From IMG/VR virus record IMGVR_UViG_3300021135_000003: DNA of 64,000 nucleotides. The stretch is one strand, 5' to 3'. This DNA comes from a virus. A program made the position numbers and the translations under genes. The number at the start of each line of letters is the position of its first letter. The stretch's first letter is position 1. Shown in pieces: positions 1 through 64,000 of this stretch. The notes beneath the pieces were generated by a model. That model saw only the letters and a program-made list of their open reading frames with translations. It had not been told where the DNA came from and ran no database searches.

Positions 1-696
1 GGTACTGGTTCTGCTGCTACTACTGCTCTTGTTGCGTATCGTAATTTAATCTCTAGCACTTCTTATGGTGTTATGGATTCTGGTTACAAATATCAATACG
101 ATCGTTACAACGACAAGTATCGTTTTGTTCCATTAAATGGTGATACTGCTGGTCTATGTGCTCGTACTGATAACACTAATGATCCTTGGTTCTCTCCAGG
201 TGGTTTAAATCGTGGTCAAATTAAGAACGTAGTTAAATTGGCTGTTAATCCAAATAAAGCAGATCGTGATGTTCTTTACGCTGCTGGTATTAACCCAGTT
301 GTTACTTTCCCAGGTGAAGGTACTGTTCTTTACGGTGACAAAACTCTATTGGCTAAACCAAGTGCGTTTGATCGTATTAACGTACGTCGCTTATTCATCG
401 TTATGGAAAAAGCTATCGCTACTGCTGCTAAGTTCCAGTTGTTCGAATTTAATGACAGCTTTACTCAAGCGCAATTCCGTAACTTAGTAGAACCATTCTT
501 ACGTGGTGTTCAAGGTCGTCGTGGTGTTACTGACTTCATAGTTGTTTGCGATGGTTCAAACAATACTGGTGACGTTGTTGATGCTAACCAATTCGTTGCA
601 GACATCTACGTTAAACCAAATCGTTCTATTAACTTTATTACTCTAAACTTTGTTGCTGCTCGTTCTTCAATCAGCTTCACAGAGCTTGGTGCTTAA
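1..696 (+). CDS. gp18: tail sheath protein, C-terminal part (5' truncated by window)
   Basis: Frame is open from base 1; motifs PWFSPGG, GINPV, FDRINVRRLF and PNRSINFITLNF; lies upstream of the tail tube gene. Confidence 0.97.
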   Translation, partial: GTGSAATTALVAYRNLISSTSYGVMDSGYKYQYDRYNDKYRFVPLNGDTAGLCARTDNTNDPWFSPGGLNRGQIKNVVKLAVNPNKADRDVLYAAGINPVVTFPGEGTVLYGDKTLLAKPSAFDRINVRRLFIVMEKAIATAAKFQLFEFNDSFTQAQFRNLVEPFLRGVQGRRGVTDFIVVCDGSNNTGDVVDANQFVADIYVKPNRSINFITLNFVAARSSISFTELGA

Positions 697-727
697 TAAA
701 TAAATAAAGAACTAAGGAGAAAAATAA

Positions 728-1315
728 ATGGCAAATATTGCTGATTTTAAAGCGCAGATGTTGGGTGGCGGTGCTCGCCCAAACCAATTCCGTGTTGAAC
801 TAACATTTCCAAGTTTTGTGACATTAGGCGCAGTTGCTGGCCAACGTGCACAATTCTTGTGTAAAGCTGCTCAGTTACCAGCTTCTACTATTGAGAACAT
901 TGGTGTTCTTTATCGTGGTCGTCCTGTTAACTTTGCTGGCGAACGTACTTTCCAACCTTGGACTGTTACTGTGTATAATGATACTACTTTTGGTATCCGT
1001 AATGCACTAGAACAATGGCAGTCTGGTATTCAGAACTATGACACTACTGATGGTCGTGTTAATCCTACTGACTACCAAGTTGACTTAGCTGTACACCAAT
1101 TAGATCGTAGTGGTGCTATCATCAAGACTTACAACTTTATTGATGCTTACCCAACTACTGTTGCTGCAATTGGTTTAGATTACGAACAACAAAATGCTAT
1201 TGAACAGTTTGATGTAGAATTCCAATACAACTTCTTTACATCTGCTACTGGTGCTGCTTCTGGATTTGGTGTTAATGTTTCTGTTGACACTCCAGTTGGT
1301 AGTTTCCCAGTTTAA
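728..1315 (+). CDS. gp19: tail tube protein
   Basis: GGARPNQF, AGERTF and WTVTVYND motifs; synteny gp18-gp19-gp20; AAGGAG RBS. Confidence 0.96.
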   Translation: MANIADFKAQMLGGGARPNQFRVELTFPSFVTLGAVAGQRAQFLCKAAQLPASTIENIGVLYRGRPVNFAGERTFQPWTVTVYNDTTFGIRNALEQWQSGIQNYDTTDGRVNPTDYQVDLAVHQLDRSGAIIKTYNFIDAYPTTVAAIGLDYEQQNAIEQFDVEFQYNFFTSATGAASGFGVNVSVDTPVGSFPV

Positions 1316-1343
1316 TAATTAAACAATTCGAGGGTTTTATATA

Positions 1344-2933
1344 ATGCAGTTATTTGGATTCGAGATACTACGTAAAAAGGAAAGGGAGTTAGACAGTATT
1401 GTCGCTCCTAATCCTCAAGATGGATCAACTGTAGTAAACACTGGTGTAAATGCTGGTGGTTACTATGGTATGGTCATGGACCTAGATGGTGTCATTAAAA
1501 ATGAAAATGATCTAATCCGTCGTTATCGTGAAGTTGCAACATATAGCGATTGTGATGGTGCCATTGAAGATATTGTTAGTGAAGCAATTGTATACGATGA
1601 AGAAGATCAAACAGTTACTATTAATTTAGATGACGTTGATGTTTCTGAAAGTATTAAGAAAAAAATTCGCATTGAATTTGAAGAGATAGTTAAACTATTA
1701 AAATTCCAAGAACGTGGTCATGAAATTTTTCGCACTTGGTATGTTGATGGTCGTATTTACTATCATATTCTTTTAGATGAAAATAATTTAAAACAGGGAA
1801 TTGTTGAGTTACGTTACATTGATCCACGTAAAATTCGTAGGATTAAAAATGTAGTTAAGTCAAGAACTCCTCAGGGTGTTGAAGTTGTTAAAGAAGTTCA
1901 AGAATATTATCTTTACAATGATAAAGGTATTACTGAACAAACAACTCAAGGTGTTAAGTTATCTTTAGACTCAGTGGTTTATACACCATCTGGTTTCTTA
2001 GATGCTAATACTGGTATGATGATGTCTTATTTGCATAAAGCAATTAAGCCAACTAACCAATTAAAGATGATTGAAGATTCTTTAGTTATCTACCGTATTA
2101 GTCGTGCGCCTGAACGTAGAATATTTTATGTTGACGTAGGTAACTTGCCAAAAGTTAAGGCAGAACAATACGTTAATGATATCATGAACAAGTTCCGTAA
2201 TAAGATTGTTTATGATGCAACGACAGGCGAGGTCAGAGATGATCGTCGCCATTTGTCAATGATGGAAGATTTCTGGATGCCACGTCGTGAAGGTGGTAAA
2301 GGTACTGAGATTACTACTCTTCCAGGTGGTCAAAATCTTGGTGAGATTCAAGATATTGAATACTTCCAGCAAAAATTATATCGTTCATTGAATGTGCCAA
2401 TTGGTCGCCTTCAACAAGATGGTGGTTTTAGCATAGGTCGTGCGCAAGAAATTAGTCGTGATGAGGTTAAGTTTAATAAGTTTATTATAAGACTACGTCA
2501 AAAGTTTAGCCACATATTTACTGATGCACTTCGTGTTCAGTTAATCGCTAAAAATATTATGCGCCCAGAAGACTGGGAACTAATTAAACAAGATATTCGT
2601 TACAATTATGTTGTTGATAATCATTATGCTGAATTAAAAGATAATGAAATTTTAATGGGTCGTTTAAATGCCCTACAATTAATTGAACCATATCTTGGTA
2701 AATTTTATTCTATGGACTGGGTTAAGAGAAATGTTCTTTACCAGACTGAAGATGAAATTGAAGAAATGCAAGCTGAAATGGATTCTGATGAAGAATACCA
2801 TGTAAGTGATGCAGAAAGAACTGGACAACTTGCTGGTGTTACCCAAGCTGCTCAACAGAATTTTTTACAAGCAAATGCGCCACAGGCTGCTGAAGCACCA
2901 GTTGCTGATGCTCCAAAACCTGCTGGTCAATAA
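1344..2933 (+). CDS. gp20: portal vertex protein
   Basis: YRISRAPERRIFYVDVGNLPK and EDFWMPRREGGKGTEITTLPGG motifs. Confidence 0.98.
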   Translation: MQLFGFEILRKKERELDSIVAPNPQDGSTVVNTGVNAGGYYGMVMDLDGVIKNENDLIRRYREVATYSDCDGAIEDIVSEAIVYDEEDQTVTINLDDVDVSESIKKKIRIEFEEIVKLLKFQERGHEIFRTWYVDGRIYYHILLDENNLKQGIVELRYIDPRKIRRIKNVVKSRTPQGVEVVKEVQEYYLYNDKGITEQTTQGVKLSLDSVVYTPSGFLDANTGMMMSYLHKAIKPTNQLKMIEDSLVIYRISRAPERRIFYVDVGNLPKVKAEQYVNDIMNKFRNKIVYDATTGEVRDDRRHLSMMEDFWMPRREGGKGTEITTLPGGQNLGEIQDIEYFQQKLYRSLNVPIGRLQQDGGFSIGRAQEISRDEVKFNKFIIRLRQKFSHIFTDALRVQLIAKNIMRPEDWELIKQDIRYNYVVDNHYAELKDNEILMGRLNALQLIEPYLGKFYSMDWVKRNVLYQTEDEIEEMQAEMDSDEEYHVSDAERTGQLAGVTQAAQQNFLQANAPQAAEAPVADAPKPAGQ

Positions 2934-2942
2934 GGAGATATT

Positions 2943-3116
2943 ATGAGTACATTAGATTTAGTGTCGGCGATTATTAATAAAGATGCAACTGGAATTGAAA
3001 CTGCATTTAATGACGCAATGGCGGAAAAGATTTCTACACGTTTAGATGATATGCGTACTGATGTTGCGCAATCAATGTTTAATCAAGAAGAACCAGTAAC
3101 CACTGAAGAAGAATGA
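2943..3116 (+). CDS. gp67: small acidic prohead core protein (gp67-like), 57 aa, absent from the ORF track
   Basis: Manual translation MSTLDLVSAIINKDATGIETAFNDAMAEKISTRLDD...EEE; AAGGAG RBS; located directly after the portal gene. Confidence 0.75.
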   Translation: MSTLDLVSAIINKDATGIETAFNDAMAEKISTRLDDMRTDVAQSMFNQEEPVTTEEE

Positions 3117-3658
3117 AATATTACGAATTAAAATCTTCTCTTAGAAAATCTAACATTGTTGAAAGTGTTAGATCCTATCGCCAGTTAATAGAAATGACTG
3201 ACGAAGGTAAGATTTTAATTAATGGTTTAAACACTGATCATAAGACTATCGAAGAAGCAAGAAAATATATTAAAGAAGATTACGATACACATCAATTAGC
3301 TGGCAAGATTACAAAAGATACATATCAGGAAATTTCGGAACATACGGTAGCCAGTATTATTAAAGAACACCACGATATTAAAGTTACTGATACATTAATA
3401 GAATCATACGTAGAACTTGCTTCTTCAAATATTTTTAGTGTTGACCCAGTCGTTCATAAAATTCGTTCTTTAAATAAACTTGATAGAATCGTTGAAGGCA
3501 AATTGCACTATGTGCTTGCTGATAACTCCACAGTTGCAATAAATGAAGATACACAAGATATCCTAAATAAGTTATTAGGTGATCAAACAGAGATTATCGA
3601 GTATATGAGAGAATCAAAAGATAACTTCTTTCACGTGCTTGAACAAATAGAGGAATAA
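3113..3658 (+). CDS. hypothetical protein in head-assembly cluster
   Basis: 181-aa ORF, ATGA-coupled to the upstream gene, between gp67 and gp21. Confidence 0.7.
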   Translation: MKYYELKSSLRKSNIVESVRSYRQLIEMTDEGKILINGLNTDHKTIEEARKYIKEDYDTHQLAGKITKDTYQEISEHTVASIIKEHHDIKVTDTLIESYVELASSNIFSVDPVVHKIRSLNKLDRIVEGKLHYVLADNSTVAINEDTQDILNKLLGDQTEIIEYMRESKDNFFHVLEQIEE

Positions 3659-3660
3659 AA

Positions 3661-4113
3661 ATGGCTGTCTTATTTACAACTGTTAAAAATACAAACCAAG
3701 AAGTAATCGTACATTTTGATACTGTTGCTGCTGAAACTGGAACCCTTACTATTGCTAACTTAGGTGCTGCTACTCAGGCTAGAAATTCTGATACACCAAC
3801 TGTTAACATTGTTAAGTTTATTTCTACTGGTGCGGATGGTGCTACATTGCGTATTACTCGCAATAGCAAAAACATTATTGCATGCGCCCCAGAAAATGCT
3901 CCATTCTTAGATTTTAATTCTAATGGTTTTGCTGACACAACTAACAACACATATGATATTGTTGTTAACAATGATGTAGCAAAACCAGTTACTGGTTATT
4001 TAATTTTACGTAAAGTCGCTGGTTGGTCTACTACAGTTGAGACTGCTACTTACGGTTCTTATGACGATCCAACTATTGTTGGCGCTAACACTAGCTTATC
4101 AGGACACCCATAA
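3661..4113 (+). CDS. hypothetical, probable virion structural protein
   Basis: 150-aa Thr/Ala/Asn-rich ORF with GAGG RBS and late-gene codon usage. Confidence 0.7.
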   Translation: MAVLFTTVKNTNQEVIVHFDTVAAETGTLTIANLGAATQARNSDTPTVNIVKFISTGADGATLRITRNSKNIIACAPENAPFLDFNSNGFADTTNNTYDIVVNNDVAKPVTGYLILRKVAGWSTTVETATYGSYDDPTIVGANTSLSGHP

Positions 4114-4766
4114 TGAAACTTATTAGAGAAGTTTTTGATACAACTAACTTAATCGTTGAAGAAAAGTTAGGTAAACCAAAACAATATTTTATTGAAGGTG
4201 TTTTCCTTCAATCAGAAATTACTAACCGCAATGGTCGTATGTACAAAGAAAGTACAATGGATCGCGAAGTTGGTCGTTATATTAAAGAAGCTGTAGAGAA
4301 TAATCGTGCATACGGTGAACTAGGTCACCCAGAAGGTCCAGGTATTAATCTTGATCGTGTATCACATATGATTACTTCTTTACGCAAAGAAGGTACGAAC
4401 TATATTGGTCGTGCTAAAATTTTAGATACTCCAATGGGTCAAATCGCTAAAGGTCTTTTAGAAGGTGGCGCAAACCTTGGTGTTTCTTCAAGAGCAATGG
4501 GTTCACTTAAGACTAATAACGAAGGTGTACAAGTTGTTCAAGATGATTTCATGCTGTCTACTGCAGCTGATATCGTCGCGGATCCTTCAGCCCCAGATGC
4601 TTATGTACGTGGCATTATGGAAGGTAAGGAATGGACATTTGTTGATGGAAAGTTTGTGGAACAAAATATTGAAGAGGTAAAATCTTTCATTAAGAAAACT
4701 TCTTCTAGAAATCTAGAGGAAGCAAAGATTCGAGCTTTCCAACACTTTCTGAGTAAAATCAGATAA
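4113..4766 (+). CDS. gp21: prohead core protease
   Basis: NRNGRMY, GELGHP, GVSSRAMGS and DIVADPSAPDA motifs. Confidence 0.98.
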   Translation: MKLIREVFDTTNLIVEEKLGKPKQYFIEGVFLQSEITNRNGRMYKESTMDREVGRYIKEAVENNRAYGELGHPEGPGINLDRVSHMITSLRKEGTNYIGRAKILDTPMGQIAKGLLEGGANLGVSSRAMGSLKTNNEGVQVVQDDFMLSTAADIVADPSAPDAYVRGIMEGKEWTFVDGKFVEQNIEEVKSFIKKTSSRNLEEAKIRAFQHFLSKIR

Positions 4767-4808
4767 TTAATAAATAAATAATAGAACTATCCAGTTAGGA
4801 GAATAACG

Positions 4809-5825
4809 ATGTCAATCGAACAAAAAATCGCTGAAATTTTAGCAGAGTCTAAGAATAAACAATTAGATGAAGCCAAATTGGCTGGCGCTGAAACAGGTAA
4901 AAAAGATGTTACTGCTCATTCTGCAGGTGGCGATAAAGAGCCTATCCGTAAAGGTGATGCTGTTAAAGCAACTAAACCAGAAGATGAGCCAAGCAATGCT
5001 AAGAATGACGTGCAAACCCAAGAAGATGCTGAGAAAGGTCCAGAAGGTTCTATGAACCCACACAATGGCGACCAGACTCCAGTTCGCAAAGGTAACGCTG
5101 TTAAAGGTGTTAAGGAAGATTTAGATGCTATGTTTGGCACTGAAGATCTTTCAGAAGAATTTAAAGACAAAGCTGCTATGATTTTTGAAGCTGCAGTTAT
5201 GTCACGTGTAACTGCTGAAGTTGCACGTTTAGAAGAAGAGTTCGAAGCAAAAGTAGCTACTACTGTTGCTGAAGAAATTGAGGGTATTGTTGAACAAGTT
5301 GATGGATACCTCGGCTATATTGCTGAGCAGTGGATGACACAGAATGAAATCGCCCTTGAGCGTGGTATTAAGTCTGATATTTTAGAAAGTTTCGTTGATG
5401 GTCTGAAAGGACTATTCGAAGAACACTATATTGATGTTCCTGAAGAAAAGTATGACCTACTTGCCGACATGGAAGAAACAATTGGTGAACTTAAAGCGAA
5501 GATTGATGAACAAGTTGCTGCTAATATTGAGTTGACTAAATCAGTTAACGAAGCAAAGCGTAGCGAAATTGTTAAATCAATCAGTGAAGGTTTAACTGAC
5601 ACACAAGCTGAAAAGTTTGCTGGTTTAGTTGCTGAAGTTACTTTCGATGATGCTGAAACTTATGAATCTAAAGTTAAGACTTTACGTGAATCTTATTTCA
5701 CTACTAAAACTACATCAGGTGTAACATCTGTTGTAACTGATACTCCAGTTGAAGTTATCACTGAAGCTGGATCAAAGCGTACAGACCCAAAAATGTCTGC
5801 TTATCTATCAGCACTCAACAATTAA
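4809..5825 (+). CDS. gp22: major prohead scaffolding protein
   Basis: Acidic coiled coil with LSEEFKDKA..IFEAAV and VDGYLGYIAEQWM..NEIA; between gp21 and gp23. Confidence 0.95.
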   Translation: MSIEQKIAEILAESKNKQLDEAKLAGAETGKKDVTAHSAGGDKEPIRKGDAVKATKPEDEPSNAKNDVQTQEDAEKGPEGSMNPHNGDQTPVRKGNAVKGVKEDLDAMFGTEDLSEEFKDKAAMIFEAAVMSRVTAEVARLEEEFEAKVATTVAEEIEGIVEQVDGYLGYIAEQWMTQNEIALERGIKSDILESFVDGLKGLFEEHYIDVPEEKYDLLADMEETIGELKAKIDEQVAANIELTKSVNEAKRSEIVKSISEGLTDTQAEKFAGLVAEVTFDDAETYESKVKTLRESYFTTKTTSGVTSVVTDTPVEVITEAGSKRTDPKMSAYLSALNN

Positions 5826-5851
5826 TAAATTTTTAAATAAAGGAATCCAAA

Positions 5852-7144
5852 ATGGATCGCAAACAATTAATGGAAAAATGGGCACCCGTGTTAAATCACG
5901 AAGGCTCTGCTCCAATCGAATCATCTTACAAGCGTGAAGTTACTGCTGTTCTATTAGAGAACCAGGAACGTGAAATGGCTAAGCAAACTGAAGCTCTTTT
6001 CGAAGCAGCTCCAGCTAACAGCGTTGGTTCATATCCTGATGCTGGCGGTATCGCTAAGTTTGACCCAGTATTGATCAGCTTGGTACGTCGTGCAATGCCA
6101 CAACTTATCGCTTATGATATCGCTGGTGTTCAACCAATGACTCAACCTACTGGTTTGATTTTCGCAATGAAATCACGTTACAGCACTCAAGGTGGTACTG
6201 AAGCGTTATTCAACGAAGCAAACTCTGCATTCTCTGGTACTGGTACACAATCTGGTGGTCCATCTACTGGTGATGCTGCTGCAGGTACTGGTCTTGCTAC
6301 TTCCGCAGCTGAGCGACTTGGCCAAGGTGGTACTGGTGACGGTTCTTTCGGTGCTATGTCTTTCTCTATCGAAAAGACTTCTGTAGTTGCTAAGACTCGT
6401 GCTCTTAAAGCTGAATACTCAGTTGAATTAGCACAAGACTTGAAAGCAGTTCATGGTCTTGACGCTGAAGGCGAATTAAGCAACATTCTCTCTACTGAGA
6501 TTCTTGCTGAGATCAACCGTGAAGTTGTTCGTACTGTATACCGTAGTGCTGTTCCAGGTGCTGCTGTTGGTACTGCTACTCAAGGTACTTTTGACCTAGA
6601 CGTTGACTCTAATGGTCGTTGGTCTGTTGAAAAATTCAAAGGTCTAATGTTCCAAATCGAACGTGAAGCCAATGCTATCGGTCAACAAACTCGTCGTGGT
6701 CGTGGTAACTTTATCATCACTTCAGCTGACGTTGCTTCTGCTCTAGCAATGGCTGGTGTGTTGGATTATCAATCTGGTCTAACTGGTAAAAATAATCTAA
6801 CTGTTGATGATACTTCTACTACTTTCGCTGGTGTTCTAAACGGCAAGTACAAAGTTTATGTTGACCCATATTCATCAAACGTATCTGCTAGCCAATTCTT
6901 CGTAGTTGGTTACAAAGGTGCTTCTGCGTTTGACGCTGGTTTGTTCTATTGCCCATACGTTCCGCTCCAAATGGTTCGTGCTGTTGATCCTAACAGCTTC
7001 CAACCTAAAATTGGTTTCAAGACACGTTATGGTATGGTTGCTAACCCATTCGTTGACTTGGACGACAGCTCTGGTACTACTGGTGATATTATCTCCAATA
7101 AGAACTACTACTACCGTCGCGTAACTGTTACTAACTTGCTATAA
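5852..7144 (+). CDS. gp23: major capsid protein
   Basis: GVQPMTQPTGLIFAM, RALKAEYSVELAQDLKAVHGLDAE and FQPKIGFKTRYG motifs. Confidence 0.99.
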   Translation: MDRKQLMEKWAPVLNHEGSAPIESSYKREVTAVLLENQEREMAKQTEALFEAAPANSVGSYPDAGGIAKFDPVLISLVRRAMPQLIAYDIAGVQPMTQPTGLIFAMKSRYSTQGGTEALFNEANSAFSGTGTQSGGPSTGDAAAGTGLATSAAERLGQGGTGDGSFGAMSFSIEKTSVVAKTRALKAEYSVELAQDLKAVHGLDAEGELSNILSTEILAEINREVVRTVYRSAVPGAAVGTATQGTFDLDVDSNGRWSVEKFKGLMFQIEREANAIGQQTRRGRGNFIITSADVASALAMAGVLDYQSGLTGKNNLTVDDTSTTFAGVLNGKYKVYVDPYSSNVSASQFFVVGYKGASAFDAGLFYCPYVPLQMVRAVDPNSFQPKIGFKTRYGMVANPFVDLDDSSGTTGDIISNKNYYYRRVTVTNLL

Positions 7145-7175
7145 TAGTTAGAATCAGTAAAACGATTAGTAATTC

Positions 7176-7201
7176 AAAGGGCACTTCGGTGCCCTTTTTT
7201 T
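7176..7201 (+). terminator. intrinsic terminator after gp23
   Basis: AAAGGGCAC-TTCG-GTGCCCTTT hairpin with a UUCG loop followed by a T-tract. Confidence 0.93.
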
Positions 7202-7204
7202 CAT

Positions 7205-7212
7205 TATAAATA
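7205..7212 (+). promoter_or_regulatory. T4-type late promoter
   Basis: Exact TATAAATA upstream of the gp3-like gene. Confidence 0.7.
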
Positions 7213-7217
7213 ACTAT

Positions 7218-7736
7218 ATGACTATTTCTATTCCAGCTGGCTTAAATCCACTATCCCCTAATGGGTTCAACTTTAGTATATCTAAAGTTCCTGATGTTAC
7301 ATTCTTTTGCCAACAAGCAAATATCCCAGGTATTACATTAGGTGATCCTGCATTTTCAACACCTTTTGCTACTGCTCCAGTTCCAGGTGATCATTTAACC
7401 TATGACACATTAACTGTTAATTTTATGGTTGATGAGCAGATGTCAAATTATAATGTAATCTATAATTGGATTGTTGCGTTGGGATTCCCAGAATCTTATA
7501 CACAATATACAAATTTACTTGCTGGTGATACAACACAATATGATGAACTTGCAAAAAATTATTCTGATGCAACTTTACAAATTTTAGATGCAAATAATAA
7601 TCCTGTAAGAACTATTACGTTTACTGATTGTTTCCCAATTGCATTAGAGTCATTAACTTTTGCATCTACTAATGTTGATGTTTCTTATTTAATCGGTTCT
7701 GCTACTTTTAGATTTACACTATATAAATTTACTTGA
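7218..7736 (+). CDS. gp3: tail completion / tube terminator protein (gp3-like)
   Basis: LSPNGFNF, FFCQQANIPGI, PGDHLTYDTL.VNFMVDE and SDATL motifs; located after gp23. Confidence 0.85.
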   Translation: MTISIPAGLNPLSPNGFNFSISKVPDVTFFCQQANIPGITLGDPAFSTPFATAPVPGDHLTYDTLTVNFMVDEQMSNYNVIYNWIVALGFPESYTQYTNLLAGDTTQYDELAKNYSDATLQILDANNNPVRTITFTDCFPIALESLTFASTNVDVSYLIGSATFRFTLYKFT

Positions 7737-7761
7737 CTTTATTGCAGATTTATAGTATAAT
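7733..7761 (+). promoter_or_regulatory. sigma70-type promoter for uvsY
   Basis: TTGACT-17 bp-TATAAT. Confidence 0.85.
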
Positions 7762-7778
7762 GTTATTTTGAGGTTATT

Positions 7779-8216
7779 ATGAATATAGAACAGTTGCAGG
7801 ATATGTGGGATGTTGATTGCCAAATAGATGATAATTATCTTGGTGAAACAACCACAGCTACGCCCAAACTCCACGCTAAGTATTTAAAACTACTTGTCAA
7901 TGTCAAACTTAAACATACTAAGTTAAGTTCTGACGCAAACATTCTCCGCAAAAACAAATTTCGTTTATATCGTGGCGAGTTATCACGTGATGAATTAACA
8001 CAACTTGGTTGGGAACAATGGCAAGGTGTTAAACCATTAAAGAATGAAATGGATGAATTCTTAACAGGCGATACAGAATTAAATACATTAAAAATAAAAA
8101 TTGATTATCTTGAGACAATGATATATTTTCTTGAATCAGTCCTTGGTCAAATTAAAGCAAGAGACTGGCAAATTAAAACTGCTGTTGAGTGGAAGAAATT
8201 CCTTGCTGGAATGTAA
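7779..8216 (+). CDS. uvsY: recombination mediator UvsY
   Basis: W..D..ID, PKLHAKYL and R.WQIK.A.EW.KF motifs; located upstream of uvsW. Confidence 0.93.
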   Translation: MNIEQLQDMWDVDCQIDDNYLGETTTATPKLHAKYLKLLVNVKLKHTKLSSDANILRKNKFRLYRGELSRDELTQLGWEQWQGVKPLKNEMDEFLTGDTELNTLKIKIDYLETMIYFLESVLGQIKARDWQIKTAVEWKKFLAGM

Positions 8217-9700
8217 TGATAAAGATTGAAAAACTTGATGAAGTTTTTGTTCGCATATTTTCTGACCCAAGTGTTGAACAAGAACTAGGTGACTTCTTCA
8301 CTTATGAATATCCAGGTGCTAGGTTTACACCTCAATTCAGAGCAAGACTCTGGGATGGTAAAGTGCGTTTGTATGATGTTATTCGTAAAACACTTTATAT
8401 CGGTTTGCTTGATTATGTAAAAGATTTTGCTGAAAGGAATCAGTATGAAATACAATATGTTAAACCAGAAAACTTCGTACAAAATAATATCGTTTACAGT
8501 GACATTGAACGATGGGTCAAAACACTCAATCCTCAATCCAAAAATGAAGCAATCACAGTACGAGATTACCAATGTGATGCAATCCATAAAGCAATCAATT
8601 CTGAACGAGTATTACTCTTATCGCCAACAGCGTCAGGTAAGTCCCTAATCATCTATTCAATACTTCGATGGCATTTAGAAAATAATCGCAAATGTATTAT
8701 TATAGTTCCAACCACTTCATTGGTTGAACAATTATATACTGACTTCGAAGATTATTCAACTGTAAATGGTTGGGATACAAAATTACATTGTCAAAAACTT
8801 TATAGTGGTTATACTAAAGATTTTACTAAAGATGTTTTAATTACAACTTGGCAATCTGTTTATCTTCAACCAAAATCTTGGTTCAAACAATTTGATGTTA
8901 TCTTTGGCGATGAAGCCCATCAATTTAAAGCGAAATCCCTTACTGGGGTTATGGAAAAGATGGATTCTATTAAATACCGTATTGGAACTACAGGAACTCT
9001 TGATAATAAGAAAGTTCATAAATTAGTTCTTGAAGGTGTTTTTGGTCCAGTGCATAGGGTCACCACTACCAAGAAATTAATGGATAGTGGGAAACTCGCT
9101 GACCTAAATATCATGTGTGTGTTATTAAAATATAATGAAGAGATTCGTAAGGAACGTAAAAATAAAACGTACCAAGAAGAAATGGATTGGCTAGTATCTT
9201 GTGAACCAAGAAATAAGTTTATCCGAAACTTGGCAGTAAATTCTAAAGGAAATACGCTAGTCCTTTTTCAATACGTTGAAAAGCATGGCAAGGTTCTTTA
9301 CGAACTTATTAAATCTAAAGTGCATGATAAAAGAAAAGTGTTCTTTGTTTATGGTGGCACTGAAACTACAGATAGAGAAGCAATTCGCCATATAACTGAA
9401 GGCGAAAGTGACGCTATTATTATTGCATCTTTTGGTACGTTTAGCACAGGGATTAATATCCCATCATTAGAAAATGTTATTTTTGCTTCACCATCTAAAA
9501 GTAAAATACGTAACTTACAAAGTATTGGTCGTGGGTTAAGATTAAAAGATGGCAAAACTACATGTAACTTATTTGACCTTGCTGATGATTTACATTGGAA
9601 GTCTTGGAAGAATCATACTTTAAATCATGCAGCAGAGCGTTATAAAACTTACGCTGAAGAAGAGTTTAAAGTTAAACTGGTTGAGGTAGATTTATGTTAA
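8216..9700 (+). CDS. uvsW: UvsW DNA/RNA helicase
   Basis: SPTASGKS, DEAH and QSIGRGLR SF2 motifs; ATG at 8216 overlaps the uvsY stop. Confidence 0.97.
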   Translation: MIKIEKLDEVFVRIFSDPSVEQELGDFFTYEYPGARFTPQFRARLWDGKVRLYDVIRKTLYIGLLDYVKDFAERNQYEIQYVKPENFVQNNIVYSDIERWVKTLNPQSKNEAITVRDYQCDAIHKAINSERVLLLSPTASGKSLIIYSILRWHLENNRKCIIIVPTTSLVEQLYTDFEDYSTVNGWDTKLHCQKLYSGYTKDFTKDVLITTWQSVYLQPKSWFKQFDVIFGDEAHQFKAKSLTGVMEKMDSIKYRIGTTGTLDNKKVHKLVLEGVFGPVHRVTTTKKLMDSGKLADLNIMCVLLKYNEEIRKERKNKTYQEEMDWLVSCEPRNKFIRNLAVNSKGNTLVLFQYVEKHGKVLYELIKSKVHDKRKVFFVYGGTETTDREAIRHITEGESDAIIIASFGTFSTGINIPSLENVIFASPSKSKIRNLQSIGRGLRLKDGKTTCNLFDLADDLHWKSWKNHTLNHAAERYKTYAEEEFKVKLVEVDLC

Positions 9701-10143
9701 CTGGTAACGAATTCTATGTAGTAATGAAACTTACTACTGGTGAACAAATTATGGGTGTTCTTGAACAAGAAGACTCAACGCACCTCCAAATAATTTCCCC
9801 AATGATTATTAGATCTATTCCTATTCCACAAGAAGGTAGAGAGCATATAACTGCTCACCCTTATTGCCAGTTCACAAACGACAATGTGTTTGATATAGAT
9901 AAGAAAAATGTTATTTACATTAAACCTCTTAAAGAGATTATGATACCACATTATAAAAGAATTGTAATGCAACATGAACGAGAAGATAGTGTTGAAGTTG
10001 CTACTGAGATAACAGCAGAAGAAGCGAGAAAACGAATTAGAATGTTAGCGGATATCTTTGGGGATGAATTAGATAGTGCTTTGGGAGAAGAAACAGAAAA
10101 AGAACCAAGTCACTTCGTAGAAGGAAACGATACTAAACATTAA
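9694..10143 (+). CDS. conserved T4-like hypothetical (Sm-like fold likely)
   Basis: KLTTGEQIMG N-terminal motif; typical position between uvsW and gp55. Confidence 0.7.
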   Translation: MLTGNEFYVVMKLTTGEQIMGVLEQEDSTHLQIISPMIIRSIPIPQEGREHITAHPYCQFTNDNVFDIDKKNVIYIKPLKEIMIPHYKRIVMQHEREDSVEVATEITAEEARKRIRMLADIFGDELDSALGEETEKEPSHFVEGNDTKH

Positions 10144-10166
10144 CTAATATCAAACCCGACATGGTT

Positions 10167-10195
10167 ATTATACCCACTGTTGGCGCACAAGGCAA
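10167..10195 (-). promoter_or_regulatory. leftward (antisense) sigma70-type promoter
   Basis: Minus strand reads TTGCCT-17 bp-TATAAT. Confidence 0.65.
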
Positions 10196-10231
10196 ATTTA
10201 AATGACTGCAAGATGCATAGTCAAATGAAGT

Positions 10232-10260
10232 TTGCCTTTTTTCATTATATAAGGTATACT
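10232..10260 (+). promoter_or_regulatory. sigma70-type promoter for gp55
   Basis: TTGCCT-17 bp-TATACT. Confidence 0.7.
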
Positions 10261-10297
10261 TACTGTATGTTGATAATTATAGGAAACAAATAATGCT

Positions 10298-10936
10298 ATG
10301 GCTCATTACGTAAACAATAAAGACTTTCTCGCAGCAATTGTTGAGATGAAAACAAAAGTTAAACATGCTGAAGAGAATGGTTTACCTAAACCAGTTATTA
10401 GTAATTATATCGGTGAGTGTATTTTAAAAATCGCAACTCATTTATCATATAAACCAAACTTCATTGGATATTCATATCGCGATGATATGATTCTTGATGG
10501 GATTGAAAACTGTATTCAGTATATAGATAACTTTGATCCATCTAAATCAAGCAATCCTTTCGCATACTTTACGCAAATTATTTACTACGCATTTTTACGT
10601 AGGATAGCCAAAGAAAAGAAACAGTCTTATATTAAAGGTAAGTTAATTCAGAACATGCCTTTTGAAGCATTTGAATTACAAGATCAAGATGATGGTGGTG
10701 AGTTCCATAACGCATATCTTGAATTTATGCAGCAGAATAATACGTTTGATGATTTTATCGGCAGGAAAAAAGAAAAAGCTGCCAAGAAAAAAATGGAAAA
10801 TACACTTAACGCATTTATAGGTGAAGAACAAAATGTCAATGACGAGCAGAGCAGTGAGGGAATGGATACGGGACTTGTCGGTATCGACTCGATCTTATCC
10901 ACCGATTCGGTCGAGGAAGAAAAACAGAAAGACTAA
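10298..10936 (+). CDS. gp55: late transcription sigma factor
   Basis: HYVNNKDF, YIGECILKIA and NPFAYFTQIIYYAFLRRI.KEKKQ motifs. Confidence 0.97.
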   Translation: MAHYVNNKDFLAAIVEMKTKVKHAEENGLPKPVISNYIGECILKIATHLSYKPNFIGYSYRDDMILDGIENCIQYIDNFDPSKSSNPFAYFTQIIYYAFLRRIAKEKKQSYIKGKLIQNMPFEAFELQDQDDGGEFHNAYLEFMQQNNTFDDFIGRKKEKAAKKKMENTLNAFIGEEQNVNDEQSSEGMDTGLVGIDSILSTDSVEEEKQKD

Positions 10937-12005
10937 AAAAACTATCAGAAAGTTTACTTGGGATGCTTCTGATAATATGTTTTATTTGAATAAGATTATG
11001 AACGAAAATACAAACGAAAAAATATTTTTAGGTGTTAGTGATTTTGATGATATGATTACTTCAGAAATTCTGAAGCGTCGTGTTGAAGCAGGAGAGCGCA
11101 CTATCCATCGCGAAACTAATGTTCTTTGTAATAGAGAACACTGGGCTGAATGGGCTGAAGAAACTTTCAAGAACGACCTTCATGTGCAAGGTAATTCTTC
11201 TAATGGTTTTATTATTGAACGTGATACTAATAACTATATCAAGTTCGATGTTAATAGCAATACAACTACTGTTCGTGCTTATGGTGATGTGCATTTTGCA
11301 GACGCTATTATTGCATTAGTTGAATCTAAATTTGATATTGTTACTTGTCACATCGAATGGGTTTATGGTGGTGATGGTCAATCAGTTAATGTTCCACTTA
11401 ATCGCGATCGTTTACCTTGTGCTGAAATGTATCCTTTCTTAAAAGGAGAAACCCTTGAATCATATTATGATCGTTACATGGAATCTTCTGCGAATATTCT
11501 TTTGTTAATTGGTCCACCTGGAACTGGCAAAACTACATTCATCCGTGGCTTACTTGCTCACACAAACTCCTCAGCTATTGTATCTTATGATGCAGCAATC
11601 TTAGATAAAGATGGTTTCTTTGCTCGTTTTATTGAAGGAGACGAAAGCATTATGGTTCTTGAGGATAGTGACGCATTCCTTAAACCACGCAGTGATGGTA
11701 ATACAATGATGCATCGTTTCCTTAACGTAGGTGATGGTCTTGTTACAACCAAAGGTAAGAAAATGATTTTCTCTACCAACTTACCATCTATCCGTGATAT
11801 CGATTCTGCCTTGACTCGTCCAGGAAGATGTTTTGATATTGTTGAATTCAAACCACTGTCTTTGTTTGATGCTAAAAAACTAGCAGAAAAATTAGATGGT
11901 TCTGTTCCTGAAGTTTCTCCAGGTAAAGTTGTTGAGTTTTCTATCGCTGAAATCTTTAATACACAAACTAATAAGCCAACTGAGCGAAAGGTAGGGTTCA
12001 TTTGA
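10833..12005 (+). CDS. AAA+ ATPase (start uncertain: 10833 or 10998)
   Basis: Walker A GPPGTGKT, Walker B VLEDSD, STN sensor and DSALTRPGR arginine finger. Confidence 0.85.
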   Translation: MSMTSRAVREWIRDLSVSTRSYPPIRSRKKNRKTKKTIRKFTWDASDNMFYLNKIMNENTNEKIFLGVSDFDDMITSEILKRRVEAGERTIHRETNVLCNREHWAEWAEETFKNDLHVQGNSSNGFIIERDTNNYIKFDVNSNTTTVRAYGDVHFADAIIALVESKFDIVTCHIEWVYGGDGQSVNVPLNRDRLPCAEMYPFLKGETLESYYDRYMESSANILLLIGPPGTGKTTFIRGLLAHTNSSAIVSYDAAILDKDGFFARFIEGDESIMVLEDSDAFLKPRSDGNTMMHRFLNVGDGLVTTKGKKMIFSTNLPSIRDIDSALTRPGRCFDIVEFKPLSLFDAKKLAEKLDGSVPEVSPGKVVEFSIAEIFNTQTNKPTERKVGFI

Positions 12006-13057
12006 AAGTAGCAATTATTACTGATCAGCATTTCGGTGCTAGAAATGATAGTGTTGCGTTTTTAGATTTCTTCCAAAAATTCTATGACAATACTTTTTTT
12101 CCTACTCTTGATGCATCTGACATTGACACTGTTCTTATTCTTGGTGATACTTTTGATAGACGCAAGTACGTCAATTTTTATGCTTTGGACAGAGCCAAGA
12201 AAATGTTCTTTGACAAATTGGAAGAACGTGGTATTACTGTTTATATGCTTGCTGGTAATCATGACACCTATTATAAAAATACCAATGAAGTAAATTCTCC
12301 TGATTTGTTATTAAATGAATACAATAACATTGAAGTTATTGCTGAGCCAAAAACTATTAACGTAAATGGCTTTGAGGTTTGTATGTTACCTTGGATCTGT
12401 CCTGAAAACTATCAACAAAGTATTGATGAAATAAAGAACACCACAGCTACGTTATGCATGGGGCATTTGGAGATTGCTGGGTTCGCAATGTATAGAGGAA
12501 TGGAAAGTCATGAAGGATTTTCTGCAGAAATTTTCAACAAATTTGATTTGGTGTTTAGTGGTCATTATCATCATCGTAGTAACGACCGCAATATTTACTA
12601 TTTGGGAAATCCGTACGAACTTACTTGGCAGGATTATAACGATCCCAGAGGATTCCACTTGTTCGACTTCTCTACAAGACAACTCGACTTCATTAAAAAT
12701 CCTTATCGAATGTTCGAAAGACTCGAGTACACCGACAAGGAAACCGACCCGATCGACATTGATCAGTTAGAACTAAAAGAGAAATATGTAAAATTAGTTG
12801 TTTTGGAAAAAACTGATTTTTATAAATTTGACAAATTTATTCAGAAGTTATATAATAAAGGCTGCCACGAAATTAAAATTGTGGAAGACTTTTCTGAATT
12901 TGAAGCAGGTGAAATCAATGAGGAGATTAACTTAGAAGATACAGTTTCTGTTCTTTCTAATTATATTGAATCAATTGAAACTGATGTTGATAAAGAAAAA
13001 GTTAAGTCATATATGCGTGGCTTATATACTGAGGCAATTAACATAGAGGTAGTCTAA
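12002..13057 (+). CDS. gp47: recombination nuclease subunit (Mre11/SbcD-like)
   Basis: DQHFG, GDTFD, GNHD and GHYH phosphoesterase motifs. Confidence 0.97.
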   Translation: MKVAIITDQHFGARNDSVAFLDFFQKFYDNTFFPTLDASDIDTVLILGDTFDRRKYVNFYALDRAKKMFFDKLEERGITVYMLAGNHDTYYKNTNEVNSPDLLLNEYNNIEVIAEPKTINVNGFEVCMLPWICPENYQQSIDEIKNTTATLCMGHLEIAGFAMYRGMESHEGFSAEIFNKFDLVFSGHYHHRSNDRNIYYLGNPYELTWQDYNDPRGFHLFDFSTRQLDFIKNPYRMFERLEYTDKETDPIDIDQLELKEKYVKLVVLEKTDFYKFDKFIQKLYNKGCHEIKIVEDFSEFEAGEINEEINLEDTVSVLSNYIESIETDVDKEKVKSYMRGLYTEAINIEVV

Positions 13058-13359
13058 TGAGTCAATTAGAGATTCAATATTTCTTTCCACTTACGGAACA
13101 GATTGAACTTGATTTAGATTTTTCTCAGTGTTCTCCGCACCAATATTATTATCGTGCTCAAGGTATAGCTGGTCTTCATGGACCAATTCCTGTTGGTATG
13201 CAATACAGAAATGCTGTACTTGTTAGTGATGGTGGAACAGGAGCAACTTGGTCTCAACGTATTGGTGAATGGGAAATTCCCAGTGAAAAAAAACAACCAA
13301 GCAAACTTCAAAAGTTTATGATGAAGTATTTCTTGGGTTGGAAATGGATGGGTAAATGA
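13057..13359 (+). CDS. hypothetical protein inserted between gp47 and gp46
   Basis: 100-aa ORF coupled to both neighbours. Confidence 0.7.
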   Translation: MSQLEIQYFFPLTEQIELDLDFSQCSPHQYYYRAQGIAGLHGPIPVGMQYRNAVLVSDGGTGATWSQRIGEWEIPSEKKQPSKLQKFMMKYFLGWKWMGK

Positions 13360-15068
13360 TTGTATTTAAAAGTGTAAGCTGGAAGAACTTTTTATCAACT
13401 GGCAACTCACCCAATAAAGTATTACTAAACAAATCTCAAACTACTTTAATCATTGGTAAAAATGGTGAGGGTAAAAGCACAATCTTAGATGCTTTGTGTT
13501 TTTCTTTATTTGGTAAACCATTTCGTAATGTTAATAAAGGTCAGTTGGTTAACTCTATTAACAATAAGAATTGTTTAGTTGAGGTTGAGTTTGATATCAA
13601 TGGTAAAGAATATAAAATCATTCGTGGTATAAAACCAAACGTCTTTGAGATTTGGTGTGAGAATGAAATGATTAATCAAGATGCTGCTTCTCGTGATTAT
13701 CAAAAGATCCTTGAGCAACAAATCCTAAGATTAAATTATAAAACTTTTACCCAAGTTGTTATTCTTGGCTCGGCATCTTTCGTTCCATTTATGCAGTTAT
13801 CTTCATCGCAACGTAGGGAAGTTATTGAAGATATTTTAGATATTAGAATTTTCTCTACAATGAACTTGCTATTGAAAGAAAAAGCGCAGGAGACTAAAGA
13901 TGCCATACTACGGACTGAGAGTGAAATTAAAAGCGCAAAAGATAAGGTTGAAAATCAACAAGCGATTATCAAAACGATCACGGAAGCGAAAACTGAAAGT
14001 ATCAACAATATCTTATCAAAGATATCTGCGAACAATGCAGAGATTTTACACACAGAGAGCGAGATCGAACTTATCGTTTCGGAGATCGGTACTCTTAAAG
14101 CAAGCATCAATGATAAGGAAACTGTTACTGATGACATTGAAAAAGCAAAATCCTTTAAAAGTAAGTTGCTCCAAAAGATCGAAACTTGCGAGCATCAGTC
14201 AGAGTTTTTTAACGAGCACGATGTTTGCCCTTCATGTGACCAAGGTATCCCAGAGGAACATAAATCGAAAATTGTCGAGGAACTTAATTCAAAGTTGCTG
14301 GAACAAAATGGAAAAGTTAGCGAACTCGAAACAATCCTATCCAGCCTTAATGAAAAATTATCTGTCATTGCTGAAGTACAATCAAAAATTACCGAAAAAA
14401 ATATTGAGTTATCTACAAGAAACTCAGCAATCACCCTCCTCAACAAACAAATTAAAACGCTACAGGACGAAGCTGAAAGCGCAAAAACTGATACGGCAAA
14501 TATCGATGAGGAGAAGAACAAGTTAAAAGATCTAGCAAAAGATGCGCTAGATAAAATTGCTCAGAAGAATCAACTGCAAGAACATCGCAACATTGAAGAA
14601 GTTGCTAATGTGCTTTTGAAAGATACAGGTATTAAGACTGCTATTATTCGTGAATATCTACCAGCAATGAATAAGTTAATTAACAAGTATCTGAACGCAA
14701 TGGATACTTACATTCACTTTGAACTTGATGAAGCGTTCAACGAAAAGATTAAATCTCGTTTCCGTGATGAGTTTACTTACGCAAGTTTCTCTGAGGGTGA
14801 GAAAATGCGCATTGACCTTGCAATTCTTTTTACTTGGCGCCAAATAGCAAAAATGAAAAACTCAGTTAATACTAACCTACTTCTACTCGATGAAATTTTT
14901 GATTCAAGTTTAGATACAGCAGGTACTGATTATTTCCTAACCCTAATGAATCAGTTTGGTGAAAATTCAAACATCTTTGTTATTAGTCATAAAGGTGATC
15001 AGTTGTTTGATAAATTCAGATCTGTGATTAAATTTGAAAAACGAAACGACTTTTCAATTATCGTGTAG
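13356..15068 (+). CDS. gp46: recombination ATPase subunit (Rad50/SbcC-like)
   Basis: GKNGEGKS, CPSC zinc hook, FSEGEKMRIDL and LLDE motifs. Confidence 0.97.
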   Translation: MIVFKSVSWKNFLSTGNSPNKVLLNKSQTTLIIGKNGEGKSTILDALCFSLFGKPFRNVNKGQLVNSINNKNCLVEVEFDINGKEYKIIRGIKPNVFEIWCENEMINQDAASRDYQKILEQQILRLNYKTFTQVVILGSASFVPFMQLSSSQRREVIEDILDIRIFSTMNLLLKEKAQETKDAILRTESEIKSAKDKVENQQAIIKTITEAKTESINNILSKISANNAEILHTESEIELIVSEIGTLKASINDKETVTDDIEKAKSFKSKLLQKIETCEHQSEFFNEHDVCPSCDQGIPEEHKSKIVEELNSKLLEQNGKVSELETILSSLNEKLSVIAEVQSKITEKNIELSTRNSAITLLNKQIKTLQDEAESAKTDTANIDEEKNKLKDLAKDALDKIAQKNQLQEHRNIEEVANVLLKDTGIKTAIIREYLPAMNKLINKYLNAMDTYIHFELDEAFNEKIKSRFRDEFTYASFSEGEKMRIDLAILFTWRQIAKMKNSVNTNLLLLDEIFDSSLDTAGTDYFLTLMNQFGENSNIFVISHKGDQLFDKFRSVIKFEKRNDFSIIV

Positions 15069-15266
15069 TTGGAATTCCTAAGTCAACTCCTTCCAAAACT
15101 TATCTCTATGGTTTTATCTTGGATAGACCATGGGAATCTCCGCAACCGAGTCTATGAGTTGCAAGATCGGCTTGAAACCCTTGAGATCGCTTTAGAGGAT
15201 ATAGAGCGGATGAATAAAGACCCTAAGATCCATAGGGTTATTCAGAACACTAAAAAACCCTTATAA
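15069..15266 (+). CDS. hypothetical small coiled-coil protein (start uncertain, ATG at 15108)
   Basis: ORF fills the gap after gp46; no clear RBS. Confidence 0.4.
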   Translation: MEFLSQLLPKLISMVLSWIDHGNLRNRVYELQDRLETLEIALEDIERMNKDPKIHRVIQNTKKPL

Positions 15267-15350
15267 ATCAACAACTTACGATTATAGTCAAATTTCGCTT
15301 TACTTTTACAAAAAGATGGCGTATAATAGTTGTATAAATGATGAAAAGGT
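15265..15350 (+). promoter_or_regulatory. early promoter module copy 1 with IHF-consensus box
   Basis: AAATCAACAACTTACG, then TTTACT(15299)-17 bp-TATAAT(15322) followed by AGTTGTATAAAT; shared with the copies at 17.7 and 27.3 kb. Confidence 0.85.
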
Positions 15351-15357
15351 GATAAAT

Positions 15358-15516
15358 ATGTGGAATGAATTTAATGATTTTGAACTAGCCCAGTTGGCTG
15401 GTCAATATGGTCTAGAAGACTCATTAGTTTTCTCAGGTGAACTTTCCTTAGCAAATCGTGCTGAAGTTGAGTCATTGCTGACTTTAGCAGAACACGATAT
15501 GGCGTTTGGAGAATAA
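15358..15516 (+). CDS. small acidic early protein
   Basis: ATG at 15358 with AAGGTG RBS directly downstream of the early promoter. Confidence 0.7.
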   Translation: MWNEFNDFELAQLAGQYGLEDSLVFSGELSLANRAEVESLLTLAEHDMAFGE

Positions 15517-15517
15517 T

Positions 15518-17698
15518 ATGGATATCAAAGCATCAGATCTTTCCGCACGTCTTCTTGCTACTGAAAATCTTTCAGTGCAGCGTGCTAGAACTCGCACTGC
15601 ATCATTCGATGTAAAATCCCGTGTACTAACACTACCTCTTTGGAAAGATATGACTCCCGAGATTGAGGACATGCTTGTTGGTCACGAAGTCGGTCATGCA
15701 TTATATACAACCGATGAGTATTTTGTTCCTATTAAAGATAACTCAAAAATAATGACCTACCTCAACGTACTTGAAGATGTACGTATTGAGAAAATGATCA
15801 AACGTAAATATCCAGGTCTGCGTAAACGTATGAACGAAGGATATAAACAACTCAATGATCGTGACTTCTTTGGCGTTAAACAAGTTCAGAATTTCAATGA
15901 CTTATTGTTGATTGATAAAATTAATCTATACTTTAAAGCAGGATTTTCCTGTGGCGTTACTTTTGACGCTGATGAAAAACCATTCGTCAATCGTGCTGAA
16001 CGTACTGAGACTGTTCAAGAAGTTATCGATTTGGCTGAAGAGATCTGGGGTTACTCTAAACAAAAATTAGAGGAAAAGAAGAAACAGATGCTTGAACAAA
16101 ATCCTGAAGATCTCGAGCCAACTGACGATGAGCCTATGGGCGAGTTCGATGATTCGGATCTTGACTATGATGATTTTGAAGAATCAGAAGATCAAGATGA
16201 TTCTGACTTGAAACCTTCTAGCCAAAAATCTGCTTCAAACGAACAACGTGAAGAAGATAAACCTGATGAAACAACTTCTTCAGTTGGCGATCAAGAACTT
16301 GAGTCAAAGACTGAGAAAGCATTCTCTGAGAAATTAGAAGACCTTGCTGATGAGAGCAATGAATATCTCTATCATGAATTTGATACTGATTATTTTGCTG
16401 ATCCAGTAATCGGTTATAAACAGGTACTCAATGAGACTAAACAATATTGGGTTACTGAAGATAACCTTATTGAATCCGCAAAAATTATTGCTGAAGAAAA
16501 TAGTAAATATGATAAGTTCAAAACCGAGACTACACGTGCTGTAAATTATCTCGTTAAAGAATTTGAGATGCGTAAATCTGCTGCACTATACAAACGTGCT
16601 CAAGTAGCAAAATCAGGTTCTCTAGATATGAAACGTGTTTGGTCATATACCCTCAGCGATGATATCTTCAAACGTGTTACAATCCTTCCTGAAGGCAAAA
16701 ACCATGGTATGGTTTTCTTGCTTGACTGGTCTGGTTCTATGGATGGTGTTCTTGAAGATACTTTGAAACAGGTTATCAATTTGGCTATGTTCTGTGCTAG
16801 AATCAATATTCCATATCGTGTTCTTGCTTTTACTTCTCAGTACAATGATCGTAAATATCCTACTGAAGAAGAACGAATTAAGAATCGTCAGTGGGCTGTT
16901 AATAAAAATGCACGAAATGAAAACAAGAATATCTTGAGCAATGTAAGTAATAATTTTAATCTTCTAGAATTATTCTCCAGCAAAATGAGCACTAGTGAAT
17001 TCCACTCTATGGCAAAACGTGTTTTGAATACACGCAAATTCCAGTGGAACGATGGGTTCTCTACTGGTGGAACTCCACTCAATGAAGCATTGGTTTGGAT
17101 TTACCTAAACATTGACAAATATATCAAACAAAATTCTATTGAGAAAATGACTTTGATTACTTTGACTGATGGCGCTGGTGGACCATTGTATTCTTCTCGT
17201 GGTCTTGAAGATCAGAAATATGAATATGGTTCTGATGGCGTTACGAAGAAAGTTAAACAGAAACACTTTATTCGTGATACTGTTACTCAGAAGACTTATC
17301 AGTTGTCAAGATTTGCTGGTGTTCAAACTGAAACCTACCTGCGTATGATTAAAGATCGCCATAATATTATGATTGTTGGTTTCTATATTTGCGCAAACCG
17401 CAGACGTGATTTGCAGTGCGCATTGAATGATAATTTACCAAATTATAATGGTAATTCTACTTTCCAGATTGATTCTTGGAGGAAAGATTTCCGTGATCAA
17501 GGGTTTGCTTCAATTAAGAATACTGGTCGTGATGATTTGTTTTTGATTCCTCAAAGTTCAACGAAGATTGAAGAGGGTGAGTTAGATGTAAAAGCCGATG
17601 CGAATGCAAAGGTTATTGCAAAGAATTTCAGTAAATTCCTCAACATTAAGAAAACCTCCCGAGTGCTACTCAATAGGTTCGTGGGTTATGTTGCGTAA
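15518..17698 (+). CDS. CobT-like protein: HExxH metallopeptidase-like N-terminus plus VWA domain
   Basis: GHEVGHALY, acidic linker, MIDAS DWSGSM, GGTPL and LTDG motifs. Confidence 0.85.
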   Translation: MDIKASDLSARLLATENLSVQRARTRTASFDVKSRVLTLPLWKDMTPEIEDMLVGHEVGHALYTTDEYFVPIKDNSKIMTYLNVLEDVRIEKMIKRKYPGLRKRMNEGYKQLNDRDFFGVKQVQNFNDLLLIDKINLYFKAGFSCGVTFDADEKPFVNRAERTETVQEVIDLAEEIWGYSKQKLEEKKKQMLEQNPEDLEPTDDEPMGEFDDSDLDYDDFEESEDQDDSDLKPSSQKSASNEQREEDKPDETTSSVGDQELESKTEKAFSEKLEDLADESNEYLYHEFDTDYFADPVIGYKQVLNETKQYWVTEDNLIESAKIIAEENSKYDKFKTETTRAVNYLVKEFEMRKSAALYKRAQVAKSGSLDMKRVWSYTLSDDIFKRVTILPEGKNHGMVFLLDWSGSMDGVLEDTLKQVINLAMFCARINIPYRVLAFTSQYNDRKYPTEEERIKNRQWAVNKNARNENKNILSNVSNNFNLLELFSSKMSTSEFHSMAKRVLNTRKFQWNDGFSTGGTPLNEALVWIYLNIDKYIKQNSIEKMTLITLTDGAGGPLYSSRGLEDQKYEYGSDGVTKKVKQKHFIRDTVTQKTYQLSRFAGVQTETYLRMIKDRHNIMIVGFYICANRRRDLQCALNDNLPNYNGNSTFQIDSWRKDFRDQGFASIKNTGRDDLFLIPQSSTKIEEGELDVKADANAKVIAKNFSKFLNIKKTSRVLLNRFVGYVA

Positions 17699-17800
17699 GT
17701 TATTGATTTAGAAGGGGATTTTAATCCCCTCAAGTTTGTAAGGTTATACAAAATATCGCTTTACTTTAATTGCGAACTGGCGTATAATAGTTGTATAAAT
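17694..17800 (+). promoter_or_regulatory. early promoter module copy 2 (IHF box inverted)
   Basis: CGTAAGTTATTGATTT (reverse IHF box), then TTTACT(17760)-17 bp-TATAAT(17783) and AGTTGTATAAAT. Confidence 0.85.
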
Positions 17801-17834
17801 TGATTGATTATGTTGTTTTTTGAAAGTGAGTTAT

Positions 17835-18998
17835 ATGATGGCTAAGATTGACAGTGCGTTTCAGACCGAGTTTGAGACTAAACTTTTTGAATTATTCCCT
17901 GATGTGAAAACCGAAGGACTTGTGCAAAATGCGCAGTTGCTTGAAACGATGCGTGCTCTTAATACGAAAACCTCACCCAAGTGGTTGATGGTGAATAAAG
18001 TAAGTCGTGGTTTGTATGCGATCGATGGTAGTAAACCTATGGTCGTTGGCAATACTGCTTTGAAACCCCAACCAAAGATTGAATCATTTACAGTGGATTA
18101 TAATAATACATCATCGTTGATTCCTGCGAAGGATCCAAATTTTGTTCCTTTCGGCAACTATGCTGACTTGGAAAATATTATTAAGGCGAAGATTTTCTAT
18201 CCAGCCTATATCAGTGGTCCGACTGGGAATGGCAAGTCAACTATGATTGAGCAGATTTGTGCCAAACATAAGCGTCCATTGATTCGTGTTAACTTGAATA
18301 TGATGACTGATGAGGAACAACTCATCGGTACGAAAACCCTCGAAGACGGTAACGTGCTTATCGTTGAAGGTCCAGTTCTTATCGCTATGCGAACTGGTTG
18401 TACCTTATTGCTTGACGAGATTGACGCAGGCTCAGCAAATACTTTGCTCTGTTTGCAACCTATCCTTGAAGGTAAACCCTATTACTTCAAACTTAAAAAC
18501 GAGATGATCGTTCCTGCTCCTGGATTTAATATTTTCGCTACTGCGAATACTAAGGGTAAGGGTTCAGATGATGGTCGTTACATTGGCACGAACGTCTTGA
18601 ACGAAGCATTCTTGGAACGATTCGCTGTTACGTTTGAACAGGATTATCCTAATGCTAAGATTGAACAAAAGATTATTGAGAATCTGATGGAAACCTACGA
18701 ATGCAAAGACGTAGAGTTCGCAGAGACATTGGTTAAATGGGCTGACGCAATCCGTCGCACGTTTGCTGATGGTGGTGTGGATGAAACTATTACGACTCGT
18801 CGTATGATTCATATTGTTCGTGCGTTTGCAATCTTTAAGAAGCGTGAGAAAGCAGTAGAACTTTGCTGCAATCGATTTGATTCTGCAACAAAGACTGCGT
18901 TCATTGACCTATATGATAAAGTTGCAAATCCTGCACCTGAGGTTCCTGCAACACCTGAAGTTGCTATAACACCTGCAAGTGATGAAGTGCCATTTTAA
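17835..18998 (+). CDS. cobS: MoxR/CobS-like AAA+ ATPase
   Basis: GPTGNGKS, LLLDEID, ATANTKGKGSDDGRYIGTNVLNEAFLERF; adjacent to the VWA partner. Confidence 0.88.
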   Translation: MMAKIDSAFQTEFETKLFELFPDVKTEGLVQNAQLLETMRALNTKTSPKWLMVNKVSRGLYAIDGSKPMVVGNTALKPQPKIESFTVDYNNTSSLIPAKDPNFVPFGNYADLENIIKAKIFYPAYISGPTGNGKSTMIEQICAKHKRPLIRVNLNMMTDEEQLIGTKTLEDGNVLIVEGPVLIAMRTGCTLLLDEIDAGSANTLLCLQPILEGKPYYFKLKNEMIVPAPGFNIFATANTKGKGSDDGRYIGTNVLNEAFLERFAVTFEQDYPNAKIEQKIIENLMETYECKDVEFAETLVKWADAIRRTFADGGVDETITTRRMIHIVRAFAIFKKREKAVELCCNRFDSATKTAFIDLYDKVANPAPEVPATPEVAITPASDEVPF

Positions 18999-19000
18999 AC

Positions 19001-19029
19001 TTGCTTTGCATATTAAATCGTAGTATAAT
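19001..19029 (+). promoter_or_regulatory. sigma70-type promoter
   Basis: TTGCTT-17 bp-TATAAT. Confidence 0.75.
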
Positions 19030-19059
19030 ATTATTTGAAATTGAAAAAGGAAATTGATT

Positions 19060-19509
19060 ATGTTGAAATTCGCTGACCTGAGTATGGCTCAAAAGAAATG
19101 TGTTGTTGCTTTGATTGAAGCCCAACCATCTCTAAAAAAGAATAGCAAGATCTCTTTGAAAGAAGTTGTTGCTATCACCCAAGATTTGGCTAAAAAGCGT
19201 AGTGCTGGTGCGCCAAAGATTGGATATCCTAACTGGTTGTTCAAGAGCAATAAACTTGAGCGTGGTTTGTATCAGTTGCCAGTTCCTACTGAAACTGAAC
19301 TCTCTACTTACGCTAAAGATTTGAACAACAAACCTTCTTCTAAGAAGATTGTAAAGAACAAGAAAGTAGTTAAGGTAGCCAAGACTGCTTCTACTACTGA
19401 TCTTTCTGAGACCACTCGTCTTGAAAAGATTATCAATGATTCTGTTGAAGTTGACCAAGATACGGAAGACTTCAATCAGATCTTACGTGAAAACGGCATT
19501 ACTGTTTAA
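19060..19509 (+). CDS. hypothetical basic protein, possibly DNA-binding
   Basis: Lys-rich ORF with AAGG RBS; the PNWLF...RGLY segment resembles the N-terminus of the upstream AAA protein (PKWLM...RGLY). Confidence 0.75.
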   Translation: MLKFADLSMAQKKCVVALIEAQPSLKKNSKISLKEVVAITQDLAKKRSAGAPKIGYPNWLFKSNKLERGLYQLPVPTETELSTYAKDLNNKPSSKKIVKNKKVVKVAKTASTTDLSETTRLEKIINDSVEVDQDTEDFNQILRENGITV

Positions 19510-19521
19510 TCACGTGTTTGA

Positions 19522-19560
19522 GTCAGAGGGGTCACTGCCATCTCCCCTCTGACCTTTTTT
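19522..19560 (+). terminator. intrinsic terminator-like hairpin with 12-nt loop (possible pseudoknot)
   Basis: GTCAGAGGGG/CCCCTCTGAC 10-bp stem followed by a T-tract. Confidence 0.75.
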
Positions 19561-19600
19561 ATTTTATGATGGTTCGTTAATTATGGAGTTTTCTCTTATT

Positions 19601-19861
19601 ATGTCTAAACAACAAACGCTGTTGAAACACCTCTCAGCTGGTAAAGCATTTACTGCAAAGCAAATCAAAGCATCTTTTGGTATTGCTCACCCAGCTTCCT
19701 CAATCCGTAACCTACGTGAACAAGGTTACTGCGTATACGCAAACCCTGCTGTTGTTAATGGCGCAGAAGTAGTTAAGTATCGCATTGGTAAGCCAACTCG
19801 TGCTATGGTTGCTCTTGCTGCTGCAATCAAAGGTTCATCTGTATTCACTCGTACAGTATAA
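19601..19861 (+). CDS. winged-HTH DNA-binding protein
   Basis: LLKHLSAGKAFTAKQIKASFGIAHPASSIRNLREQGY winged-helix pattern; GGAG RBS. Confidence 0.75.
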   Translation: MSKQQTLLKHLSAGKAFTAKQIKASFGIAHPASSIRNLREQGYCVYANPAVVNGAEVVKYRIGKPTRAMVALAAAIKGSSVFTRTV

Positions 19862-19874
19862 TTAAGTGAGTTAT

Positions 19875-19902
19875 AAATGGATATTCTTCGGAGTATCCAT
19901 TT
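19875..19902 (+). terminator. UUCG hairpin, probable terminator
   Basis: AAATGGATATTC-TTCG-GAGTATCCATTT. Confidence 0.7.
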
Positions 19903-19924
19903 GTCGTTTCATTTGGAGAAATGT

Positions 19925-20026
19925 ATGATTGAGATTATTTTAGGTATTACCTTCCTTATTATTATTGCTGTAGTTTGTAAAGGGATTTCCTGTATGAAAA
20001 ACCATAGTGAAACATTGGAGGATTGA
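19925..20026 (+). CDS. small single-TM protein, 33 aa, absent from the ORF track
   Basis: MIEIILGITFLIIIAVVCKGISCMKNHSETLED; GGAG RBS; stop overlaps the next ATG. Confidence 0.55.
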   Translation: MIEIILGITFLIIIAVVCKGISCMKNHSETLED

Positions 20027-20415
20027 TGTCAAAAGTAAAAATTCAAGATGCTCCATTTACTGGACAGTTTTCAAAGCAACAGATTCAAGATGCTATTAAA
20101 GAATCACAGAACGCCACTACTGGTGGTAGAAAATTTGATGGTGGTAAACTGCAATATGGTTTACTGCCACCACTCGCATTAAAAGCGACTGTAGAAATTC
20201 TAACATTTGGCGCAGAGAAATATGAGCCAGATAATTGGAAACATGTGCCTGATTCAAAACGTAGATACTTTGACGCAATGCAAAGACATCTTTGGGCATG
20301 GAAAGAGGAAGAGCAAAACGATCCCGAAACTGGCAAGAACCATTTGGCGCATGCAATGTGCTGCTTAATGTTTTTGTATGAGCATGATGTAAAGTATTCT
20401 AAGGAAACCAAATGA
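20026..20415 (+). CDS. DUF5664-type dATP/dGTP diphosphohydrolase-like protein
   Basis: GRKFDGGK, LTFGAEKY..DNW, AMQRHL.AW and DPETG.NHLAHA motifs. Confidence 0.85.
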   Translation: MSKVKIQDAPFTGQFSKQQIQDAIKESQNATTGGRKFDGGKLQYGLLPPLALKATVEILTFGAEKYEPDNWKHVPDSKRRYFDAMQRHLWAWKEEEQNDPETGKNHLAHAMCCLMFLYEHDVKYSKETK

Positions 20416-20765
20416 CCATCGAACAATGGATTTATGCAGCAACAGCATGGGGAATTTTAATTGCTATTATATATGGTAAAACTGGGTATCAAAACGTATT
20501 CAATTGTTACAAAATGTGGACAACAAAAGAATACTGGACTAATTATAACACAGTCGAGTTTCTTTCTTGGGCTGCAAAGGCAATTATTATTATTCCAGGA
20601 TTGATTTGGGGTATTCAACTTTGGTGGTTATATATCCTAACACTTGGTACAAGTCTTTCTTTAATTTGGGCGAGTAATAAGAAATTACTTCCAACCCTAG
20701 TAGGATTTAATACTATTTGGGCATGGATTAGTTGCATGGTTATTGTTCAACATTTAGTCAAATAA
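20412..20765 (+). CDS. hypothetical membrane protein
   Basis: Several hydrophobic, Trp-rich segments. Confidence 0.75.
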   Translation: MTIEQWIYAATAWGILIAIIYGKTGYQNVFNCYKMWTTKEYWTNYNTVEFLSWAAKAIIIIPGLIWGIQLWWLYILTLGTSLSLIWASNKKLLPTLVGFNTIWAWISCMVIVQHLVK

Positions 20766-20767
20766 AT

Positions 20768-20796
20768 TTGTCAAAAAGCCACTTTTAGGGTATAAT
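20768..20796 (+). promoter_or_regulatory. sigma70-type promoter upstream of the gp45 operon
   Basis: TTGTCA-17 bp-TATAAT. Confidence 0.75.
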
Positions 20797-20837
20797 GAAT
20801 TATACATATTATTATACCAAACAAAAAGGAGTTAATA

Positions 20838-21014
20838 ATGGAACATGTATATGTGCGTTGCCCAATGGATGGAACACAGAATCAAAAGTTTTGTGGTCTA
20901 GTTGAACACTATAAATCAAATGGAAATATTGATGAATGTCCACATCTCCAAGAGTGTAGTGAAATTAAAAATTATGTTATCAATGAAGAAGGAAAATTAA
21001 ATGAAATTAAGTAA
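20838..21014 (+). CDS. small Cys-containing protein, 58 aa, absent from the ORF track
   Basis: MEHVYVRCPMDGTQNQKFCGLVEHY...ECPHLQECSE; AAGGAG RBS; four Cys. Confidence 0.6.
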   Translation: MEHVYVRCPMDGTQNQKFCGLVEHYKSNGNIDECPHLQECSEIKNYVINEEGKLNEIK

Positions 21015-21657
21015 AGAAACTGTAGGTCTAATTAAGAACTTTGCTGGTATCAATAGCAATTTGCTTTTGAAGGCTGGTAATAAATTGGCCACTATCTCGG
21101 CTCAGAAAAACGTAATGGCTGATGCAGTTGTTACTGAAACTTTCCCAGACTTTGGTATCTATGACCTCAATGAGTTCCTCGGTGCCATGTCTTTGTTCGA
21201 TGATCCAGAATTGACATTCAATGACAAGTGGGTTACTATTGAACAAGGTGGCAACAGTATTAAATACTTTGCAGCTGAAGCAAGCGTATTGACTGCTCCA
21301 CAAAAAGCGATTACCTTCCCAGATCCAGAAATTGAATTTAATATGAGCGCAAATATGCTCAGCATGATTCAACGTACTGCTTCTGTATTGCGTGCTTCTG
21401 ATGTATCTATCGTTGGTGATGGTTCAACTATGAGCGTAGTTGTTGGTGATAAAAAGAATGCCACTGGTAACTCATATAACTCTACTGTTGGTTCAAGTGA
21501 CAAGAAATTCAAAGTTAATTTGAAAGTAGAAAACCTAAAAATGATTCCAGGTGATTATGCTGTTAGTGTTTCCAGTAAGAAGATCTCTCGCTTCAAAGGT
21601 GCTGGTGATTTGGTTTATTATGTAGCAGTTGAGGCAGATTCATCATTCGAGTTTTAA
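21001..21657 (+). CDS. gp45: sliding clamp
   Basis: MKLSKET...KNFAGIN, FGIYDLNEFL and YYVAVE motifs. Confidence 0.96.
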   Translation: MKLSKETVGLIKNFAGINSNLLLKAGNKLATISAQKNVMADAVVTETFPDFGIYDLNEFLGAMSLFDDPELTFNDKWVTIEQGGNSIKYFAAEASVLTAPQKAITFPDPEIEFNMSANMLSMIQRTASVLRASDVSIVGDGSTMSVVVGDKKNATGNSYNSTVGSSDKKFKVNLKVENLKMIPGDYAVSVSSKKISRFKGAGDLVYYVAVEADSSFEF

Positions 21658-21658
21658 T

Positions 21659-23128
21659 ATGAAGAACATTATTGTTCTTGGTGGCGGAACAGCTGGGTTA
21701 ATCTCTGCTATCACTTTAAAGAAAACTTTTCCCGATTATTCAATTAAAGTTATTGAATCCGATAACATTGGAATCATCGGTGTTGGAGAAGGATCAACTG
21801 AACATTGGAGACGATGGGTTGAATATTGTGGTTTAGACATTAGAAATTTAATTAGAGAAACTGATGCTGCATTAAAGAAAGGTATCAAATTTGAAAACTG
21901 GAATGGTGATGGTAAAAGTTATTTCCACTCACTTGGTGGATTATGGTATCCTTACAATCAACCAGTTAATGAAAATGAGTTTGTAAAATCTTTAATTATT
22001 TCAAATATTAAAACTGAAGATGTTTTAGTTGACACGAATTTAATTGATTCAAAATCTGGAATTTTTAGTGTCAATCAATTTCATTTTAATACATTCAAGT
22101 TAAATGTTTATTTACATAAGGTTTGTGAAGAACGTGGCATTGAAGTAACAAATGATACAATCTCCAATGTTACACTATCGCCTACTGGCGATGTTGCCTC
22201 TATTGTTGGAGAGAATGCTGAGTATTTTGCGGATTTCTTTATTGATAGTAGCGGATTTAAAAGGGTTATTGCTTCAGCAGTTGGAGCGAAGTTTATTTCC
22301 TATAAAAAATATCTTCCAATGAATCATGCATTAGCATTTCCAACTGATGATGTATCAGATCTTAAACCATACACACTATCTCGTGCCCTCTCTTCTGGAT
22401 GGAATTGGAGAATATCTACACAGGGTAGGTACGGTAATGGTTATGTTTTCTGTGATGACTTTATTGACTCAACAAAAGCCCATGATGAAGTTCAATCATT
22501 TTATACTGAACAAGTTAATGTCGCCAAAGATATTAGATTTGAAGCTGGTCGTGTAGATAAATTTTGGATTAATAATGTAGTTTCTGTCGGTTTATCTGCA
22601 TCATTTGTTGAACCTTTAGAAGCATCTAGTATCGGCAACTCAATATTGCAAGCATTTGGTATATGCGAAATGTTAGGGGACTGGGTTGAAGACAGATCAG
22701 TATGCAACAAATACAATGATACCTTTACTAAGTGTTTTGACAATATAGTTGATTTTGTTCAGTTACATTATATCACTAAACGTAAAGATACTTTGTTTTG
22801 GCAAACATTACCAGAGATGATGACGCAGACTGATTTTATTAAAGATCATCTTGAACATTTCAAACGAAATATGCCATCCCAGCATTATTTTTCTGGTTTC
22901 TATAATATGTTTAATGCACCAAATTGGGCTCAGGTAATGGCTGGTCTTGATTTGTATGAAAAAGAACATATGAAATATAATTTGATTAATACTCATGGTA
23001 AGGGTATAATTGAAAACCAGTTGACTGAATATGATAAGTATCTTTCTGAATTGGAAACTGAGTCGTGGATTGAACATAAAGTTTTACTATCCCAAAATAA
23101 TATTGTAGTAAAAATTGACCGTAATTAA
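21659..23128 (+). CDS. flavin-dependent tryptophan halogenase-like protein
   Basis: GGGTAG, IGVGEGS, K in LKKGIKF, WNWRI (WxWxIP-like) and FVEPLEASSI motifs. Confidence 0.9.
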   Translation: MKNIIVLGGGTAGLISAITLKKTFPDYSIKVIESDNIGIIGVGEGSTEHWRRWVEYCGLDIRNLIRETDAALKKGIKFENWNGDGKSYFHSLGGLWYPYNQPVNENEFVKSLIISNIKTEDVLVDTNLIDSKSGIFSVNQFHFNTFKLNVYLHKVCEERGIEVTNDTISNVTLSPTGDVASIVGENAEYFADFFIDSSGFKRVIASAVGAKFISYKKYLPMNHALAFPTDDVSDLKPYTLSRALSSGWNWRISTQGRYGNGYVFCDDFIDSTKAHDEVQSFYTEQVNVAKDIRFEAGRVDKFWINNVVSVGLSASFVEPLEASSIGNSILQAFGICEMLGDWVEDRSVCNKYNDTFTKCFDNIVDFVQLHYITKRKDTLFWQTLPEMMTQTDFIKDHLEHFKRNMPSQHYFSGFYNMFNAPNWAQVMAGLDLYEKEHMKYNLINTHGKGIIENQLTEYDKYLSELETESWIEHKVLLSQNNIVVKIDRN

Positions 23129-23143
23129 ATAATGGAGTAAGTG

Positions 23144-24097
23144 ATGATTGATTTTCGTGATGACCAATTTCTTTGGGTAGAAAAATATCGCCCACAGAAA
23201 ATTGATGACTGTGTTCTTCCTGAATCTTTGAAAGAAACTTTTAAGCAATATGTAACTCAGGGTGAACTACCTCATTTCCTTCTTTCTGGAACTGCAGGGG
23301 TGGGCAAAACTACCATTGCCAAAGCACTCTGTAATGAGATTGGTGCTGAATATATTATGCTTAATGGTTCAGATACTGGGGGTCATATTGATACCCTTAG
23401 AACTCAGATCAAGGGATTTGCTTCAACAGTATCCCTAACTGATTCACCAAAGATAGTTATTATGGATGAGGCAGATTTTCTTCAGGCAAACTCTACTCAG
23501 CCAGCCTTGCGTGCATTTATTGAAGAGTTCTCCGCTAATTGTCGTTTCATCTTTACTTGTAATTTTAAGAATAAGATTTTAGAAGCGATTCATTCTCGTT
23601 GCGTTTGTATCGATTTTAAGATTGACGCAAAAGATAAACAAGTGATGTTAACTCAATTCTTTAAACGTGCAACGCAAATTCTTAAACAAGAGAATGTTGA
23701 CTTTGATCAGAAAGTAGTTGCTGAACTAATTACTAAACACTTTCCAGATTATCGTAGAGTTTTAAACGAACTTCAGCGTTATAGTGTTTCAGGTAAGATT
23801 GATTCTGGTATTCTAGTTAATATGAGTCAGGAATCTTTCAAAGATCTAATTAAGATGATGAAAGAAAAAGATTTTACTAATGTGCGTAAATGGGTTGGTA
23901 AAAATTCTGATTCAGATACAGTTGCTCTGTTTCGTGAACTTTATGACACGTCAGTAACATATATGGTTCCAGAAAGTATTCCCTCATTGGTTTTGGTTCT
24001 TGCTGATTATCAATACAAAGCAGCATTCGTTGCTGATCATGAACTGAATATTATGGCAGCATTGACTGAGATTATGGCCAACTGTAAATTCAAGTGA
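23144..24097 (+). CDS. gp44: clamp loader large subunit
   Basis: LWVEKYRP, GTAGVGKT, DEAD and SRC motifs. Confidence 0.97.
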   Translation: MIDFRDDQFLWVEKYRPQKIDDCVLPESLKETFKQYVTQGELPHFLLSGTAGVGKTTIAKALCNEIGAEYIMLNGSDTGGHIDTLRTQIKGFASTVSLTDSPKIVIMDEADFLQANSTQPALRAFIEEFSANCRFIFTCNFKNKILEAIHSRCVCIDFKIDAKDKQVMLTQFFKRATQILKQENVDFDQKVVAELITKHFPDYRRVLNELQRYSVSGKIDSGILVNMSQESFKDLIKMMKEKDFTNVRKWVGKNSDSDTVALFRELYDTSVTYMVPESIPSLVLVLADYQYKAAFVADHELNIMAALTEIMANCKFK

Positions 24098-24104
24098 GGC
24101 TGAT

Positions 24105-24434
24105 ATGACATTATATGATTATTTGATATGGATTGTTGTTTGGATTATGGGTGCTGTATATGGATGGTATGCTAGAGAACGTCATGCAAAAAGAACTATC
24201 GAGCGTTTTGTTACAGAGATAATGCCAAAGGTTGAAGAACAATCTGATTCCCGCATCCACGTTTCAATTGAAAAACATAATGGTGTATTTTATGTTTATG
24301 ATAAAATACAAAATGAATTTATGGCTCAAGGTAAAACTCGTAGAGAGTTAGAAGATGCTCTTGCAAAAAGATATCCAAATAAATATTTTGCCGCAACAAC
24401 AGAAGATCTAAGGGTACTCAATGAGTCCCTTTGA
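24105..24434 (+). CDS. hypothetical protein with N-terminal TM helix
   Basis: 109-aa ORF with GAGG RBS. Confidence 0.7.
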   Translation: MTLYDYLIWIVVWIMGAVYGWYARERHAKRTIERFVTEIMPKVEEQSDSRIHVSIEKHNGVFYVYDKIQNEFMAQGKTRRELEDALAKRYPNKYFAATTEDLRVLNESL

Positions 24435-24804
24435 TTTTTTAAATGCAATTAATTTTACCAAAGAAGATTTGTTTGAAAAGGATCCGCAAGCAGGTAAAGA
24501 TTATAAACCTTTCATTATAAATAGAGGGTTATCGTATTTCCCCGATACCGTATTCTATGCTAACCAGATGAATCAACATGCTGGTTTAGATAAGGATATG
24601 CAGTTTTTCTTTTTCCTAAATATTATTTCGAGGAAAAAGAGATTTAGTAAGTGGTCTAAAAAAGACGCTGAAACGGAATCTCTTGAACTCGTTAAAGAGT
24701 ATTATGGGTATTCAAGTGAGAAGGCGACAGAAGCATTAAAAGTGCTGTCCGAAGAGAACTTGATTATGATAAAAGAGAAACTATATAAAGGTGGAAAATC
24801 ATGA
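24421..24804 (+). CDS. gp62: clamp loader small subunit
   Basis: PFIINRGLSYFPDT, RKKRFSKW and EYYGYS.EKA motifs. Confidence 0.95.
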   Translation: MSPFDFLNAINFTKEDLFEKDPQAGKDYKPFIINRGLSYFPDTVFYANQMNQHAGLDKDMQFFFFLNIISRKKRFSKWSKKDAETESLELVKEYYGYSSEKATEALKVLSEENLIMIKEKLYKGGKS

Positions 24805-25220
24805 CTGTTGAAATGATTTATTACGACTGGACGCCAGAGTCCATGCTTGAAGTGGTTTTACCTGAGCCTGATAACTTTCTAAAGGTTCGTGAAACTTTGA
24901 CTCGCATTGGGATTGCTTCTAGGAAAGAAAACAAATTATACCAATCTTGCCATATTTTGCATAAGCAAGGTAGGTACTTTATCGTGCACTTCAAAGAACT
25001 ATTTGCTTTGGACGGTAAAGAATCGAATATCACTGCTGGTGATATTGAGCGCAGGAATGCTATTTCTGGTTTGCTACAGGATTGGGATCTGTTAAAGATC
25101 CTAAATAATACGCAGGCTGAGCAAAAAGCATCTCTGTCTCAAATTAAAGTTGTGTCCTTCAAAGAGAAAGACCAATGGGAATTAGTACCGAAATATAACA
25201 TAGGAAAAAAATCAAAATGA
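24801..25220 (+). CDS. regA: translational repressor RegA
   Basis: FLKVRETLTRIGIAS and QSCHILHKQGRYFIVHFKELF motifs. Confidence 0.97.
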   Translation: MTVEMIYYDWTPESMLEVVLPEPDNFLKVRETLTRIGIASRKENKLYQSCHILHKQGRYFIVHFKELFALDGKESNITAGDIERRNAISGLLQDWDLLKILNNTQAEQKASLSQIKVVSFKEKDQWELVPKYNIGKKSK

Positions 25221-25393
25221 TTAAACTTGAACTTGAAATTAATGAAGTAAATTCTATTCTTGCCGTATTGGGTAAGCATCCTTTCGAGGAAGTTGTAGCA
25301 TTGATCCAAAAGATCAAAGTACAAGGCGACCCACAAGCACAAGCAATCGCTGACGCTGAAGCTGCACAGGCACCAGAAACACCAGCTGTTTAA
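25217..25393 (+). CDS. small hypothetical, 58 aa, absent from the ORF track
   Basis: MIKLELEINEVNSILAVLGKHPFEEVVALIQKIKVQG...; ATGA overlap with regA. Confidence 0.7.
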   Translation: MIKLELEINEVNSILAVLGKHPFEEVVALIQKIKVQGDPQAQAIADAEAAQAPETPAV

Positions 25394-25407
25394 TCAGGAG
25401 AAACTAA

Positions 25408-25602
25408 ATGGCAGAACAAGTAAACCCAACAATCGAAGAAATTGAAGCAAAAGATGCTGCTGCTCGCGCAGAAGCTATTAAGGCTGCAGAAGAAAAAGCT
25501 GCTGCTGAACTTGCTGCTCACGTAGCTGCAGTTAAAGCTACTGAAGCTGAGGCTCTTGCTAAATCTGCCGAACAGTTTCCAGAATATCACGCTGATAAGT
25601 AA
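25408..25602 (+). CDS. small Ala/Glu-rich helical protein
   Basis: AGGAG RBS; codon usage typical of highly expressed genes. Confidence 0.7.
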   Translation: MAEQVNPTIEEIEAKDAAARAEAIKAAEEKAAAELAAHVAAVKATEAEALAKSAEQFPEYHADK

Positions 25603-25603
25603 T

Positions 25604-25740
25604 TCACCTTAGGACCGCTAAGTTACGAATCGTTGGTAAAGCTGTCAGTACGTTAAGCTGTCGCTGGAACCAGTAACCAGCATTTAATCGACATGCCTTC
25701 GGGGTGTCAAATTTATAACTCGCTTAATAGGAGAAACACC
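25604..25740 (+). ncRNA. candidate structured RNA / hsp20 5' leader
   Basis: Non-coding, GC-richer than flanks, with hairpins CTTAG-GACCG-CTAAG, GCTGG-N9-CCAGC and GACATGCC-TTCG-GGGTGTC. Confidence 0.45.
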
Positions 25741-26241
25741 ATGGGAAATTCATTTCCAAACATTGCATTATTTGGTCCAGGATTTAAGGACTTCGACAAA
25801 TTCTTTGTCGGCTTTGAGGATCACGCAAAACAGTTACAGTCTTTGCATGCTGATCTAACTAAAAACATTCCAAACTACCCACCTTATAACATTCGCAAGA
25901 ATGATGAGAACTCATACACAATCGAAATCGCAGTTGCTGGTTTCGGTGAGTCAGAGATCGATATTGAGATTGATGGTGGTAAGTTGATTGTTAAGGGTAA
26001 TGTTGATGCAGCTACTGATGCACTAGAAGATAACTTCTTGTTCAAAGGTATTGCTACTCGTGCATTTACTCGTGCATTTGCTATCGATGATCATATCGAA
26101 GTTAAGAACGCAGAACTATTTAATGGTATGCTTAAAATCGCTTTGGAGCGTTTAGTTCCAGAAGAACAGAAGCCAAAGAAAGTTCCAGTAAAGACAACTG
26201 GCAAAAAAGAATTTTTGACTGAAGGAAATACAAATGACTAA
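25741..26241 (+). CDS. hsp20: small heat shock protein Hsp20 (IbpA-like)
   Basis: NYPPYNI, IEIAVAGF, KGIATRAFTRAF and NGMLKI motifs; AGGAG RBS. Confidence 0.95.
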   Translation: MGNSFPNIALFGPGFKDFDKFFVGFEDHAKQLQSLHADLTKNIPNYPPYNIRKNDENSYTIEIAVAGFGESEIDIEIDGGKLIVKGNVDAATDALEDNFLFKGIATRAFTRAFAIDDHIEVKNAELFNGMLKIALERLVPEEQKPKKVPVKTTGKKEFLTEGNTND

Positions 26242-26341
26242 CATTCTAAAATCTATTAAGGGATTTGTTGTGGAAGTTATTGCGTGTATTCAAGAAGCAA
26301 AAAGAATTCAAGCACAGGAGTACACAAAATGGCACTCCTAA
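26234..26341 (+). CDS. small hypothetical, 35 aa
   Basis: MTNILKSIKGFVVEVIACIQEAKRIQAQEYTKWHS; AAGGA RBS; overlaps the hsp20 end. Confidence 0.5.
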   Translation: MTNILKSIKGFVVEVIACIQEAKRIQAQEYTKWHS

Positions 26342-26475
26342 AATTGATTAGTAAATTATTTCCAAAACAACAATCATCTCTTGAACAATTTATCGTAAGT
26401 AAACGACCACTTAATGCTGCAGATGTAGAGCATTGGACTCGTAGATATTACGAAGGTCAAGCAAGGGGATTATAA
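26329..26475 (+). CDS. small hypothetical, 48 aa
   Basis: AGGAG RBS; LEQFIVSKRPLNAADVEHW. Confidence 0.65.
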   Translation: MALLKLISKLFPKQQSSLEQFIVSKRPLNAADVEHWTRRYYEGQARGL

Positions 26476-26555
26476 TGTGTAATTGGATTCCAATGACCGA
26501 TGATGATTGGGATTGGGTTAATGGTAAAGTACCAGTAACTCCTAACCAAAAATAA
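26475..26555 (+). CDS. micro-peptide, 26 aa
   Basis: MCNWIPMTDDDWDWVNGKVPVTPNQK; AAGGGG RBS; TAATG coupling. Confidence 0.5.
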   Translation: MCNWIPMTDDDWDWVNGKVPVTPNQK

Positions 26556-26565
26556 TCATAGCAAG

Positions 26566-26589
26566 TAGGGGGACTTTCGGGTTCCCCTA
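26566..26589 (+). terminator. GC-rich hairpin (terminator or RNA stabiliser)
   Basis: TAGGGGGAC-TTTCGG-GTTCCCCTA; weak T-tail. Confidence 0.55.
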
Positions 26590-26599
26590 AATACTTGTT

Positions 26600-26806
26600 A
26601 TGATGAAAGCAAAACTATCACCAAACCTCATATCCTTCTTTCTGGTTCGCAGAGGGAATTGGACATTGAAAGTTTCGGTGTACAAGAATAAGCAGATTCT
26701 AGTTTTAATGCAACACGTATATGATATGGATAAAATTATTATGGAATATTTCCAGAGTCAAGACGAAGCAGCAAATTTTATTGAACACATGATAGAGGAA
26801 GTATAA
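26600..26806 (+). CDS. hypothetical protein
   Basis: 68-aa ORF coupled to the next gene. Confidence 0.65.
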   Translation: MMKAKLSPNLISFFLVRRGNWTLKVSVYKNKQILVLMQHVYDMDKIIMEYFQSQDEAANFIEHMIEEV

Positions 26807-27108
26807 TGATTAAAGTTTTTAAACTATTGAATGGTGAAGAGATTATCGCCAAGACTGAATTAACTGAATTTGGTTATACATTAAGCGATCCCGCTGCAAT
26901 CGTAATTCAACAAACAGAAAAAGGTGTTGGTGTTGGACTTGCTCCATACATGCCTTACGCTGAAAGCGACATTATCCTTTACGCTACCGCAATCGCTACT
27001 GAAGGTATTCCAGCCCCAAACATGGCGAACGAATATAACCGAATCTTTGGCTCGGGTATCGAGGTCGTTTCCGCCAGTGCCCTGAGTGGTCTAAAGATCG
27101 TCTCTTAG
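26806..27108 (+). CDS. conserved T4-like hypothetical (Sm-like fold likely)
   Basis: IKVFKLLNGEEIIA, LAPYMPY and YNRIFGSGI motifs. Confidence 0.8.
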   Translation: MIKVFKLLNGEEIIAKTELTEFGYTLSDPAAIVIQQTEKGVGVGLAPYMPYAESDIILYATAIATEGIPAPNMANEYNRIFGSGIEVVSASALSGLKIVS

Positions 27109-27213
27109 GACGTGCCAAAACGATCGTAGAGACGTTTTTCGGCTCCCAATAGGGGTTTACCCACCCCTACCTCTCCGACCTCCCTACGGTCTCCTACGCC
27201 CTCTCTCGGGCTT

Positions 27214-27330
27214 TAAAATCCCTTTCTAAATCAATAACTTACGTATTCCCCTCAGGTTTGTAGGGGATAGTCAAATTTCGCTTTACTTTAATGCAATTAT
27301 GGCGTATAATAGTTGTATAAATGATGAAAA
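27214..27330 (+). promoter_or_regulatory. early promoter module copy 3 with IHF-consensus box
   Basis: AAATCAATAACTTACG(27228), then TTTACT(27282)-17 bp-TATAAT(27305) and AGTTGTATAAAT. Confidence 0.85.
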
Positions 27331-27341
27331 AAGGAACTGAA

Positions 27342-27554
27342 ATGAGCGTAATTTATAAGTCAAAATCTGAGTTGGCTAAAGAAACTGAAAAACAAATTAA
27401 AGCATTCCTCCGTAAAGGTGGTTCGATTGAAGTTGTTAAGTCTCGTAAAGCACCAAAACAAATGATGCGTTCGAAATCTTCACGTGGCTTTGTTCAAGGT
27501 ACTTCTGGTTTTCCAGCTGGTGCTCCACGCAAATCTGCTTTCAGTTTAGTTTAA
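27342..27554 (+). CDS. small basic early protein
   Basis: AAGGA RBS; FLRKGGSIEV motif. Confidence 0.75.
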   Translation: MSVIYKSKSELAKETEKQIKAFLRKGGSIEVVKSRKAPKQMMRSKSSRGFVQGTSGFPAGAPRKSAFSLV

Positions 27555-27572
27555 TTTTTTAGGAGATCATAA

Positions 27573-27947
27573 ATGTCTGAATTCAAATCTTGGGAAGAAA
27601 TGTCTGCGTTGGAACAAGCCCAGTGCACTTACTCGGACTTTCATAAAGATGCTTATGGTTTCCGTCCACGCAATGATGTTAGCAATTGGACACTAGAGGA
27701 TTTTGATCGTGAGTTCGCTGTGTTTGCTCGTGTATGTGAAGAGAATCGCATCCAAGAAGAAGCTGCAGAAGCTGAAGCAATTATTCGTTTCGAGGATCGT
27801 GTAACAAATCTTATGCACACTGGCACTAATCGTGCTCGTGTTATTGCTTGGCTCATGGATGCTGAGGGTGTTAATGGTGACTTTGAGTATTTCTGTTTTA
27901 CGCAGGGTCTTCCTTATGGTTACTTCAAAGAAATGGAAGTAGCATGA
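27573..27947 (+). CDS. hypothetical early protein
   Basis: AGGAG RBS; SDFHKDAYGFRPR motif, which I recall from other phage early proteins. Confidence 0.8.
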   Translation: MSEFKSWEEMSALEQAQCTYSDFHKDAYGFRPRNDVSNWTLEDFDREFAVFARVCEENRIQEEAAEAEAIIRFEDRVTNLMHTGTNRARVIAWLMDAEGVNGDFEYFCFTQGLPYGYFKEMEVA

Positions 27948-28291
27948 TTTTAGCAAGAGAACTTACAACTTGGGAAGATGGTATGGATTGTAACCATACA
28001 TATATAATGAGCGAATCAATGGATAAGATTTTTGGTTATTTCAAAAAGAATAATCCTAAAGATTTTATGATGTTTAAAAATTTTATTCGCATTGATACAA
28101 GGTATCGTAAGTTTAAAGTTATTCAACGCAACTTAAATTTTGCTGGGCAGAAACCCTCTAATCGAACTTGGGAAATTAAAGGTAGCAAGGATCACGTATA
28201 TACTGTTGAAGAAACAGAAAATGGTTTGAGTTGTAGCTGTATTGGTTTTAAATATCATGGTAAGTGTAAACATATCGAGAGTGTAAAATGA
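27944..28291 (+). CDS. hypothetical protein with C-terminal SWIM zinc finger
   Basis: CSCIGFKYHGKCKH. Confidence 0.8.
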   Translation: MILARELTTWEDGMDCNHTYIMSESMDKIFGYFKKNNPKDFMMFKNFIRIDTRYRKFKVIQRNLNFAGQKPSNRTWEIKGSKDHVYTVEETENGLSCSCIGFKYHGKCKHIESVK

Positions 28292-29595
28292 ACATCAATA
28301 AATTTTTGGATAGTCTTGCGGCAAATGCTTCACGCAACTTTAAGAAAGAACAACTAGAAGCAAACAAAGATAATGAAACTCTCCGTGAAGTAATTCGTTT
28401 GGCTCTTGATCCATTTACTCAATTTTATATCCGTAAGATTCCAGCGTATACTCCACAGACAGAACAAACTAATGTTACGTTGAGGTTTGCATTGGATTCT
28501 TTATTTGATTTATCCAGTCGTCTAGTAACAGGAAATGCGGCAATTGCTCATCTTAAAGGTATGCTAGAAGTTCTAAGCCCAGATGACGCTAAGGTTATTG
28601 AAAGAATTATTCAAAAAGATTTGAAGTGTGGGGTTCAAGTATCAACAGCAAATGATGTATGGATGGGACTCGTTCCAGAATATCCATGCATGCTTTGCTC
28701 ACCATTTGAACAGAAATTGGTTGATAAGATTAAATTCCCAGCCTATGCTCAAATGAAGATGGACGGTATGCGTTTCAATGCGATCGTTCGTGATGGTAAG
28801 TGTGAATTTAGGAGTAGAAATGGCAAAGAAATTTTATTACTTGGCAATTTGGAGCAAGAGTTTATTTCTCTTGCTGGTTCTGTTGATTGTGTTTTTGATG
28901 GTGAACTTTTGGTAATGGATGACGATAGTTGTCAGTTTATGGATCGTCAGACTGGTAATGGTATCCTCAACAAAGCAAACAAAGGAACTATATCAGCTGA
29001 AGATGCAGCAAAGGTTCATGCTTCTGTTTGGGATTTAATTCCTTATGTTCAATTTATTGACGGACATTGCGGAACTCCATATTCAAAAAGGTTCTCAACT
29101 CTTGAGGCGATTGTAAATAAACAACCAGCCAAAGATAAAAAGATTTGGGCTGTTACTTCAACCATTGTTGAAACGATTGAACAGGCTCAGGAGATTTTTC
29201 AAGATTATCTATCAAAGGGATATGAAGGTATTATTCTTAAAGATGGTAATGGTGTTTGGGAAGATAAACGTAGCAAGACTCAGATTAAATTCAAAGGCGA
29301 ACTAGAATGTGATCTTAAGATCGTTGCAATTGAAGAAGGTACTGGTAAGTATGCAGGAATGCTGGGTAATATTGTTTGCGAATCAGCTGATGGTAAAATT
29401 AAAGTAAACGTAGGCTCTGGTTTTAATGATACACATCGCAAGAATTATGGTCAAGAAATAGTTGACAAAATCGTGGCAATCAAGTATAATAGTAGAATAA
29501 AGAATAAGTTGGGAGACGAGAGTTTGTTTCTTCCAATCTTTGTTGAAATTCGTGATGATAAAGATATCGCAGATAGTTCAAAGGACATAAAATGA
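28288..29595 (+). CDS. gp30: ATP-dependent DNA ligase
   Basis: KMDGMR, FDGEL, EGIILK, KFK and SLFLPIF motifs. Confidence 0.96.
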   Translation: MNINKFLDSLAANASRNFKKEQLEANKDNETLREVIRLALDPFTQFYIRKIPAYTPQTEQTNVTLRFALDSLFDLSSRLVTGNAAIAHLKGMLEVLSPDDAKVIERIIQKDLKCGVQVSTANDVWMGLVPEYPCMLCSPFEQKLVDKIKFPAYAQMKMDGMRFNAIVRDGKCEFRSRNGKEILLLGNLEQEFISLAGSVDCVFDGELLVMDDDSCQFMDRQTGNGILNKANKGTISAEDAAKVHASVWDLIPYVQFIDGHCGTPYSKRFSTLEAIVNKQPAKDKKIWAVTSTIVETIEQAQEIFQDYLSKGYEGIILKDGNGVWEDKRSKTQIKFKGELECDLKIVAIEEGTGKYAGMLGNIVCESADGKIKVNVGSGFNDTHRKNYGQEIVDKIVAIKYNSRIKNKLGDESLFLPIFVEIRDDKDIADSSKDIK

Positions 29596-29957
29596 AAGTA
29601 GCAATCAATACATGTTTCGGTGGGTTTGGTATTTCAAATGTAGCGTTTGAGAAATTGCTTGAGCGTAAGGGTATCGCATTCGATAAGGTGCCAGCAAAAT
29701 GGCCAATTCGTGGTAACGACTCAGACTATTACAAAGCTGGTAGTCCACAATCTGATGCGACATATCTAAGTGAGTATGAATTCTATGAACAACGCAATGA
29801 TCCAGATTTGATTGCAGTGATTGAAGAATTGGGTAAAGAAGCATGGGGTTTTGCAGCAGAACTAGCAATCGTTGATATTCCTGATGATGTCGAATGGCAT
29901 ATTCACGAGTACGATGGTCTTGAGCATGTAGCAGAAAATCATAGGACTTGGGGTTAA
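29592..29957 (+). CDS. conserved phage hypothetical
   Basis: KVAINTCFGGFGIS, RNDPDLIAVIEELG and EYDGLE motifs. Confidence 0.8.
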   Translation: MKVAINTCFGGFGISNVAFEKLLERKGIAFDKVPAKWPIRGNDSDYYKAGSPQSDATYLSEYEFYEQRNDPDLIAVIEELGKEAWGFAAELAIVDIPDDVEWHIHEYDGLEHVAENHRTWG

Positions 29958-31456
29958 TGATTGATGCTGTTATTCTTAGTGGTGGTCAAGATATGCCAAA
30001 CGACTACCCTAAGATACAAAGATCGCTTGGTCCATACAGGGTTGCTTCTGCTTTAGAAAAAGCAGGATACACTACATGTGTAATTGATTATATTCAGTAT
30101 CTTTCAGTAGAAGAAATTATCAATGCTTTGAAAAATGTTTTAACACCTAATACTTTATGGGTTGGTATTTCTTCTACTTTTTTCTACTCACCATTAGCAA
30201 AGAAGGTTGGTCTTTCTAGGATGTACCAAAATATATCTTATGAAAAAATTTCTAAAGTATATGAATTTATTAAAGCGAACAGTAATGCTAAGATTGTTTT
30301 TGGTGGAGCATATGCCCTTCAAGCACACGCTGATCCGATGATTGATTATTACATTGCTAGTTATGCTGATGTGACTGTTGTAGAATTAACTGATTTCCTT
30401 TCAGGTAAGAAAATATATCTTGAACATTCAACTGAGATTGATATTGGTGGAACTAAGTCTGTGTTGATTGATTCTGGTAAGTATAAAGAACCAGAAATGA
30501 ATTCATTGGAAACCTTTTGGCATAAAAAAGAATACAACATATTACCAACCGAATCATTGCCTATTGAATTTGCTAGAGGGTGTATTTTTAAATGCAAGTT
30601 TTGTAACTATCCCCTTCTTGGTAAAAAGAAAGGTACATACATTAGAGATATGTCTCAGGTTCGTGATGAGATAATTAAAGTGTGGGAAGAGAATGGAACT
30701 GATTCATTTTATATGACAGATGATACCTTCAATGATGATAATGATAAGATGGAAGAATTTCATAAGTTGTTTACATCGTTGCCGTTCAAACCTAAGTTTA
30801 GCGCATTTCTTCGACTTGATTTGATTGATAGATTCCCGCATCAAGCAGATCTTCTTTTAGAAGCTGGTTTGATTGGTAACTTTTTTGGGATTGAATCATT
30901 CAATCATAAAAGTGCTAGAGCAATTGGTAAAGGTTTGCACCCAGATAGAATTAAGAAACGTCTAAACTGGGTGAGAGAAAAATGGGATGGTAAGGTTAAT
31001 ACTGTAGTAGGATTAATTGTTGGTTTACCGTATGATGATGAGAAGTATTTTAGAGAACTTGAAACATATCTTATGTCTTCAGAATACCCTGCTCAGAGAA
31101 CTGTTATTAATCCTCTGCATATTTTTGATAGGAGCAAAGGTGTTAATCTTTATGGTTCTGAGTTTTCAGTTAACTCAGAAGTCTATGGATATAAGTTTGA
31201 TTCGAATGGTAGATGGTATCATGAAGAACAGGGTTTTGGTTTTGATGATATGATAAATGTTTCAAACTATTTTTCAGAATTGATGAGCAGTAAAAATAAA
31301 GTTAGTGGATTTGAGATGTTGACATATATGAATCTTGGTATTTCGTTGAAAGATATATTAACATACACTGAAGATGAATTAATACAACGCTATGATATCC
31401 CAAAATTAAATAATGAAAAATTGACAATGTATAAACAAATGATTGGAGCAGTATAA
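29957..31456 (+). CDS. B12-binding-domain radical SAM protein
   Basis: RGCIFKCKFC (CxxxCxxC), N-terminal LG.YRVAS.L and GISSTF, DDTFN and GIESF motifs. Confidence 0.88.
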   Translation: MIDAVILSGGQDMPNDYPKIQRSLGPYRVASALEKAGYTTCVIDYIQYLSVEEIINALKNVLTPNTLWVGISSTFFYSPLAKKVGLSRMYQNISYEKISKVYEFIKANSNAKIVFGGAYALQAHADPMIDYYIASYADVTVVELTDFLSGKKIYLEHSTEIDIGGTKSVLIDSGKYKEPEMNSLETFWHKKEYNILPTESLPIEFARGCIFKCKFCNYPLLGKKKGTYIRDMSQVRDEIIKVWEENGTDSFYMTDDTFNDDNDKMEEFHKLFTSLPFKPKFSAFLRLDLIDRFPHQADLLLEAGLIGNFFGIESFNHKSARAIGKGLHPDRIKKRLNWVREKWDGKVNTVVGLIVGLPYDDEKYFRELETYLMSSEYPAQRTVINPLHIFDRSKGVNLYGSEFSVNSEVYGYKFDSNGRWYHEEQGFGFDDMINVSNYFSELMSSKNKVSGFEMLTYMNLGISLKDILTYTEDELIQRYDIPKLNNEKLTMYKQMIGAV

Positions 31457-31986
31457 TGAAACGTGAACTTGATGAAATACTCTGTGCAAAGTATCCTCTG
31501 ATCTTTAAAGATCGTCACGAGAATATGCAACACACAGCAATGTGCTGGGGGTTTGAAACTGGTGATGGTTGGTATAATATCATTGATACTCTTTGTGGTC
31601 TATTGACAAGCGATTATCGTAGCGCAAAAAGTCGTTATGAACATCTTATAGAAACAGGTGTTGGTAATGTTCTTTACGGAACAAAAACAGTAACACAAGA
31701 AGCTGTTGATGAAGCAAAAACAAAACTTGACGAAGAAAGTCTGAAAGTTCCAGTTGCTGTTCAAGTAAAAGAAAAGTTCGGTGGACTAAGATTCTATGTT
31801 CAGGCTGCAACTGATAAACATTATCAGTATATTACTTTTGCTGAGTCTATGAGTTATCGTACTTGTGAAGAGTGTGGTGCTCCAGGTAAAACTTATACTG
31901 ATGGATGGCATATGACTCTGTGTGATATTCATGCAGAAATGAATGGTAAAGAAGAAGAATATGAATCTGATGAAGGGGATGAATAA
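31456..31986 (+). CDS. conserved phage hypothetical
   Basis: GDGW, QVKEKFGGLRFY and CEECG...LC motifs. Confidence 0.8.
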   Translation: MKRELDEILCAKYPLIFKDRHENMQHTAMCWGFETGDGWYNIIDTLCGLLTSDYRSAKSRYEHLIETGVGNVLYGTKTVTQEAVDEAKTKLDEESLKVPVAVQVKEKFGGLRFYVQAATDKHYQYITFAESMSYRTCEECGAPGKTYTDGWHMTLCDIHAEMNGKEEEYESDEGDE

Positions 31987-32351
31987 TGTTTTACGGTAAA
32001 GATATGGTCGAAGAAAACTTTGACGTTCTCTTACGCAAATTAGAACAACAGGAATTGTTTTTGTTTGAACCAATGCCAAGTTATAAAAATGGTGAACGAT
32101 GGACTGATGAGTTCCGCACTCGTGATGGTCATACTAAACTTGCTGATGGATCATGGGTAACTATTCATAAAGTAAACACTTGGGTTGAAAAACTTAAGAA
32201 AGATACCATCGAGTTATATGAACAGAATACAAAACAATCTCGTGAGATTAATTTACTCAAACAACAAAGATATGAGATGGAATTTGGTTTGCGTTCTGCG
32301 CAGAAATCTTTAAACAAAGCATTAGCAATGAAAGGTAATAGTTATGAATGA
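31986..32351 (+). CDS. hypothetical protein
   Basis: Coupled ORF with a C-terminal coiled coil. Confidence 0.7.
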   Translation: MFYGKDMVEENFDVLLRKLEQQELFLFEPMPSYKNGERWTDEFRTRDGHTKLADGSWVTIHKVNTWVEKLKKDTIELYEQNTKQSREINLLKQQRYEMEFGLRSAQKSLNKALAMKGNSYE

Positions 32352-32634
32352 TAAAGTATGGGTAAAGGTTGACTGTATTGCACAGCATAAAGTAAGTTAT
32401 ATGGTTCAGGCTCCAAAGGATCACCCTGAATATGCTCTTGATGATGTCACTATGGAAACTGCCAAAGAATTTTCTCAGACATATCTTGGTGAAACTATTT
32501 TTAGCCATCGTGTTGTTTCTGAACAAGAAGCACTTGACATTTGCGATATTGAAAATGATTATCTTAAGGATTGGACAGATGAACAAAAGATTAATACTCT
32601 GTTCACCAAAGAAGGCGAAAAGAGGGATTATTAA
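32344..32634 (+). CDS. hypothetical protein
   Basis: Coupled ORF; AKEFSQ.YLGE motif. Confidence 0.7.
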   Translation: MNDKVWVKVDCIAQHKVSYMVQAPKDHPEYALDDVTMETAKEFSQTYLGETIFSHRVVSEQEALDICDIENDYLKDWTDEQKINTLFTKEGEKRDY

Positions 32635-33203
32635 TGTTTATATTTGACGTAGAAACTTTGGGTGTTGAATCTAATGCTGTTGTTTTATCGGCAGCATTGC
32701 TTCACTTTGACCCAGAGAAACGTCCAACCTATCAAGACTTGCTAGACAATGCGTGCTTTGTTAAGTTGAACGCAAAAGATCAAGCAAAACGTCTTGGTAG
32801 AACTGTTGATGTGAGAACACTAGAGTGGTGGGCAAACCAACACGAATATGTTCGTAGTGTTTCTTTTGATGCAAATTCAATAGATATGTATGCAGAAGAT
32901 GCAATTAAAGAGTTACATAATTATATGAACAAATATATTAATGCAAATGGTCAAACTATGTGGGCAAGGGGTTCTCTTGATCAAATGGTAATTGATTCGC
33001 TTGCTAAAAAACTTGACATGCAACCTATTACTGGGTATAATATGTGGAGGGACGTTAGAACTGCAGTTGATTTACTCAGTGGTGGAACTAATGGTTATTG
33101 TGAAGTGAATCATCCCTTATTTGAACGAGCGCAAGTTATTAAGCACCATCCTGTTCATGACTGTGCTCTTGATGCTATGATGTTAATGTATGGAAAGAGT
33201 TAA
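32634..33203 (+). CDS. DEDDh 3'-5' exonuclease (DexA-like)
   Basis: FDVETLG, TLEWW, WARG..D, RDVRT and HHPVHD motifs. Confidence 0.85.
   Translation: MFIFDVETLGVESNAVVLSAALLHFDPEKRPTYQDLLDNACFVKLNAKDQAKRLGRTVDVRTLEWWANQHEYVRSVSFDANSIDMYAEDAIKELHNYMNKYINANGQTMWARGSLDQMVIDSLAKKLDMQPITGYNMWRDVRTAVDLLSGGTNGYCEVNHPLFERAQVIKHHPVHDCALDAMMLMYGKS
33013..33041 (+). promoter_or_regulatory. intragenic consensus sigma70 promoter upstream of gp43
   Basis: TTGACA-17 bp-TATAAT. Confidence 0.8.
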
Positions 33204-35689
33204 TGGAATTTTATACCTCAGTAAACCCTATCGGAGATCGAATCTTTGTTAGAGGTGTTGAGAATGGTAAACGCTATCAACGTAAGTTAGAGTTTAGTCC
33301 TACTCTTTATGTGACTGCCAAGAAACCCTCCAAGTGGAAGACACTGGAGGGAACATTCGTTGATGAGATTAATCCAGGCACAATCAAAGATACCAGAGAA
33401 TTTATTAAACGCTATGATGGTGTTGAAGGATTCGCTGTATATGGAAACTCAAACTATGCGTATCAATACATAAGCGATAATTATCAGCATGATATCAATT
33501 GGGATATGGAACAGATTAAAGTGTTCACGATTGATATTGAAACTTCAACAGAGAATGGTTTCCCTGATATTAAATCAGCCAATGAAGAAATTCTTCTTAT
33601 CACAGTTAAAGAACTTCAGACAAAACGTATTATTACTTTTGGAAGTAAAGCATATGTCAATCCACGTGAAGATGTAATCTATGTTAACTGTAAGAATGAA
33701 CAAAACCTACTAACCCAATTCCTAGAATTTTGGACTAAGAGCCATCCAGATGTTATCACTGGTTGGAATACTGACTTCTTTGATATGCCATATCTTATCC
33801 GTAGGATTGAGCGTGAACTTGGTGATGGCGAATCTAATAAGATGAGTCCATGGGGATATGTTAATGAACGAAAGACTTTCATTAAAGGTAATGAAGAGAT
33901 TCACTACGATATCGTTGGGATTGCTCAACTAGATTATCTTGAACTCTATAAGAAATATACATATTCTAAACAGGAAAGTTATCGTTTGGATTATATTGCT
34001 GGTGAAGAACTTGGTGACAAGAAGAAAGTAAATCCAGGAGATTCATTTAAAGATTTCTATACTAATCACTGGCAGCAATTCGTTGATTATAATATTCATG
34101 ACGTAGAGTTGGTTGATAAGTTAGAAGACAAGATGCGTCTTATCGAATTGCATTTGACCATGGCTTATAATGCCAAGATTAATTTCGAGGATGTTTATTC
34201 GCAGGTTCGCATGTGGGATACGATTATCTATAATCATCTACGTAAAAAAGGTATTGTTGTTCCTGCCAAGAGTCACTCAGGCAAAGATGCTCAATTTGAG
34301 GGTGCATATGTTAAAGATCCAATTATTGGTCTTCATAAATGGATGGCTTCTTTTGACTTGAACTCATTGTATCCGCATTTGATTATGCAGTATAACATTA
34401 GTCCTGAAACTTTGACATCGGAAAAGATTAGCGTTACTGTTGATAAACTTTTGAATCAAGAAATTGATACCACATATGTTAAGCAACGAGATCTTGCTTT
34501 GACTGCCAATGGATGGACTTATACTAAAGAGTTTAAAGGTTTCATGCCAGAGTTAATGGAACAGATGTATAAAAATCGTTCTAAGTTCAAGAAACAAATG
34601 CTTGCCATCCAACAAGAGTATGAAAAAGATAAGTCTAAGAAACAATTGCTGAAAGATATTTCTCGTTTGAATAATCTGCAGATGGCTATGAAGATTGCTT
34701 TGAACTCTGCTTATGGTGCAATGGGTAATCAGTATTTCCGTTACTTTGATATTCGTATGGCTGAGGGTATTACTACTTCTGGTCAGTTGTCTATTCGTTG
34801 GATGGCCAACAAGTTAAATGCCTTCATGAATAAAACATTGAAGACTGAAGGTAAAGATTATGTAGTTGCAATTGATACTGATTCAATCTACCTTACTCTT
34901 GAAACATTAGTTGAACAAACTTGCGCTGGCAAAACTGATGAACAGAAAATTAAATTCATGGATAAAATCTGTGAAGATGTTTTCCAACCATTCATTGATT
35001 CAGGTTACCAAGAACTAGCAGACTATATGAATGCGTATAGTCAGAAGATGCAGATGAAGCGTGAGGTTCTAGCTGACAAAGGTATCTGGACTGCCAAGAA
35101 ACGATATATTCTTAATGTGCATAATTCAGAGGGTGTTCAATATGAGAAACCTAAAATTAAAGTTATGGGTCTTGAAATGGTCAAGTCCTCTACTCCTGCA
35201 GTTATTCGTGATAAATTGCGAGATTCGATTGAGGTTATTCTTAAAGGAAATCAATCACATTTACAGAACTACATATTAGAGTATCGTAAAGAGTTTGAGA
35301 AACTTCCTGTTGAAGAGATTGCGTTTCCTCGTGGTGTTAATGGTATGAAACAATACGCTGGTTCACCTATCTATTCTAAGGGAACACCAATTCATGTTCG
35401 TGGTGCTTTATTGTTTAATCACTATACTAAGAAGATGGGTCTTGATAAAAAGTATCAACCAATTCGTGATGGTGATAAAATTCGATTTGTTTATGTTCGC
35501 AAACCAAATCCATTCCAAGAAGATGTTATTGCATTCAGTCAAGAGTTACCACCAGAGTTTGAATTGAACTCCTACATAGATTATGATAAACAATTTGAAA
35601 AGGTATTTCTCGATGCCCTACAAATTATTATTGGTTCGCTTGGTTGGAATACATCAGAACAAAGTTCATTAGAGGATTTCTTTGGATGA
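33203..35689 (+). CDS. gp43: family B DNA polymerase
   Basis: DIET, SFDLNSLYP, KIALNSAYG, DTDS and KKRY motifs; C-terminal SLEDFFG clamp-binding tail. Confidence 0.99.
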   Translation: MEFYTSVNPIGDRIFVRGVENGKRYQRKLEFSPTLYVTAKKPSKWKTLEGTFVDEINPGTIKDTREFIKRYDGVEGFAVYGNSNYAYQYISDNYQHDINWDMEQIKVFTIDIETSTENGFPDIKSANEEILLITVKELQTKRIITFGSKAYVNPREDVIYVNCKNEQNLLTQFLEFWTKSHPDVITGWNTDFFDMPYLIRRIERELGDGESNKMSPWGYVNERKTFIKGNEEIHYDIVGIAQLDYLELYKKYTYSKQESYRLDYIAGEELGDKKKVNPGDSFKDFYTNHWQQFVDYNIHDVELVDKLEDKMRLIELHLTMAYNAKINFEDVYSQVRMWDTIIYNHLRKKGIVVPAKSHSGKDAQFEGAYVKDPIIGLHKWMASFDLNSLYPHLIMQYNISPETLTSEKISVTVDKLLNQEIDTTYVKQRDLALTANGWTYTKEFKGFMPELMEQMYKNRSKFKKQMLAIQQEYEKDKSKKQLLKDISRLNNLQMAMKIALNSAYGAMGNQYFRYFDIRMAEGITTSGQLSIRWMANKLNAFMNKTLKTEGKDYVVAIDTDSIYLTLETLVEQTCAGKTDEQKIKFMDKICEDVFQPFIDSGYQELADYMNAYSQKMQMKREVLADKGIWTAKKRYILNVHNSEGVQYEKPKIKVMGLEMVKSSTPAVIRDKLRDSIEVILKGNQSHLQNYILEYRKEFEKLPVEEIAFPRGVNGMKQYAGSPIYSKGTPIHVRGALLFNHYTKKMGLDKKYQPIRDGDKIRFVYVRKPNPFQEDVIAFSQELPPEFELNSYIDYDKQFEKVFLDALQIIIGSLGWNTSEQSSLEDFFG

Positions 35690-36297
35690 GATATATTTTA
35701 AATAAAGTAAAAAATTTTCAGCCAGTTCTTTCCGTAGATAATATTTTTACCAAAGAAGAATTGGATAAAATTAATTCACAACTATCTTCTGTTAATACGA
35801 CAGCAGCAATTGCTGGGTGGGGTTCATCCATTACTACAGATGAAGAAATGAATGCAGCTGTTTTACATAGTCATCAAGCAAGAAAATCTAATGTATATTG
35901 GTTAGATAATTCAGAGTATGATTGGATTTATGATAAACTTCAGATTGCTATTAATCATGTAAATCTAACAAACTTTAATAAAGTTTTATACTCAATTGAA
36001 TCATTACAGTATACAGAATATGATTCTAAGTATAATGGTTTTTATTCTTCTCATGCTGATGCTTATGAAGATAATCCACCTCTGAATCGATCGCTATCGT
36101 TTTCTCTTCAAATATCAAAACCTGAAGATTATACTGGAGGAGATGTAAAAATTTATTATCAGGATAAAATTTTTACAGCAAATAAGGCATATGGTACAGT
36201 TACATTTTTTGATTCAAAACTATTGCATGAAGTAACACCTGTAGTTTCTGGGTTTAGAAAAAGTTTAGTTGGTTGGATTATTGGTCCAAGAATATGA
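35686..36297 (+). CDS. 2OG-Fe(II) oxygenase (PKHD/prolyl-hydroxylase type)
   Basis: HAD, YTGG, HEVTPV and RKSLVGW motifs. Confidence 0.88.
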   Translation: MRYILNKVKNFQPVLSVDNIFTKEELDKINSQLSSVNTTAAIAGWGSSITTDEEMNAAVLHSHQARKSNVYWLDNSEYDWIYDKLQIAINHVNLTNFNKVLYSIESLQYTEYDSKYNGFYSSHADAYEDNPPLNRSLSFSLQISKPEDYTGGDVKIYYQDKIFTANKAYGTVTFFDSKLLHEVTPVVSGFRKSLVGWIIGPRI

Positions 36298-36842
36298 ACA
36301 ATATTAGGATTATTAAAACTGGGATTAATGTTTCAAAGATTTTGAAACAACTAAAAGATCATCCTGACGATTGGATGGCTCAACGAAATATCGAGGGTGC
36401 TCAATCTTTAATCGATAGAGGATATGATAATATCCCAGTTGGTAATCTTCAGTTGGTAATCGGTGCTGTAGAAAAAGCTGAAGACTTTGTAGGAGACAGC
36501 GAGATTTGCGTACCAACTCCAGCAATCAAACATCACACAGAGATAGTAGGATTTCTAAAAAGAAATTTTAAGAAATTCAGTAGATGCGGTTTCCTTTCTC
36601 TTGCTTCAGGTGAACACGTTGGGCTACATATTGATGAGGGAACTTATTATCTTACAAGAGATCGTTATCATTTATCCATTCAAGGAAAATATAGATATTT
36701 TGTAGGCGACGAATCAGTTATTGTTGAACCTGGAACTTTACTTTGGTTCAATAACAAACTTATGCACGGGACTGAAAACATTGGTGATTGCACTCGGATT
36801 ACTTTTGTATTTGATGTTCCACATTCTAAACAAAATCCATAG
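36294..36842 (+). CDS. aspartyl/asparaginyl beta-hydroxylase-like 2OG oxygenase
   Basis: HIDEG.YY..RDRYHL, WFNNK..H and RITFVFD motifs. Confidence 0.85.
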   Translation: MNNIRIIKTGINVSKILKQLKDHPDDWMAQRNIEGAQSLIDRGYDNIPVGNLQLVIGAVEKAEDFVGDSEICVPTPAIKHHTEIVGFLKRNFKKFSRCGFLSLASGEHVGLHIDEGTYYLTRDRYHLSIQGKYRYFVGDESVIVEPGTLLWFNNKLMHGTENIGDCTRITFVFDVPHSKQNP

Positions 36843-36850
36843 GAGGATAT

Positions 36851-37102
36851 ATGAAAGTTAAAAAGTTTTATGCAGAATGGTGTGGACCATGTAAAGGGTT
36901 ATCAATGGTAATTGCTGGAGCAGGAGATAAGATTACTATTCCAATTGAGAATATTGATATTGATACTAACATTATGGAATCAGTTCAGTATGATGTTAGA
37001 TCTGTTCCCATGTTAGTTCTCGTTGATGATAATGGAAAAGAGATCAAACGTCTAAATGGTATGGTAAATGAAACACAATTGTTAGAATTTTTAAAGGTAT
37101 AA
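36851..37102 (+). CDS. thioredoxin
   Basis: WCGPC motif; AGGAGG RBS. Confidence 0.93.
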   Translation: MKVKKFYAEWCGPCKGLSMVIAGAGDKITIPIENIDIDTNIMESVQYDVRSVPMLVLVDDNGKEIKRLNGMVNETQLLEFLKV

Positions 37103-37103
37103 T

Positions 37104-38177
37104 ATGGCAAGCATCCTAGACAAAATCAAGAAGAACTCAACTATCAAAGACTCTGCGATTCTATCTGAATCAAAGTTCTTTAAGAAGAAGGATATGATTC
37201 CTACTTCAGTTCCAATTATCAACGTAGCCTTATCAGGTCGCCTTGATGGTGGACTTACTCCAGGTATTACTATGTGGGCTGGACCATCGAAACATTTTAA
37301 AACTGCCTTCAGTTTGTTGATGGCTAAATCTTATTTGGACAAATATCCCGATGCAGCACTTCTTTTCTACGATTCTGAATTTGGTACTCCTCAGTCTTAT
37401 TTTGATACCTTTGGCATTGATACATCCCGAGTGGTTCACACTCCTCTTACAGACGTTGAACAATTAAAGATTGATATCATGCAACAACTACAAAACGTAG
37501 AGCGTGGTGATCATCTTATTATTGTTATTGACTCTATTGGTAATCTTGCTTCTAAGAAAGAAGTTGAGGATGCATTGGAAGGTAAGTCTGTAGCAGATAT
37601 GACCAGAGCAAAACAAATGAAGTCTTTGTTCCGTATGGTAACACCACACTTGAACTTAAAAGATATTCCTTTGGTTGTTGTTAATCACACCTATATGGAA
37701 ATTGGTTTATTTCCAAAAGCAATTGTCGGTGGTGGTACTGGCGCAATGTATTCAGCAGACAATGTCTATATCCTTGGACGTCAACAAGAAAAAGAAGGAA
37801 CAGAGATTGTTGGTTATAACTTTATTATCAACGTAGAGAAGAGTCGTTATGTTAAAGAAAAATCTAAGATTCCTGTTAGTGTTACTTTTGAAGGTGGTCT
37901 TAGCAAGTGGTCTGGTTTATTGGATGTTGCTCTTGAGTCAGGACATGTTATTAAGCCATCTAATGGTTGGTACTCAAAAGTGGATCTTGAGACTGGGGTT
38001 GTAGAAGATAAAAAGTATCGTATTAAAGATACTGACTCAAAAGATTTCTGGCTACCAATTCTTACAAGTAAATCATTCTATGATTTTATCAAGAACAAAT
38101 ATTCAATTGGTCAGGGTGAAGTAATGATGCGTGATGACCTTGATGAAGCACTTGAGGCATTGGCATTTGATGAGTGA
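37104..38177 (+). CDS. uvsX: RecA-like recombinase UvsX
   Basis: GPSKHFKT, YDSEFG, DSIGNLAS and VEKSR motifs. Confidence 0.97.
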   Translation: MASILDKIKKNSTIKDSAILSESKFFKKKDMIPTSVPIINVALSGRLDGGLTPGITMWAGPSKHFKTAFSLLMAKSYLDKYPDAALLFYDSEFGTPQSYFDTFGIDTSRVVHTPLTDVEQLKIDIMQQLQNVERGDHLIIVIDSIGNLASKKEVEDALEGKSVADMTRAKQMKSLFRMVTPHLNLKDIPLVVVNHTYMEIGLFPKAIVGGGTGAMYSADNVYILGRQQEKEGTEIVGYNFIINVEKSRYVKEKSKIPVSVTFEGGLSKWSGLLDVALESGHVIKPSNGWYSKVDLETGVVEDKKYRIKDTDSKDFWLPILTSKSFYDFIKNKYSIGQGEVMMRDDLDEALEALAFDE

Positions 38178-38487
38178 CCATCTTGCAAAACCTTATATCC
38201 TTGTTGAGAATCGCAAAACAGGACATGATGCGATAAAGTTGACTTCTGGACCATTTCAGGGTATAATATATTCTTACGGTAAAGTTAAGTTTGAAGAGCA
38301 ACATGATGATACTTGCAAACTTAATTTTGAGTATGAAGTCCATAATAATCAAATAGAATATAACAAAGAAGAATTCGAATTCTATATTGGTGAACTTCTT
38401 CAGTTTATTATGGCAGAAGAACTACAAAGAAATAATATTACTTACACTGGCGGAATTGATGAGAATAGAAACGAAGATTCTGAGTAA
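38170..38487 (+). CDS. gp40-like protein (head vertex assembly chaperone position)
   Basis: Between uvsX and gp41 as in T4; GIIYSYGKV.F.E motif. Confidence 0.6.
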   Translation: MSDHLAKPYILVENRKTGHDAIKLTSGPFQGIIYSYGKVKFEEQHDDTCKLNFEYEVHNNQIEYNKEEFEFYIGELLQFIMAEELQRNNITYTGGIDENRNEDSE

Positions 38488-39847
38488 TCTTGTATATGAT
38501 GAGCAGTATTGTCGTAAGGTAATCCCATTCATTAGAACAGATTACTTTTCAGAAAGAAAAGAAGCGATCCTTGCCAAAGTTATTTTGGATTTCTTTACGA
38601 AGTATAATAAACCACTGACTAAAGAAATTCTATCAATTGAGGTAGGAAACCGAACTGACATTAATGACAAAGAACTTTCTGAGATTAATAGTTATGTAGA
38701 TACTATGACTCATGAGGATGTTAATGAATCATGGATGTTGGAACAAACTGAGAAGTTCTGTAAAGATAAGGCTGTCTATAATGCAATTCTACACTCGATC
38801 CGAATCATTGATGGCGGAGATAAAGTTAACACCAAAGATTCCATACCTTCTATCCTTTCTGATGCTCTTGCCATCTCTTTCGATAATCACGTTGGTCATG
38901 ATTACATCGAAGATAGTGATGCACGTTATGACTTCTATCACCGAATTGAAGAAAAGATTCCTTTCGATTTAGATATGTTTAATAAGATTACCAAAGGTGG
39001 TTTATCCAAGAAAACTTTAAACATTGTTTTGGCTGGTACTGGTGTTGGTAAATCTTTGTTTATGTGTCACGTTGCTGCTGGAGTATTAACTGCTAGTAAG
39101 AATGTTCTTTACATTACTATGGAAATGGCTGAGGAAAGAATCGCTGAGCGTATTGATGCGAACTTGTTGAATCTTACTATGGATGAGTTGAAAGTTATTG
39201 ATAAAGATATCTTTGATAATCGTATCAATAAGATCTCTGGTAAAACACAGGGTAAATTAATCGTTAAAGAATATCCAACTGCAGGTGCTCATGCTGGTCA
39301 CTTTAGAGCATTGCTTGAAGAGTTGAAGTTGAAGCGTGAGTTTCTTCCTGACATTATCTTCATTGACTATCTAAACATTTGCGCAAGTCAGCGTATGAAG
39401 CAAGGTGGAAGTATTAATTCTTATACATATATTAAGAGTATCGCTGAAGAGTTACGTGGTTTGGCAGTAGAATATAATGTTCCAATTGTTTCTGCCACGC
39501 AAACTACTCGAAGCGGATTCACAAATAGCGATCCAGGTTTGGAAGATACTTCTGAATCGTTTGGATTACCAGCCACTGCTGACCTTATGTTTGCGCTAGT
39601 ATCTAATGAAGAACTTGAACAGTTGAATCAGATTGTTGTTAAGCAGTTAAAGAATCGTTATAACGATCCAAGTTTTTACAAGAGATTCGTCATTGGTGTT
39701 GATAGAGCCAAGATGAAGTTATATGATGTTGAGGCATCTGCTCAAGTAGGTTTATCTGACTCAGGTCAAGATGATGTTCCTATGTTTGACAAAAGTGAAT
39801 TTGGAAAGCGTCAGAAAGCAGAAGGTTTCAGTGGGTTTAAGTTTTAG
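38459..39847 (+). CDS. gp41: replicative helicase
   Basis: AGTGVGKS, KEYPT, DYLNIC, SATQTTR and KQLKNRY motifs. Confidence 0.97.
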   Translation: MRIETKILSNLVYDEQYCRKVIPFIRTDYFSERKEAILAKVILDFFTKYNKPLTKEILSIEVGNRTDINDKELSEINSYVDTMTHEDVNESWMLEQTEKFCKDKAVYNAILHSIRIIDGGDKVNTKDSIPSILSDALAISFDNHVGHDYIEDSDARYDFYHRIEEKIPFDLDMFNKITKGGLSKKTLNIVLAGTGVGKSLFMCHVAAGVLTASKNVLYITMEMAEERIAERIDANLLNLTMDELKVIDKDIFDNRINKISGKTQGKLIVKEYPTAGAHAGHFRALLEELKLKREFLPDIIFIDYLNICASQRMKQGGSINSYTYIKSIAEELRGLAVEYNVPIVSATQTTRSGFTNSDPGLEDTSESFGLPATADLMFALVSNEELEQLNQIVVKQLKNRYNDPSFYKRFVIGVDRAKMKLYDVEASAQVGLSDSGQDDVPMFDKSEFGKRQKAEGFSGFKF

Positions 39848-39856
39848 GAGAATAAT

Positions 39857-41173
39857 ATGGTAAAAGTAATTGTAGCTGAACAGAAACACAATTGTGAAGA
39901 TCTTCTTGGTAAGTTTGTTGACGAATCACATTATGATCATCTTATCGAAGAAGATACTGATGTTTATATGCCACCACAATTTGGTGAAGATCCAATCTCA
40001 GAGAAACGAATTGTATTAAAGTTTAGGAAAAACTATTTTAGTAAAGAACAACAAGATGCCGCATATGTCGGACTTAGAGAAGCAGCGATTCGCACAGAGA
40101 ATCGTGGACTTGCTTCTGGTATCAAAGATGGCATTCTTGCCACAACTGAAGGTCGCGAGTGGGTCACAAACTACCAACAGGAAATGATGGATGCGTTGCT
40201 AAAGAATCGAAACTCTGCTCTTGATGAAGAAGATGTTATTGATGTTATTCGTGCCAAGTATCCTACTGAAACTGATAAGCGTATGGCAGGTGGTAGTGGT
40301 AAAAACAACGTATGGGTTATCTCACGTTTCCGTGGAACTAAGTTTGATTTTGAAGCATGGCTAGATACTATCAAACCACTTGGTCGTCAGAATCGTGCTG
40401 AGGCATGTGAAGATGTTATGGAAATGATTAGTACCACTACCTATGGTACTGCAGTTAATTCTGGTATCGCTGGTTGGTTCGATCGTTATCCTCGCATTCC
40501 TTATGGTCGTGCCACTTCCTATACTCGTGACAACTTTGATAAGTTTGTAATGTCATATCCATTCCTGCAGAATCTTGCTGAAGGATTTAAAAATCTTTTA
40601 CCTCAACGCTATGCTGCACAAATGAAAGCAGCAAACAAACTAGATCCAAGGTTCTTAGTTCCAGGAACACCATTCACAACAGTAACTGTTAATAAAACAT
40701 TTAGAACTGCGGCACATAGAGATGCTGGTGATTTGAATGAGGGTTTATCTAATCTGTTAACATTATCCAATGATGGTAATTACACTGGTGGATATTTGAT
40801 TGCTCCTGAGTATCGAATTGCAGTTAATCCACGTCCAGGAGATTTGCTTCTAATCAATAATCACGAAGTTATGCATGGCAATACACCTATTGTTTGCGCA
40901 GAAGGTTCTGAGCGTATATCATTGGTTGTGTATTTCCGTGAGAAAATGTTAGAACTTGGTTCTTTTGAATATGAAGACTGTCGTTATAATTTTGTTGAAC
41001 ATCGTAGACGTAATCACGAGCATCCAATGTGGCAAAAACTTTGGAATGGTGTATCAGAATCTATGTGGACTAGTCAAGAATGGTATGATTACTGCGAAGA
41101 AAAACTTGGTCGTGAGGAATTAATGAAATATCATCCAGAAGCAAATTCTTCTTCACTTGAGGATTTCTTTTAA
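39857..41173 (+). CDS. TET/JBP-family 2OG-Fe(II) DNA base dioxygenase
   Basis: PFTTVTVN..FRTAAHRDAGD (HxD), DLLL...HGNTPI and RISLVVYFRE motifs; located in the modification cluster. Confidence 0.8.
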   Translation: MVKVIVAEQKHNCEDLLGKFVDESHYDHLIEEDTDVYMPPQFGEDPISEKRIVLKFRKNYFSKEQQDAAYVGLREAAIRTENRGLASGIKDGILATTEGREWVTNYQQEMMDALLKNRNSALDEEDVIDVIRAKYPTETDKRMAGGSGKNNVWVISRFRGTKFDFEAWLDTIKPLGRQNRAEACEDVMEMISTTTYGTAVNSGIAGWFDRYPRIPYGRATSYTRDNFDKFVMSYPFLQNLAEGFKNLLPQRYAAQMKAANKLDPRFLVPGTPFTTVTVNKTFRTAAHRDAGDLNEGLSNLLTLSNDGNYTGGYLIAPEYRIAVNPRPGDLLLINNHEVMHGNTPIVCAEGSERISLVVYFREKMLELGSFEYEDCRYNFVEHRRRNHEHPMWQKLWNGVSESMWTSQEWYDYCEEKLGREELMKYHPEANSSSLEDFF

Positions 41174-41877
41174 TGTGTAGCGTTATTGGTGCTTTGATTC
41201 AGAATCCTACTGAAAAGGATTTTGAATCTATCCGTAAAGTATTTCTTGAGTCAAAGATTCGAGGAATGCACGCAACTGGTTTATCTTATATTAAAGATAA
41301 TAAGATTATTACATTTAAAGAAGCAGTTCCTGCAGATAAATTTATTCATTTAGATAATTTAGAGGAGATGGTCAATGACGATGGTAATCTTTACCTTATT
41401 GGTCACTGTAGATATTCTACTAGCGATTTATTGTATAATCAGCCGATAGCAAGCGAAACCCATTCTATTGTTCATAATGGAGTTATCACTCAAGAACTTC
41501 CAGAGAACTGGAGTAAGATATTTCATTATCCTTGTGAAACAAAGAATGATTCTGAATTAGTTTTACATTCTGATAATGCTCTTGGTGAATATCCAGATGC
41601 ATCTATGGCAGTTTGTGAGTTGTCACTAAAAAAAGAACTTACTGTTTTTAGAAATGGTAAACGTCCATTATATTTGACTTCTTTAGTAAATGGAGTTATA
41701 ATTACTTCTACTGCAGATATTCCTAAACGTGCAGGTATTAGAATGCCAGCAGTAGAAGTGCCAATGAATACTTACCTCACGTTTGATTCAAATATGACAA
41801 TGAATGTTAATCTTGTTAAGACTAACAAACCAGATTTACAAAAGGTAAACTATGAGACTGAAGAAATATCCAACTGA
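41173..41877 (+). CDS. class II (Ntn) glutamine amidotransferase
   Basis: N-terminal Cys2, RG.HATG, GHCRYST, NQP, HNGVI and DSE motifs. Confidence 0.88.
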   Translation: MCSVIGALIQNPTEKDFESIRKVFLESKIRGMHATGLSYIKDNKIITFKEAVPADKFIHLDNLEEMVNDDGNLYLIGHCRYSTSDLLYNQPIASETHSIVHNGVITQELPENWSKIFHYPCETKNDSELVLHSDNALGEYPDASMAVCELSLKKELTVFRNGKRPLYLTSLVNGVIITSTADIPKRAGIRMPAVEVPMNTYLTFDSNMTMNVNLVKTNKPDLQKVNYETEEISN

Positions 41878-42733
41878 TAAATTTACTTACGGAATGGAGA
41901 TAGAGTGGGGTGATGTGCCTCGCTCTTTTTCAATTCCAGAACATCTCGGAACTTGGGAACACTCAGAACGAGATATTATTAACTTAAGAGAGCCATATCA
42001 ATATGTCTGCGCTGACCCACTTGGTGAATCTCCTCCAGTCGGTGGGGAAATTAATACTAAACCGACTAAGACTTGGGAAGAGCAGGTTGATCGCTACTTT
42101 GAACTCAAACAGTTATTTGAGAAGGAAGGACACCCACCTACTGTTGGTGCTACTGCTCATACTCATATTCATTGCCGTGTACCGAATCTCCGAAATGATA
42201 TCAATGCTCTGAAGCGTTTGACAAAGTATATTAAAGAAAACCAACACCAAGCAGTTGAACACGTCTATGGTTACTTTGAACATAATCAAATGAAAGGTGC
42301 CAAAGGCGCAAAAATGTATTTGAAGTTTGATGGTGGTCGAACTCTGCCTGACTATATGGCTGATAACATTATTAATCTAGCGACTGACTTTGATTCATTC
42401 ATTAAGATGCACGCTGCAGGTAAAGATGGAGTATCAATGGGTCGCCCATTCCGCTACGCTATTAATATGTACGCACTGAAGCATATCGATACGGTAGAGT
42501 TTAGATTGTTCCGTGGTACAATGGATCGTACGGAACTTGAATCGTGTTTCCGATTTGTTCAAGACTTTCTTGATGCTGCGTTGAATACTGGTGAATCAGT
42601 AGTACAATTAATTTCAAATAATAATTATAAATTCCCTCCAATGATTTGGGATCTTCATCAGTTTATTGGTTGGGAGAAAACAAAACATCCAGAAGATCGT
42701 GGAGAAAAAGTAAGAACATATGTTGAAGTATAA
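41852..42733 (+). CDS. amidoligase (COOH-NH2 ligase, Amidoligase_2-like)
   Basis: TYGMEIE, GGEIN, HTHIH and RYAIN...TVEFR.F.GT motifs. Confidence 0.82.
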   Translation: MRLKKYPTDKFTYGMEIEWGDVPRSFSIPEHLGTWEHSERDIINLREPYQYVCADPLGESPPVGGEINTKPTKTWEEQVDRYFELKQLFEKEGHPPTVGATAHTHIHCRVPNLRNDINALKRLTKYIKENQHQAVEHVYGYFEHNQMKGAKGAKMYLKFDGGRTLPDYMADNIINLATDFDSFIKMHAAGKDGVSMGRPFRYAINMYALKHIDTVEFRLFRGTMDRTELESCFRFVQDFLDAALNTGESVVQLISNNNYKFPPMIWDLHQFIGWEKTKHPEDRGEKVRTYVEV

Positions 42734-43226
42734 AGTAATAGAAGATTGTGTATCAAGAGATTTGCAAAACAAATATTTGGAGATCTCAGAAGGTATACAT
42801 TGGACCTATAATAAAACTTGTATACATCCTTTAGATATTCCAATTCAGAATGAAACTACATTTGATGTTGGACAACTAACATGTAGAGTTCCAGAACACG
42901 ATTATAATTTGTTCCTCCCTCTTCTAGATCATTTTGAACAATACTCTAAAATTAATCGCATAAAATATAATTTGTTATGGAGATGTTCTGAAACAAATAA
43001 TAGACATACAAGTTTACATAAAGATGGTGATGACCAATGTATGAGTGCAGTATATTATGTTAATGATTCTGATGGAGATACCATCATAATTGATGGTGAT
43101 GATGAATATAGAATTAAACCAAAGAAGGGATCTATTCTAATATTTCCTGCGCATCTAATTCATGCCTCATCTAACCCATCAAATGCGTTTGAGAGAATTT
43201 GTATAAATTTGGTAGTAACAAAATGA
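42720..43226 (+). CDS. 2OG-Fe(II) oxygenase
   Basis: HKD, YYVNDSDGDT, HASSNP and RICIN motifs. Confidence 0.85.
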   Translation: MLKYKVIEDCVSRDLQNKYLEISEGIHWTYNKTCIHPLDIPIQNETTFDVGQLTCRVPEHDYNLFLPLLDHFEQYSKINRIKYNLLWRCSETNNRHTSLHKDGDDQCMSAVYYVNDSDGDTIIIDGDDEYRIKPKKGSILIFPAHLIHASSNPSNAFERICINLVVTK

Positions 43227-43774
43227 AATTACTAAATTGCCCACGTGCGGATTTTATCGCAGCAATAACTACAGACAAAGAAGATAACTTTGCTAAGACG
43301 TTTGTTGCCAAAGCAGATATGCAAGACCAATGGGATTATTGTATTGGCGCATTCGATGGTAATGAATTAACTGCTGCAATTATCACCACAATATCAAAGA
43401 CCAAACCTCATGTTGCAAACCTTCAACTGTTACATACATTTGCAAAACATAGAGGTAAAGGTTCAGCTCGATTACTTTGTGAAGATTCATTGAAGCGAGC
43501 AAGAGCCACTGGTGCTACATACTTCAGAGTATCTTCCGAGAAGACGGCAGTTGGTTTCTATGAACGATTGGGTTTTAAGTTTTGGGGTACTCAAAAGAGT
43601 GGTTGCCAATTATCCATATTCAGGATAAATGGAGATAATTATTCAGAAGCTGATTACGACTACTCCGATACAATTATCAACAAGGCTGTTAATCGCAAAG
43701 GTAAAGGTGGCTGTGTAACTCTGTTTAGTCTTGCAGAGGATCAGAAACAACTTGACTTTCATTCATTTTTGTAG
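43223..43774 (+). CDS. GNAT acetyltransferase
   Basis: HRGKGSAR acetyl-CoA loop and AVGFYERLGF motif. Confidence 0.88.
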   Translation: MKLLNCPRADFIAAITTDKEDNFAKTFVAKADMQDQWDYCIGAFDGNELTAAIITTISKTKPHVANLQLLHTFAKHRGKGSARLLCEDSLKRARATGATYFRVSSEKTAVGFYERLGFKFWGTQKSGCQLSIFRINGDNYSEADYDYSDTIINKAVNRKGKGGCVTLFSLAEDQKQLDFHSFL

Positions 43775-43780
43775 TATAAT
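43752..43780 (+). promoter_or_regulatory. sigma70-type promoter
   Basis: TTGACT-17 bp-TATAAT. Confidence 0.8.
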
Positions 43781-43799
43781 ATAATTTTGGGAACACACT

Positions 43800-44120
43800 A
43801 TGACACACTTGAGAGAAGAAAATTTGGCAGTTGTTACAAGAAGAATTGCTGAGGATGCATGGGTAACTAATCTTGATGGAACAAAATCAAGAGCAGTATC
43901 TTGGTGCAAATGCTGTAGGGTTCATAAACCTTTAAGTGCATTTTACTTAAAATCAAAGAGTACTAGAAAACATAAAAATGATGTTCGAGGATATTGTTGC
44001 ATTTGTTTTGATGAACAAAACAAAAAAGCAAAAGAAATTCGTGAAGAACGAAATGCAGTCAAACAATTGAATATTCTGATCAATGAATTAAAGATAGAAT
44101 TTGAGACTGCGAATCAGTAA
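43800..44120 (+). CDS. zinc-finger hypothetical protein
   Basis: CKCC..KPLSAFY...CCIC pattern. Confidence 0.7.
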   Translation: MTHLREENLAVVTRRIAEDAWVTNLDGTKSRAVSWCKCCRVHKPLSAFYLKSKSTRKHKNDVRGYCCICFDEQNKKAKEIREERNAVKQLNILINELKIEFETANQ

Positions 44121-44683
44121 TGAATTTCGAACATATTTTTCCATCAGTTATAGGTTATGAGATTAATAAAGATTTAACAGATAACATTTTGCTTATTGCA
44201 AAAGAATATCTTTCTGATGATTCTAAGATAACCTATGAATGGAATTATAAAAACACATATGGTAATATCTTAATAGATGATAAATTAAATTTTGTATATG
44301 AGAAGATAGCTGAACTATCAAATACATATTTGATAACCTCTAATATTAAACCACCAGAAAAATTAGAAATACAACTTTTCTTTAGTGAAATATACGGAAA
44401 CGACACTCATGTTAAACACTCTCATCCAGGAGCATTACTTTCTGGATTATTTTATTTGACTGTTCCAGATGATGCTGCTCCAATTATTTTTTATGATACG
44501 AGCCCACATTATGATTATATTCCGTATAATGCATTAAATCCATCTGATGACCGTAGGCAATATATTATAAATCCAAAAGAAGGTATGGTTCTAATATGGA
44601 ATTCTTGGTACCAGCATGAAGTTCCAAAATCAAATAGTATTAAACCAAGAATTACAGCAGTGTTTAATGTTGCTAGAAAATAA
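44120..44683 (+). CDS. putative 2OG-Fe(II) oxygenase (TIGR02466-like)
   Basis: HSHPGALLSGLFY, P.EG....W.S...HEV and RITAVFN motifs. Confidence 0.82.
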   Translation: MNFEHIFPSVIGYEINKDLTDNILLIAKEYLSDDSKITYEWNYKNTYGNILIDDKLNFVYEKIAELSNTYLITSNIKPPEKLEIQLFFSEIYGNDTHVKHSHPGALLSGLFYLTVPDDAAPIIFYDTSPHYDYIPYNALNPSDDRRQYIINPKEGMVLIWNSWYQHEVPKSNSIKPRITAVFNVARK

Positions 44684-45699
44684 TGGATTACAGACAACCT
44701 CAAAATAATAGAGAAGCGTTCATTCGCTGGTACGCATGGTCATTGAAGTATGATGACTGTGATCCAGCTGTTTGGTGCACGAACTATCTCAATAAGCGTT
44801 ACGAGCATAATGATGAACAACGTCTTTGGCTCGCTTGGCTTTACGGTAACACTTATCAACTACCAACTGCGTGGGTATTGATGAATGAATTTCCTGATTA
44901 TGAATTAGCAACAGTTGATAGAATTACGCAGTGGAACTCAACAAATTATAAACGATTACGTTACCAAACTGATACCAAGTGGAACAAGGGGCATCTCCCT
45001 GCCATGTTTGCTTCATATCAGCAATTTATTGGTAACAAAACTCAACGAGAAAGAATGGAAGGGTTTTATGGAGACAATGAAGAGACAAACTTTGATAACC
45101 TGTGGGAAAGCGTTAAGTCTGGGCTGCATAAGTTTGGTCGCTATTCCACTTGGTTTTATCTTCAGCATCTTAAGCATACCGCTGGTATTCTTATCAGCCC
45201 TACTAGTCTCATGCTGGATGATTATGATGGCTCTCGGTCTCATCGTAATGGATTATTATGCGCCCTCGGCAGACATTACGATATGGATAGAAAACTCACT
45301 GAACAAGAGTATGCAACTCTTGAGTCAGAAGCCAGATCTATTCTCATCGAAACCAAAGATAGATTCCCAGATTTGGAAACGCAAATAGATTTTTTTACAA
45401 TGGAAACCTGTCTGTGTTCGTTTAAGAAAATCTTTAGAGCACATCATGGACGTTACCTTGGTTACTACTTAGATCGTCAGGCTGAAGAGATTATTAAAGC
45501 AGAGGGTGATGGTTGGTATGGTATTGATTGGGATGTTCTGTGGCAAGCACGTGAAGAAACTATTGACTTACGTCTAGATCACAAAAGAGGAATCGATAAA
45601 GAAAAGTTTCCTGCATTTATAAATTCAGGTAAAATAGAAAACTTGGATTGGATGTTTGATGATGAAGAACCTATGTTAATTGGATTGGAGAATTTTTAA
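44683..45699 (+). CDS. amino acid:DNA transferase-like protein (aGPT-PPlase clade 2, HhH glycosylase-like fold)
   Basis: DCDP, EQRLWLAWLY, KFGRYSTWFYL (HhH-like) and METCLCSFKK motifs; near the P-loop kinase. Confidence 0.75.
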   Translation: MDYRQPQNNREAFIRWYAWSLKYDDCDPAVWCTNYLNKRYEHNDEQRLWLAWLYGNTYQLPTAWVLMNEFPDYELATVDRITQWNSTNYKRLRYQTDTKWNKGHLPAMFASYQQFIGNKTQRERMEGFYGDNEETNFDNLWESVKSGLHKFGRYSTWFYLQHLKHTAGILISPTSLMLDDYDGSRSHRNGLLCALGRHYDMDRKLTEQEYATLESEARSILIETKDRFPDLETQIDFFTMETCLCSFKKIFRAHHGRYLGYYLDRQAEEIIKAEGDGWYGIDWDVLWQAREETIDLRLDHKRGIDKEKFPAFINSGKIENLDWMFDDEEPMLIGLENF

Positions 45700-46151
45700 T
45701 GGCTATTACTAAAGGTCAAATGACTGGACTTACTGGTGCTATGTATGAAGATATGAATCCTGCTAGTGTTTCAATTTCAAATACTGGTGCTATTACTGGA
45801 ACTATTATTGGAGCAGCAGGTAGTACGATTACTACTGGAACAGGAATAAGTTCTATCTCAATTCGAACAAGTGCTGATGAAATCTTTGATAGATATTCTT
45901 TAAATGAGTTTCTTGTTGAGCATCGTGTTCAAGAATTTGAACTTATGAAACTCCGTGAAACCACTGTTGACTATGCTGATGTTATTAAAAATAATCTAGC
46001 AAAGACTGCTTCTAAAGAAATTATCAAGAAAATGACCTTCACAAAGAAACATGAGATTGATAGTGATACTCATTCATTCCGTGGACGTGTTTGGGTATTT
46101 ACGAAAGATGAACTAAACAAAATGATTGAGGAGATCAGAAATGGCATTTGA
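45699..46151 (+). CDS. hypothetical protein with Thr/Gly/Ser-rich N-terminus
   Basis: Coupled ORF with GGAG RBS. Confidence 0.7.
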   Translation: MAITKGQMTGLTGAMYEDMNPASVSISNTGAITGTIIGAAGSTITTGTGISSISIRTSADEIFDRYSLNEFLVEHRVQEFELMKLRETTVDYADVIKNNLAKTASKEIIKKMTFTKKHEIDSDTHSFRGRVWVFTKDELNKMIEEIRNGI

Positions 46152-46749
46152 AGAACGTATCGGCGCAACTGATATTATTACATTCGAAAGAACTACCATG
46201 GAAACAAAAGAACGAAAGATAGTTGCTGTCGGTGGATCTCCTGGAACTGGAAAGACTACGTTATTCCGTAAATATATGGAAGATAAACAGTGGATCGGAG
46301 TTGAGCCAGCAAAATTAGTATCAACAATGTATAATACCGAACGAGATCTTTATATCCTTGGTAAATACGAAGAGGGTGAAACCTTTGCTGGAACCGATCG
46401 CCTTTCTATGGCTGTTCAACCACCTCTTCAAGAATGGGTCGCTTCCCATAACTGCAATATCCTTTTCGAGGGAGATCGGGTTTTCAACCAATCATTCCTA
46501 GAGTTCTGCATGGGTCTCCCAAATACCAAGCTAGAAGTGGTATTTCTAAAGGCTCCCAAAGATATTTTAGAACAACGCTATAAAGATCGTGGATCTGACC
46601 AGTCAGAACAATTCCTAAGAGGAAGAGAAACTAAATATAGTAACTTGATGTCTAATTTTGAACTTATGCCATATATTACTGAGTTTGTAAACACTAACTT
46701 AGAGGAGCAGGGGAAGGTTCTTGCATTTTTGGAGAAGCAGTTTAGTTAA
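46141..46749 (+). CDS. P-loop nucleotide/DNA kinase (5-hmU DNA kinase-like role predicted)
   Basis: GGSPGTGKT, LGKY....FAGTDRLSMAVQP, FEGDR and R..RGS.Q motifs. Confidence 0.78.
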   Translation: MAFEERIGATDIITFERTTMETKERKIVAVGGSPGTGKTTLFRKYMEDKQWIGVEPAKLVSTMYNTERDLYILGKYEEGETFAGTDRLSMAVQPPLQEWVASHNCNILFEGDRVFNQSFLEFCMGLPNTKLEVVFLKAPKDILEQRYKDRGSDQSEQFLRGRETKYSNLMSNFELMPYITEFVNTNLEEQGKVLAFLEKQFS

Positions 46750-46769
46750 GCAAGCATCTTCTGGGGATT

Positions 46770-47465
46770 ATGTATCACCTAGAAAACGCCAATTATGACT
46801 TTATGGAATTACTGAATTTCTATTCAGTACCTTTCCGAGCGAAATTCATACCCTCAAAAATATGGAAAGATTTAGATAACTACCGAAACGACTCAGTTGG
46901 ACTAGGTAATTATGTTAAGAAGTGGCGCACTAAAATAGAATGGAGAAAAGAGCCATCTAAAGCCACAAGATTTAAAAGAGGGGTTAGTATTGCAGGCGAA
47001 TACGATATCGAGAAACGCCAGTGCTGTCTTATAATCTATACAGATTATTTTAATACATTCCCCTTTACTGAAAATGGTTGGAGAAATTTTAAGTTCCGAT
47101 TAATAACATGCCTTCAGCATGAGATTATCCACTACATGCAATATGATAGACGTGACGATCAATGGAGCCACTACGTAGTTCCATATAAAAAAGCCCATAA
47201 CAAAAGAAAGAATGACGAGAGACAATATCTCTCTGAGTTCGATGAGATCCAAGCATATGCTCATTGTATATTAATGGATTTTAAATCTAGACGTCCAAAT
47301 ATGGATATTGAAACCCTCCTCAATAGATGTAAAACCCATCGTGATTCTAGAACTTTAACATACTTCTTAAAGACATTTGATTATGATTTTAAGAATAACG
47401 CAGCAATACCTAAATTAATGCAGCAAATAGTTAAATGGGAACGTAAATATAATCGAATTACTTAA
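46770..47465 (+). CDS. putative zincin-like metallopeptidase
   Basis: QHEIIHYMQ plus a downstream EIQAYA. Confidence 0.6.
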   Translation: MYHLENANYDFMELLNFYSVPFRAKFIPSKIWKDLDNYRNDSVGLGNYVKKWRTKIEWRKEPSKATRFKRGVSIAGEYDIEKRQCCLIIYTDYFNTFPFTENGWRNFKFRLITCLQHEIIHYMQYDRRDDQWSHYVVPYKKAHNKRKNDERQYLSEFDEIQAYAHCILMDFKSRRPNMDIETLLNRCKTHRDSRTLTYFLKTFDYDFKNNAAIPKLMQQIVKWERKYNRIT

Positions 47466-47476
47466 ATCCATCTCGT

Positions 47477-47484
47477 TATAAATA
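47477..47484 (+). promoter_or_regulatory. T4-type late promoter
   Basis: Exact TATAAATA at the head of the internal-protein cluster. Confidence 0.75.
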
Positions 47485-47515
47485 AAGATATAACACTACT
47501 TAATTGATGGATTAA

Positions 47516-48859
47516 ATGAAAGATTATAGACAACTAATCAAAGAACTACCGAGTAAAACGATAGTTCTAGCCTGTGGAAAGTTTAACCCTCCGACTATCG
47601 GACATGAACTTCTTATAAAGGCTGTCAAATCTCTAGCCGAGCAGAAGAATGCCAGCTACGCCATTTATGCGTCCGATCTAAGCGACGCTAAAAAGAATCC
47701 TCTAATAGTAGAAAAGAAAGTACAGTATTTAAATCTGTTATTTCCGAATACACATTTTTCTACATACTCAGATAATATTAATGAAACAGTTTCTAAACTA
47801 AAAGAAACTTATCGAAAAGTTATCGTTGTTACAAGCGCAGATAAAGTAGCATCACTAAAGAAATCTTTGAAAGAAGCTACAGTTATATCAGCAATGGATA
47901 AAGATCCAGACAGCGAAGATACTACTCGTACTTATGCAGTTAAAGGTTTATACGAAGAGTTTAAAAAGAATTTACCTTCAGCAATTCGTGAAATTGATTC
48001 TCGTAGATTAATGAATGATTTAAGAGTTGGTTCAGGATTAGAACCAATCAAAGAAGAAATTAAATTAGTCAAAGATAATCTACGTGAACAATATTTCCGT
48101 GGTGAAATATTTAATGTTGGTGAACACGTTGAGTCAGATGGTCAAGAATATGAAATTATTAAACGTGGTTCTAATCATTTGTTGCTAAAAGAATCAACAG
48201 GTAAATTAGTAAGCAAATGGATTCAAAATGTTAAATTAATAGAAACCGATATGCAAAAGAAAAAATTAAAATCATTTAGAACTATCGCAGAAACTTACGA
48301 CCATCACCACGAAGAAGCGATGCAGCATAAAGATAATGCAGAGAAATCTAAAACTGCTGGTAACATGGGTGGTTATCATGCACATATGGTTAATCATCAC
48401 GACTCAATGGGTCGCTGGCATGAATCTAAAGGTAGACATTCTTCTGCTGAGCGTGAGTGGGAAAAAGCTGAACAACATCATAGCGAAGGATTAAAACATC
48501 CTTATGTTTCTGAAAGTGTTATTAAAGAAGAAACTAAAATTGAACACCATGCTGACCACAAGTTAATTGACCATGGTCATGCTGTTCAAATTAAAATTGG
48601 TAAAGAACACCACTCTAAGATTGGTAAACTACAACACGGGCAACGCCATTCTTTTAAAGAAAAAGATGGAGAGAATCACTGGGTTGCTGTAAAGCGTGGT
48701 GATCGTTTACATTTTTTACCTAATCATTTAGATACACAGACTATGTCTTCAATGTCTTGTCATATCGGTGCTGCTGACTGGAATGGTCCATCAGGTGCTG
48801 CTCCTCAAGATGGAAGACAACCATTTGATCCAATGAGTAGTTCGAATGCTGACGTTTAA
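47516..48859 (+). CDS. cytidyltransferase-like (HxGH) protein with His-rich C-terminal modules
   Basis: GKFNPPTIGH, KKNPL and REQYFRGEIFNVG motifs; CTS-like N-terminus MKDYRQLIKE. Confidence 0.75.
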   Translation: MKDYRQLIKELPSKTIVLACGKFNPPTIGHELLIKAVKSLAEQKNASYAIYASDLSDAKKNPLIVEKKVQYLNLLFPNTHFSTYSDNINETVSKLKETYRKVIVVTSADKVASLKKSLKEATVISAMDKDPDSEDTTRTYAVKGLYEEFKKNLPSAIREIDSRRLMNDLRVGSGLEPIKEEIKLVKDNLREQYFRGEIFNVGEHVESDGQEYEIIKRGSNHLLLKESTGKLVSKWIQNVKLIETDMQKKKLKSFRTIAETYDHHHEEAMQHKDNAEKSKTAGNMGGYHAHMVNHHDSMGRWHESKGRHSSAEREWEKAEQHHSEGLKHPYVSESVIKEETKIEHHADHKLIDHGHAVQIKIGKEHHSKIGKLQHGQRHSFKEKDGENHWVAVKRGDRLHFLPNHLDTQTMSSMSCHIGAADWNGPSGAAPQDGRQPFDPMSSSNADV

Positions 48860-49238
48860 AGACTATGTTTCTGATAGAGAAGCAATTGATGAGGCAACAA
48901 CTTCATCAAGAATGCATGCTAAGTTTAGATTAAGAACTAGCAAAACTAAACGTAAACAAAGAAGTAAAATAGCAACACATACTGTTGCTAATGGTAAGAA
49001 AGCTGAAAGCAGAGCCAGAAGAATGGCTATTAGAATGATGAAGAAAAGAATGTTGCGTGGTAGAAAGTTACGTAATCTAGCACCAGATGAAAAAGCAAGT
49101 ATTGAAAAGCGTATGAAAACAAAAATGGCGCAGATTAAACAAATGACTTCAGGTCTAGTTGCGACAGTTAGAAGAATTGAAAAATCAAGATTAACCCATG
49201 GGGAAGTTTCTCGTGGAAAAACTAGAAGAGTATTTTAA
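48846..49238 (+). CDS. highly basic putative internal head protein
   Basis: MLTFKDYV...IDEA leader followed by an Arg/Lys/Met-rich body. Confidence 0.7.
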   Translation: MLTFKDYVSDREAIDEATTSSRMHAKFRLRTSKTKRKQRSKIATHTVANGKKAESRARRMAIRMMKKRMLRGRKLRNLAPDEKASIEKRMKTKMAQIKQMTSGLVATVRRIEKSRLTHGEVSRGKTRRVF

Positions 49239-49685
49239 ATGGATGAATTAAAAACCGCAATTAAAGTATTGTTGGCAAATGCTACTGTCATGTATTATAA
49301 AACACACCAATTCCATTGGAACGTAGAAGGTATTTTATTTACACAATATCATGCATTCTTTGAAGAAGTTTACGTTGATGTATATAATTCTATTGATCCT
49401 ACTGCAGAACTGCTACGTAAGATTGATGACTATGCGCCAGTAAGTATTGATGAGTTATACAAATATAAAACAATCGAAGAAGAATCAACTAGATTAATAC
49501 TTCTTTCTGATATTTTGCAAAAGTTAATCGAAGCAAATCAAGAAGTGATTAACAGCCTAAATAAAGTGTTCGAACTAGCAAATGCAAATAAACAACAAGG
49601 TATTTGTAATTTTATTGCTGACCGAATCGATACACATCAGAAACATGGATGGTGGTTAAAAACATCCGCAAAGAAAATAGGTTAA
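49239..49685 (+). CDS. dps: Dps/ferritin-like protein
   Basis: HQFHWNVEG..F..YH.FFEE.Y, D..AE and H.KHGW motifs. Confidence 0.9.
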   Translation: MDELKTAIKVLLANATVMYYKTHQFHWNVEGILFTQYHAFFEEVYVDVYNSIDPTAELLRKIDDYAPVSIDELYKYKTIEEESTRLILLSDILQKLIEANQEVINSLNKVFELANANKQQGICNFIADRIDTHQKHGWWLKTSAKKIG

Positions 49686-49686
49686 T

Positions 49687-50880
49687 ATGAAATCATTCCA
49701 AACATATTTAAAAGAAGAAGCCGAAGGTGCTAAGTTAAAGCACATTACGCATCCTGAAGATCGTCCATTAATGCATGGTCACGAAGGATTTGAACATGCT
49801 CATGGTGCTTTAATGCACGCACATGAACATATGAAAGCTGGTAAGAACAATAGTAACCTTACCACTAAGTATGATGGTTCTCCTGCTGTAGTTTTCGGCA
49901 CTCATCCTAAGAATGGTAAATTCTTTGTTGCTTCTAAATCAGCATTTAATAAAGAACCAAAGATTAATCATACTGATGCTGACATTGACAAGAATCATGG
50001 CCACGCTCCAGGTCTTGCCACTAAATTAAAAGCTGCGTTACATCACCTACCTAAAGTTACACCAAAAGGTAAAGTATATCAGGGTGATATTATGCACTCT
50101 GAGGGTGATGTTAAACACGATAAAAAATCTGGTAAAGCATCCTTTACTCCTAACACTATTACCTACACTGCGCATGGTGAAGAAGCCAAGAAAGCTACAA
50201 AAGCAAAAGTAGGTGTTGCTGTTCATACTCAATATCATGGTAAAGATATTCAATCATTATCTGCTCATCATGAAGTTAATCATCACGAATTTGGTCAGCA
50301 TCCTGATGTTCACCACCATGATGCCAGCTATGATACTAGCACAGCAAATCATTCTAAACAAAATCAAGATGAGTTTCATAAACATATGGCAGCTGCCAAA
50401 GCAGTTCATGACACTCATGGCGACAAAATGTATAATGCTATTCACCCAGCGCATAGTGGTGAACATGGTCATCTAGCAACATACATTAACTCAACTGTTA
50501 GAAATAACACTACTCCAAACGTAAAAGATTTTAAATCTCATCTTGAAGCCCACCATGCTAAGCAAGTTGCTGGTGTTAAGACAGAAAAAGCCCAAGAACA
50601 AAAACGTGCAAAAGGTAAAGAAGAAATTGCCCACGTTGAGAAAAACAAAGGGCATTATGAGAATACATTAACTGCTCATAATCATTTGGCAGCAGCAAAG
50701 AATACATTAGTTAAATCTTTAGAAAGTGGTCATAGTAATTATGAACACCACATCGAAGGTAAAGAATCCAAACCAGAAGGTTTTGTTATTAATCATGAAC
50801 ACAATGGTAAAACAGAACCATCTAAACTTGTGAATCGTGCTGAGTTCGCAAGATCAAATCTTTTAAAGGTGCGTAAATGA
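49687..50880 (+). CDS. His-rich DUF6267-like protein with ligase-type nucleotidyltransferase motifs
   Basis: KYDGSP (motif I), YQGD, EGFVI and KLVNR; N-terminus MKSFQTYLKEE. Confidence 0.7.
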   Translation: MKSFQTYLKEEAEGAKLKHITHPEDRPLMHGHEGFEHAHGALMHAHEHMKAGKNNSNLTTKYDGSPAVVFGTHPKNGKFFVASKSAFNKEPKINHTDADIDKNHGHAPGLATKLKAALHHLPKVTPKGKVYQGDIMHSEGDVKHDKKSGKASFTPNTITYTAHGEEAKKATKAKVGVAVHTQYHGKDIQSLSAHHEVNHHEFGQHPDVHHHDASYDTSTANHSKQNQDEFHKHMAAAKAVHDTHGDKMYNAIHPAHSGEHGHLATYINSTVRNNTTPNVKDFKSHLEAHHAKQVAGVKTEKAQEQKRAKGKEEIAHVEKNKGHYENTLTAHNHLAAAKNTLVKSLESGHSNYEHHIEGKESKPEGFVINHEHNGKTEPSKLVNRAEFARSNLLKVRK

Positions 50881-51947
50881 AATCATTTAAATCATTCTTA
50901 AACGAAGAAATTTATTTCGAAGATAATCTAACAGAAGCTGCTGACGATGCTTCTAAAGAAGGTGGCGTTTCCAATAATACTAAAGGTGTTCTTCATGAAC
51001 TTTTAGTTGGCAAACATTTAAACAATGGTCAGCATATGTCTAAACATGAAAATGCTGAAGGTGAAACACCACAACAAGCGCATGATCGTTTAAAGAAACA
51101 GATTCATCCTAATGATTATAAACGTATTGAAGCAAATGCCAAAAGCGCAGCTGCAGATATTCATAAGAACATCCAAGCAACTCATCCAGGTCATGTAATT
51201 CATGGAGTTCATTGGACTTCAAAACCTGGAGATACAGAAAAAGTAACTGGTGTTAAAGCAACTCAGAAACAAGACTCTTCAGATATCTATATTTCTACTC
51301 ACCACCCTAAGAAACCTAAAGATGAAACCCATCATGGTTATAGTTTAAAGGTTAGTGATAAATCTAGTAAGAATGTTCCATCATCAAGTCTTGGTATGAA
51401 ATCAAGTGGTGAAAAGGCGCAATCGCTTTATAAAGAACACCAAAAGAAAATTAAAACGATGCATCCTGAGTTAGAAGGTAAGAACGAAGAAGCACGTAAA
51501 GAATGGGCACAAAAGAACCCAGAGAAACACAATCAAGTTAAAGCTGAAAATAAAAAACTATTGGCCAATGTTGCGCATCACCATGCTGCTGAATTACAAC
51601 ATCATTTAGATTCTGGTAATCATGAACACGTAGTTAATCATATCCGTGATGTTCTTGCAGCTAAAAGTACTCCAGCTGCAGAAGCTGGTAAAGCAAACTT
51701 CTCTAAACATACTACATACCAAACTGCAAAGGGTGTTCAACATCATACAGCAAACCCAGCTCAAGATTATGAACATATTCTAAAAGATCATAAGAATATT
51801 AAAGTAAAAGCAAGTGGTGGCTCTGTTCATTTTAGTCACACTGATCCAAAAACTGGTAAAGAAACAAAGTTTGCTTCTCAAGCGCATAAGTTTGATTCAC
51901 AAAGCGATCCATTATCAACAATTAAAAGCGCAGGTAAAGCTGTATGA
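50877..51947 (+). CDS. His-rich putative PD-(D/E)xK-like nuclease, internal head protein
   Basis: GVLHE, SDIYI and GYSLK motifs; N-terminus MKSFKSFLNEE. Confidence 0.55.
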   Translation: MKSFKSFLNEEIYFEDNLTEAADDASKEGGVSNNTKGVLHELLVGKHLNNGQHMSKHENAEGETPQQAHDRLKKQIHPNDYKRIEANAKSAAADIHKNIQATHPGHVIHGVHWTSKPGDTEKVTGVKATQKQDSSDIYISTHHPKKPKDETHHGYSLKVSDKSSKNVPSSSLGMKSSGEKAQSLYKEHQKKIKTMHPELEGKNEEARKEWAQKNPEKHNQVKAENKKLLANVAHHHAAELQHHLDSGNHEHVVNHIRDVLAAKSTPAAEAGKANFSKHTTYQTAKGVQHHTANPAQDYEHILKDHKNIKVKASGGSVHFSHTDPKTGKETKFASQAHKFDSQSDPLSTIKSAGKAV

Positions 51948-52363
51948 TTTCCTTTAAAGAATACTTAGAAGAAGCCAAGCGTGGATTGTGGGATAACATC
52001 CATGCTAAACAAGAAAGAATTAAGAATGGTTCTGGTGAACATATGCGCAAACCAGGAAGCAAAGGTGCTCCAACTGATGCAGCATTAAAAGCGTCTCAAA
52101 CAAATGAAGCAGCAGTTGACGCAAAAGGATATAAGTCATCTACTGGTGGGCTAACACAAAAAGGTCGTGATCACTATAATGCACAAGGTGGTCATTTAAA
52201 GGCTCCAGTTACTACACCACCTTCAAAGTTAAAGGCTGGTAGTAAAGCTGCCAATCGTAGAAAATCTTTTTGTGCACGTATGAGTGGCGTTGATGGTCCA
52301 ATGAAGAAACCTAATGGTGAACCAACTCGTAAAGCACTAGCATTAAGAAAATGGAATTGTTAA
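51944..52363 (+). CDS. basic DUF6321-like putative internal head protein
   Basis: RRKSFCARM...RKALALRKWNC; N-terminus MISFKEYLEE. Confidence 0.7.
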   Translation: MISFKEYLEEAKRGLWDNIHAKQERIKNGSGEHMRKPGSKGAPTDAALKASQTNEAAVDAKGYKSSTGGLTQKGRDHYNAQGGHLKAPVTTPPSKLKAGSKAANRRKSFCARMSGVDGPMKKPNGEPTRKALALRKWNC

Positions 52364-52364
52364 A

Positions 52365-55235
52365 ATGATTACCTATAACGAATTAAAAGAAAAATGTACT
52401 TGCTGGACAGGTTACAAACGTAAACCTGGAACTGCACCATGCGCTGAAGGAAGCTGTGTGAAAGAAGAACTAGAAAAACACCACGCATTAGCGTTTGGTC
52501 GTATGAACCCAATTACTTCTGGCCATGAGGCAGTAGTTAATAAACTTCATTCAGTTGCCAAAGAACATAATGCTACTCATAGTCTTGTAGTTTCTCATAG
52601 CCAAGATTCTAAGAAGAATCCTTTATCTGCTGAACAAAAAGTTAATCACGCTAAACACGCATTCCCTGGAACAAATGTAACTGCTGCTAGTAAAGAAGCA
52701 CCTACAATCCTCCACCATGCTGCAGCTGCTCATGCTGCTGGCGCAACTCACTTACATGTAGTTGCTGGTTCTGATCGCCATGAAGAGATGCATAATCTTC
52801 TTCATAAATATAATGGTCAGAATGCTGCTCATGGCAATTATAATTTTAAAAAGATAACAGTACATTCTTCTGGTGAACGTGATCCAGATGCAGAAGGAAC
52901 TACTGGTATCTCTGCAAGTAAAATGCGTGAACATGCTGCTTCTGGAAACAAAAAAGCATTCCACGCTGGAGCACCATCAAAAATGAAACCAGAACACAAG
53001 GACGCCATGTATAACGATGTGCGTAAAGGTATGAACTTAAAAGAAGAAACTATGGATCAACAAGACGATCACGCTAAACAACTAAAGCGTTTTAAAGACC
53101 AAATGACCAAAGGTAATGGTCCAAAAATAGATCCTGAACTTGCTTTAGATAAAAAAGAAAAAGCAGCTATGGGTGTTAAAGAACATCTAGATGCTAACGC
53201 TGGCGCAGGTGCTTGGATTAATGATTTTATTTCTTCAACTAATCCACGTTTTAATAATAAGTCTAAATCAGAACGTCGCAAAATGGCTATTGGTGCTTAC
53301 ATGGCTGCCAAAGCAAAAGGTATGAAAGAAGAATTTGAAATTGAAGAAGGATATGATAAAACTTCTGCAATGCATAAAGCTGCTAAACAAGCTGCTCAAG
53401 GTTTTGATGGTAAAGCAATCTACCATCCAAATGGTCACGCAGAAGTAAGAATGCGCGCAATGGTTCATGGTCATAGTACTGTTAATCCGCATGGAACAGT
53501 TTTAATGTCTGGTGAGGAAAAAGCCAAACGTGCTGCTAAAGAACATGGTGGCAAAGCTGAAGGTAGTATAGTTCATTTTAAAGAAGGTACTCTTCAAGGT
53601 AACGTAGCTGGTGGTGATGCAATGAACACAACTACTTCTGCTCCATCAGATAATAAAATGCCAGCAGGTAGTGTTAAGAAAGTTAAAGGATTCAAATTTT
53701 TTAATGGCACAAATGAACCAAATACTCAAATGGCAGTTAAAGAAGAAACTCTAGATGAACGTAATAAAGCCAATGCTCTTATGCGTAAAACTATGGACGC
53801 TTCTCGTGGTGCTCGTTACAAATTAAACAATCCAGTTCCTGCTGCTGAACCAGAACATAAAACTGCCCAAGCGCATAATAAAGCAATTGGTCGTGCGCTA
53901 CGTAATGAAGGTACCATAGAAACTTCAACTGGAAGAGTTCATAAAAAAGATGAATGGGAAGGATATCCTTCTACATTTAAAGATAAAGACGATAACAAGT
54001 TACTAAAAGGTAATGAACGTAGTCGAATGAATAAAGCAATCCCTCCAAACGATAAGTTAAAGGAAGCTGCTACTGGTAATCCAGGAAATGGTTACCATGG
54101 TGCTGTTCAAAGTCCAGATGAGAAATATGAAGCAACACATAAACATGTTAAGAACTTAACTGACGCTGATGATAAGACAGTTAAACATTATCTAGATTCT
54201 GCTCATGGTCGCCATTTGGCTGGTCGTGAAGAAGATCATGAGTATATTAAAAAGGACTTTAAGAAATTTAAAAAGTATTATCGTCCAGAAATGCATGAGT
54301 CAACTGAGATGGCTAGATTAGATCTTCAAACTATTATTAACAATGTTAATAGAGTTAAACCAATGGTTGATAAAGAAACTGATCTACCAGATTGGATTGA
54401 ATCTAAGATTACTATGGCTGCAGATTATATCAAGTGCGTAAGCGATTATATCGAAGCAGCAGAACAAATCGGAACTGGATTAGAAGAAGAAACTGCTCCA
54501 GTTGGTAAAGTTCAAAAAATTGATAAAAAAACCGCAGTAATAAAATTACATCCTAATGGTGCAGCTTCTGACACCGATGAGGGTTGGGCTAAACCAAAAA
54601 TTAAAGAGGGAACTATGAAATCATATAAAGATTTTTTACAAGGATTAGATGAGGCTTCTAAAAAGAAACCAGCATGGCTTCTTGATGCTGAATTAAATGC
54701 AGAGAAGAAAGAAGGCAAACTTAAAGAAGCAAAAGAAGGCAGTGCTGAAGATAAAAAAGAAGATAAAGCTGGTATGAAGCGTACTGGGATGACTGCCAAA
54801 GAATGGGAAAAGTCTGCTGAAGATAAAAAAGAAGATATGCAGGAAGCTAATTGGATCAAGGGTGCTATTAAACATCCAGGCGCAATGACTGCTGCTGCAA
54901 AACGTGCTGGCGAAACTAACGCTGAGTACGAACAGCAACATAAACACGATTCTGGTAAAGCAGGTCGTCGTGCTCGTCTAGCATTAACTTTAAAGAAAAT
55001 GCATGAAGAACAGATTAATGAATATGAAGCAGATAAGAATGGTGTTTATCGTCATACTAAGAAAGCCACTTACGGAACATCTTATGTTGATCCAGAAGGT
55101 GCTGACGAAACTGCTGCTGATCTAAAGAAAAAAGAAAAGAAAACAGCTGGACGTAAAGCAGGTTCAGGTGCTGGTGTATACAAGCCACGTGCAACAATGT
55201 CCAAGTTAAAACAACTTGGCGCAACTTATAAATAA
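52365..55235 (+). CDS. large modular protein: cytidyltransferase domain plus many short modules (putative polyprotein)
   Basis: FGRMNPITSGH, KKNPL, AGSDR, GERDPD and ISASKMR motifs, then repeated (L/I/V/M)xE boundaries. Confidence 0.8.
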   Translation: MITYNELKEKCTCWTGYKRKPGTAPCAEGSCVKEELEKHHALAFGRMNPITSGHEAVVNKLHSVAKEHNATHSLVVSHSQDSKKNPLSAEQKVNHAKHAFPGTNVTAASKEAPTILHHAAAAHAAGATHLHVVAGSDRHEEMHNLLHKYNGQNAAHGNYNFKKITVHSSGERDPDAEGTTGISASKMREHAASGNKKAFHAGAPSKMKPEHKDAMYNDVRKGMNLKEETMDQQDDHAKQLKRFKDQMTKGNGPKIDPELALDKKEKAAMGVKEHLDANAGAGAWINDFISSTNPRFNNKSKSERRKMAIGAYMAAKAKGMKEEFEIEEGYDKTSAMHKAAKQAAQGFDGKAIYHPNGHAEVRMRAMVHGHSTVNPHGTVLMSGEEKAKRAAKEHGGKAEGSIVHFKEGTLQGNVAGGDAMNTTTSAPSDNKMPAGSVKKVKGFKFFNGTNEPNTQMAVKEETLDERNKANALMRKTMDASRGARYKLNNPVPAAEPEHKTAQAHNKAIGRALRNEGTIETSTGRVHKKDEWEGYPSTFKDKDDNKLLKGNERSRMNKAIPPNDKLKEAATGNPGNGYHGAVQSPDEKYEATHKHVKNLTDADDKTVKHYLDSAHGRHLAGREEDHEYIKKDFKKFKKYYRPEMHESTEMARLDLQTIINNVNRVKPMVDKETDLPDWIESKITMAADYIKCVSDYIEAAEQIGTGLEEETAPVGKVQKIDKKTAVIKLHPNGAASDTDEGWAKPKIKEGTMKSYKDFLQGLDEASKKKPAWLLDAELNAEKKEGKLKEAKEGSAEDKKEDKAGMKRTGMTAKEWEKSAEDKKEDMQEANWIKGAIKHPGAMTAAAKRAGETNAEYEQQHKHDSGKAGRRARLALTLKKMHEEQINEYEADKNGVYRHTKKATYGTSYVDPEGADETAADLKKKEKKTAGRKAGSGAGVYKPRATMSKLKQLGATYK
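55227..55234 (+). promoter_or_regulatory. T4-type late promoter
   Basis: Exact TATAAATA. Confidence 0.7.
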
Positions 55236-55264
55236 CTTAAAGTCCAAATTCAAGGAGAATAAAA

Positions 55265-56179
55265 ATGGCACTATGGGGAAATCAAGACACATTAGCGTCT
55301 TCACCAAAAAATATCGCTAGAAAGGCAATTTTTGATGCCACTAGCACTAGCATTGTAAATACAACTAATAAAACAATCAGCTTAGTTAATTCTACTACTA
55401 ACTTTACTAATGGTGATGCCGTTCTGTATTCTGTTAATGGTGGAACAGCATGTACTGGTCTAACAGATGCAACTGTTTATTATGTTCGTCGCGTAGATTC
55501 TTTCAACGTAGCGTTATATGATACTCTTGCTCATGCTGTTGCTGGCGGTGCAACTGGTTTGGTTAATATTAGTGCAGTTGGTACTGGTACTACTCATTCT
55601 TTACAGCGTTATGCTAACACTGCAAATACTAATTCTGGTAGTGGTAAAGCAGGTAATAACACTTCAGTATTCTTAGTTACTAAAGAAGAAGCCCAAACAC
55701 CAGAAAATAGAGCAAAAGGAATTAAAGGTCCAGGCTGGTATAATTATCTAACTTATACTGCTGCTGACAGTTCAGTTCGCAATAAAGTAGAAAAACTTAT
55801 TGCTTTTGAATCTGAAGTAACTGAAACATCTTCAAACTACGTAACTACTAATGATCCATTAGTTTCTGGTTTAATTACTATCGGTACACAACCTTCTAGC
55901 GTTGCTGGTGCTTCTACACCATACACTGGTACATTCGCAGTTGCTGCGACTATTACTGGTAACGGAACTATTGGTTACCAATGGCAAGTTTCTACAGATG
56001 GCGGAACTACTTACACTAACGTAACTAACGCTGGCGTATATAGTGGCGCAACAACTAATACTCTAACATTGACTGCTGCTGCTAAAGCAACATACAATAA
56101 CTACAAGTATCGTGCTGTTCTAAGTGCTACTGACTACACAACTCAGACTTCTGCTGCTGCAACTCTAGTTTACGCTTAA
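55265..56179 (+). CDS. virion structural/decoration protein with C-terminal Ig-like domain
   Basis: MALWG start; Thr/Ala/Gly-rich; YQWQVSTDGG...TLTL...YKYR Ig-like pattern; AAGGAG RBS. Confidence 0.8.
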   Translation: MALWGNQDTLASSPKNIARKAIFDATSTSIVNTTNKTISLVNSTTNFTNGDAVLYSVNGGTACTGLTDATVYYVRRVDSFNVALYDTLAHAVAGGATGLVNISAVGTGTTHSLQRYANTANTNSGSGKAGNNTSVFLVTKEEAQTPENRAKGIKGPGWYNYLTYTAADSSVRNKVEKLIAFESEVTETSSNYVTTNDPLVSGLITIGTQPSSVAGASTPYTGTFAVAATITGNGTIGYQWQVSTDGGTTYTNVTNAGVYSGATTNTLTLTAAAKATYNNYKYRAVLSATDYTTQTSAAATLVYA

Positions 56180-56195
56180 TAAATAAATTATGTAA

Positions 56196-56219
56196 GGTGG
56201 GGAGGTTTTTCTCCCCATC
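56196..56219 (+). terminator. hairpin, probable terminator
   Basis: GGTGGGGAG-GTTTTT-CTCCCCATC. Confidence 0.6.
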
Positions 56220-56240
56220 ACTCTTTGAAGGTATTATGGT

Positions 56241-56618
56241 GTGAATGAAAAGTTAAATGAATCGAATTTTCTACTTTATGCGATGCATCATTATGATAAC
56301 ACTCAGTGTTATAGTTTAGCAGAGTTCGAAGATGATTTAAAAAAGTTTTTATATCTTAAGAAACTAATATCTCGATATAAAAACAATGGCGATTTAAAAG
56401 AAAGACTAATACTCAATCATATAATCGTTCTTTATAATCTATTCGGTGAAGCTACTACTAAGATGTTATTTTATAAAGTAGATGAAGAGTGCTGGGATAT
56501 TCTAACAACATTCCTAGTATATCTTGATAGGATGCCAGAATCTTTACCTGATTTTGGCATAGTGTTATCGGAAGTTGTATTAGATGAGAAAGTTATCTCA
56601 ATACTAAGGAAGATCTAA
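56241..56618 (+). CDS. conserved T4-like hypothetical
   Basis: LNESNFLLYAM.HYDN, EFEDDLK and LKERLILNH motifs. Confidence 0.8.
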   Translation: MNEKLNESNFLLYAMHHYDNTQCYSLAEFEDDLKKFLYLKKLISRYKNNGDLKERLILNHIIVLYNLFGEATTKMLFYKVDEECWDILTTFLVYLDRMPESLPDFGIVLSEVVLDEKVISILRKI

Positions 56619-57160
56619 TGAGTAGCCGTATTATAGACAATCTGTTAGCATATAAAGTTTTACGTATGTTAGTAACAAACTTTGTTGATACCGATGCATT
56701 TAAACTCGGTATCATTGACGCACACGGTAATACATTAATTAAAACTAGCCAATTCAAAACTGATGCTCAACGTAATGCATATAATTATCTAACACGTTTA
56801 GTTTTTAATCTTAAAAAATTAATTAATAAATTTGGCGGAGAAAGTAGACTAAAAAGTTTTGCTGCTGCTCTTTGGTTAATTAAAGAAAACTATCAAAGCG
56901 GTTCAAGAACTACTTCTCAGTTAGAAGAGAAATTTAAAAAACTAATGGAAACTGAAATCCATTTAGTTGAAGAGGAAATTTTAGTTGGTAGATTCCTTAA
57001 AGAAGATGGTGATGGTGGCGCTGTAGTTGGTGGACCACCAGCCAATAATACATCTGGTCCAGTGGCAACGCAAGAGCCAAAGATTTATCCTAATAGTAAG
57101 AAGAAACCTATATTTGGATTAGCAAGACGTTCAGCACTGGCAGTTAAAGAGATTAAATAA
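56618..57160 (+). CDS. conserved T4-like hypothetical
   Basis: DAFKLGIID..G, RLVFNLKKL and SFAAALWLIKE motifs. Confidence 0.8.
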   Translation: MSSRIIDNLLAYKVLRMLVTNFVDTDAFKLGIIDAHGNTLIKTSQFKTDAQRNAYNYLTRLVFNLKKLINKFGGESRLKSFAAALWLIKENYQSGSRTTSQLEEKFKKLMETEIHLVEEEILVGRFLKEDGDGGAVVGGPPANNTSGPVATQEPKIYPNSKKKPIFGLARRSALAVKEIK

Positions 57161-57161
57161 A

Positions 57162-57605
57162 ATGTGGATTTTGTCATTTGTTCCTGATGCTTGGCTTCAG
57201 TTTGCTGTTTATTGTATATTGATTAGTGGTGTTGGTATGTATGTGGTAAGTTTCTTTTTGAACTTTATACCACCTGCATTACCATATAAAGAACCAATTA
57301 GAATTATGGGAACTTTACTAGCAATTGCTGGTATTTGGTTCCATGGTGGTGCTGCTGCTGATGCAGAATGGCGAGCGAAAGCTGCAGATTTACAAAATAA
57401 GATTGCAGTAAGCGAAGCCCAATCTAAAGACAACAATGTAAGAATTAAAACTGTTTATGTTGATCGTGTTAAAGTAGTTAAAGAAACACAAGTAGTAATA
57501 CAAGAAAAAATTAAAGAAATTGAGAAACATATTGATTCTCAATGTACTGTTGATACTCAGGTTATTAATATCCTCAATGATTCCGCAAAGAGGAAAGTGA
57601 AATGA
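57162..57605 (+). CDS. putative inner-membrane spanin (Rz-like)
   Basis: N-terminal TM helices, periplasmic coiled coil and a C-terminal Cys; coupled to a lipoprotein gene. Confidence 0.7.
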   Translation: MWILSFVPDAWLQFAVYCILISGVGMYVVSFFLNFIPPALPYKEPIRIMGTLLAIAGIWFHGGAAADAEWRAKAADLQNKIAVSEAQSKDNNVRIKTVYVDRVKVVKETQVVIQEKIKEIEKHIDSQCTVDTQVINILNDSAKRKVK

Positions 57606-57862
57606 AACTATTATTAATTGTTCCTGTATTATTATTGGCTGGCTGTTTAGCAACACCTGTGCAGAGAAGTTTTCCCGAGGTTCCTGAAGAACTAAAGGTG
57701 GCTTGTCCAGATTTGAATTTACTTGAACCGACAACTAAACTTAGTGAAGTTGTTTCGGTTGTGACTAAGAACTATGGTCAATATCAAGAATGTCAAATTA
57801 AAGTTGACGCTTGGATTGAATGGTATAAAACACAAAAAGAAATCTTTGAATCGGTAAAGTAA
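57602..57862 (+). CDS. putative outer-membrane spanin lipoprotein (Rz1-like)
   Basis: Signal peptide with lipobox LAGC; Pro-rich; ACP.L and NY..Y.EC motifs. Confidence 0.75.
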   Translation: MKLLLIVPVLLLAGCLATPVQRSFPEVPEELKVACPDLNLLEPTTKLSEVVSVVTKNYGQYQECQIKVDAWIEWYKTQKEIFESVK

Positions 57863-57863
57863 A

Positions 57864-58190
57864 ATGGATCTACCACAAGAGAGAATAGCAAAATTGGAAG
57901 CTCAAGTCGAAGGCATTAAAGATGATGTCGCAGCCGTAAAACAAGACATCAAAGAATTGCATTCTCGCATTACCACAGGTAATCGCGAGATTACTGATCA
58001 CATTGATCGCAAGATTGACGATCTAGCAAAGTCTGATGAAGACCAACATACTGCAATGGGTAAAAAAATTGATGCAATGAAAGATCGTATAGATTTACTT
58101 GAACGCTGGAAATGGATGATCGTTGGTGGTGCAATTGCAGTTGGTTATCTATTATCCCATATTAATATTTTGGATAAAATATTCAAATAA
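57864..58190 (+). CDS. coiled-coil protein with C-terminal TM (XhlA/holin-like)
   Basis: Heptad repeats followed by WKWMIVGGAIAVGYLL. Confidence 0.6.
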   Translation: MDLPQERIAKLEAQVEGIKDDVAAVKQDIKELHSRITTGNREITDHIDRKIDDLAKSDEDQHTAMGKKIDAMKDRIDLLERWKWMIVGGAIAVGYLLSHINILDKIFK

Positions 58191-58193
58191 AGT

Positions 58194-58222
58194 TTGCTTT
58201 GCAAGAGCATATGGGGTATAAT
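58194..58222 (+). promoter_or_regulatory. sigma70-type promoter for primase (possibly leaderless mRNA)
   Basis: TTGCTT-17 bp-TATAAT; ATG 8 bp downstream with no RBS. Confidence 0.75.
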
Positions 58223-58230
58223 TACTCTAT

Positions 58231-59262
58231 ATGCTCTATATTGATAACAAATACGCACAAATCCTTGGCACTCGTCTAAGGAACTTCAAACAAAAGAAAG
58301 ACTACCTCTGGAATTACAGTTGTCCAGTGTGTGGAGATTCTTCGAAGAACAAACTCAAGGCTCGTGGTTATATTTACCGTGGTGAGCAAGAGTTATTTGT
58401 TAAGTGTCACAACTGCGGTTATGGTACTAACCTTGGTAATCTAATTAAGTATGTGGATGCGAAACTTTATGATGAATATGTTTTGGAACGCTACAAAGCT
58501 GGCGCATCAAAACACCATGATCACAAAGACGTTAAACAAACAAGCGTCATCTTAGAAACTCCCAAAGAAGAATTACTTGAGGATGATATTCTCTCAAGTT
58601 TATCACGATTAGATAAACTACCATTGAATCATCCAGCAGTTGAGTATTTAATTAATAGAAAGATTCCAAAAGATAAATGGAGTCTACTATATTTTGCTCC
58701 AAAGTTTAAAGCGTTTACTAATTCAGTAACTGCTAAATTCCAAGAGCCAATTAAGGATGAACATCCTAGAATGATTATACCTTTCTTTACACCAGCAGGT
58801 AAATGTTTTGCTTTTCAAGGCAGAGCATATGGTAAAGAAGAACCTAAGTATTATACCATTAAAGTTGATGAAACACAGGAGAAGATTTATGGACTTGACA
58901 GGATTGACTACTCTAAAAGAATATATGTTGTTGAGGGACCAATTGATTCGTTATTCCTTCCAAATGCAATTGCTGTATCAGGAGCAAGTTTTGATACCCC
59001 TACTATTCGGCAGCTATTGGCTAATGCAACGATAGTAATGGACAATGAACCAAGAAGCAAAGAGATAACTAAGTTTCTTGAAAAAAATATTGAAGCAGGT
59101 TATTCTGTTTGTATGTTCCCTGAGCATATTGAACAGAAAGATATTAATGATATGATTTTACATGGTAATATGACAGCCGATGAGATTATAGATACGATAA
59201 ATACAAATACCTTCAAAGGAATGGAAGCAAAATTGAAATTTAGTACATGGAAGAAAATATGA
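58231..59262 (+). CDS. gp61: DNA primase
   Basis: CPVCGDS...CHNCG zinc finger, FQGR, VEGPIDSLF, DNEPR and KDINDM motifs. Confidence 0.97.
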   Translation: MLYIDNKYAQILGTRLRNFKQKKDYLWNYSCPVCGDSSKNKLKARGYIYRGEQELFVKCHNCGYGTNLGNLIKYVDAKLYDEYVLERYKAGASKHHDHKDVKQTSVILETPKEELLEDDILSSLSRLDKLPLNHPAVEYLINRKIPKDKWSLLYFAPKFKAFTNSVTAKFQEPIKDEHPRMIIPFFTPAGKCFAFQGRAYGKEEPKYYTIKVDETQEKIYGLDRIDYSKRIYVVEGPIDSLFLPNAIAVSGASFDTPTIRQLLANATIVMDNEPRSKEITKFLEKNIEAGYSVCMFPEHIEQKDINDMILHGNMTADEIIDTINTNTFKGMEAKLKFSTWKKI

Positions 59263-59414
59263 AAGTTAAGATGGTAAGTTATAGTCAAGCTGCCGATGAA
59301 TATGAATTCGATGGTTTGACTAATGTACAGGATTTAATTGCGTTCTGTGCACGTGTTAGTAATCCAAGCAATCAGTTCAACACAGAGACTAATAAAAATT
59401 GGGGCGAAGTATGA
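59259..59414 (+). pseudogene. thyX: truncated flavin-dependent thymidylate synthase (N-terminal ~44 aa only)
   Basis: MKVKMVSYSQ...DLIAFCARVSNPSNQFNTET matches the ThyX N-terminus, then stops after 51 aa; the H.SP.E and RHR catalytic motifs are missing. Confidence 0.8.
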
Positions 59415-61210
59415 CAGATATTGTGCATGGCATAAAGGTAGACTATTCTCGTGATGAATTGTTTGATGAGTTAGGTAAGTTAAGATTAAAAGAAAGTTAT
59501 ATGAAGGATGATGAAGTAAGCCCACAAGAGAGGTTTGCTTTTGTTTCAAATAAATTTGGGAGTAACCCTGAACATGCGCAACGACTATATGAATACAGCA
59601 GCAAGCATTGGCTATCTTATTCTACTCCCATTCTCAGTTTTGGTCGTAGTAAACGTGGCATGCCTATATCATGTTTCCTTAATTATATCGAAGATACTGC
59701 AGAGGGTTTAGTTGATAATCTTAGCGAAACTAATTGGCTATCTATGCTTGGGGGTGGTGTGGGCATTGGCTTTGGTATTCGTAGCGCAGACGATAAATCT
59801 ACTGGTGTCATGCCTCACCTCAAAATGTATGACGCAAGTTCTTTGGCATATCGTCAAGGTCGTACTCGCAGGGGTAGTTATGCTGCTTACTTGTCTATTG
59901 ATCATCCAGATATCATAAACTTTCTTGAGATGCGCAAGCCGACAGGCGATCAAAACATGCGCACTCTTAATATGCATCATGGTATTAATATCCCTGATGC
60001 GTTTATGCAGATTATTGAAAACTGTATGCTAGATCCAGATGCAGATGATAAATGGAATTTGATTGACCCAGCGTCAAACGAAATCCGTGAAACTGTTTAT
60101 GCCAAAGAACTCTGGCAACGCATTCTAGAAATGCGTATGATGACTGGTGAACCATATCTACATTTTATTGATGAATCAAATCGTAAAATGCCTCAGTGGT
60201 TAAAAGATAAAGGTTTACAGATTAATCAATCTAATCTCTGTTCAGAGATTATTCTTCCAACAGATGTTAAACGAACAGCAGTTTGTTGTTTATCTTCTTT
60301 AAACCTTGAACACTATGATGCTTGGAAAGATGATAAACTATTTTTGAAAGACGTTGCTGAGATGCTTGACAATGTTCTTCAATTCTTTATTGATAACGCA
60401 CCAAAGACTATTAAACGTGCTATCTATTCAGCCAAACAAGAACGTAGTATTGGTATTGGTGCTTTGGGTTGGCATGCATATCTTCAACGCAATAATTTGC
60501 CATGGGAATCACCAATGGCGATCGGCAGAAATAAACAAATCTTTGCTAATATCAGAGGACAACTAGATGAAGCGAACAAACAATTGGGATTGGAACGTGG
60601 TGAAGCACCTGATGCAGTGGGTACTGGGAATAGGTTTAGTCATCTTATGGCTATTGCTCCCAATGCTTCTTCTTCCATTCTCATGGGGAATACTTCTCCT
60701 TCTATTGAACCTTATCGTGCCAATGCTTATCGCCAAGACACTTTATCGGGTTCTCACCTAAACAAGAACAGGTGGCTTGATGAAATTATCCAAAAAGAAG
60801 CAGTCAATCATAAAGAAGGTTGGGCAGACGAAGTGTGGTCTAGCATCATTGCGAATGATGGTTCAGTTCAGCACCTCGATTGGATGGACGAGTGGACAAA
60901 AGATGTTTTCAAAACTTCTATGGAAATCGACCAGCGTTGGGTCGTCCAACATGCAGCAGACAGGCAAGTATATATAGACCAAGCGCAGTCATTAAATGTT
61001 TTCTTTAGACCTGATAGCAATATCAAATACATTCACGCTGTGCATTTCCAAGCATGGAAACAAGGTTTGAAAACTATGTACTACTGCCGTAGTGATAAGA
61101 TTGCTAAAGCAGATAAAGTATCTAAGCGTATCGAACGTGAAGTGATTAAAGAAATCGATTTACACGCATTAACAGGAGATGCTGACGCTTGTCTAGCGTG
61201 TGAGGGATAA
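59411..61210 (+). CDS. nrdA: class I ribonucleotide reductase alpha subunit (no ATP cone)
   Basis: PISCFL, QSNLCSEI, APNASSS, GLKTMYY and C-terminal CLACEG motifs. Confidence 0.97.
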   Translation: MTDIVHGIKVDYSRDELFDELGKLRLKESYMKDDEVSPQERFAFVSNKFGSNPEHAQRLYEYSSKHWLSYSTPILSFGRSKRGMPISCFLNYIEDTAEGLVDNLSETNWLSMLGGGVGIGFGIRSADDKSTGVMPHLKMYDASSLAYRQGRTRRGSYAAYLSIDHPDIINFLEMRKPTGDQNMRTLNMHHGINIPDAFMQIIENCMLDPDADDKWNLIDPASNEIRETVYAKELWQRILEMRMMTGEPYLHFIDESNRKMPQWLKDKGLQINQSNLCSEIILPTDVKRTAVCCLSSLNLEHYDAWKDDKLFLKDVAEMLDNVLQFFIDNAPKTIKRAIYSAKQERSIGIGALGWHAYLQRNNLPWESPMAIGRNKQIFANIRGQLDEANKQLGLERGEAPDAVGTGNRFSHLMAIAPNASSSILMGNTSPSIEPYRANAYRQDTLSGSHLNKNRWLDEIIQKEAVNHKEGWADEVWSSIIANDGSVQHLDWMDEWTKDVFKTSMEIDQRWVVQHAADRQVYIDQAQSLNVFFRPDSNIKYIHAVHFQAWKQGLKTMYYCRSDKIAKADKVSKRIEREVIKEIDLHALTGDADACLACEG

Positions 61211-61875
61211 TGATACCAGCAACTATAATTGACGACTTCTTTGAGACACCAACATTGGTTAGAGATTATGCTTTATCTTTAGATTATAAAAATACAGGAA
61301 TATTCCCAGGCACTAGGACTGACAATTTAAAAGATATAAATCAAAATCTGTATAATCATCTAACTTCAAAAATTGTATCAGTATTTTTTGATCTTTCAAA
61401 AGATAAACTTAATTGGGAGTTTGATATTAGGTTTCAGTTGGCTCCAGAAAAATATAAAGAAGGGTGGGCTCATACTGACGGTGATGTTGCTAATTTTGCT
61501 GGAGTAGTTTATCTCAATCCAACTGCACCATTGAATGGTGGAACTTCTTTATGTTATCCATCAGTTCCAAGTAATTGGAGAGATGAGAATCATACAGTAA
61601 AGACTATTTCGTTTAGAGATAAACTATATTCTGGTGATATAGATAATGCTGATGATAAAAGAGTTGAACATAATAGTCAATTTTATACTACGTTAGAAGT
61701 ACAAAATATTTTCAATAGGGCATTTATATATGACGGTAATAAGTGGCATAAAGAAAATAAATTATTTGGAGAAGGTAATGAATCTAGATTGACATTGGTT
61801 TTCTTTGCCAATATAATCACTTTTGGATCAACCAAATCTCCATTAGAAAAATGGAAAACAATTTCGGGATATTGA
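61210..61875 (+). CDS. 2OG-Fe(II) oxygenase-like protein (DUF6445-like)
   Basis: IDDFF, FPGTRT, HTD, AGVVYL, FNR...Y...H and RLTLVFF motifs. Confidence 0.82.
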   Translation: MIPATIIDDFFETPTLVRDYALSLDYKNTGIFPGTRTDNLKDINQNLYNHLTSKIVSVFFDLSKDKLNWEFDIRFQLAPEKYKEGWAHTDGDVANFAGVVYLNPTAPLNGGTSLCYPSVPSNWRDENHTVKTISFRDKLYSGDIDNADDKRVEHNSQFYTTLEVQNIFNRAFIYDGNKWHKENKLFGEGNESRLTLVFFANIITFGSTKSPLEKWKTISGY

Positions 61876-61876
61876 T

Positions 61877-62407
61877 ATGTTGAATATTGGTGACGTTTAT
61901 GAGATAGATACATTTCTTACTGAATCTGAAAGAGAAATCGTTGATAATGAATTTGAGAATCCTAGTTGGGAATTGAAGGGTGGTGAACTTGCATTAAGAT
62001 CTCATGGAATTCCAATTAAATCTTTTCTGTATAAAGAATTACAAGGAACTAAAATTGAAGATCTATTCAAATCTAAAGTTGAAGGTATTTTAAACACTAA
62101 AATAAAAACATCAAGGATTTATGGAAATGGTCAAGCCCATGGACAATGTGGTTTCTTACACTATGATGATAATGATGCAAACTCCCTTTCTGGAAGTTTA
62201 GTTTATTATGTTCATAAACAATGGCCACCATTCTTTGGTGGACATCTTATTTTTACTGAAAACGATACTGTTGTAAAGTCAGTATTCCCATATCCAAATT
62301 CCGCAGTTCTTTTTAATTCTGCTATGCAACACTGCCCATTGGAACCAACAATCTACTGTTTAGACATGAGAATAAGTATAGCATATAAATTTAAGGTAAT
62401 AGAATGA
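61877..62407 (+). CDS. 2OG-Fe(II) oxygenase (prolyl-hydroxylase type)
   Basis: NGQ..G..G.LHYD, W...GG, H and RISIAYK motifs. Confidence 0.85.
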   Translation: MLNIGDVYEIDTFLTESEREIVDNEFENPSWELKGGELALRSHGIPIKSFLYKELQGTKIEDLFKSKVEGILNTKIKTSRIYGNGQAHGQCGFLHYDDNDANSLSGSLVYYVHKQWPPFFGGHLIFTENDTVVKSVFPYPNSAVLFNSAMQHCPLEPTIYCLDMRISIAYKFKVIE

Positions 62408-63396
62408 TCACAAAAACAAAAAATAATTTAACAGACCAGCGAACATATTTTAAACCATTCAATTATCCATGGGCATATGATGCTTGGTTGAAACACGAAC
62501 AGGCTCACTGGCTTCATTCTGAAGTTCCAATGGCTGAAGACGTAAAAGACTGGAAAAAGAAATTAACAAATGAAGAAAAACAATTCCTCACGAACATCTT
62601 CCGATTCTTTACTCAAGGAGACATTGATGTTGCTGGGGGTTATGTTAACAATTACTTACCGTATTTCCCGCAGCCAGAAATACGTATGATGCTCATGGGT
62701 TTTGCTGCTCGTGAAGCATTACACATTGCTGCTTATAGCCACCTTATTGAAACATTAGGTATGCCTGAATCAACTTATAATGAATTTCTTGAATATCAAG
62801 AAATGAGGGATAAACACGAATATGTTACCGAACTCAGTTCGAAAAATGGTACTCTTGCGTCAACTGCAACGCACATCGCAGTATTCTCTGCTTTTACAGA
62901 AGGTATGCAGCTTTTTAGTTCTTTTATTATGCTCCTTAATTTTCCTCGTCATGGTATTATGAAAGGGATGGGGCAAATTGTTACTTGGTCTATTGTTGAT
63001 GAAACGATGCACTCTGAGAATATGATTCGTTTGTTTAAAGAATTTATTAAAGAAAATAATGAAATTTGGAACGATGAACTGAAGGGTAAGATCTATACCA
63101 TTGCTGAGCGAATGGTGGAGTTAGAAGATAAATTTATTGACCTTTGCTATGCTAATGGTGATATGCGCGATTTATCTGCAGCTGATGTTAAACAGTATAT
63201 TCGTTATATCGCAGATCGTCGTCTTATCTCATTGGGTATGAAAGGTATTTACAAAGTTAAAAAGAACCCATTACCATGGGTTGAGGAAATGATTAATGCA
63301 CCAGTGCATGGAAACTTCTTTGAGAATCGTGTAACTGACTATGCTAAAGGTGCGCTGTCTGGGTCTTGGAATGACGTATGGGGCAAAGCAGCATGA
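62404..63396 (+). CDS. nrdB: ribonucleotide reductase beta subunit
   Basis: FFTQGD, EALH..AY, EGMQLFSSF, DETMH and NFFE motifs. Confidence 0.97.
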   Translation: MITKTKNNLTDQRTYFKPFNYPWAYDAWLKHEQAHWLHSEVPMAEDVKDWKKKLTNEEKQFLTNIFRFFTQGDIDVAGGYVNNYLPYFPQPEIRMMLMGFAAREALHIAAYSHLIETLGMPESTYNEFLEYQEMRDKHEYVTELSSKNGTLASTATHIAVFSAFTEGMQLFSSFIMLLNFPRHGIMKGMGQIVTWSIVDETMHSENMIRLFKEFIKENNEIWNDELKGKIYTIAERMVELEDKFIDLCYANGDMRDLSAADVKQYIRYIADRRLISLGMKGIYKVKKNPLPWVEEMINAPVHGNFFENRVTDYAKGALSGSWNDVWGKAA

Positions 63397-63542
63397 TAGT
63401 AAAACAATTTCAATGTCCGTCTTGTGCGGCAGAAGGAAAAATTACAGTAAAGGGCGATGACTTTAATTTTGAAGATATTGTTTATTGCCCTTTATGTTCA
63501 GCTGATATTTACGAAGAAGAGGAACTAGAAAAAGATGAGTAA
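63393..63542 (+). CDS. small zinc-ribbon protein, 49 aa, absent from the ORF track
   Basis: CPSC...CPLC followed by an acidic tail; ATGA overlap with nrdB. Confidence 0.75.
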   Translation: MIVKQFQCPSCAAEGKITVKGDDFNFEDIVYCPLCSADIYEEEELEKDE

Positions 63543-64000
63543 CATTAAATTTGTGAGTAATGTTCTTTCGCCATCTCTATTAGAAATTATAAAAGATTTT
63601 TCTAGAACTGGAGAAGTCCGACATAGTTATATGAGTTGGGGTTCAGATATTATTAAGGATAGTAATCCAGTATTAGTCAAAGACCTAAACGATCAAATAA
63701 CATCTAGAATATCACAAGAGATAAAACAATACCTACCAGAATATAATAGCATTGGTTGTATGTGGTATGGTTGGATAAGAGGTAGCTACATCCCATGGCA
63801 TGGTGATAGTCATGTTAAGTTTGGGGCAACAATCTATCTAAACGAATATTGGGATGATGACTGGGGTGGTTACTTTGCCTATAAAGATAATAATGAGATC
63901 AAGTGCATAAAACCAGAATACAATAAGATGGTTTTTATTGAACCTCCAATCCAACATACAGTTTTTAATACCTCTTCAGTAGCTCCAATCAGAGAAACTA
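63535..64000 (+). CDS. 2OG-Fe(II) oxygenase, 3' truncated by window
   Basis: Manual translation includes GSYIPWHGD, TIYLNEYWDDDWGG and a distal H. Confidence 0.82.
   Translation, partial: MSNIKFVSNVLSPSLLEIIKDFSRTGEVRHSYMSWGSDIIKDSNPVLVKDLNDQITSRISQEIKQYLPEYNSIGCMWYGWIRGSYIPWHGDSHVKFGATIYLNEYWDDDWGGYFAYKDNNEIKCIKPEYNKMVFIEPPIQHTVFNTSSVAPIRET

Follow-up and report, generated by a model that had tools for sequence, protein, structure and literature searches.

The 956-aa protein (P0001) encoded at positions 52365–55235 of the window, i.e., the whole 64,000-nucleotide stretch of DNA from IMG/VR record IMGVR_UViG_3300021135_000003 that was analyzed here, is probably a capsid-targeted cargo polyprotein that is cut by a gp21-type protease. 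The source of the window is a marine T4-like phage, and all the features described below lie on the plus strand. The initial annotation had interpreted the gene as a gp21-processed cassette array of injected effectors, and this interpretation is partly supported by our analysis, in which all the computational checks suggested alongside it gave favorable outcomes. The packaging of the protein, each of its cleavages, the retention of the products in the head, their injection, and the roles of the modules are what we infer from the sequence.

The reading frame is open throughout its 956 codons, and all the motifs listed in the initial annotation were located in it. More than 1,600 homologues were found, with lengths of 525–1500 aa and mosaic tails. 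The cytidyltransferase domain that had been placed ahead of the tail was borne out by a match to phrog_3041 (1e-57) and by a PPAT/NaMNAT fold match; it is a HIGH-family (cytidylyltransferase-like) nucleotidyltransferase domain, which covers residues 35–227 (52467–53045) and ends in N-L-K-E. Its score against PF01467 was 20.1 bits, where the cut-off is 21, and its score against TIGR00125 was likewise below the cut-off of that model. AlphaFold modeled the domain with a pLDDT of ∼90, and in Foldseek residues 35–225 of the model resembled PPAT/NaMNAT chains with a target-normalised TM-score of 0.5–0.65 and a probability of 1.0, at an E-value of only ∼1e-3. The motifs (H/T)xGH and ISxxxxR are the nucleotide-binding motifs of HIGH-family nucleotidyltransferases, and the sequences PITSGH (residues 49–54) and ISASKMR (residues 182–188) are invariant across 45 homologues. 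PF01467 was the sole match in a Pfam search of the protein at E ≤ 0.1, so no peptidase domain was detected. The PHROG matches to the tail were to families of unknown function, and searches of the tail against Pfam, NCBIfam, PDB sequences, and the ESM Atlas returned nothing informative on the function of the modules. When isolate phages were searched with tblastn, only two modules were matched, in Synechococcus and Thermus phages, and a literature search returned no account of such a polyprotein.

The protein begins with a capsid-targeting-like leader, MITYNELKE (52365–52391), which ends in L-K-E and is like the leader of T4 ipII and ipIII; the consensus in the family is MITYKELKEK. In T4 (NC_000866), ipII and ipIII begin with MKTYQEFIAE|A and ipI with MKTFKEF..., and the resemblance to the leader of P0001 is one of sequence only. 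Six adjacent genes in the window begin with M-[KIL]-[STD]-[FY]-x-x-[FYL]-..., in each case ending in a Φ-x-E motif (ΦxE, defined here as [LIVMF]-x-E). These leaders are retained by the same genes in three syntenic metagenome loci, and leaders also occur on the enzyme homologues of four cultured relatives (Melnitz, HTVC008M, P-TIM40, and S-SZBM1), of which those of Melnitz (650 aa) and HTVC008M (596 aa) are long-tailed. The T4 late-promoter-like sequence TATAAATA (47477–47484) lies 32 nt before the first leader-bearing gene; the window holds four copies, three of which are just upstream of genes, and the motif overall is not enriched there.

The first gene of the cluster (47516–48859) encodes a paralogous nucleotidyltransferase (phrog_3041, 3e-31) with the leader MKDYRQLIKE and a His-rich, ΦxE-punctuated tail, and its product is 28% identical to residues 31–242 of P0001. 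The punctuation that had been noticed in this protein (LIE, IAE, VSE, and IKE) is all present, with 16 ΦxE against 8.6 expected. Many of these fall inside the predicted fold of the enzyme, which means that the presence of the motif does not by itself amount to cleavage. The next genes encode a basic 130-aa protein with the leader MLTFKDYVSDREAIDE (48846–49238), a DUF6267 protein (49687–50880; PF19782, 1.5e-106) whose leader, MKSFQTYLKE, is retained in loci L013–L015, and a 356-aa protein with the leader MKSFKSFLNE (50877–51947). The gene immediately before the polyprotein (51944–52363) combines the leader MISFKEYLEE with a “GLWDNIHAK” module and a DUF6321 module (PF19846). Its first module also occurs within polyproteins encoded by other phages (P0049 residues 421–471, 84% identity), and in relatives the gene encodes 95 to 384 aa or is split in two. 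The same punctuation had been attributed to this protein, and the attribution holds for the leader (FKE and LEE) but for nothing beyond it, where the count is zero.

All 16 ΦxE motifs listed for P0001 in the initial annotation are present (residues 225, 271, 320, 326, 405, 458, 463, 565, 643, 706, 746, 761, 786, 825, 879, and 884), and three more occur at residues 7, 32, and 187. The bare motif is not enriched in the protein (19 vs. 14.2 expected, p = 0.10), and because its number is not above chance, we dropped the count as evidence. The refined forms Φ-[KDEQHN]-E (18 vs. 5.9 expected) and Φ-x-E-[EGAS]-T (6 vs. 0.3) were picked post hoc. Three tests are independent of the choice of motif, namely those of HSP ends, indel junctions, and Glu conservation, and the ΦxE signal lies in the placement of the motif and not in its number. 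Among 45 homologues, 167 of the 329 large indels (≥ 15 aa) had a ΦxE within three residues of both junctions, compared with 8.5 for random borders and at most 4 for the controls Φ-x-D/K/Q/N/A/S/T/G, where the indels of related homologues are non-independent events. HSP ends fell within three residues of a ΦxE 2.7 times as often as expected by chance, and inserts in the homologue alignment take the form of a module plus Φ-K-E. By both indel junctions and HSP ends, the module boundaries in homologue alignments therefore coincide with the xE motifs. Furthermore, the junction Glu residues are the best-conserved residues of the tail (0.67 vs. 0.28 for other tail Glu, p = 1e-4).

The logo of the junctions has V/L/I/M at P3, K at P2 (51%), E at P1, E/G/A at P1′, and T at P2′ (26%). 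Val is the commonest P3 residue (41%), unlike the L/I-x-E described for T4 gp21, and a local specificity of the protease is assumed for this reason. In the AlphaFold model, which was built from an alignment of the 45 full-length homologues (a query-anchored alignment of 145 HSP fragments was of poor quality and was set aside), 13–14 of the 15 tail ΦxE sites are in or beside linkers with pLDDT < 50 that separate small helical modules, low pLDDT being no proof of disorder. About 55% of the tail has pLDDT < 50 and is rich in K, E, and A. Modules of roughly 20–60 aa had been proposed, whereas the fragments predicted from the sites span 5–102 aa.

The main mode of change in the family is that cassettes are gained, lost, or replaced in a kept order between the conserved N-terminal part and the C-terminal module, and phages that are ∼87% identical in flanking sequence differ in their module content. 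It had been suggested that the modules would be found as separate ORFs or in shuffled order in related phages. They do recur in shorter leader-bearing genes and in the neighboring gene of related phages, but a shuffled order was seen in only 15 of 164 homologues, the order being otherwise kept. Many short stand-alone matches begin partway through a module and probably represent ORFs that were truncated on short contigs; stand-alone modules were thus counted only if they bore a leader and had DNA context. At the level of the cassette borders, the protein consists of independent units split by a protease recognition motif, as a virus-processed polyprotein does.

Module by module, the leader is followed by a small Cys-rich CWTGYK hairpin module between LKE and VKE (residues 10–34; 52392–52466). 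This module is missing as a unit from P0069, which reads LKE|ELGG, and occurs without the enzyme in P0161 and P0254; its four Cys are not all retained in homologues. Behind the enzyme domain are two cassettes that each end in Φ-K-E and whose borders are marked by indels in close homologues (residues 228–273 and 274–322; 53046–53330), the second being a helical “WINDFISSTNPRF...” module that stands directly behind leaders in P0148 and P0234. These are followed by a replaceable and a conserved cassette (residues 323–407 and 408–460; 53331–53744): the former is missing or exchanged for unrelated sequence in P0002, P0014, and P0004, and the latter is invariant in the five sequences of alignment A2 and predicted to be disordered (pLDDT < 50). 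The helical module 461–515, which is the most widespread (33 HSPs stop at residue 515, and 27 begin at residue 461), precedes an inserted cassette that ends in L-K-E (residues 516–567; together 53745–54065) and is missing from P0004, P0013, and P0014 precisely between RNE and LKE. Two helical modules separated by M-H-E come next (residues 568–645, matching phrog_8020, and 646–708; 54066–54488), with pLDDT of ∼90 and ∼70, respectively, and a 4-residue low-confidence linker at residues 643–646; the second recurs in Synechococcus phages and in the neighboring gene of L013. The cassette at residues 709–748 (54489–54608) ends in an invariant I-K-E, of which K747 and E748 are invariant in the 45 homologues. 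Residues 764–886 (54654–55022) comprise further cassettes, including a helical module that matches phrog_20603 (residues 828–881) and a cassette that is replaced in P0004 (residues 789–827); the 61-aa P0244 is a stand-alone relative. The family-wide conserved C-terminal module (GR..G...GVYKPR...; residues 887–956; 55023–55232) has invariant or near-invariant columns at 903–956 in the 45 homologues.

Between these last cassettes lies the internal second leader-like sequence that had been noticed earlier. Its presence was confirmed: MKSYKDFLQGLDE occupies residues 751–763, and the element GT-MKSYKDFLQGLDE (residues 749–763; 54606–54653) is accompanied by a GAGG at 54606–54609, 5 nt ahead of an in-frame ATG at 54615. 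Of 262 relatives, 98 have exactly one copy of the element, shuffled sequences have none, and the rare GAG codon within GAGG is kept in the window and in L013–L015. Such conservation means that the internal leader is more than a chance relic. Because of its single occurrence in these relatives and the conserved GAGG before it, it may be an in-frame second start. In one relative (P0122), the C-terminal 206 aa are encoded by an overlapping ORF of their own.

The presumed processing enzyme is a gp21-type prohead protease encoded at 4113–4766 (phrog_207, 1e-76). Its assignment in the initial annotation proved correct, since it is 37% identical to T4 gp21 and keeps the GEL.HP and GVSSR blocks. Cleavage by T4 gp21 takes place after L/I-x-E (PMC9026906). 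The leaders presumably dock on a gp22-type scaffold (4809–5825; phrog_237, 2e-80). The scaffold (19 ΦxE vs. 10.7 expected) and the core protein at 3113 (12 vs. 5.3) are the proteins of the window most enriched in the motif, and in the capsid protein L-F-E|A-A closes the N-terminal propeptide region. Four leader-bearing neighbors show the opposite pattern: no ΦxE was found after the leaders of the 49687, 50877 (beyond residue 45), 48846, and 51944 proteins, where 4.6, 3.0, 1.2, and 0.5, or 9.3 in total, were expected. The 49687 and 50877 proteins were the only significantly ΦxE-depleted ones among the 71 tested.

Proteomic data exist for homologues of the enzyme. The cytidylyltransferase S-SZBM1_140 was detected by LC-MS in CsCl-purified virions (PMC9146016), and similar detections in virions have been reported for S-CREM2, S-CBWM1, and S-SCSM1 (PMC10665884). 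The S-SZBM1 homologue has 362 aa and is without the modular tail, and the mass-spectrometric detection concerns this short form. The detections of the cyanophage enzyme rest on 2–3 peptides, and the successor to the former paper cautions that co-purification is possible.

In the mechanism that we propose, the gene would be transcribed late together with its five similarly leadered neighbors, and the leader, which is of the T4 MKTYQEFIAE type, would dock the protein on the scaffolding core during prohead assembly. The activated gp21-type protease would then cut after the Glu of (V/L/I/M)-x-E in exposed linkers, which would remove the leader and release the HIGH-family nucleotidyltransferase along with roughly a dozen small modules, most of them helical or disordered. 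Pieces retained in the head would exit together with the DNA upon infection, as is the case for T4 IPI–III and Alt, and very small pieces may escape from the prohead, as scaffold fragments do in T4 (PMC9026906). A cassette that carries its own cut site could be gained, lost, or replaced without harm to its neighbors, which would explain the hypervariable middle of the protein family.

Three other explanations were weighed against a cleaved cargo polyprotein. One holds that the tail is sacrificial: packaged by the leader, it would help to build or fill the prohead and be chopped at ΦxE, with its fragments leaving before or during DNA packaging, and the enzyme would be the sole delivered cargo. 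The ΦxE enrichment of the scaffold and core protein, the high proportion of low-confidence, K/E/A-rich sequence in the tail, and the redundant cut sites in phiKZ-type propeptides would all suit such a role, as would the finding that T4 core fragments mostly exit the head (PMC9026906). We nevertheless consider it unlikely, since a role in assembly should be conserved, yet the modules differ between phages whose flanks are ∼87% identical. Moreover, each module is well conserved in itself, several of them are modeled confidently as helical units, and modules are found again in small genes with leaders of their own, a pattern that is like the diversity of T-even internal proteins and not like a scaffold. 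It is also improbable, and somewhat more so, that only the leader is removed and the chain is packaged and ejected as one multi-domain protein, its ΦxE being linker ends or recombination microhomologies (AAA GAA GAA ACT). L/I-x-E sites buried in folded proteins are ignored by T4 gp21, and several borders of P0001 share near-identical codon strings of 11–12 nt. Polyvalent phage proteins, with 2–15 domains, are also thought to travel with the DNA, some of them uncut (PMC5512222). Against an uncut chain, P3 can be V, L, I, M, or F, whereas P1 is a nearly invariant Glu, which points to selection on the peptide and not on the DNA, and the sites lie in predicted exposed linkers. ΦxE also ends the leaders, where the T4 precedent is cleavage, and its avoidance in the leader-bearing neighbors is sensible only if carrying the motif puts a protein at risk within the head.

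The possibility that the protein never enters the virion, and is a cytoplasmic metabolic enzyme with a low-complexity tail whose likeness in leader and motif is coincidental, appears very remote to us. Cyanophage papers usually class the cytidylyltransferase as an auxiliary metabolic gene (PMC9146016), and the small number of peptides behind its detection in virions is in keeping with that view. It is opposed by the six clustered leaders conserved across loci, the late-promoter motif upstream of the cluster, the ∼20-fold excess of ΦxE at indel junctions, the site avoidance in the neighbors, and the appearance of the enzyme in the virion proteomes of four cyanophages in two papers.

The cleaved cargo polyprotein that we favor has partial counterparts in known systems. 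T4 IPI, IPII, IPIII, and Alt carry a leader of ∼10 residues of the same type (MK[TS][YF].[ED]F...E|A), are likewise encoded by a phage that has both a gp21-type protease and a gp22-type scaffold, and include hypervariable accessory genes in clusters and an enzyme as cargo (Alt). However, they are single units with a gene and leader each, whereas P0001 joins an enzyme to about 12–15 unrelated cassettes, each with a Φ-x-E border, and an internal leader; similarity is limited to the leader. The core proteins gp22, gp67, and gp68 of T4, which are fragmented by gp21, also have many L/I/V-x-E sites per chain, but they are assembly proteins that are conserved and whose fragments are for the most part thrown away, in contrast to the mosaic tail of P0001, with modules that are conserved independently of one another and can be exchanged. 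Polyvalent proteins likewise unite many unrelated domains in one chain and are encoded among late or virion genes, and their delivery with the DNA and processing into separate units have been proposed (Iyer et al., 2017; PMC5512222). Unlike them, with their own MPTase and characteristic enzymatic and anti-restriction domains, P0001 has no peptidase, its modules are mostly tiny and have no assigned function, and it appears to depend on cuts made by the head-maturation protease at one short motif that is repeated along the chain. In phiKZ, 201phi2-1, and SPN3US, a gp21-related protease cuts after the Glu of a three-residue motif, as proposed here, and many head-internal or ejected proteins are processed; the motif there is S/A-x-E, it is single proteins that lose a propeptide, and cassette arrays have not been described. 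The cyanophage proteins S-SZBM1_140 and S-CREM2 ORF154 (cytidylyltransferase/NMNAT-like) share the homologous enzyme domain (∼38% identity), were both seen in virions by mass spectrometry, and in the case of S-SZBM1_140 have a leader of the same kind (MRFRQFIIE|A). They differ in being ∼290–360 aa long and without the long cassette tail, and their papers mention neither a targeting leader nor processing.

The textbook example of proteins that accompany phage DNA into the cell and disarm the defenses of the host is the internal proteins of T4, and proteins of this type are known as single small genes in coliphages. As a tentative and broader proposal, the T4-like marine phages may maintain small effector peptides, functionally analogous to IPI*, as a library that recombines and is delivered from the head. 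The peptides would be strung together behind an injected enzyme, set free by the prohead protease, and re-assorted between genes and phages, each cassette having its own cut site, and a conserved in-frame internal start would give a second leader-bearing product. If the reading as a cleaved cargo polyprotein is right, abundant T4-like phages of the ocean carry far more varied payloads, as protease-dismantled cassette arrays, and the combination of leader and Φ-x-E borders would be a sequence rule for spotting injected proteins in uncultured phages. It would also account for the recurrent “cytidylyltransferase” in cyanophage virion proteomes and offer a large supply of small candidate modules for host takeover or anti-defense. 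The cultured relatives Melnitz, HTVC008M, and S-SZBM1 make the cargo-polyprotein idea directly testable.

We also considered whether the K-E-E/G-T junctions could be relics of ribosome-binding sites that became translated when genes that had been separate were joined. As an explanation for the junctions in general this was rejected, because most are encoded by AAA GAA GAA ACT and thus do not resemble a Shine–Dalgarno sequence; the idea is retained solely for the junction at residues 746–751, where GAGG is conserved.

The ORF at 52365–55235 (plus strand) is an uninterrupted frame of 956 residues. Residues 35–227 form a HIGH-family, cytidylyltransferase-like nucleotidyltransferase (phrog_3041, 1e-57; confident AlphaFold model; fold match to PPAT/NaMNAT) whose Pfam PF01467 score is slightly below the cut-off, and no Pfam family was found in the remaining 730 residues. 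The initial annotation read this tail as a polyprotein punctuated by hydrophobic-x-Glu (Phi-x-E) motifs and processed by a gp21-type protease; all 16 of its motifs were found, as was its internal leader-like sequence, MKSYKDFLQGLDE (residues 751–763). The plain [LIVMF]-x-E count did not exceed chance (19 vs. 14.2 expected, p = 0.10). Narrower forms were enriched, e.g., Phi-x-E-[EGAS]-T (6 vs. 0.3 expected), but because they were chosen post hoc, we relied on tests independent of motif choice.

A homologue search returned > 1600 proteins of 525–1500 residues, and a separate tail-only search returned 1753 representative clusters with shared tail pieces. All-against-all comparison of 45 homologues yielded 329 near-unique indels (≥ 15 residues, conserved flanks), and 167 of them had Phi-x-E at both junctions (8.5 by random placement); when eight other residues were placed at P1, the position of the Glu before the border, the number was at most 4. 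Module borders in homologues thus coincide with the motifs, as the polyprotein reading proposed. The consensus of 239 junction contexts was (V/L/I/M)-K-E↓(E/G/A)-T (arrow, presumed border), and all large indels in the alignment of five close relatives were blocks of a module plus Phi-x-E, such as NLKE↓...NVKE↓ET, RNE↓GTIE...KLKE↓AA, and MHE↓STEM...GLEE↓ET. BLAST segment ends between the query and 260 tail-sharing clusters lay ≤ 3 residues from Phi-x-E in 37.6% of cases vs. 14% by chance (2.7-fold), and Phi-x-D, K, A, or G showed no excess in this comparison. Furthermore, no tail positions were better conserved than the junction Glu residues (mean identity: junction Glu, 0.67; the 52 remaining tail Glu, 0.28; p = 1e-4). 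In the AlphaFold model, helical modules (277–319, 463–514, 575–642, 647–703, and 796–881) are separated by low-confidence stretches; 13–14 of the 15 tail sites fall within or adjoin these stretches, and a four-residue low-confidence linker coincides exactly with MHE↓S. Family-wide, the protein keeps its N-terminal part and a ∼50-residue C-terminal module. The suggestion that modules would be found in shuffled order was borne out in part: the order was rearranged in 15 of 164 homologues and collinear in the remainder, so loss, gain, and replacement outweigh shuffling.

Genes also share modules. The first module of the neighboring gene 51944 occurs within the polyproteins of other phages (84% identity to residues 421–471 of homologue P0049), and the counterpart of this gene in one relative holds the equivalent of the 646–708 module of the 956-aa protein. 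These counterparts are 95, 139, 273, or 384 residues long and in some relatives are divided into two leader-bearing genes. At the locus of the 956-aa protein, relatives also have shorter leader-bearing genes with subsets of the modules and no enzyme.

The window derives from a marine T4-like myovirus with genes for a portal, a gp21-type prohead protease, a gp22-type scaffold, and a gp23-type capsid protein, the last ∼62% identical to its counterparts in cyanophage P-TIM40, Pelagibacter phage HTVC008M, and Methylophilales phage Melnitz. The protease named in the initial annotation (4113–4766) was confirmed; it shares 37% identity with T4 gp21 and retains the GEL.HP and GVSSR blocks. T4 gp21 cleaves after L/I-x-E (PMC9026906). 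In the capsid protein, L-F-E↓A-A closes the N-terminal propeptide region, a position analogous to, although not aligned column for column with, L-T-E↓A of T4. Between portal and protease, the small ORFs at 3113–3658 and 2943–3116 lie where T4 has genes 67 and 68, and those compared with PHROGs gave no hit; the 181-aa product of the former begins MKYYELK and has the highest Phi-x-E enrichment of the window proteins (12 vs. 5.3 expected).

Six neighboring genes (47516, 48846, 49687, 50877, 51944, and 52365) start M-[KIL]-[STD]-[FY]-x-x-[FYL], and each leader ends in Phi-x-E. The T4 leaders are similar (ipII and ipIII, MKTYQEFIAE↓A; ipI, MKTFKEF), and ten such residues are enough to load a protein into T4 heads (PMC9026906). 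The leaders are kept on the corresponding genes of three syntenic metagenome loci, and enzyme homologues with leaders (e.g., MRFRQFIIE↓A) occur in Melnitz, HTVC008M, P-TIM40, and S-SZBM1. The S-SZBM1 homologue was detected by LC-MS of purified virions (PMC9146016); virion detection was also reported for S-CREM2, S-CBWM1, and S-SCSM1, with co-purification considered possible by the authors (PMC10665884). A non-virion enzyme is a reading that, beside the leaders and these virion detections, we consider very improbable.

Site avoidance provides independent evidence. After the leader, the 49687, 50877, 48846, and 51944 proteins contain no Phi-x-E (9.3 expected in total); of 71 proteins tested, only those of 49687 and 50877 were significantly depleted, and the motif was enriched in the scaffold (19 vs. 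10.7) and the core protein 3113 (12 vs. 5.3). This pattern is expected if Phi-x-E is hazardous to proteins that need to survive in the prohead.

The best-supported mechanism is that the polyprotein would be targeted to the capsid and that the prohead protease would cut it at exposed (V/L/I/M)-x-E linkers. Packaging seems highly probable and multi-site cleavage, given packaging, likely; the mechanism as a whole is therefore moderately probable. A sacrificial, scaffold-like tail, the fragments of which are discarded, would share its motif richness with the scaffold; beside the exchange of modules among leader-bearing genes, we consider it unlikely. An uncut multi-domain ejected protein, its motifs being linkers or recombination microhomology, would also place motifs at borders; set beside the site avoidance, it appears rather improbable. 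Among known systems, the T4 internal proteins and Alt come closest. Polyvalent proteins (PMC5512222) are conceptually the closest published class, but they are defined by a built-in peptidase and a characteristic domain set, both absent here. Our literature searches found no description of a head-protease-punctuated cassette polyprotein.

An MKS[YF]K[ED]F-type internal leader occurred exactly once per protein in 98 of 262 relatives and never in shuffles. It is invariably preceded by Phi-K-E-[EG]-[NTS], and the modules after it differ between proteins. The Glu before it has the rare GAG codon (12 GAG vs. 73 GAA in the ORF) in the window and in the three loci represented by DNA, which creates GAGG 5–6 nt upstream of the internal-leader ATG. 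One relative encodes its C-terminal 206 residues as a separate, overlapping ORF. These observations make a second in-frame start plausible; T4 gene 21 is likewise annotated with one. The codons at the other junctions do not resemble a Shine-Dalgarno sequence. After the internal leader, three related loci (L013–L015), homologues P0010, P0016, and P0034, and others have KLIGKQ.K.DKN.NG..D..D, a sequence resembling a calcium-binding loop of the EF-hand type; in the window protein, another module takes its place.

Several further features of the cluster were observed. The motif TATAAATA lies 32 nt upstream of its first gene and recurs at 55227–55234, within the final codons of the polyprotein gene, followed by AAGGAG and a gene (55265–56179; N-terminus MALWGN) matching phrog_613 (head protein); this arrangement is kept in the related loci L012–L015. 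A Dps/ferritin-like gene without a leader (49239–49685; PF00210, 2.5e-21) lies mid-cluster, at an identical position in all of these loci. Upstream (39857–46749), the syntenic loci encode PF18724 (ADDT, as named in precomputed Pfam listings), a P-loop nucleotide kinase, and other enzymes, content consistent with a putative DNA-hypermodification cluster. Strong, dispersed His enrichment characterizes leader-bearing proteins within 47516–52363 (30/447, 49/397, and 34/356 residues), and the 956-aa protein has ∼10% His in its enzyme domain. The protein with 49 His in 397 aa (49687–50880) is a DUF6267 protein (PF19782, 1.5e-106); it has a T4-type leader, whereas its cyanophage homologues lack one and start MAKNTHLEHLED. 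Its TKYDGSP suggests a candidate ligase-like motif, and in phrog_455 and several metagenome proteins, the DUF6267 domain is fused to a cytidylyltransferase domain.
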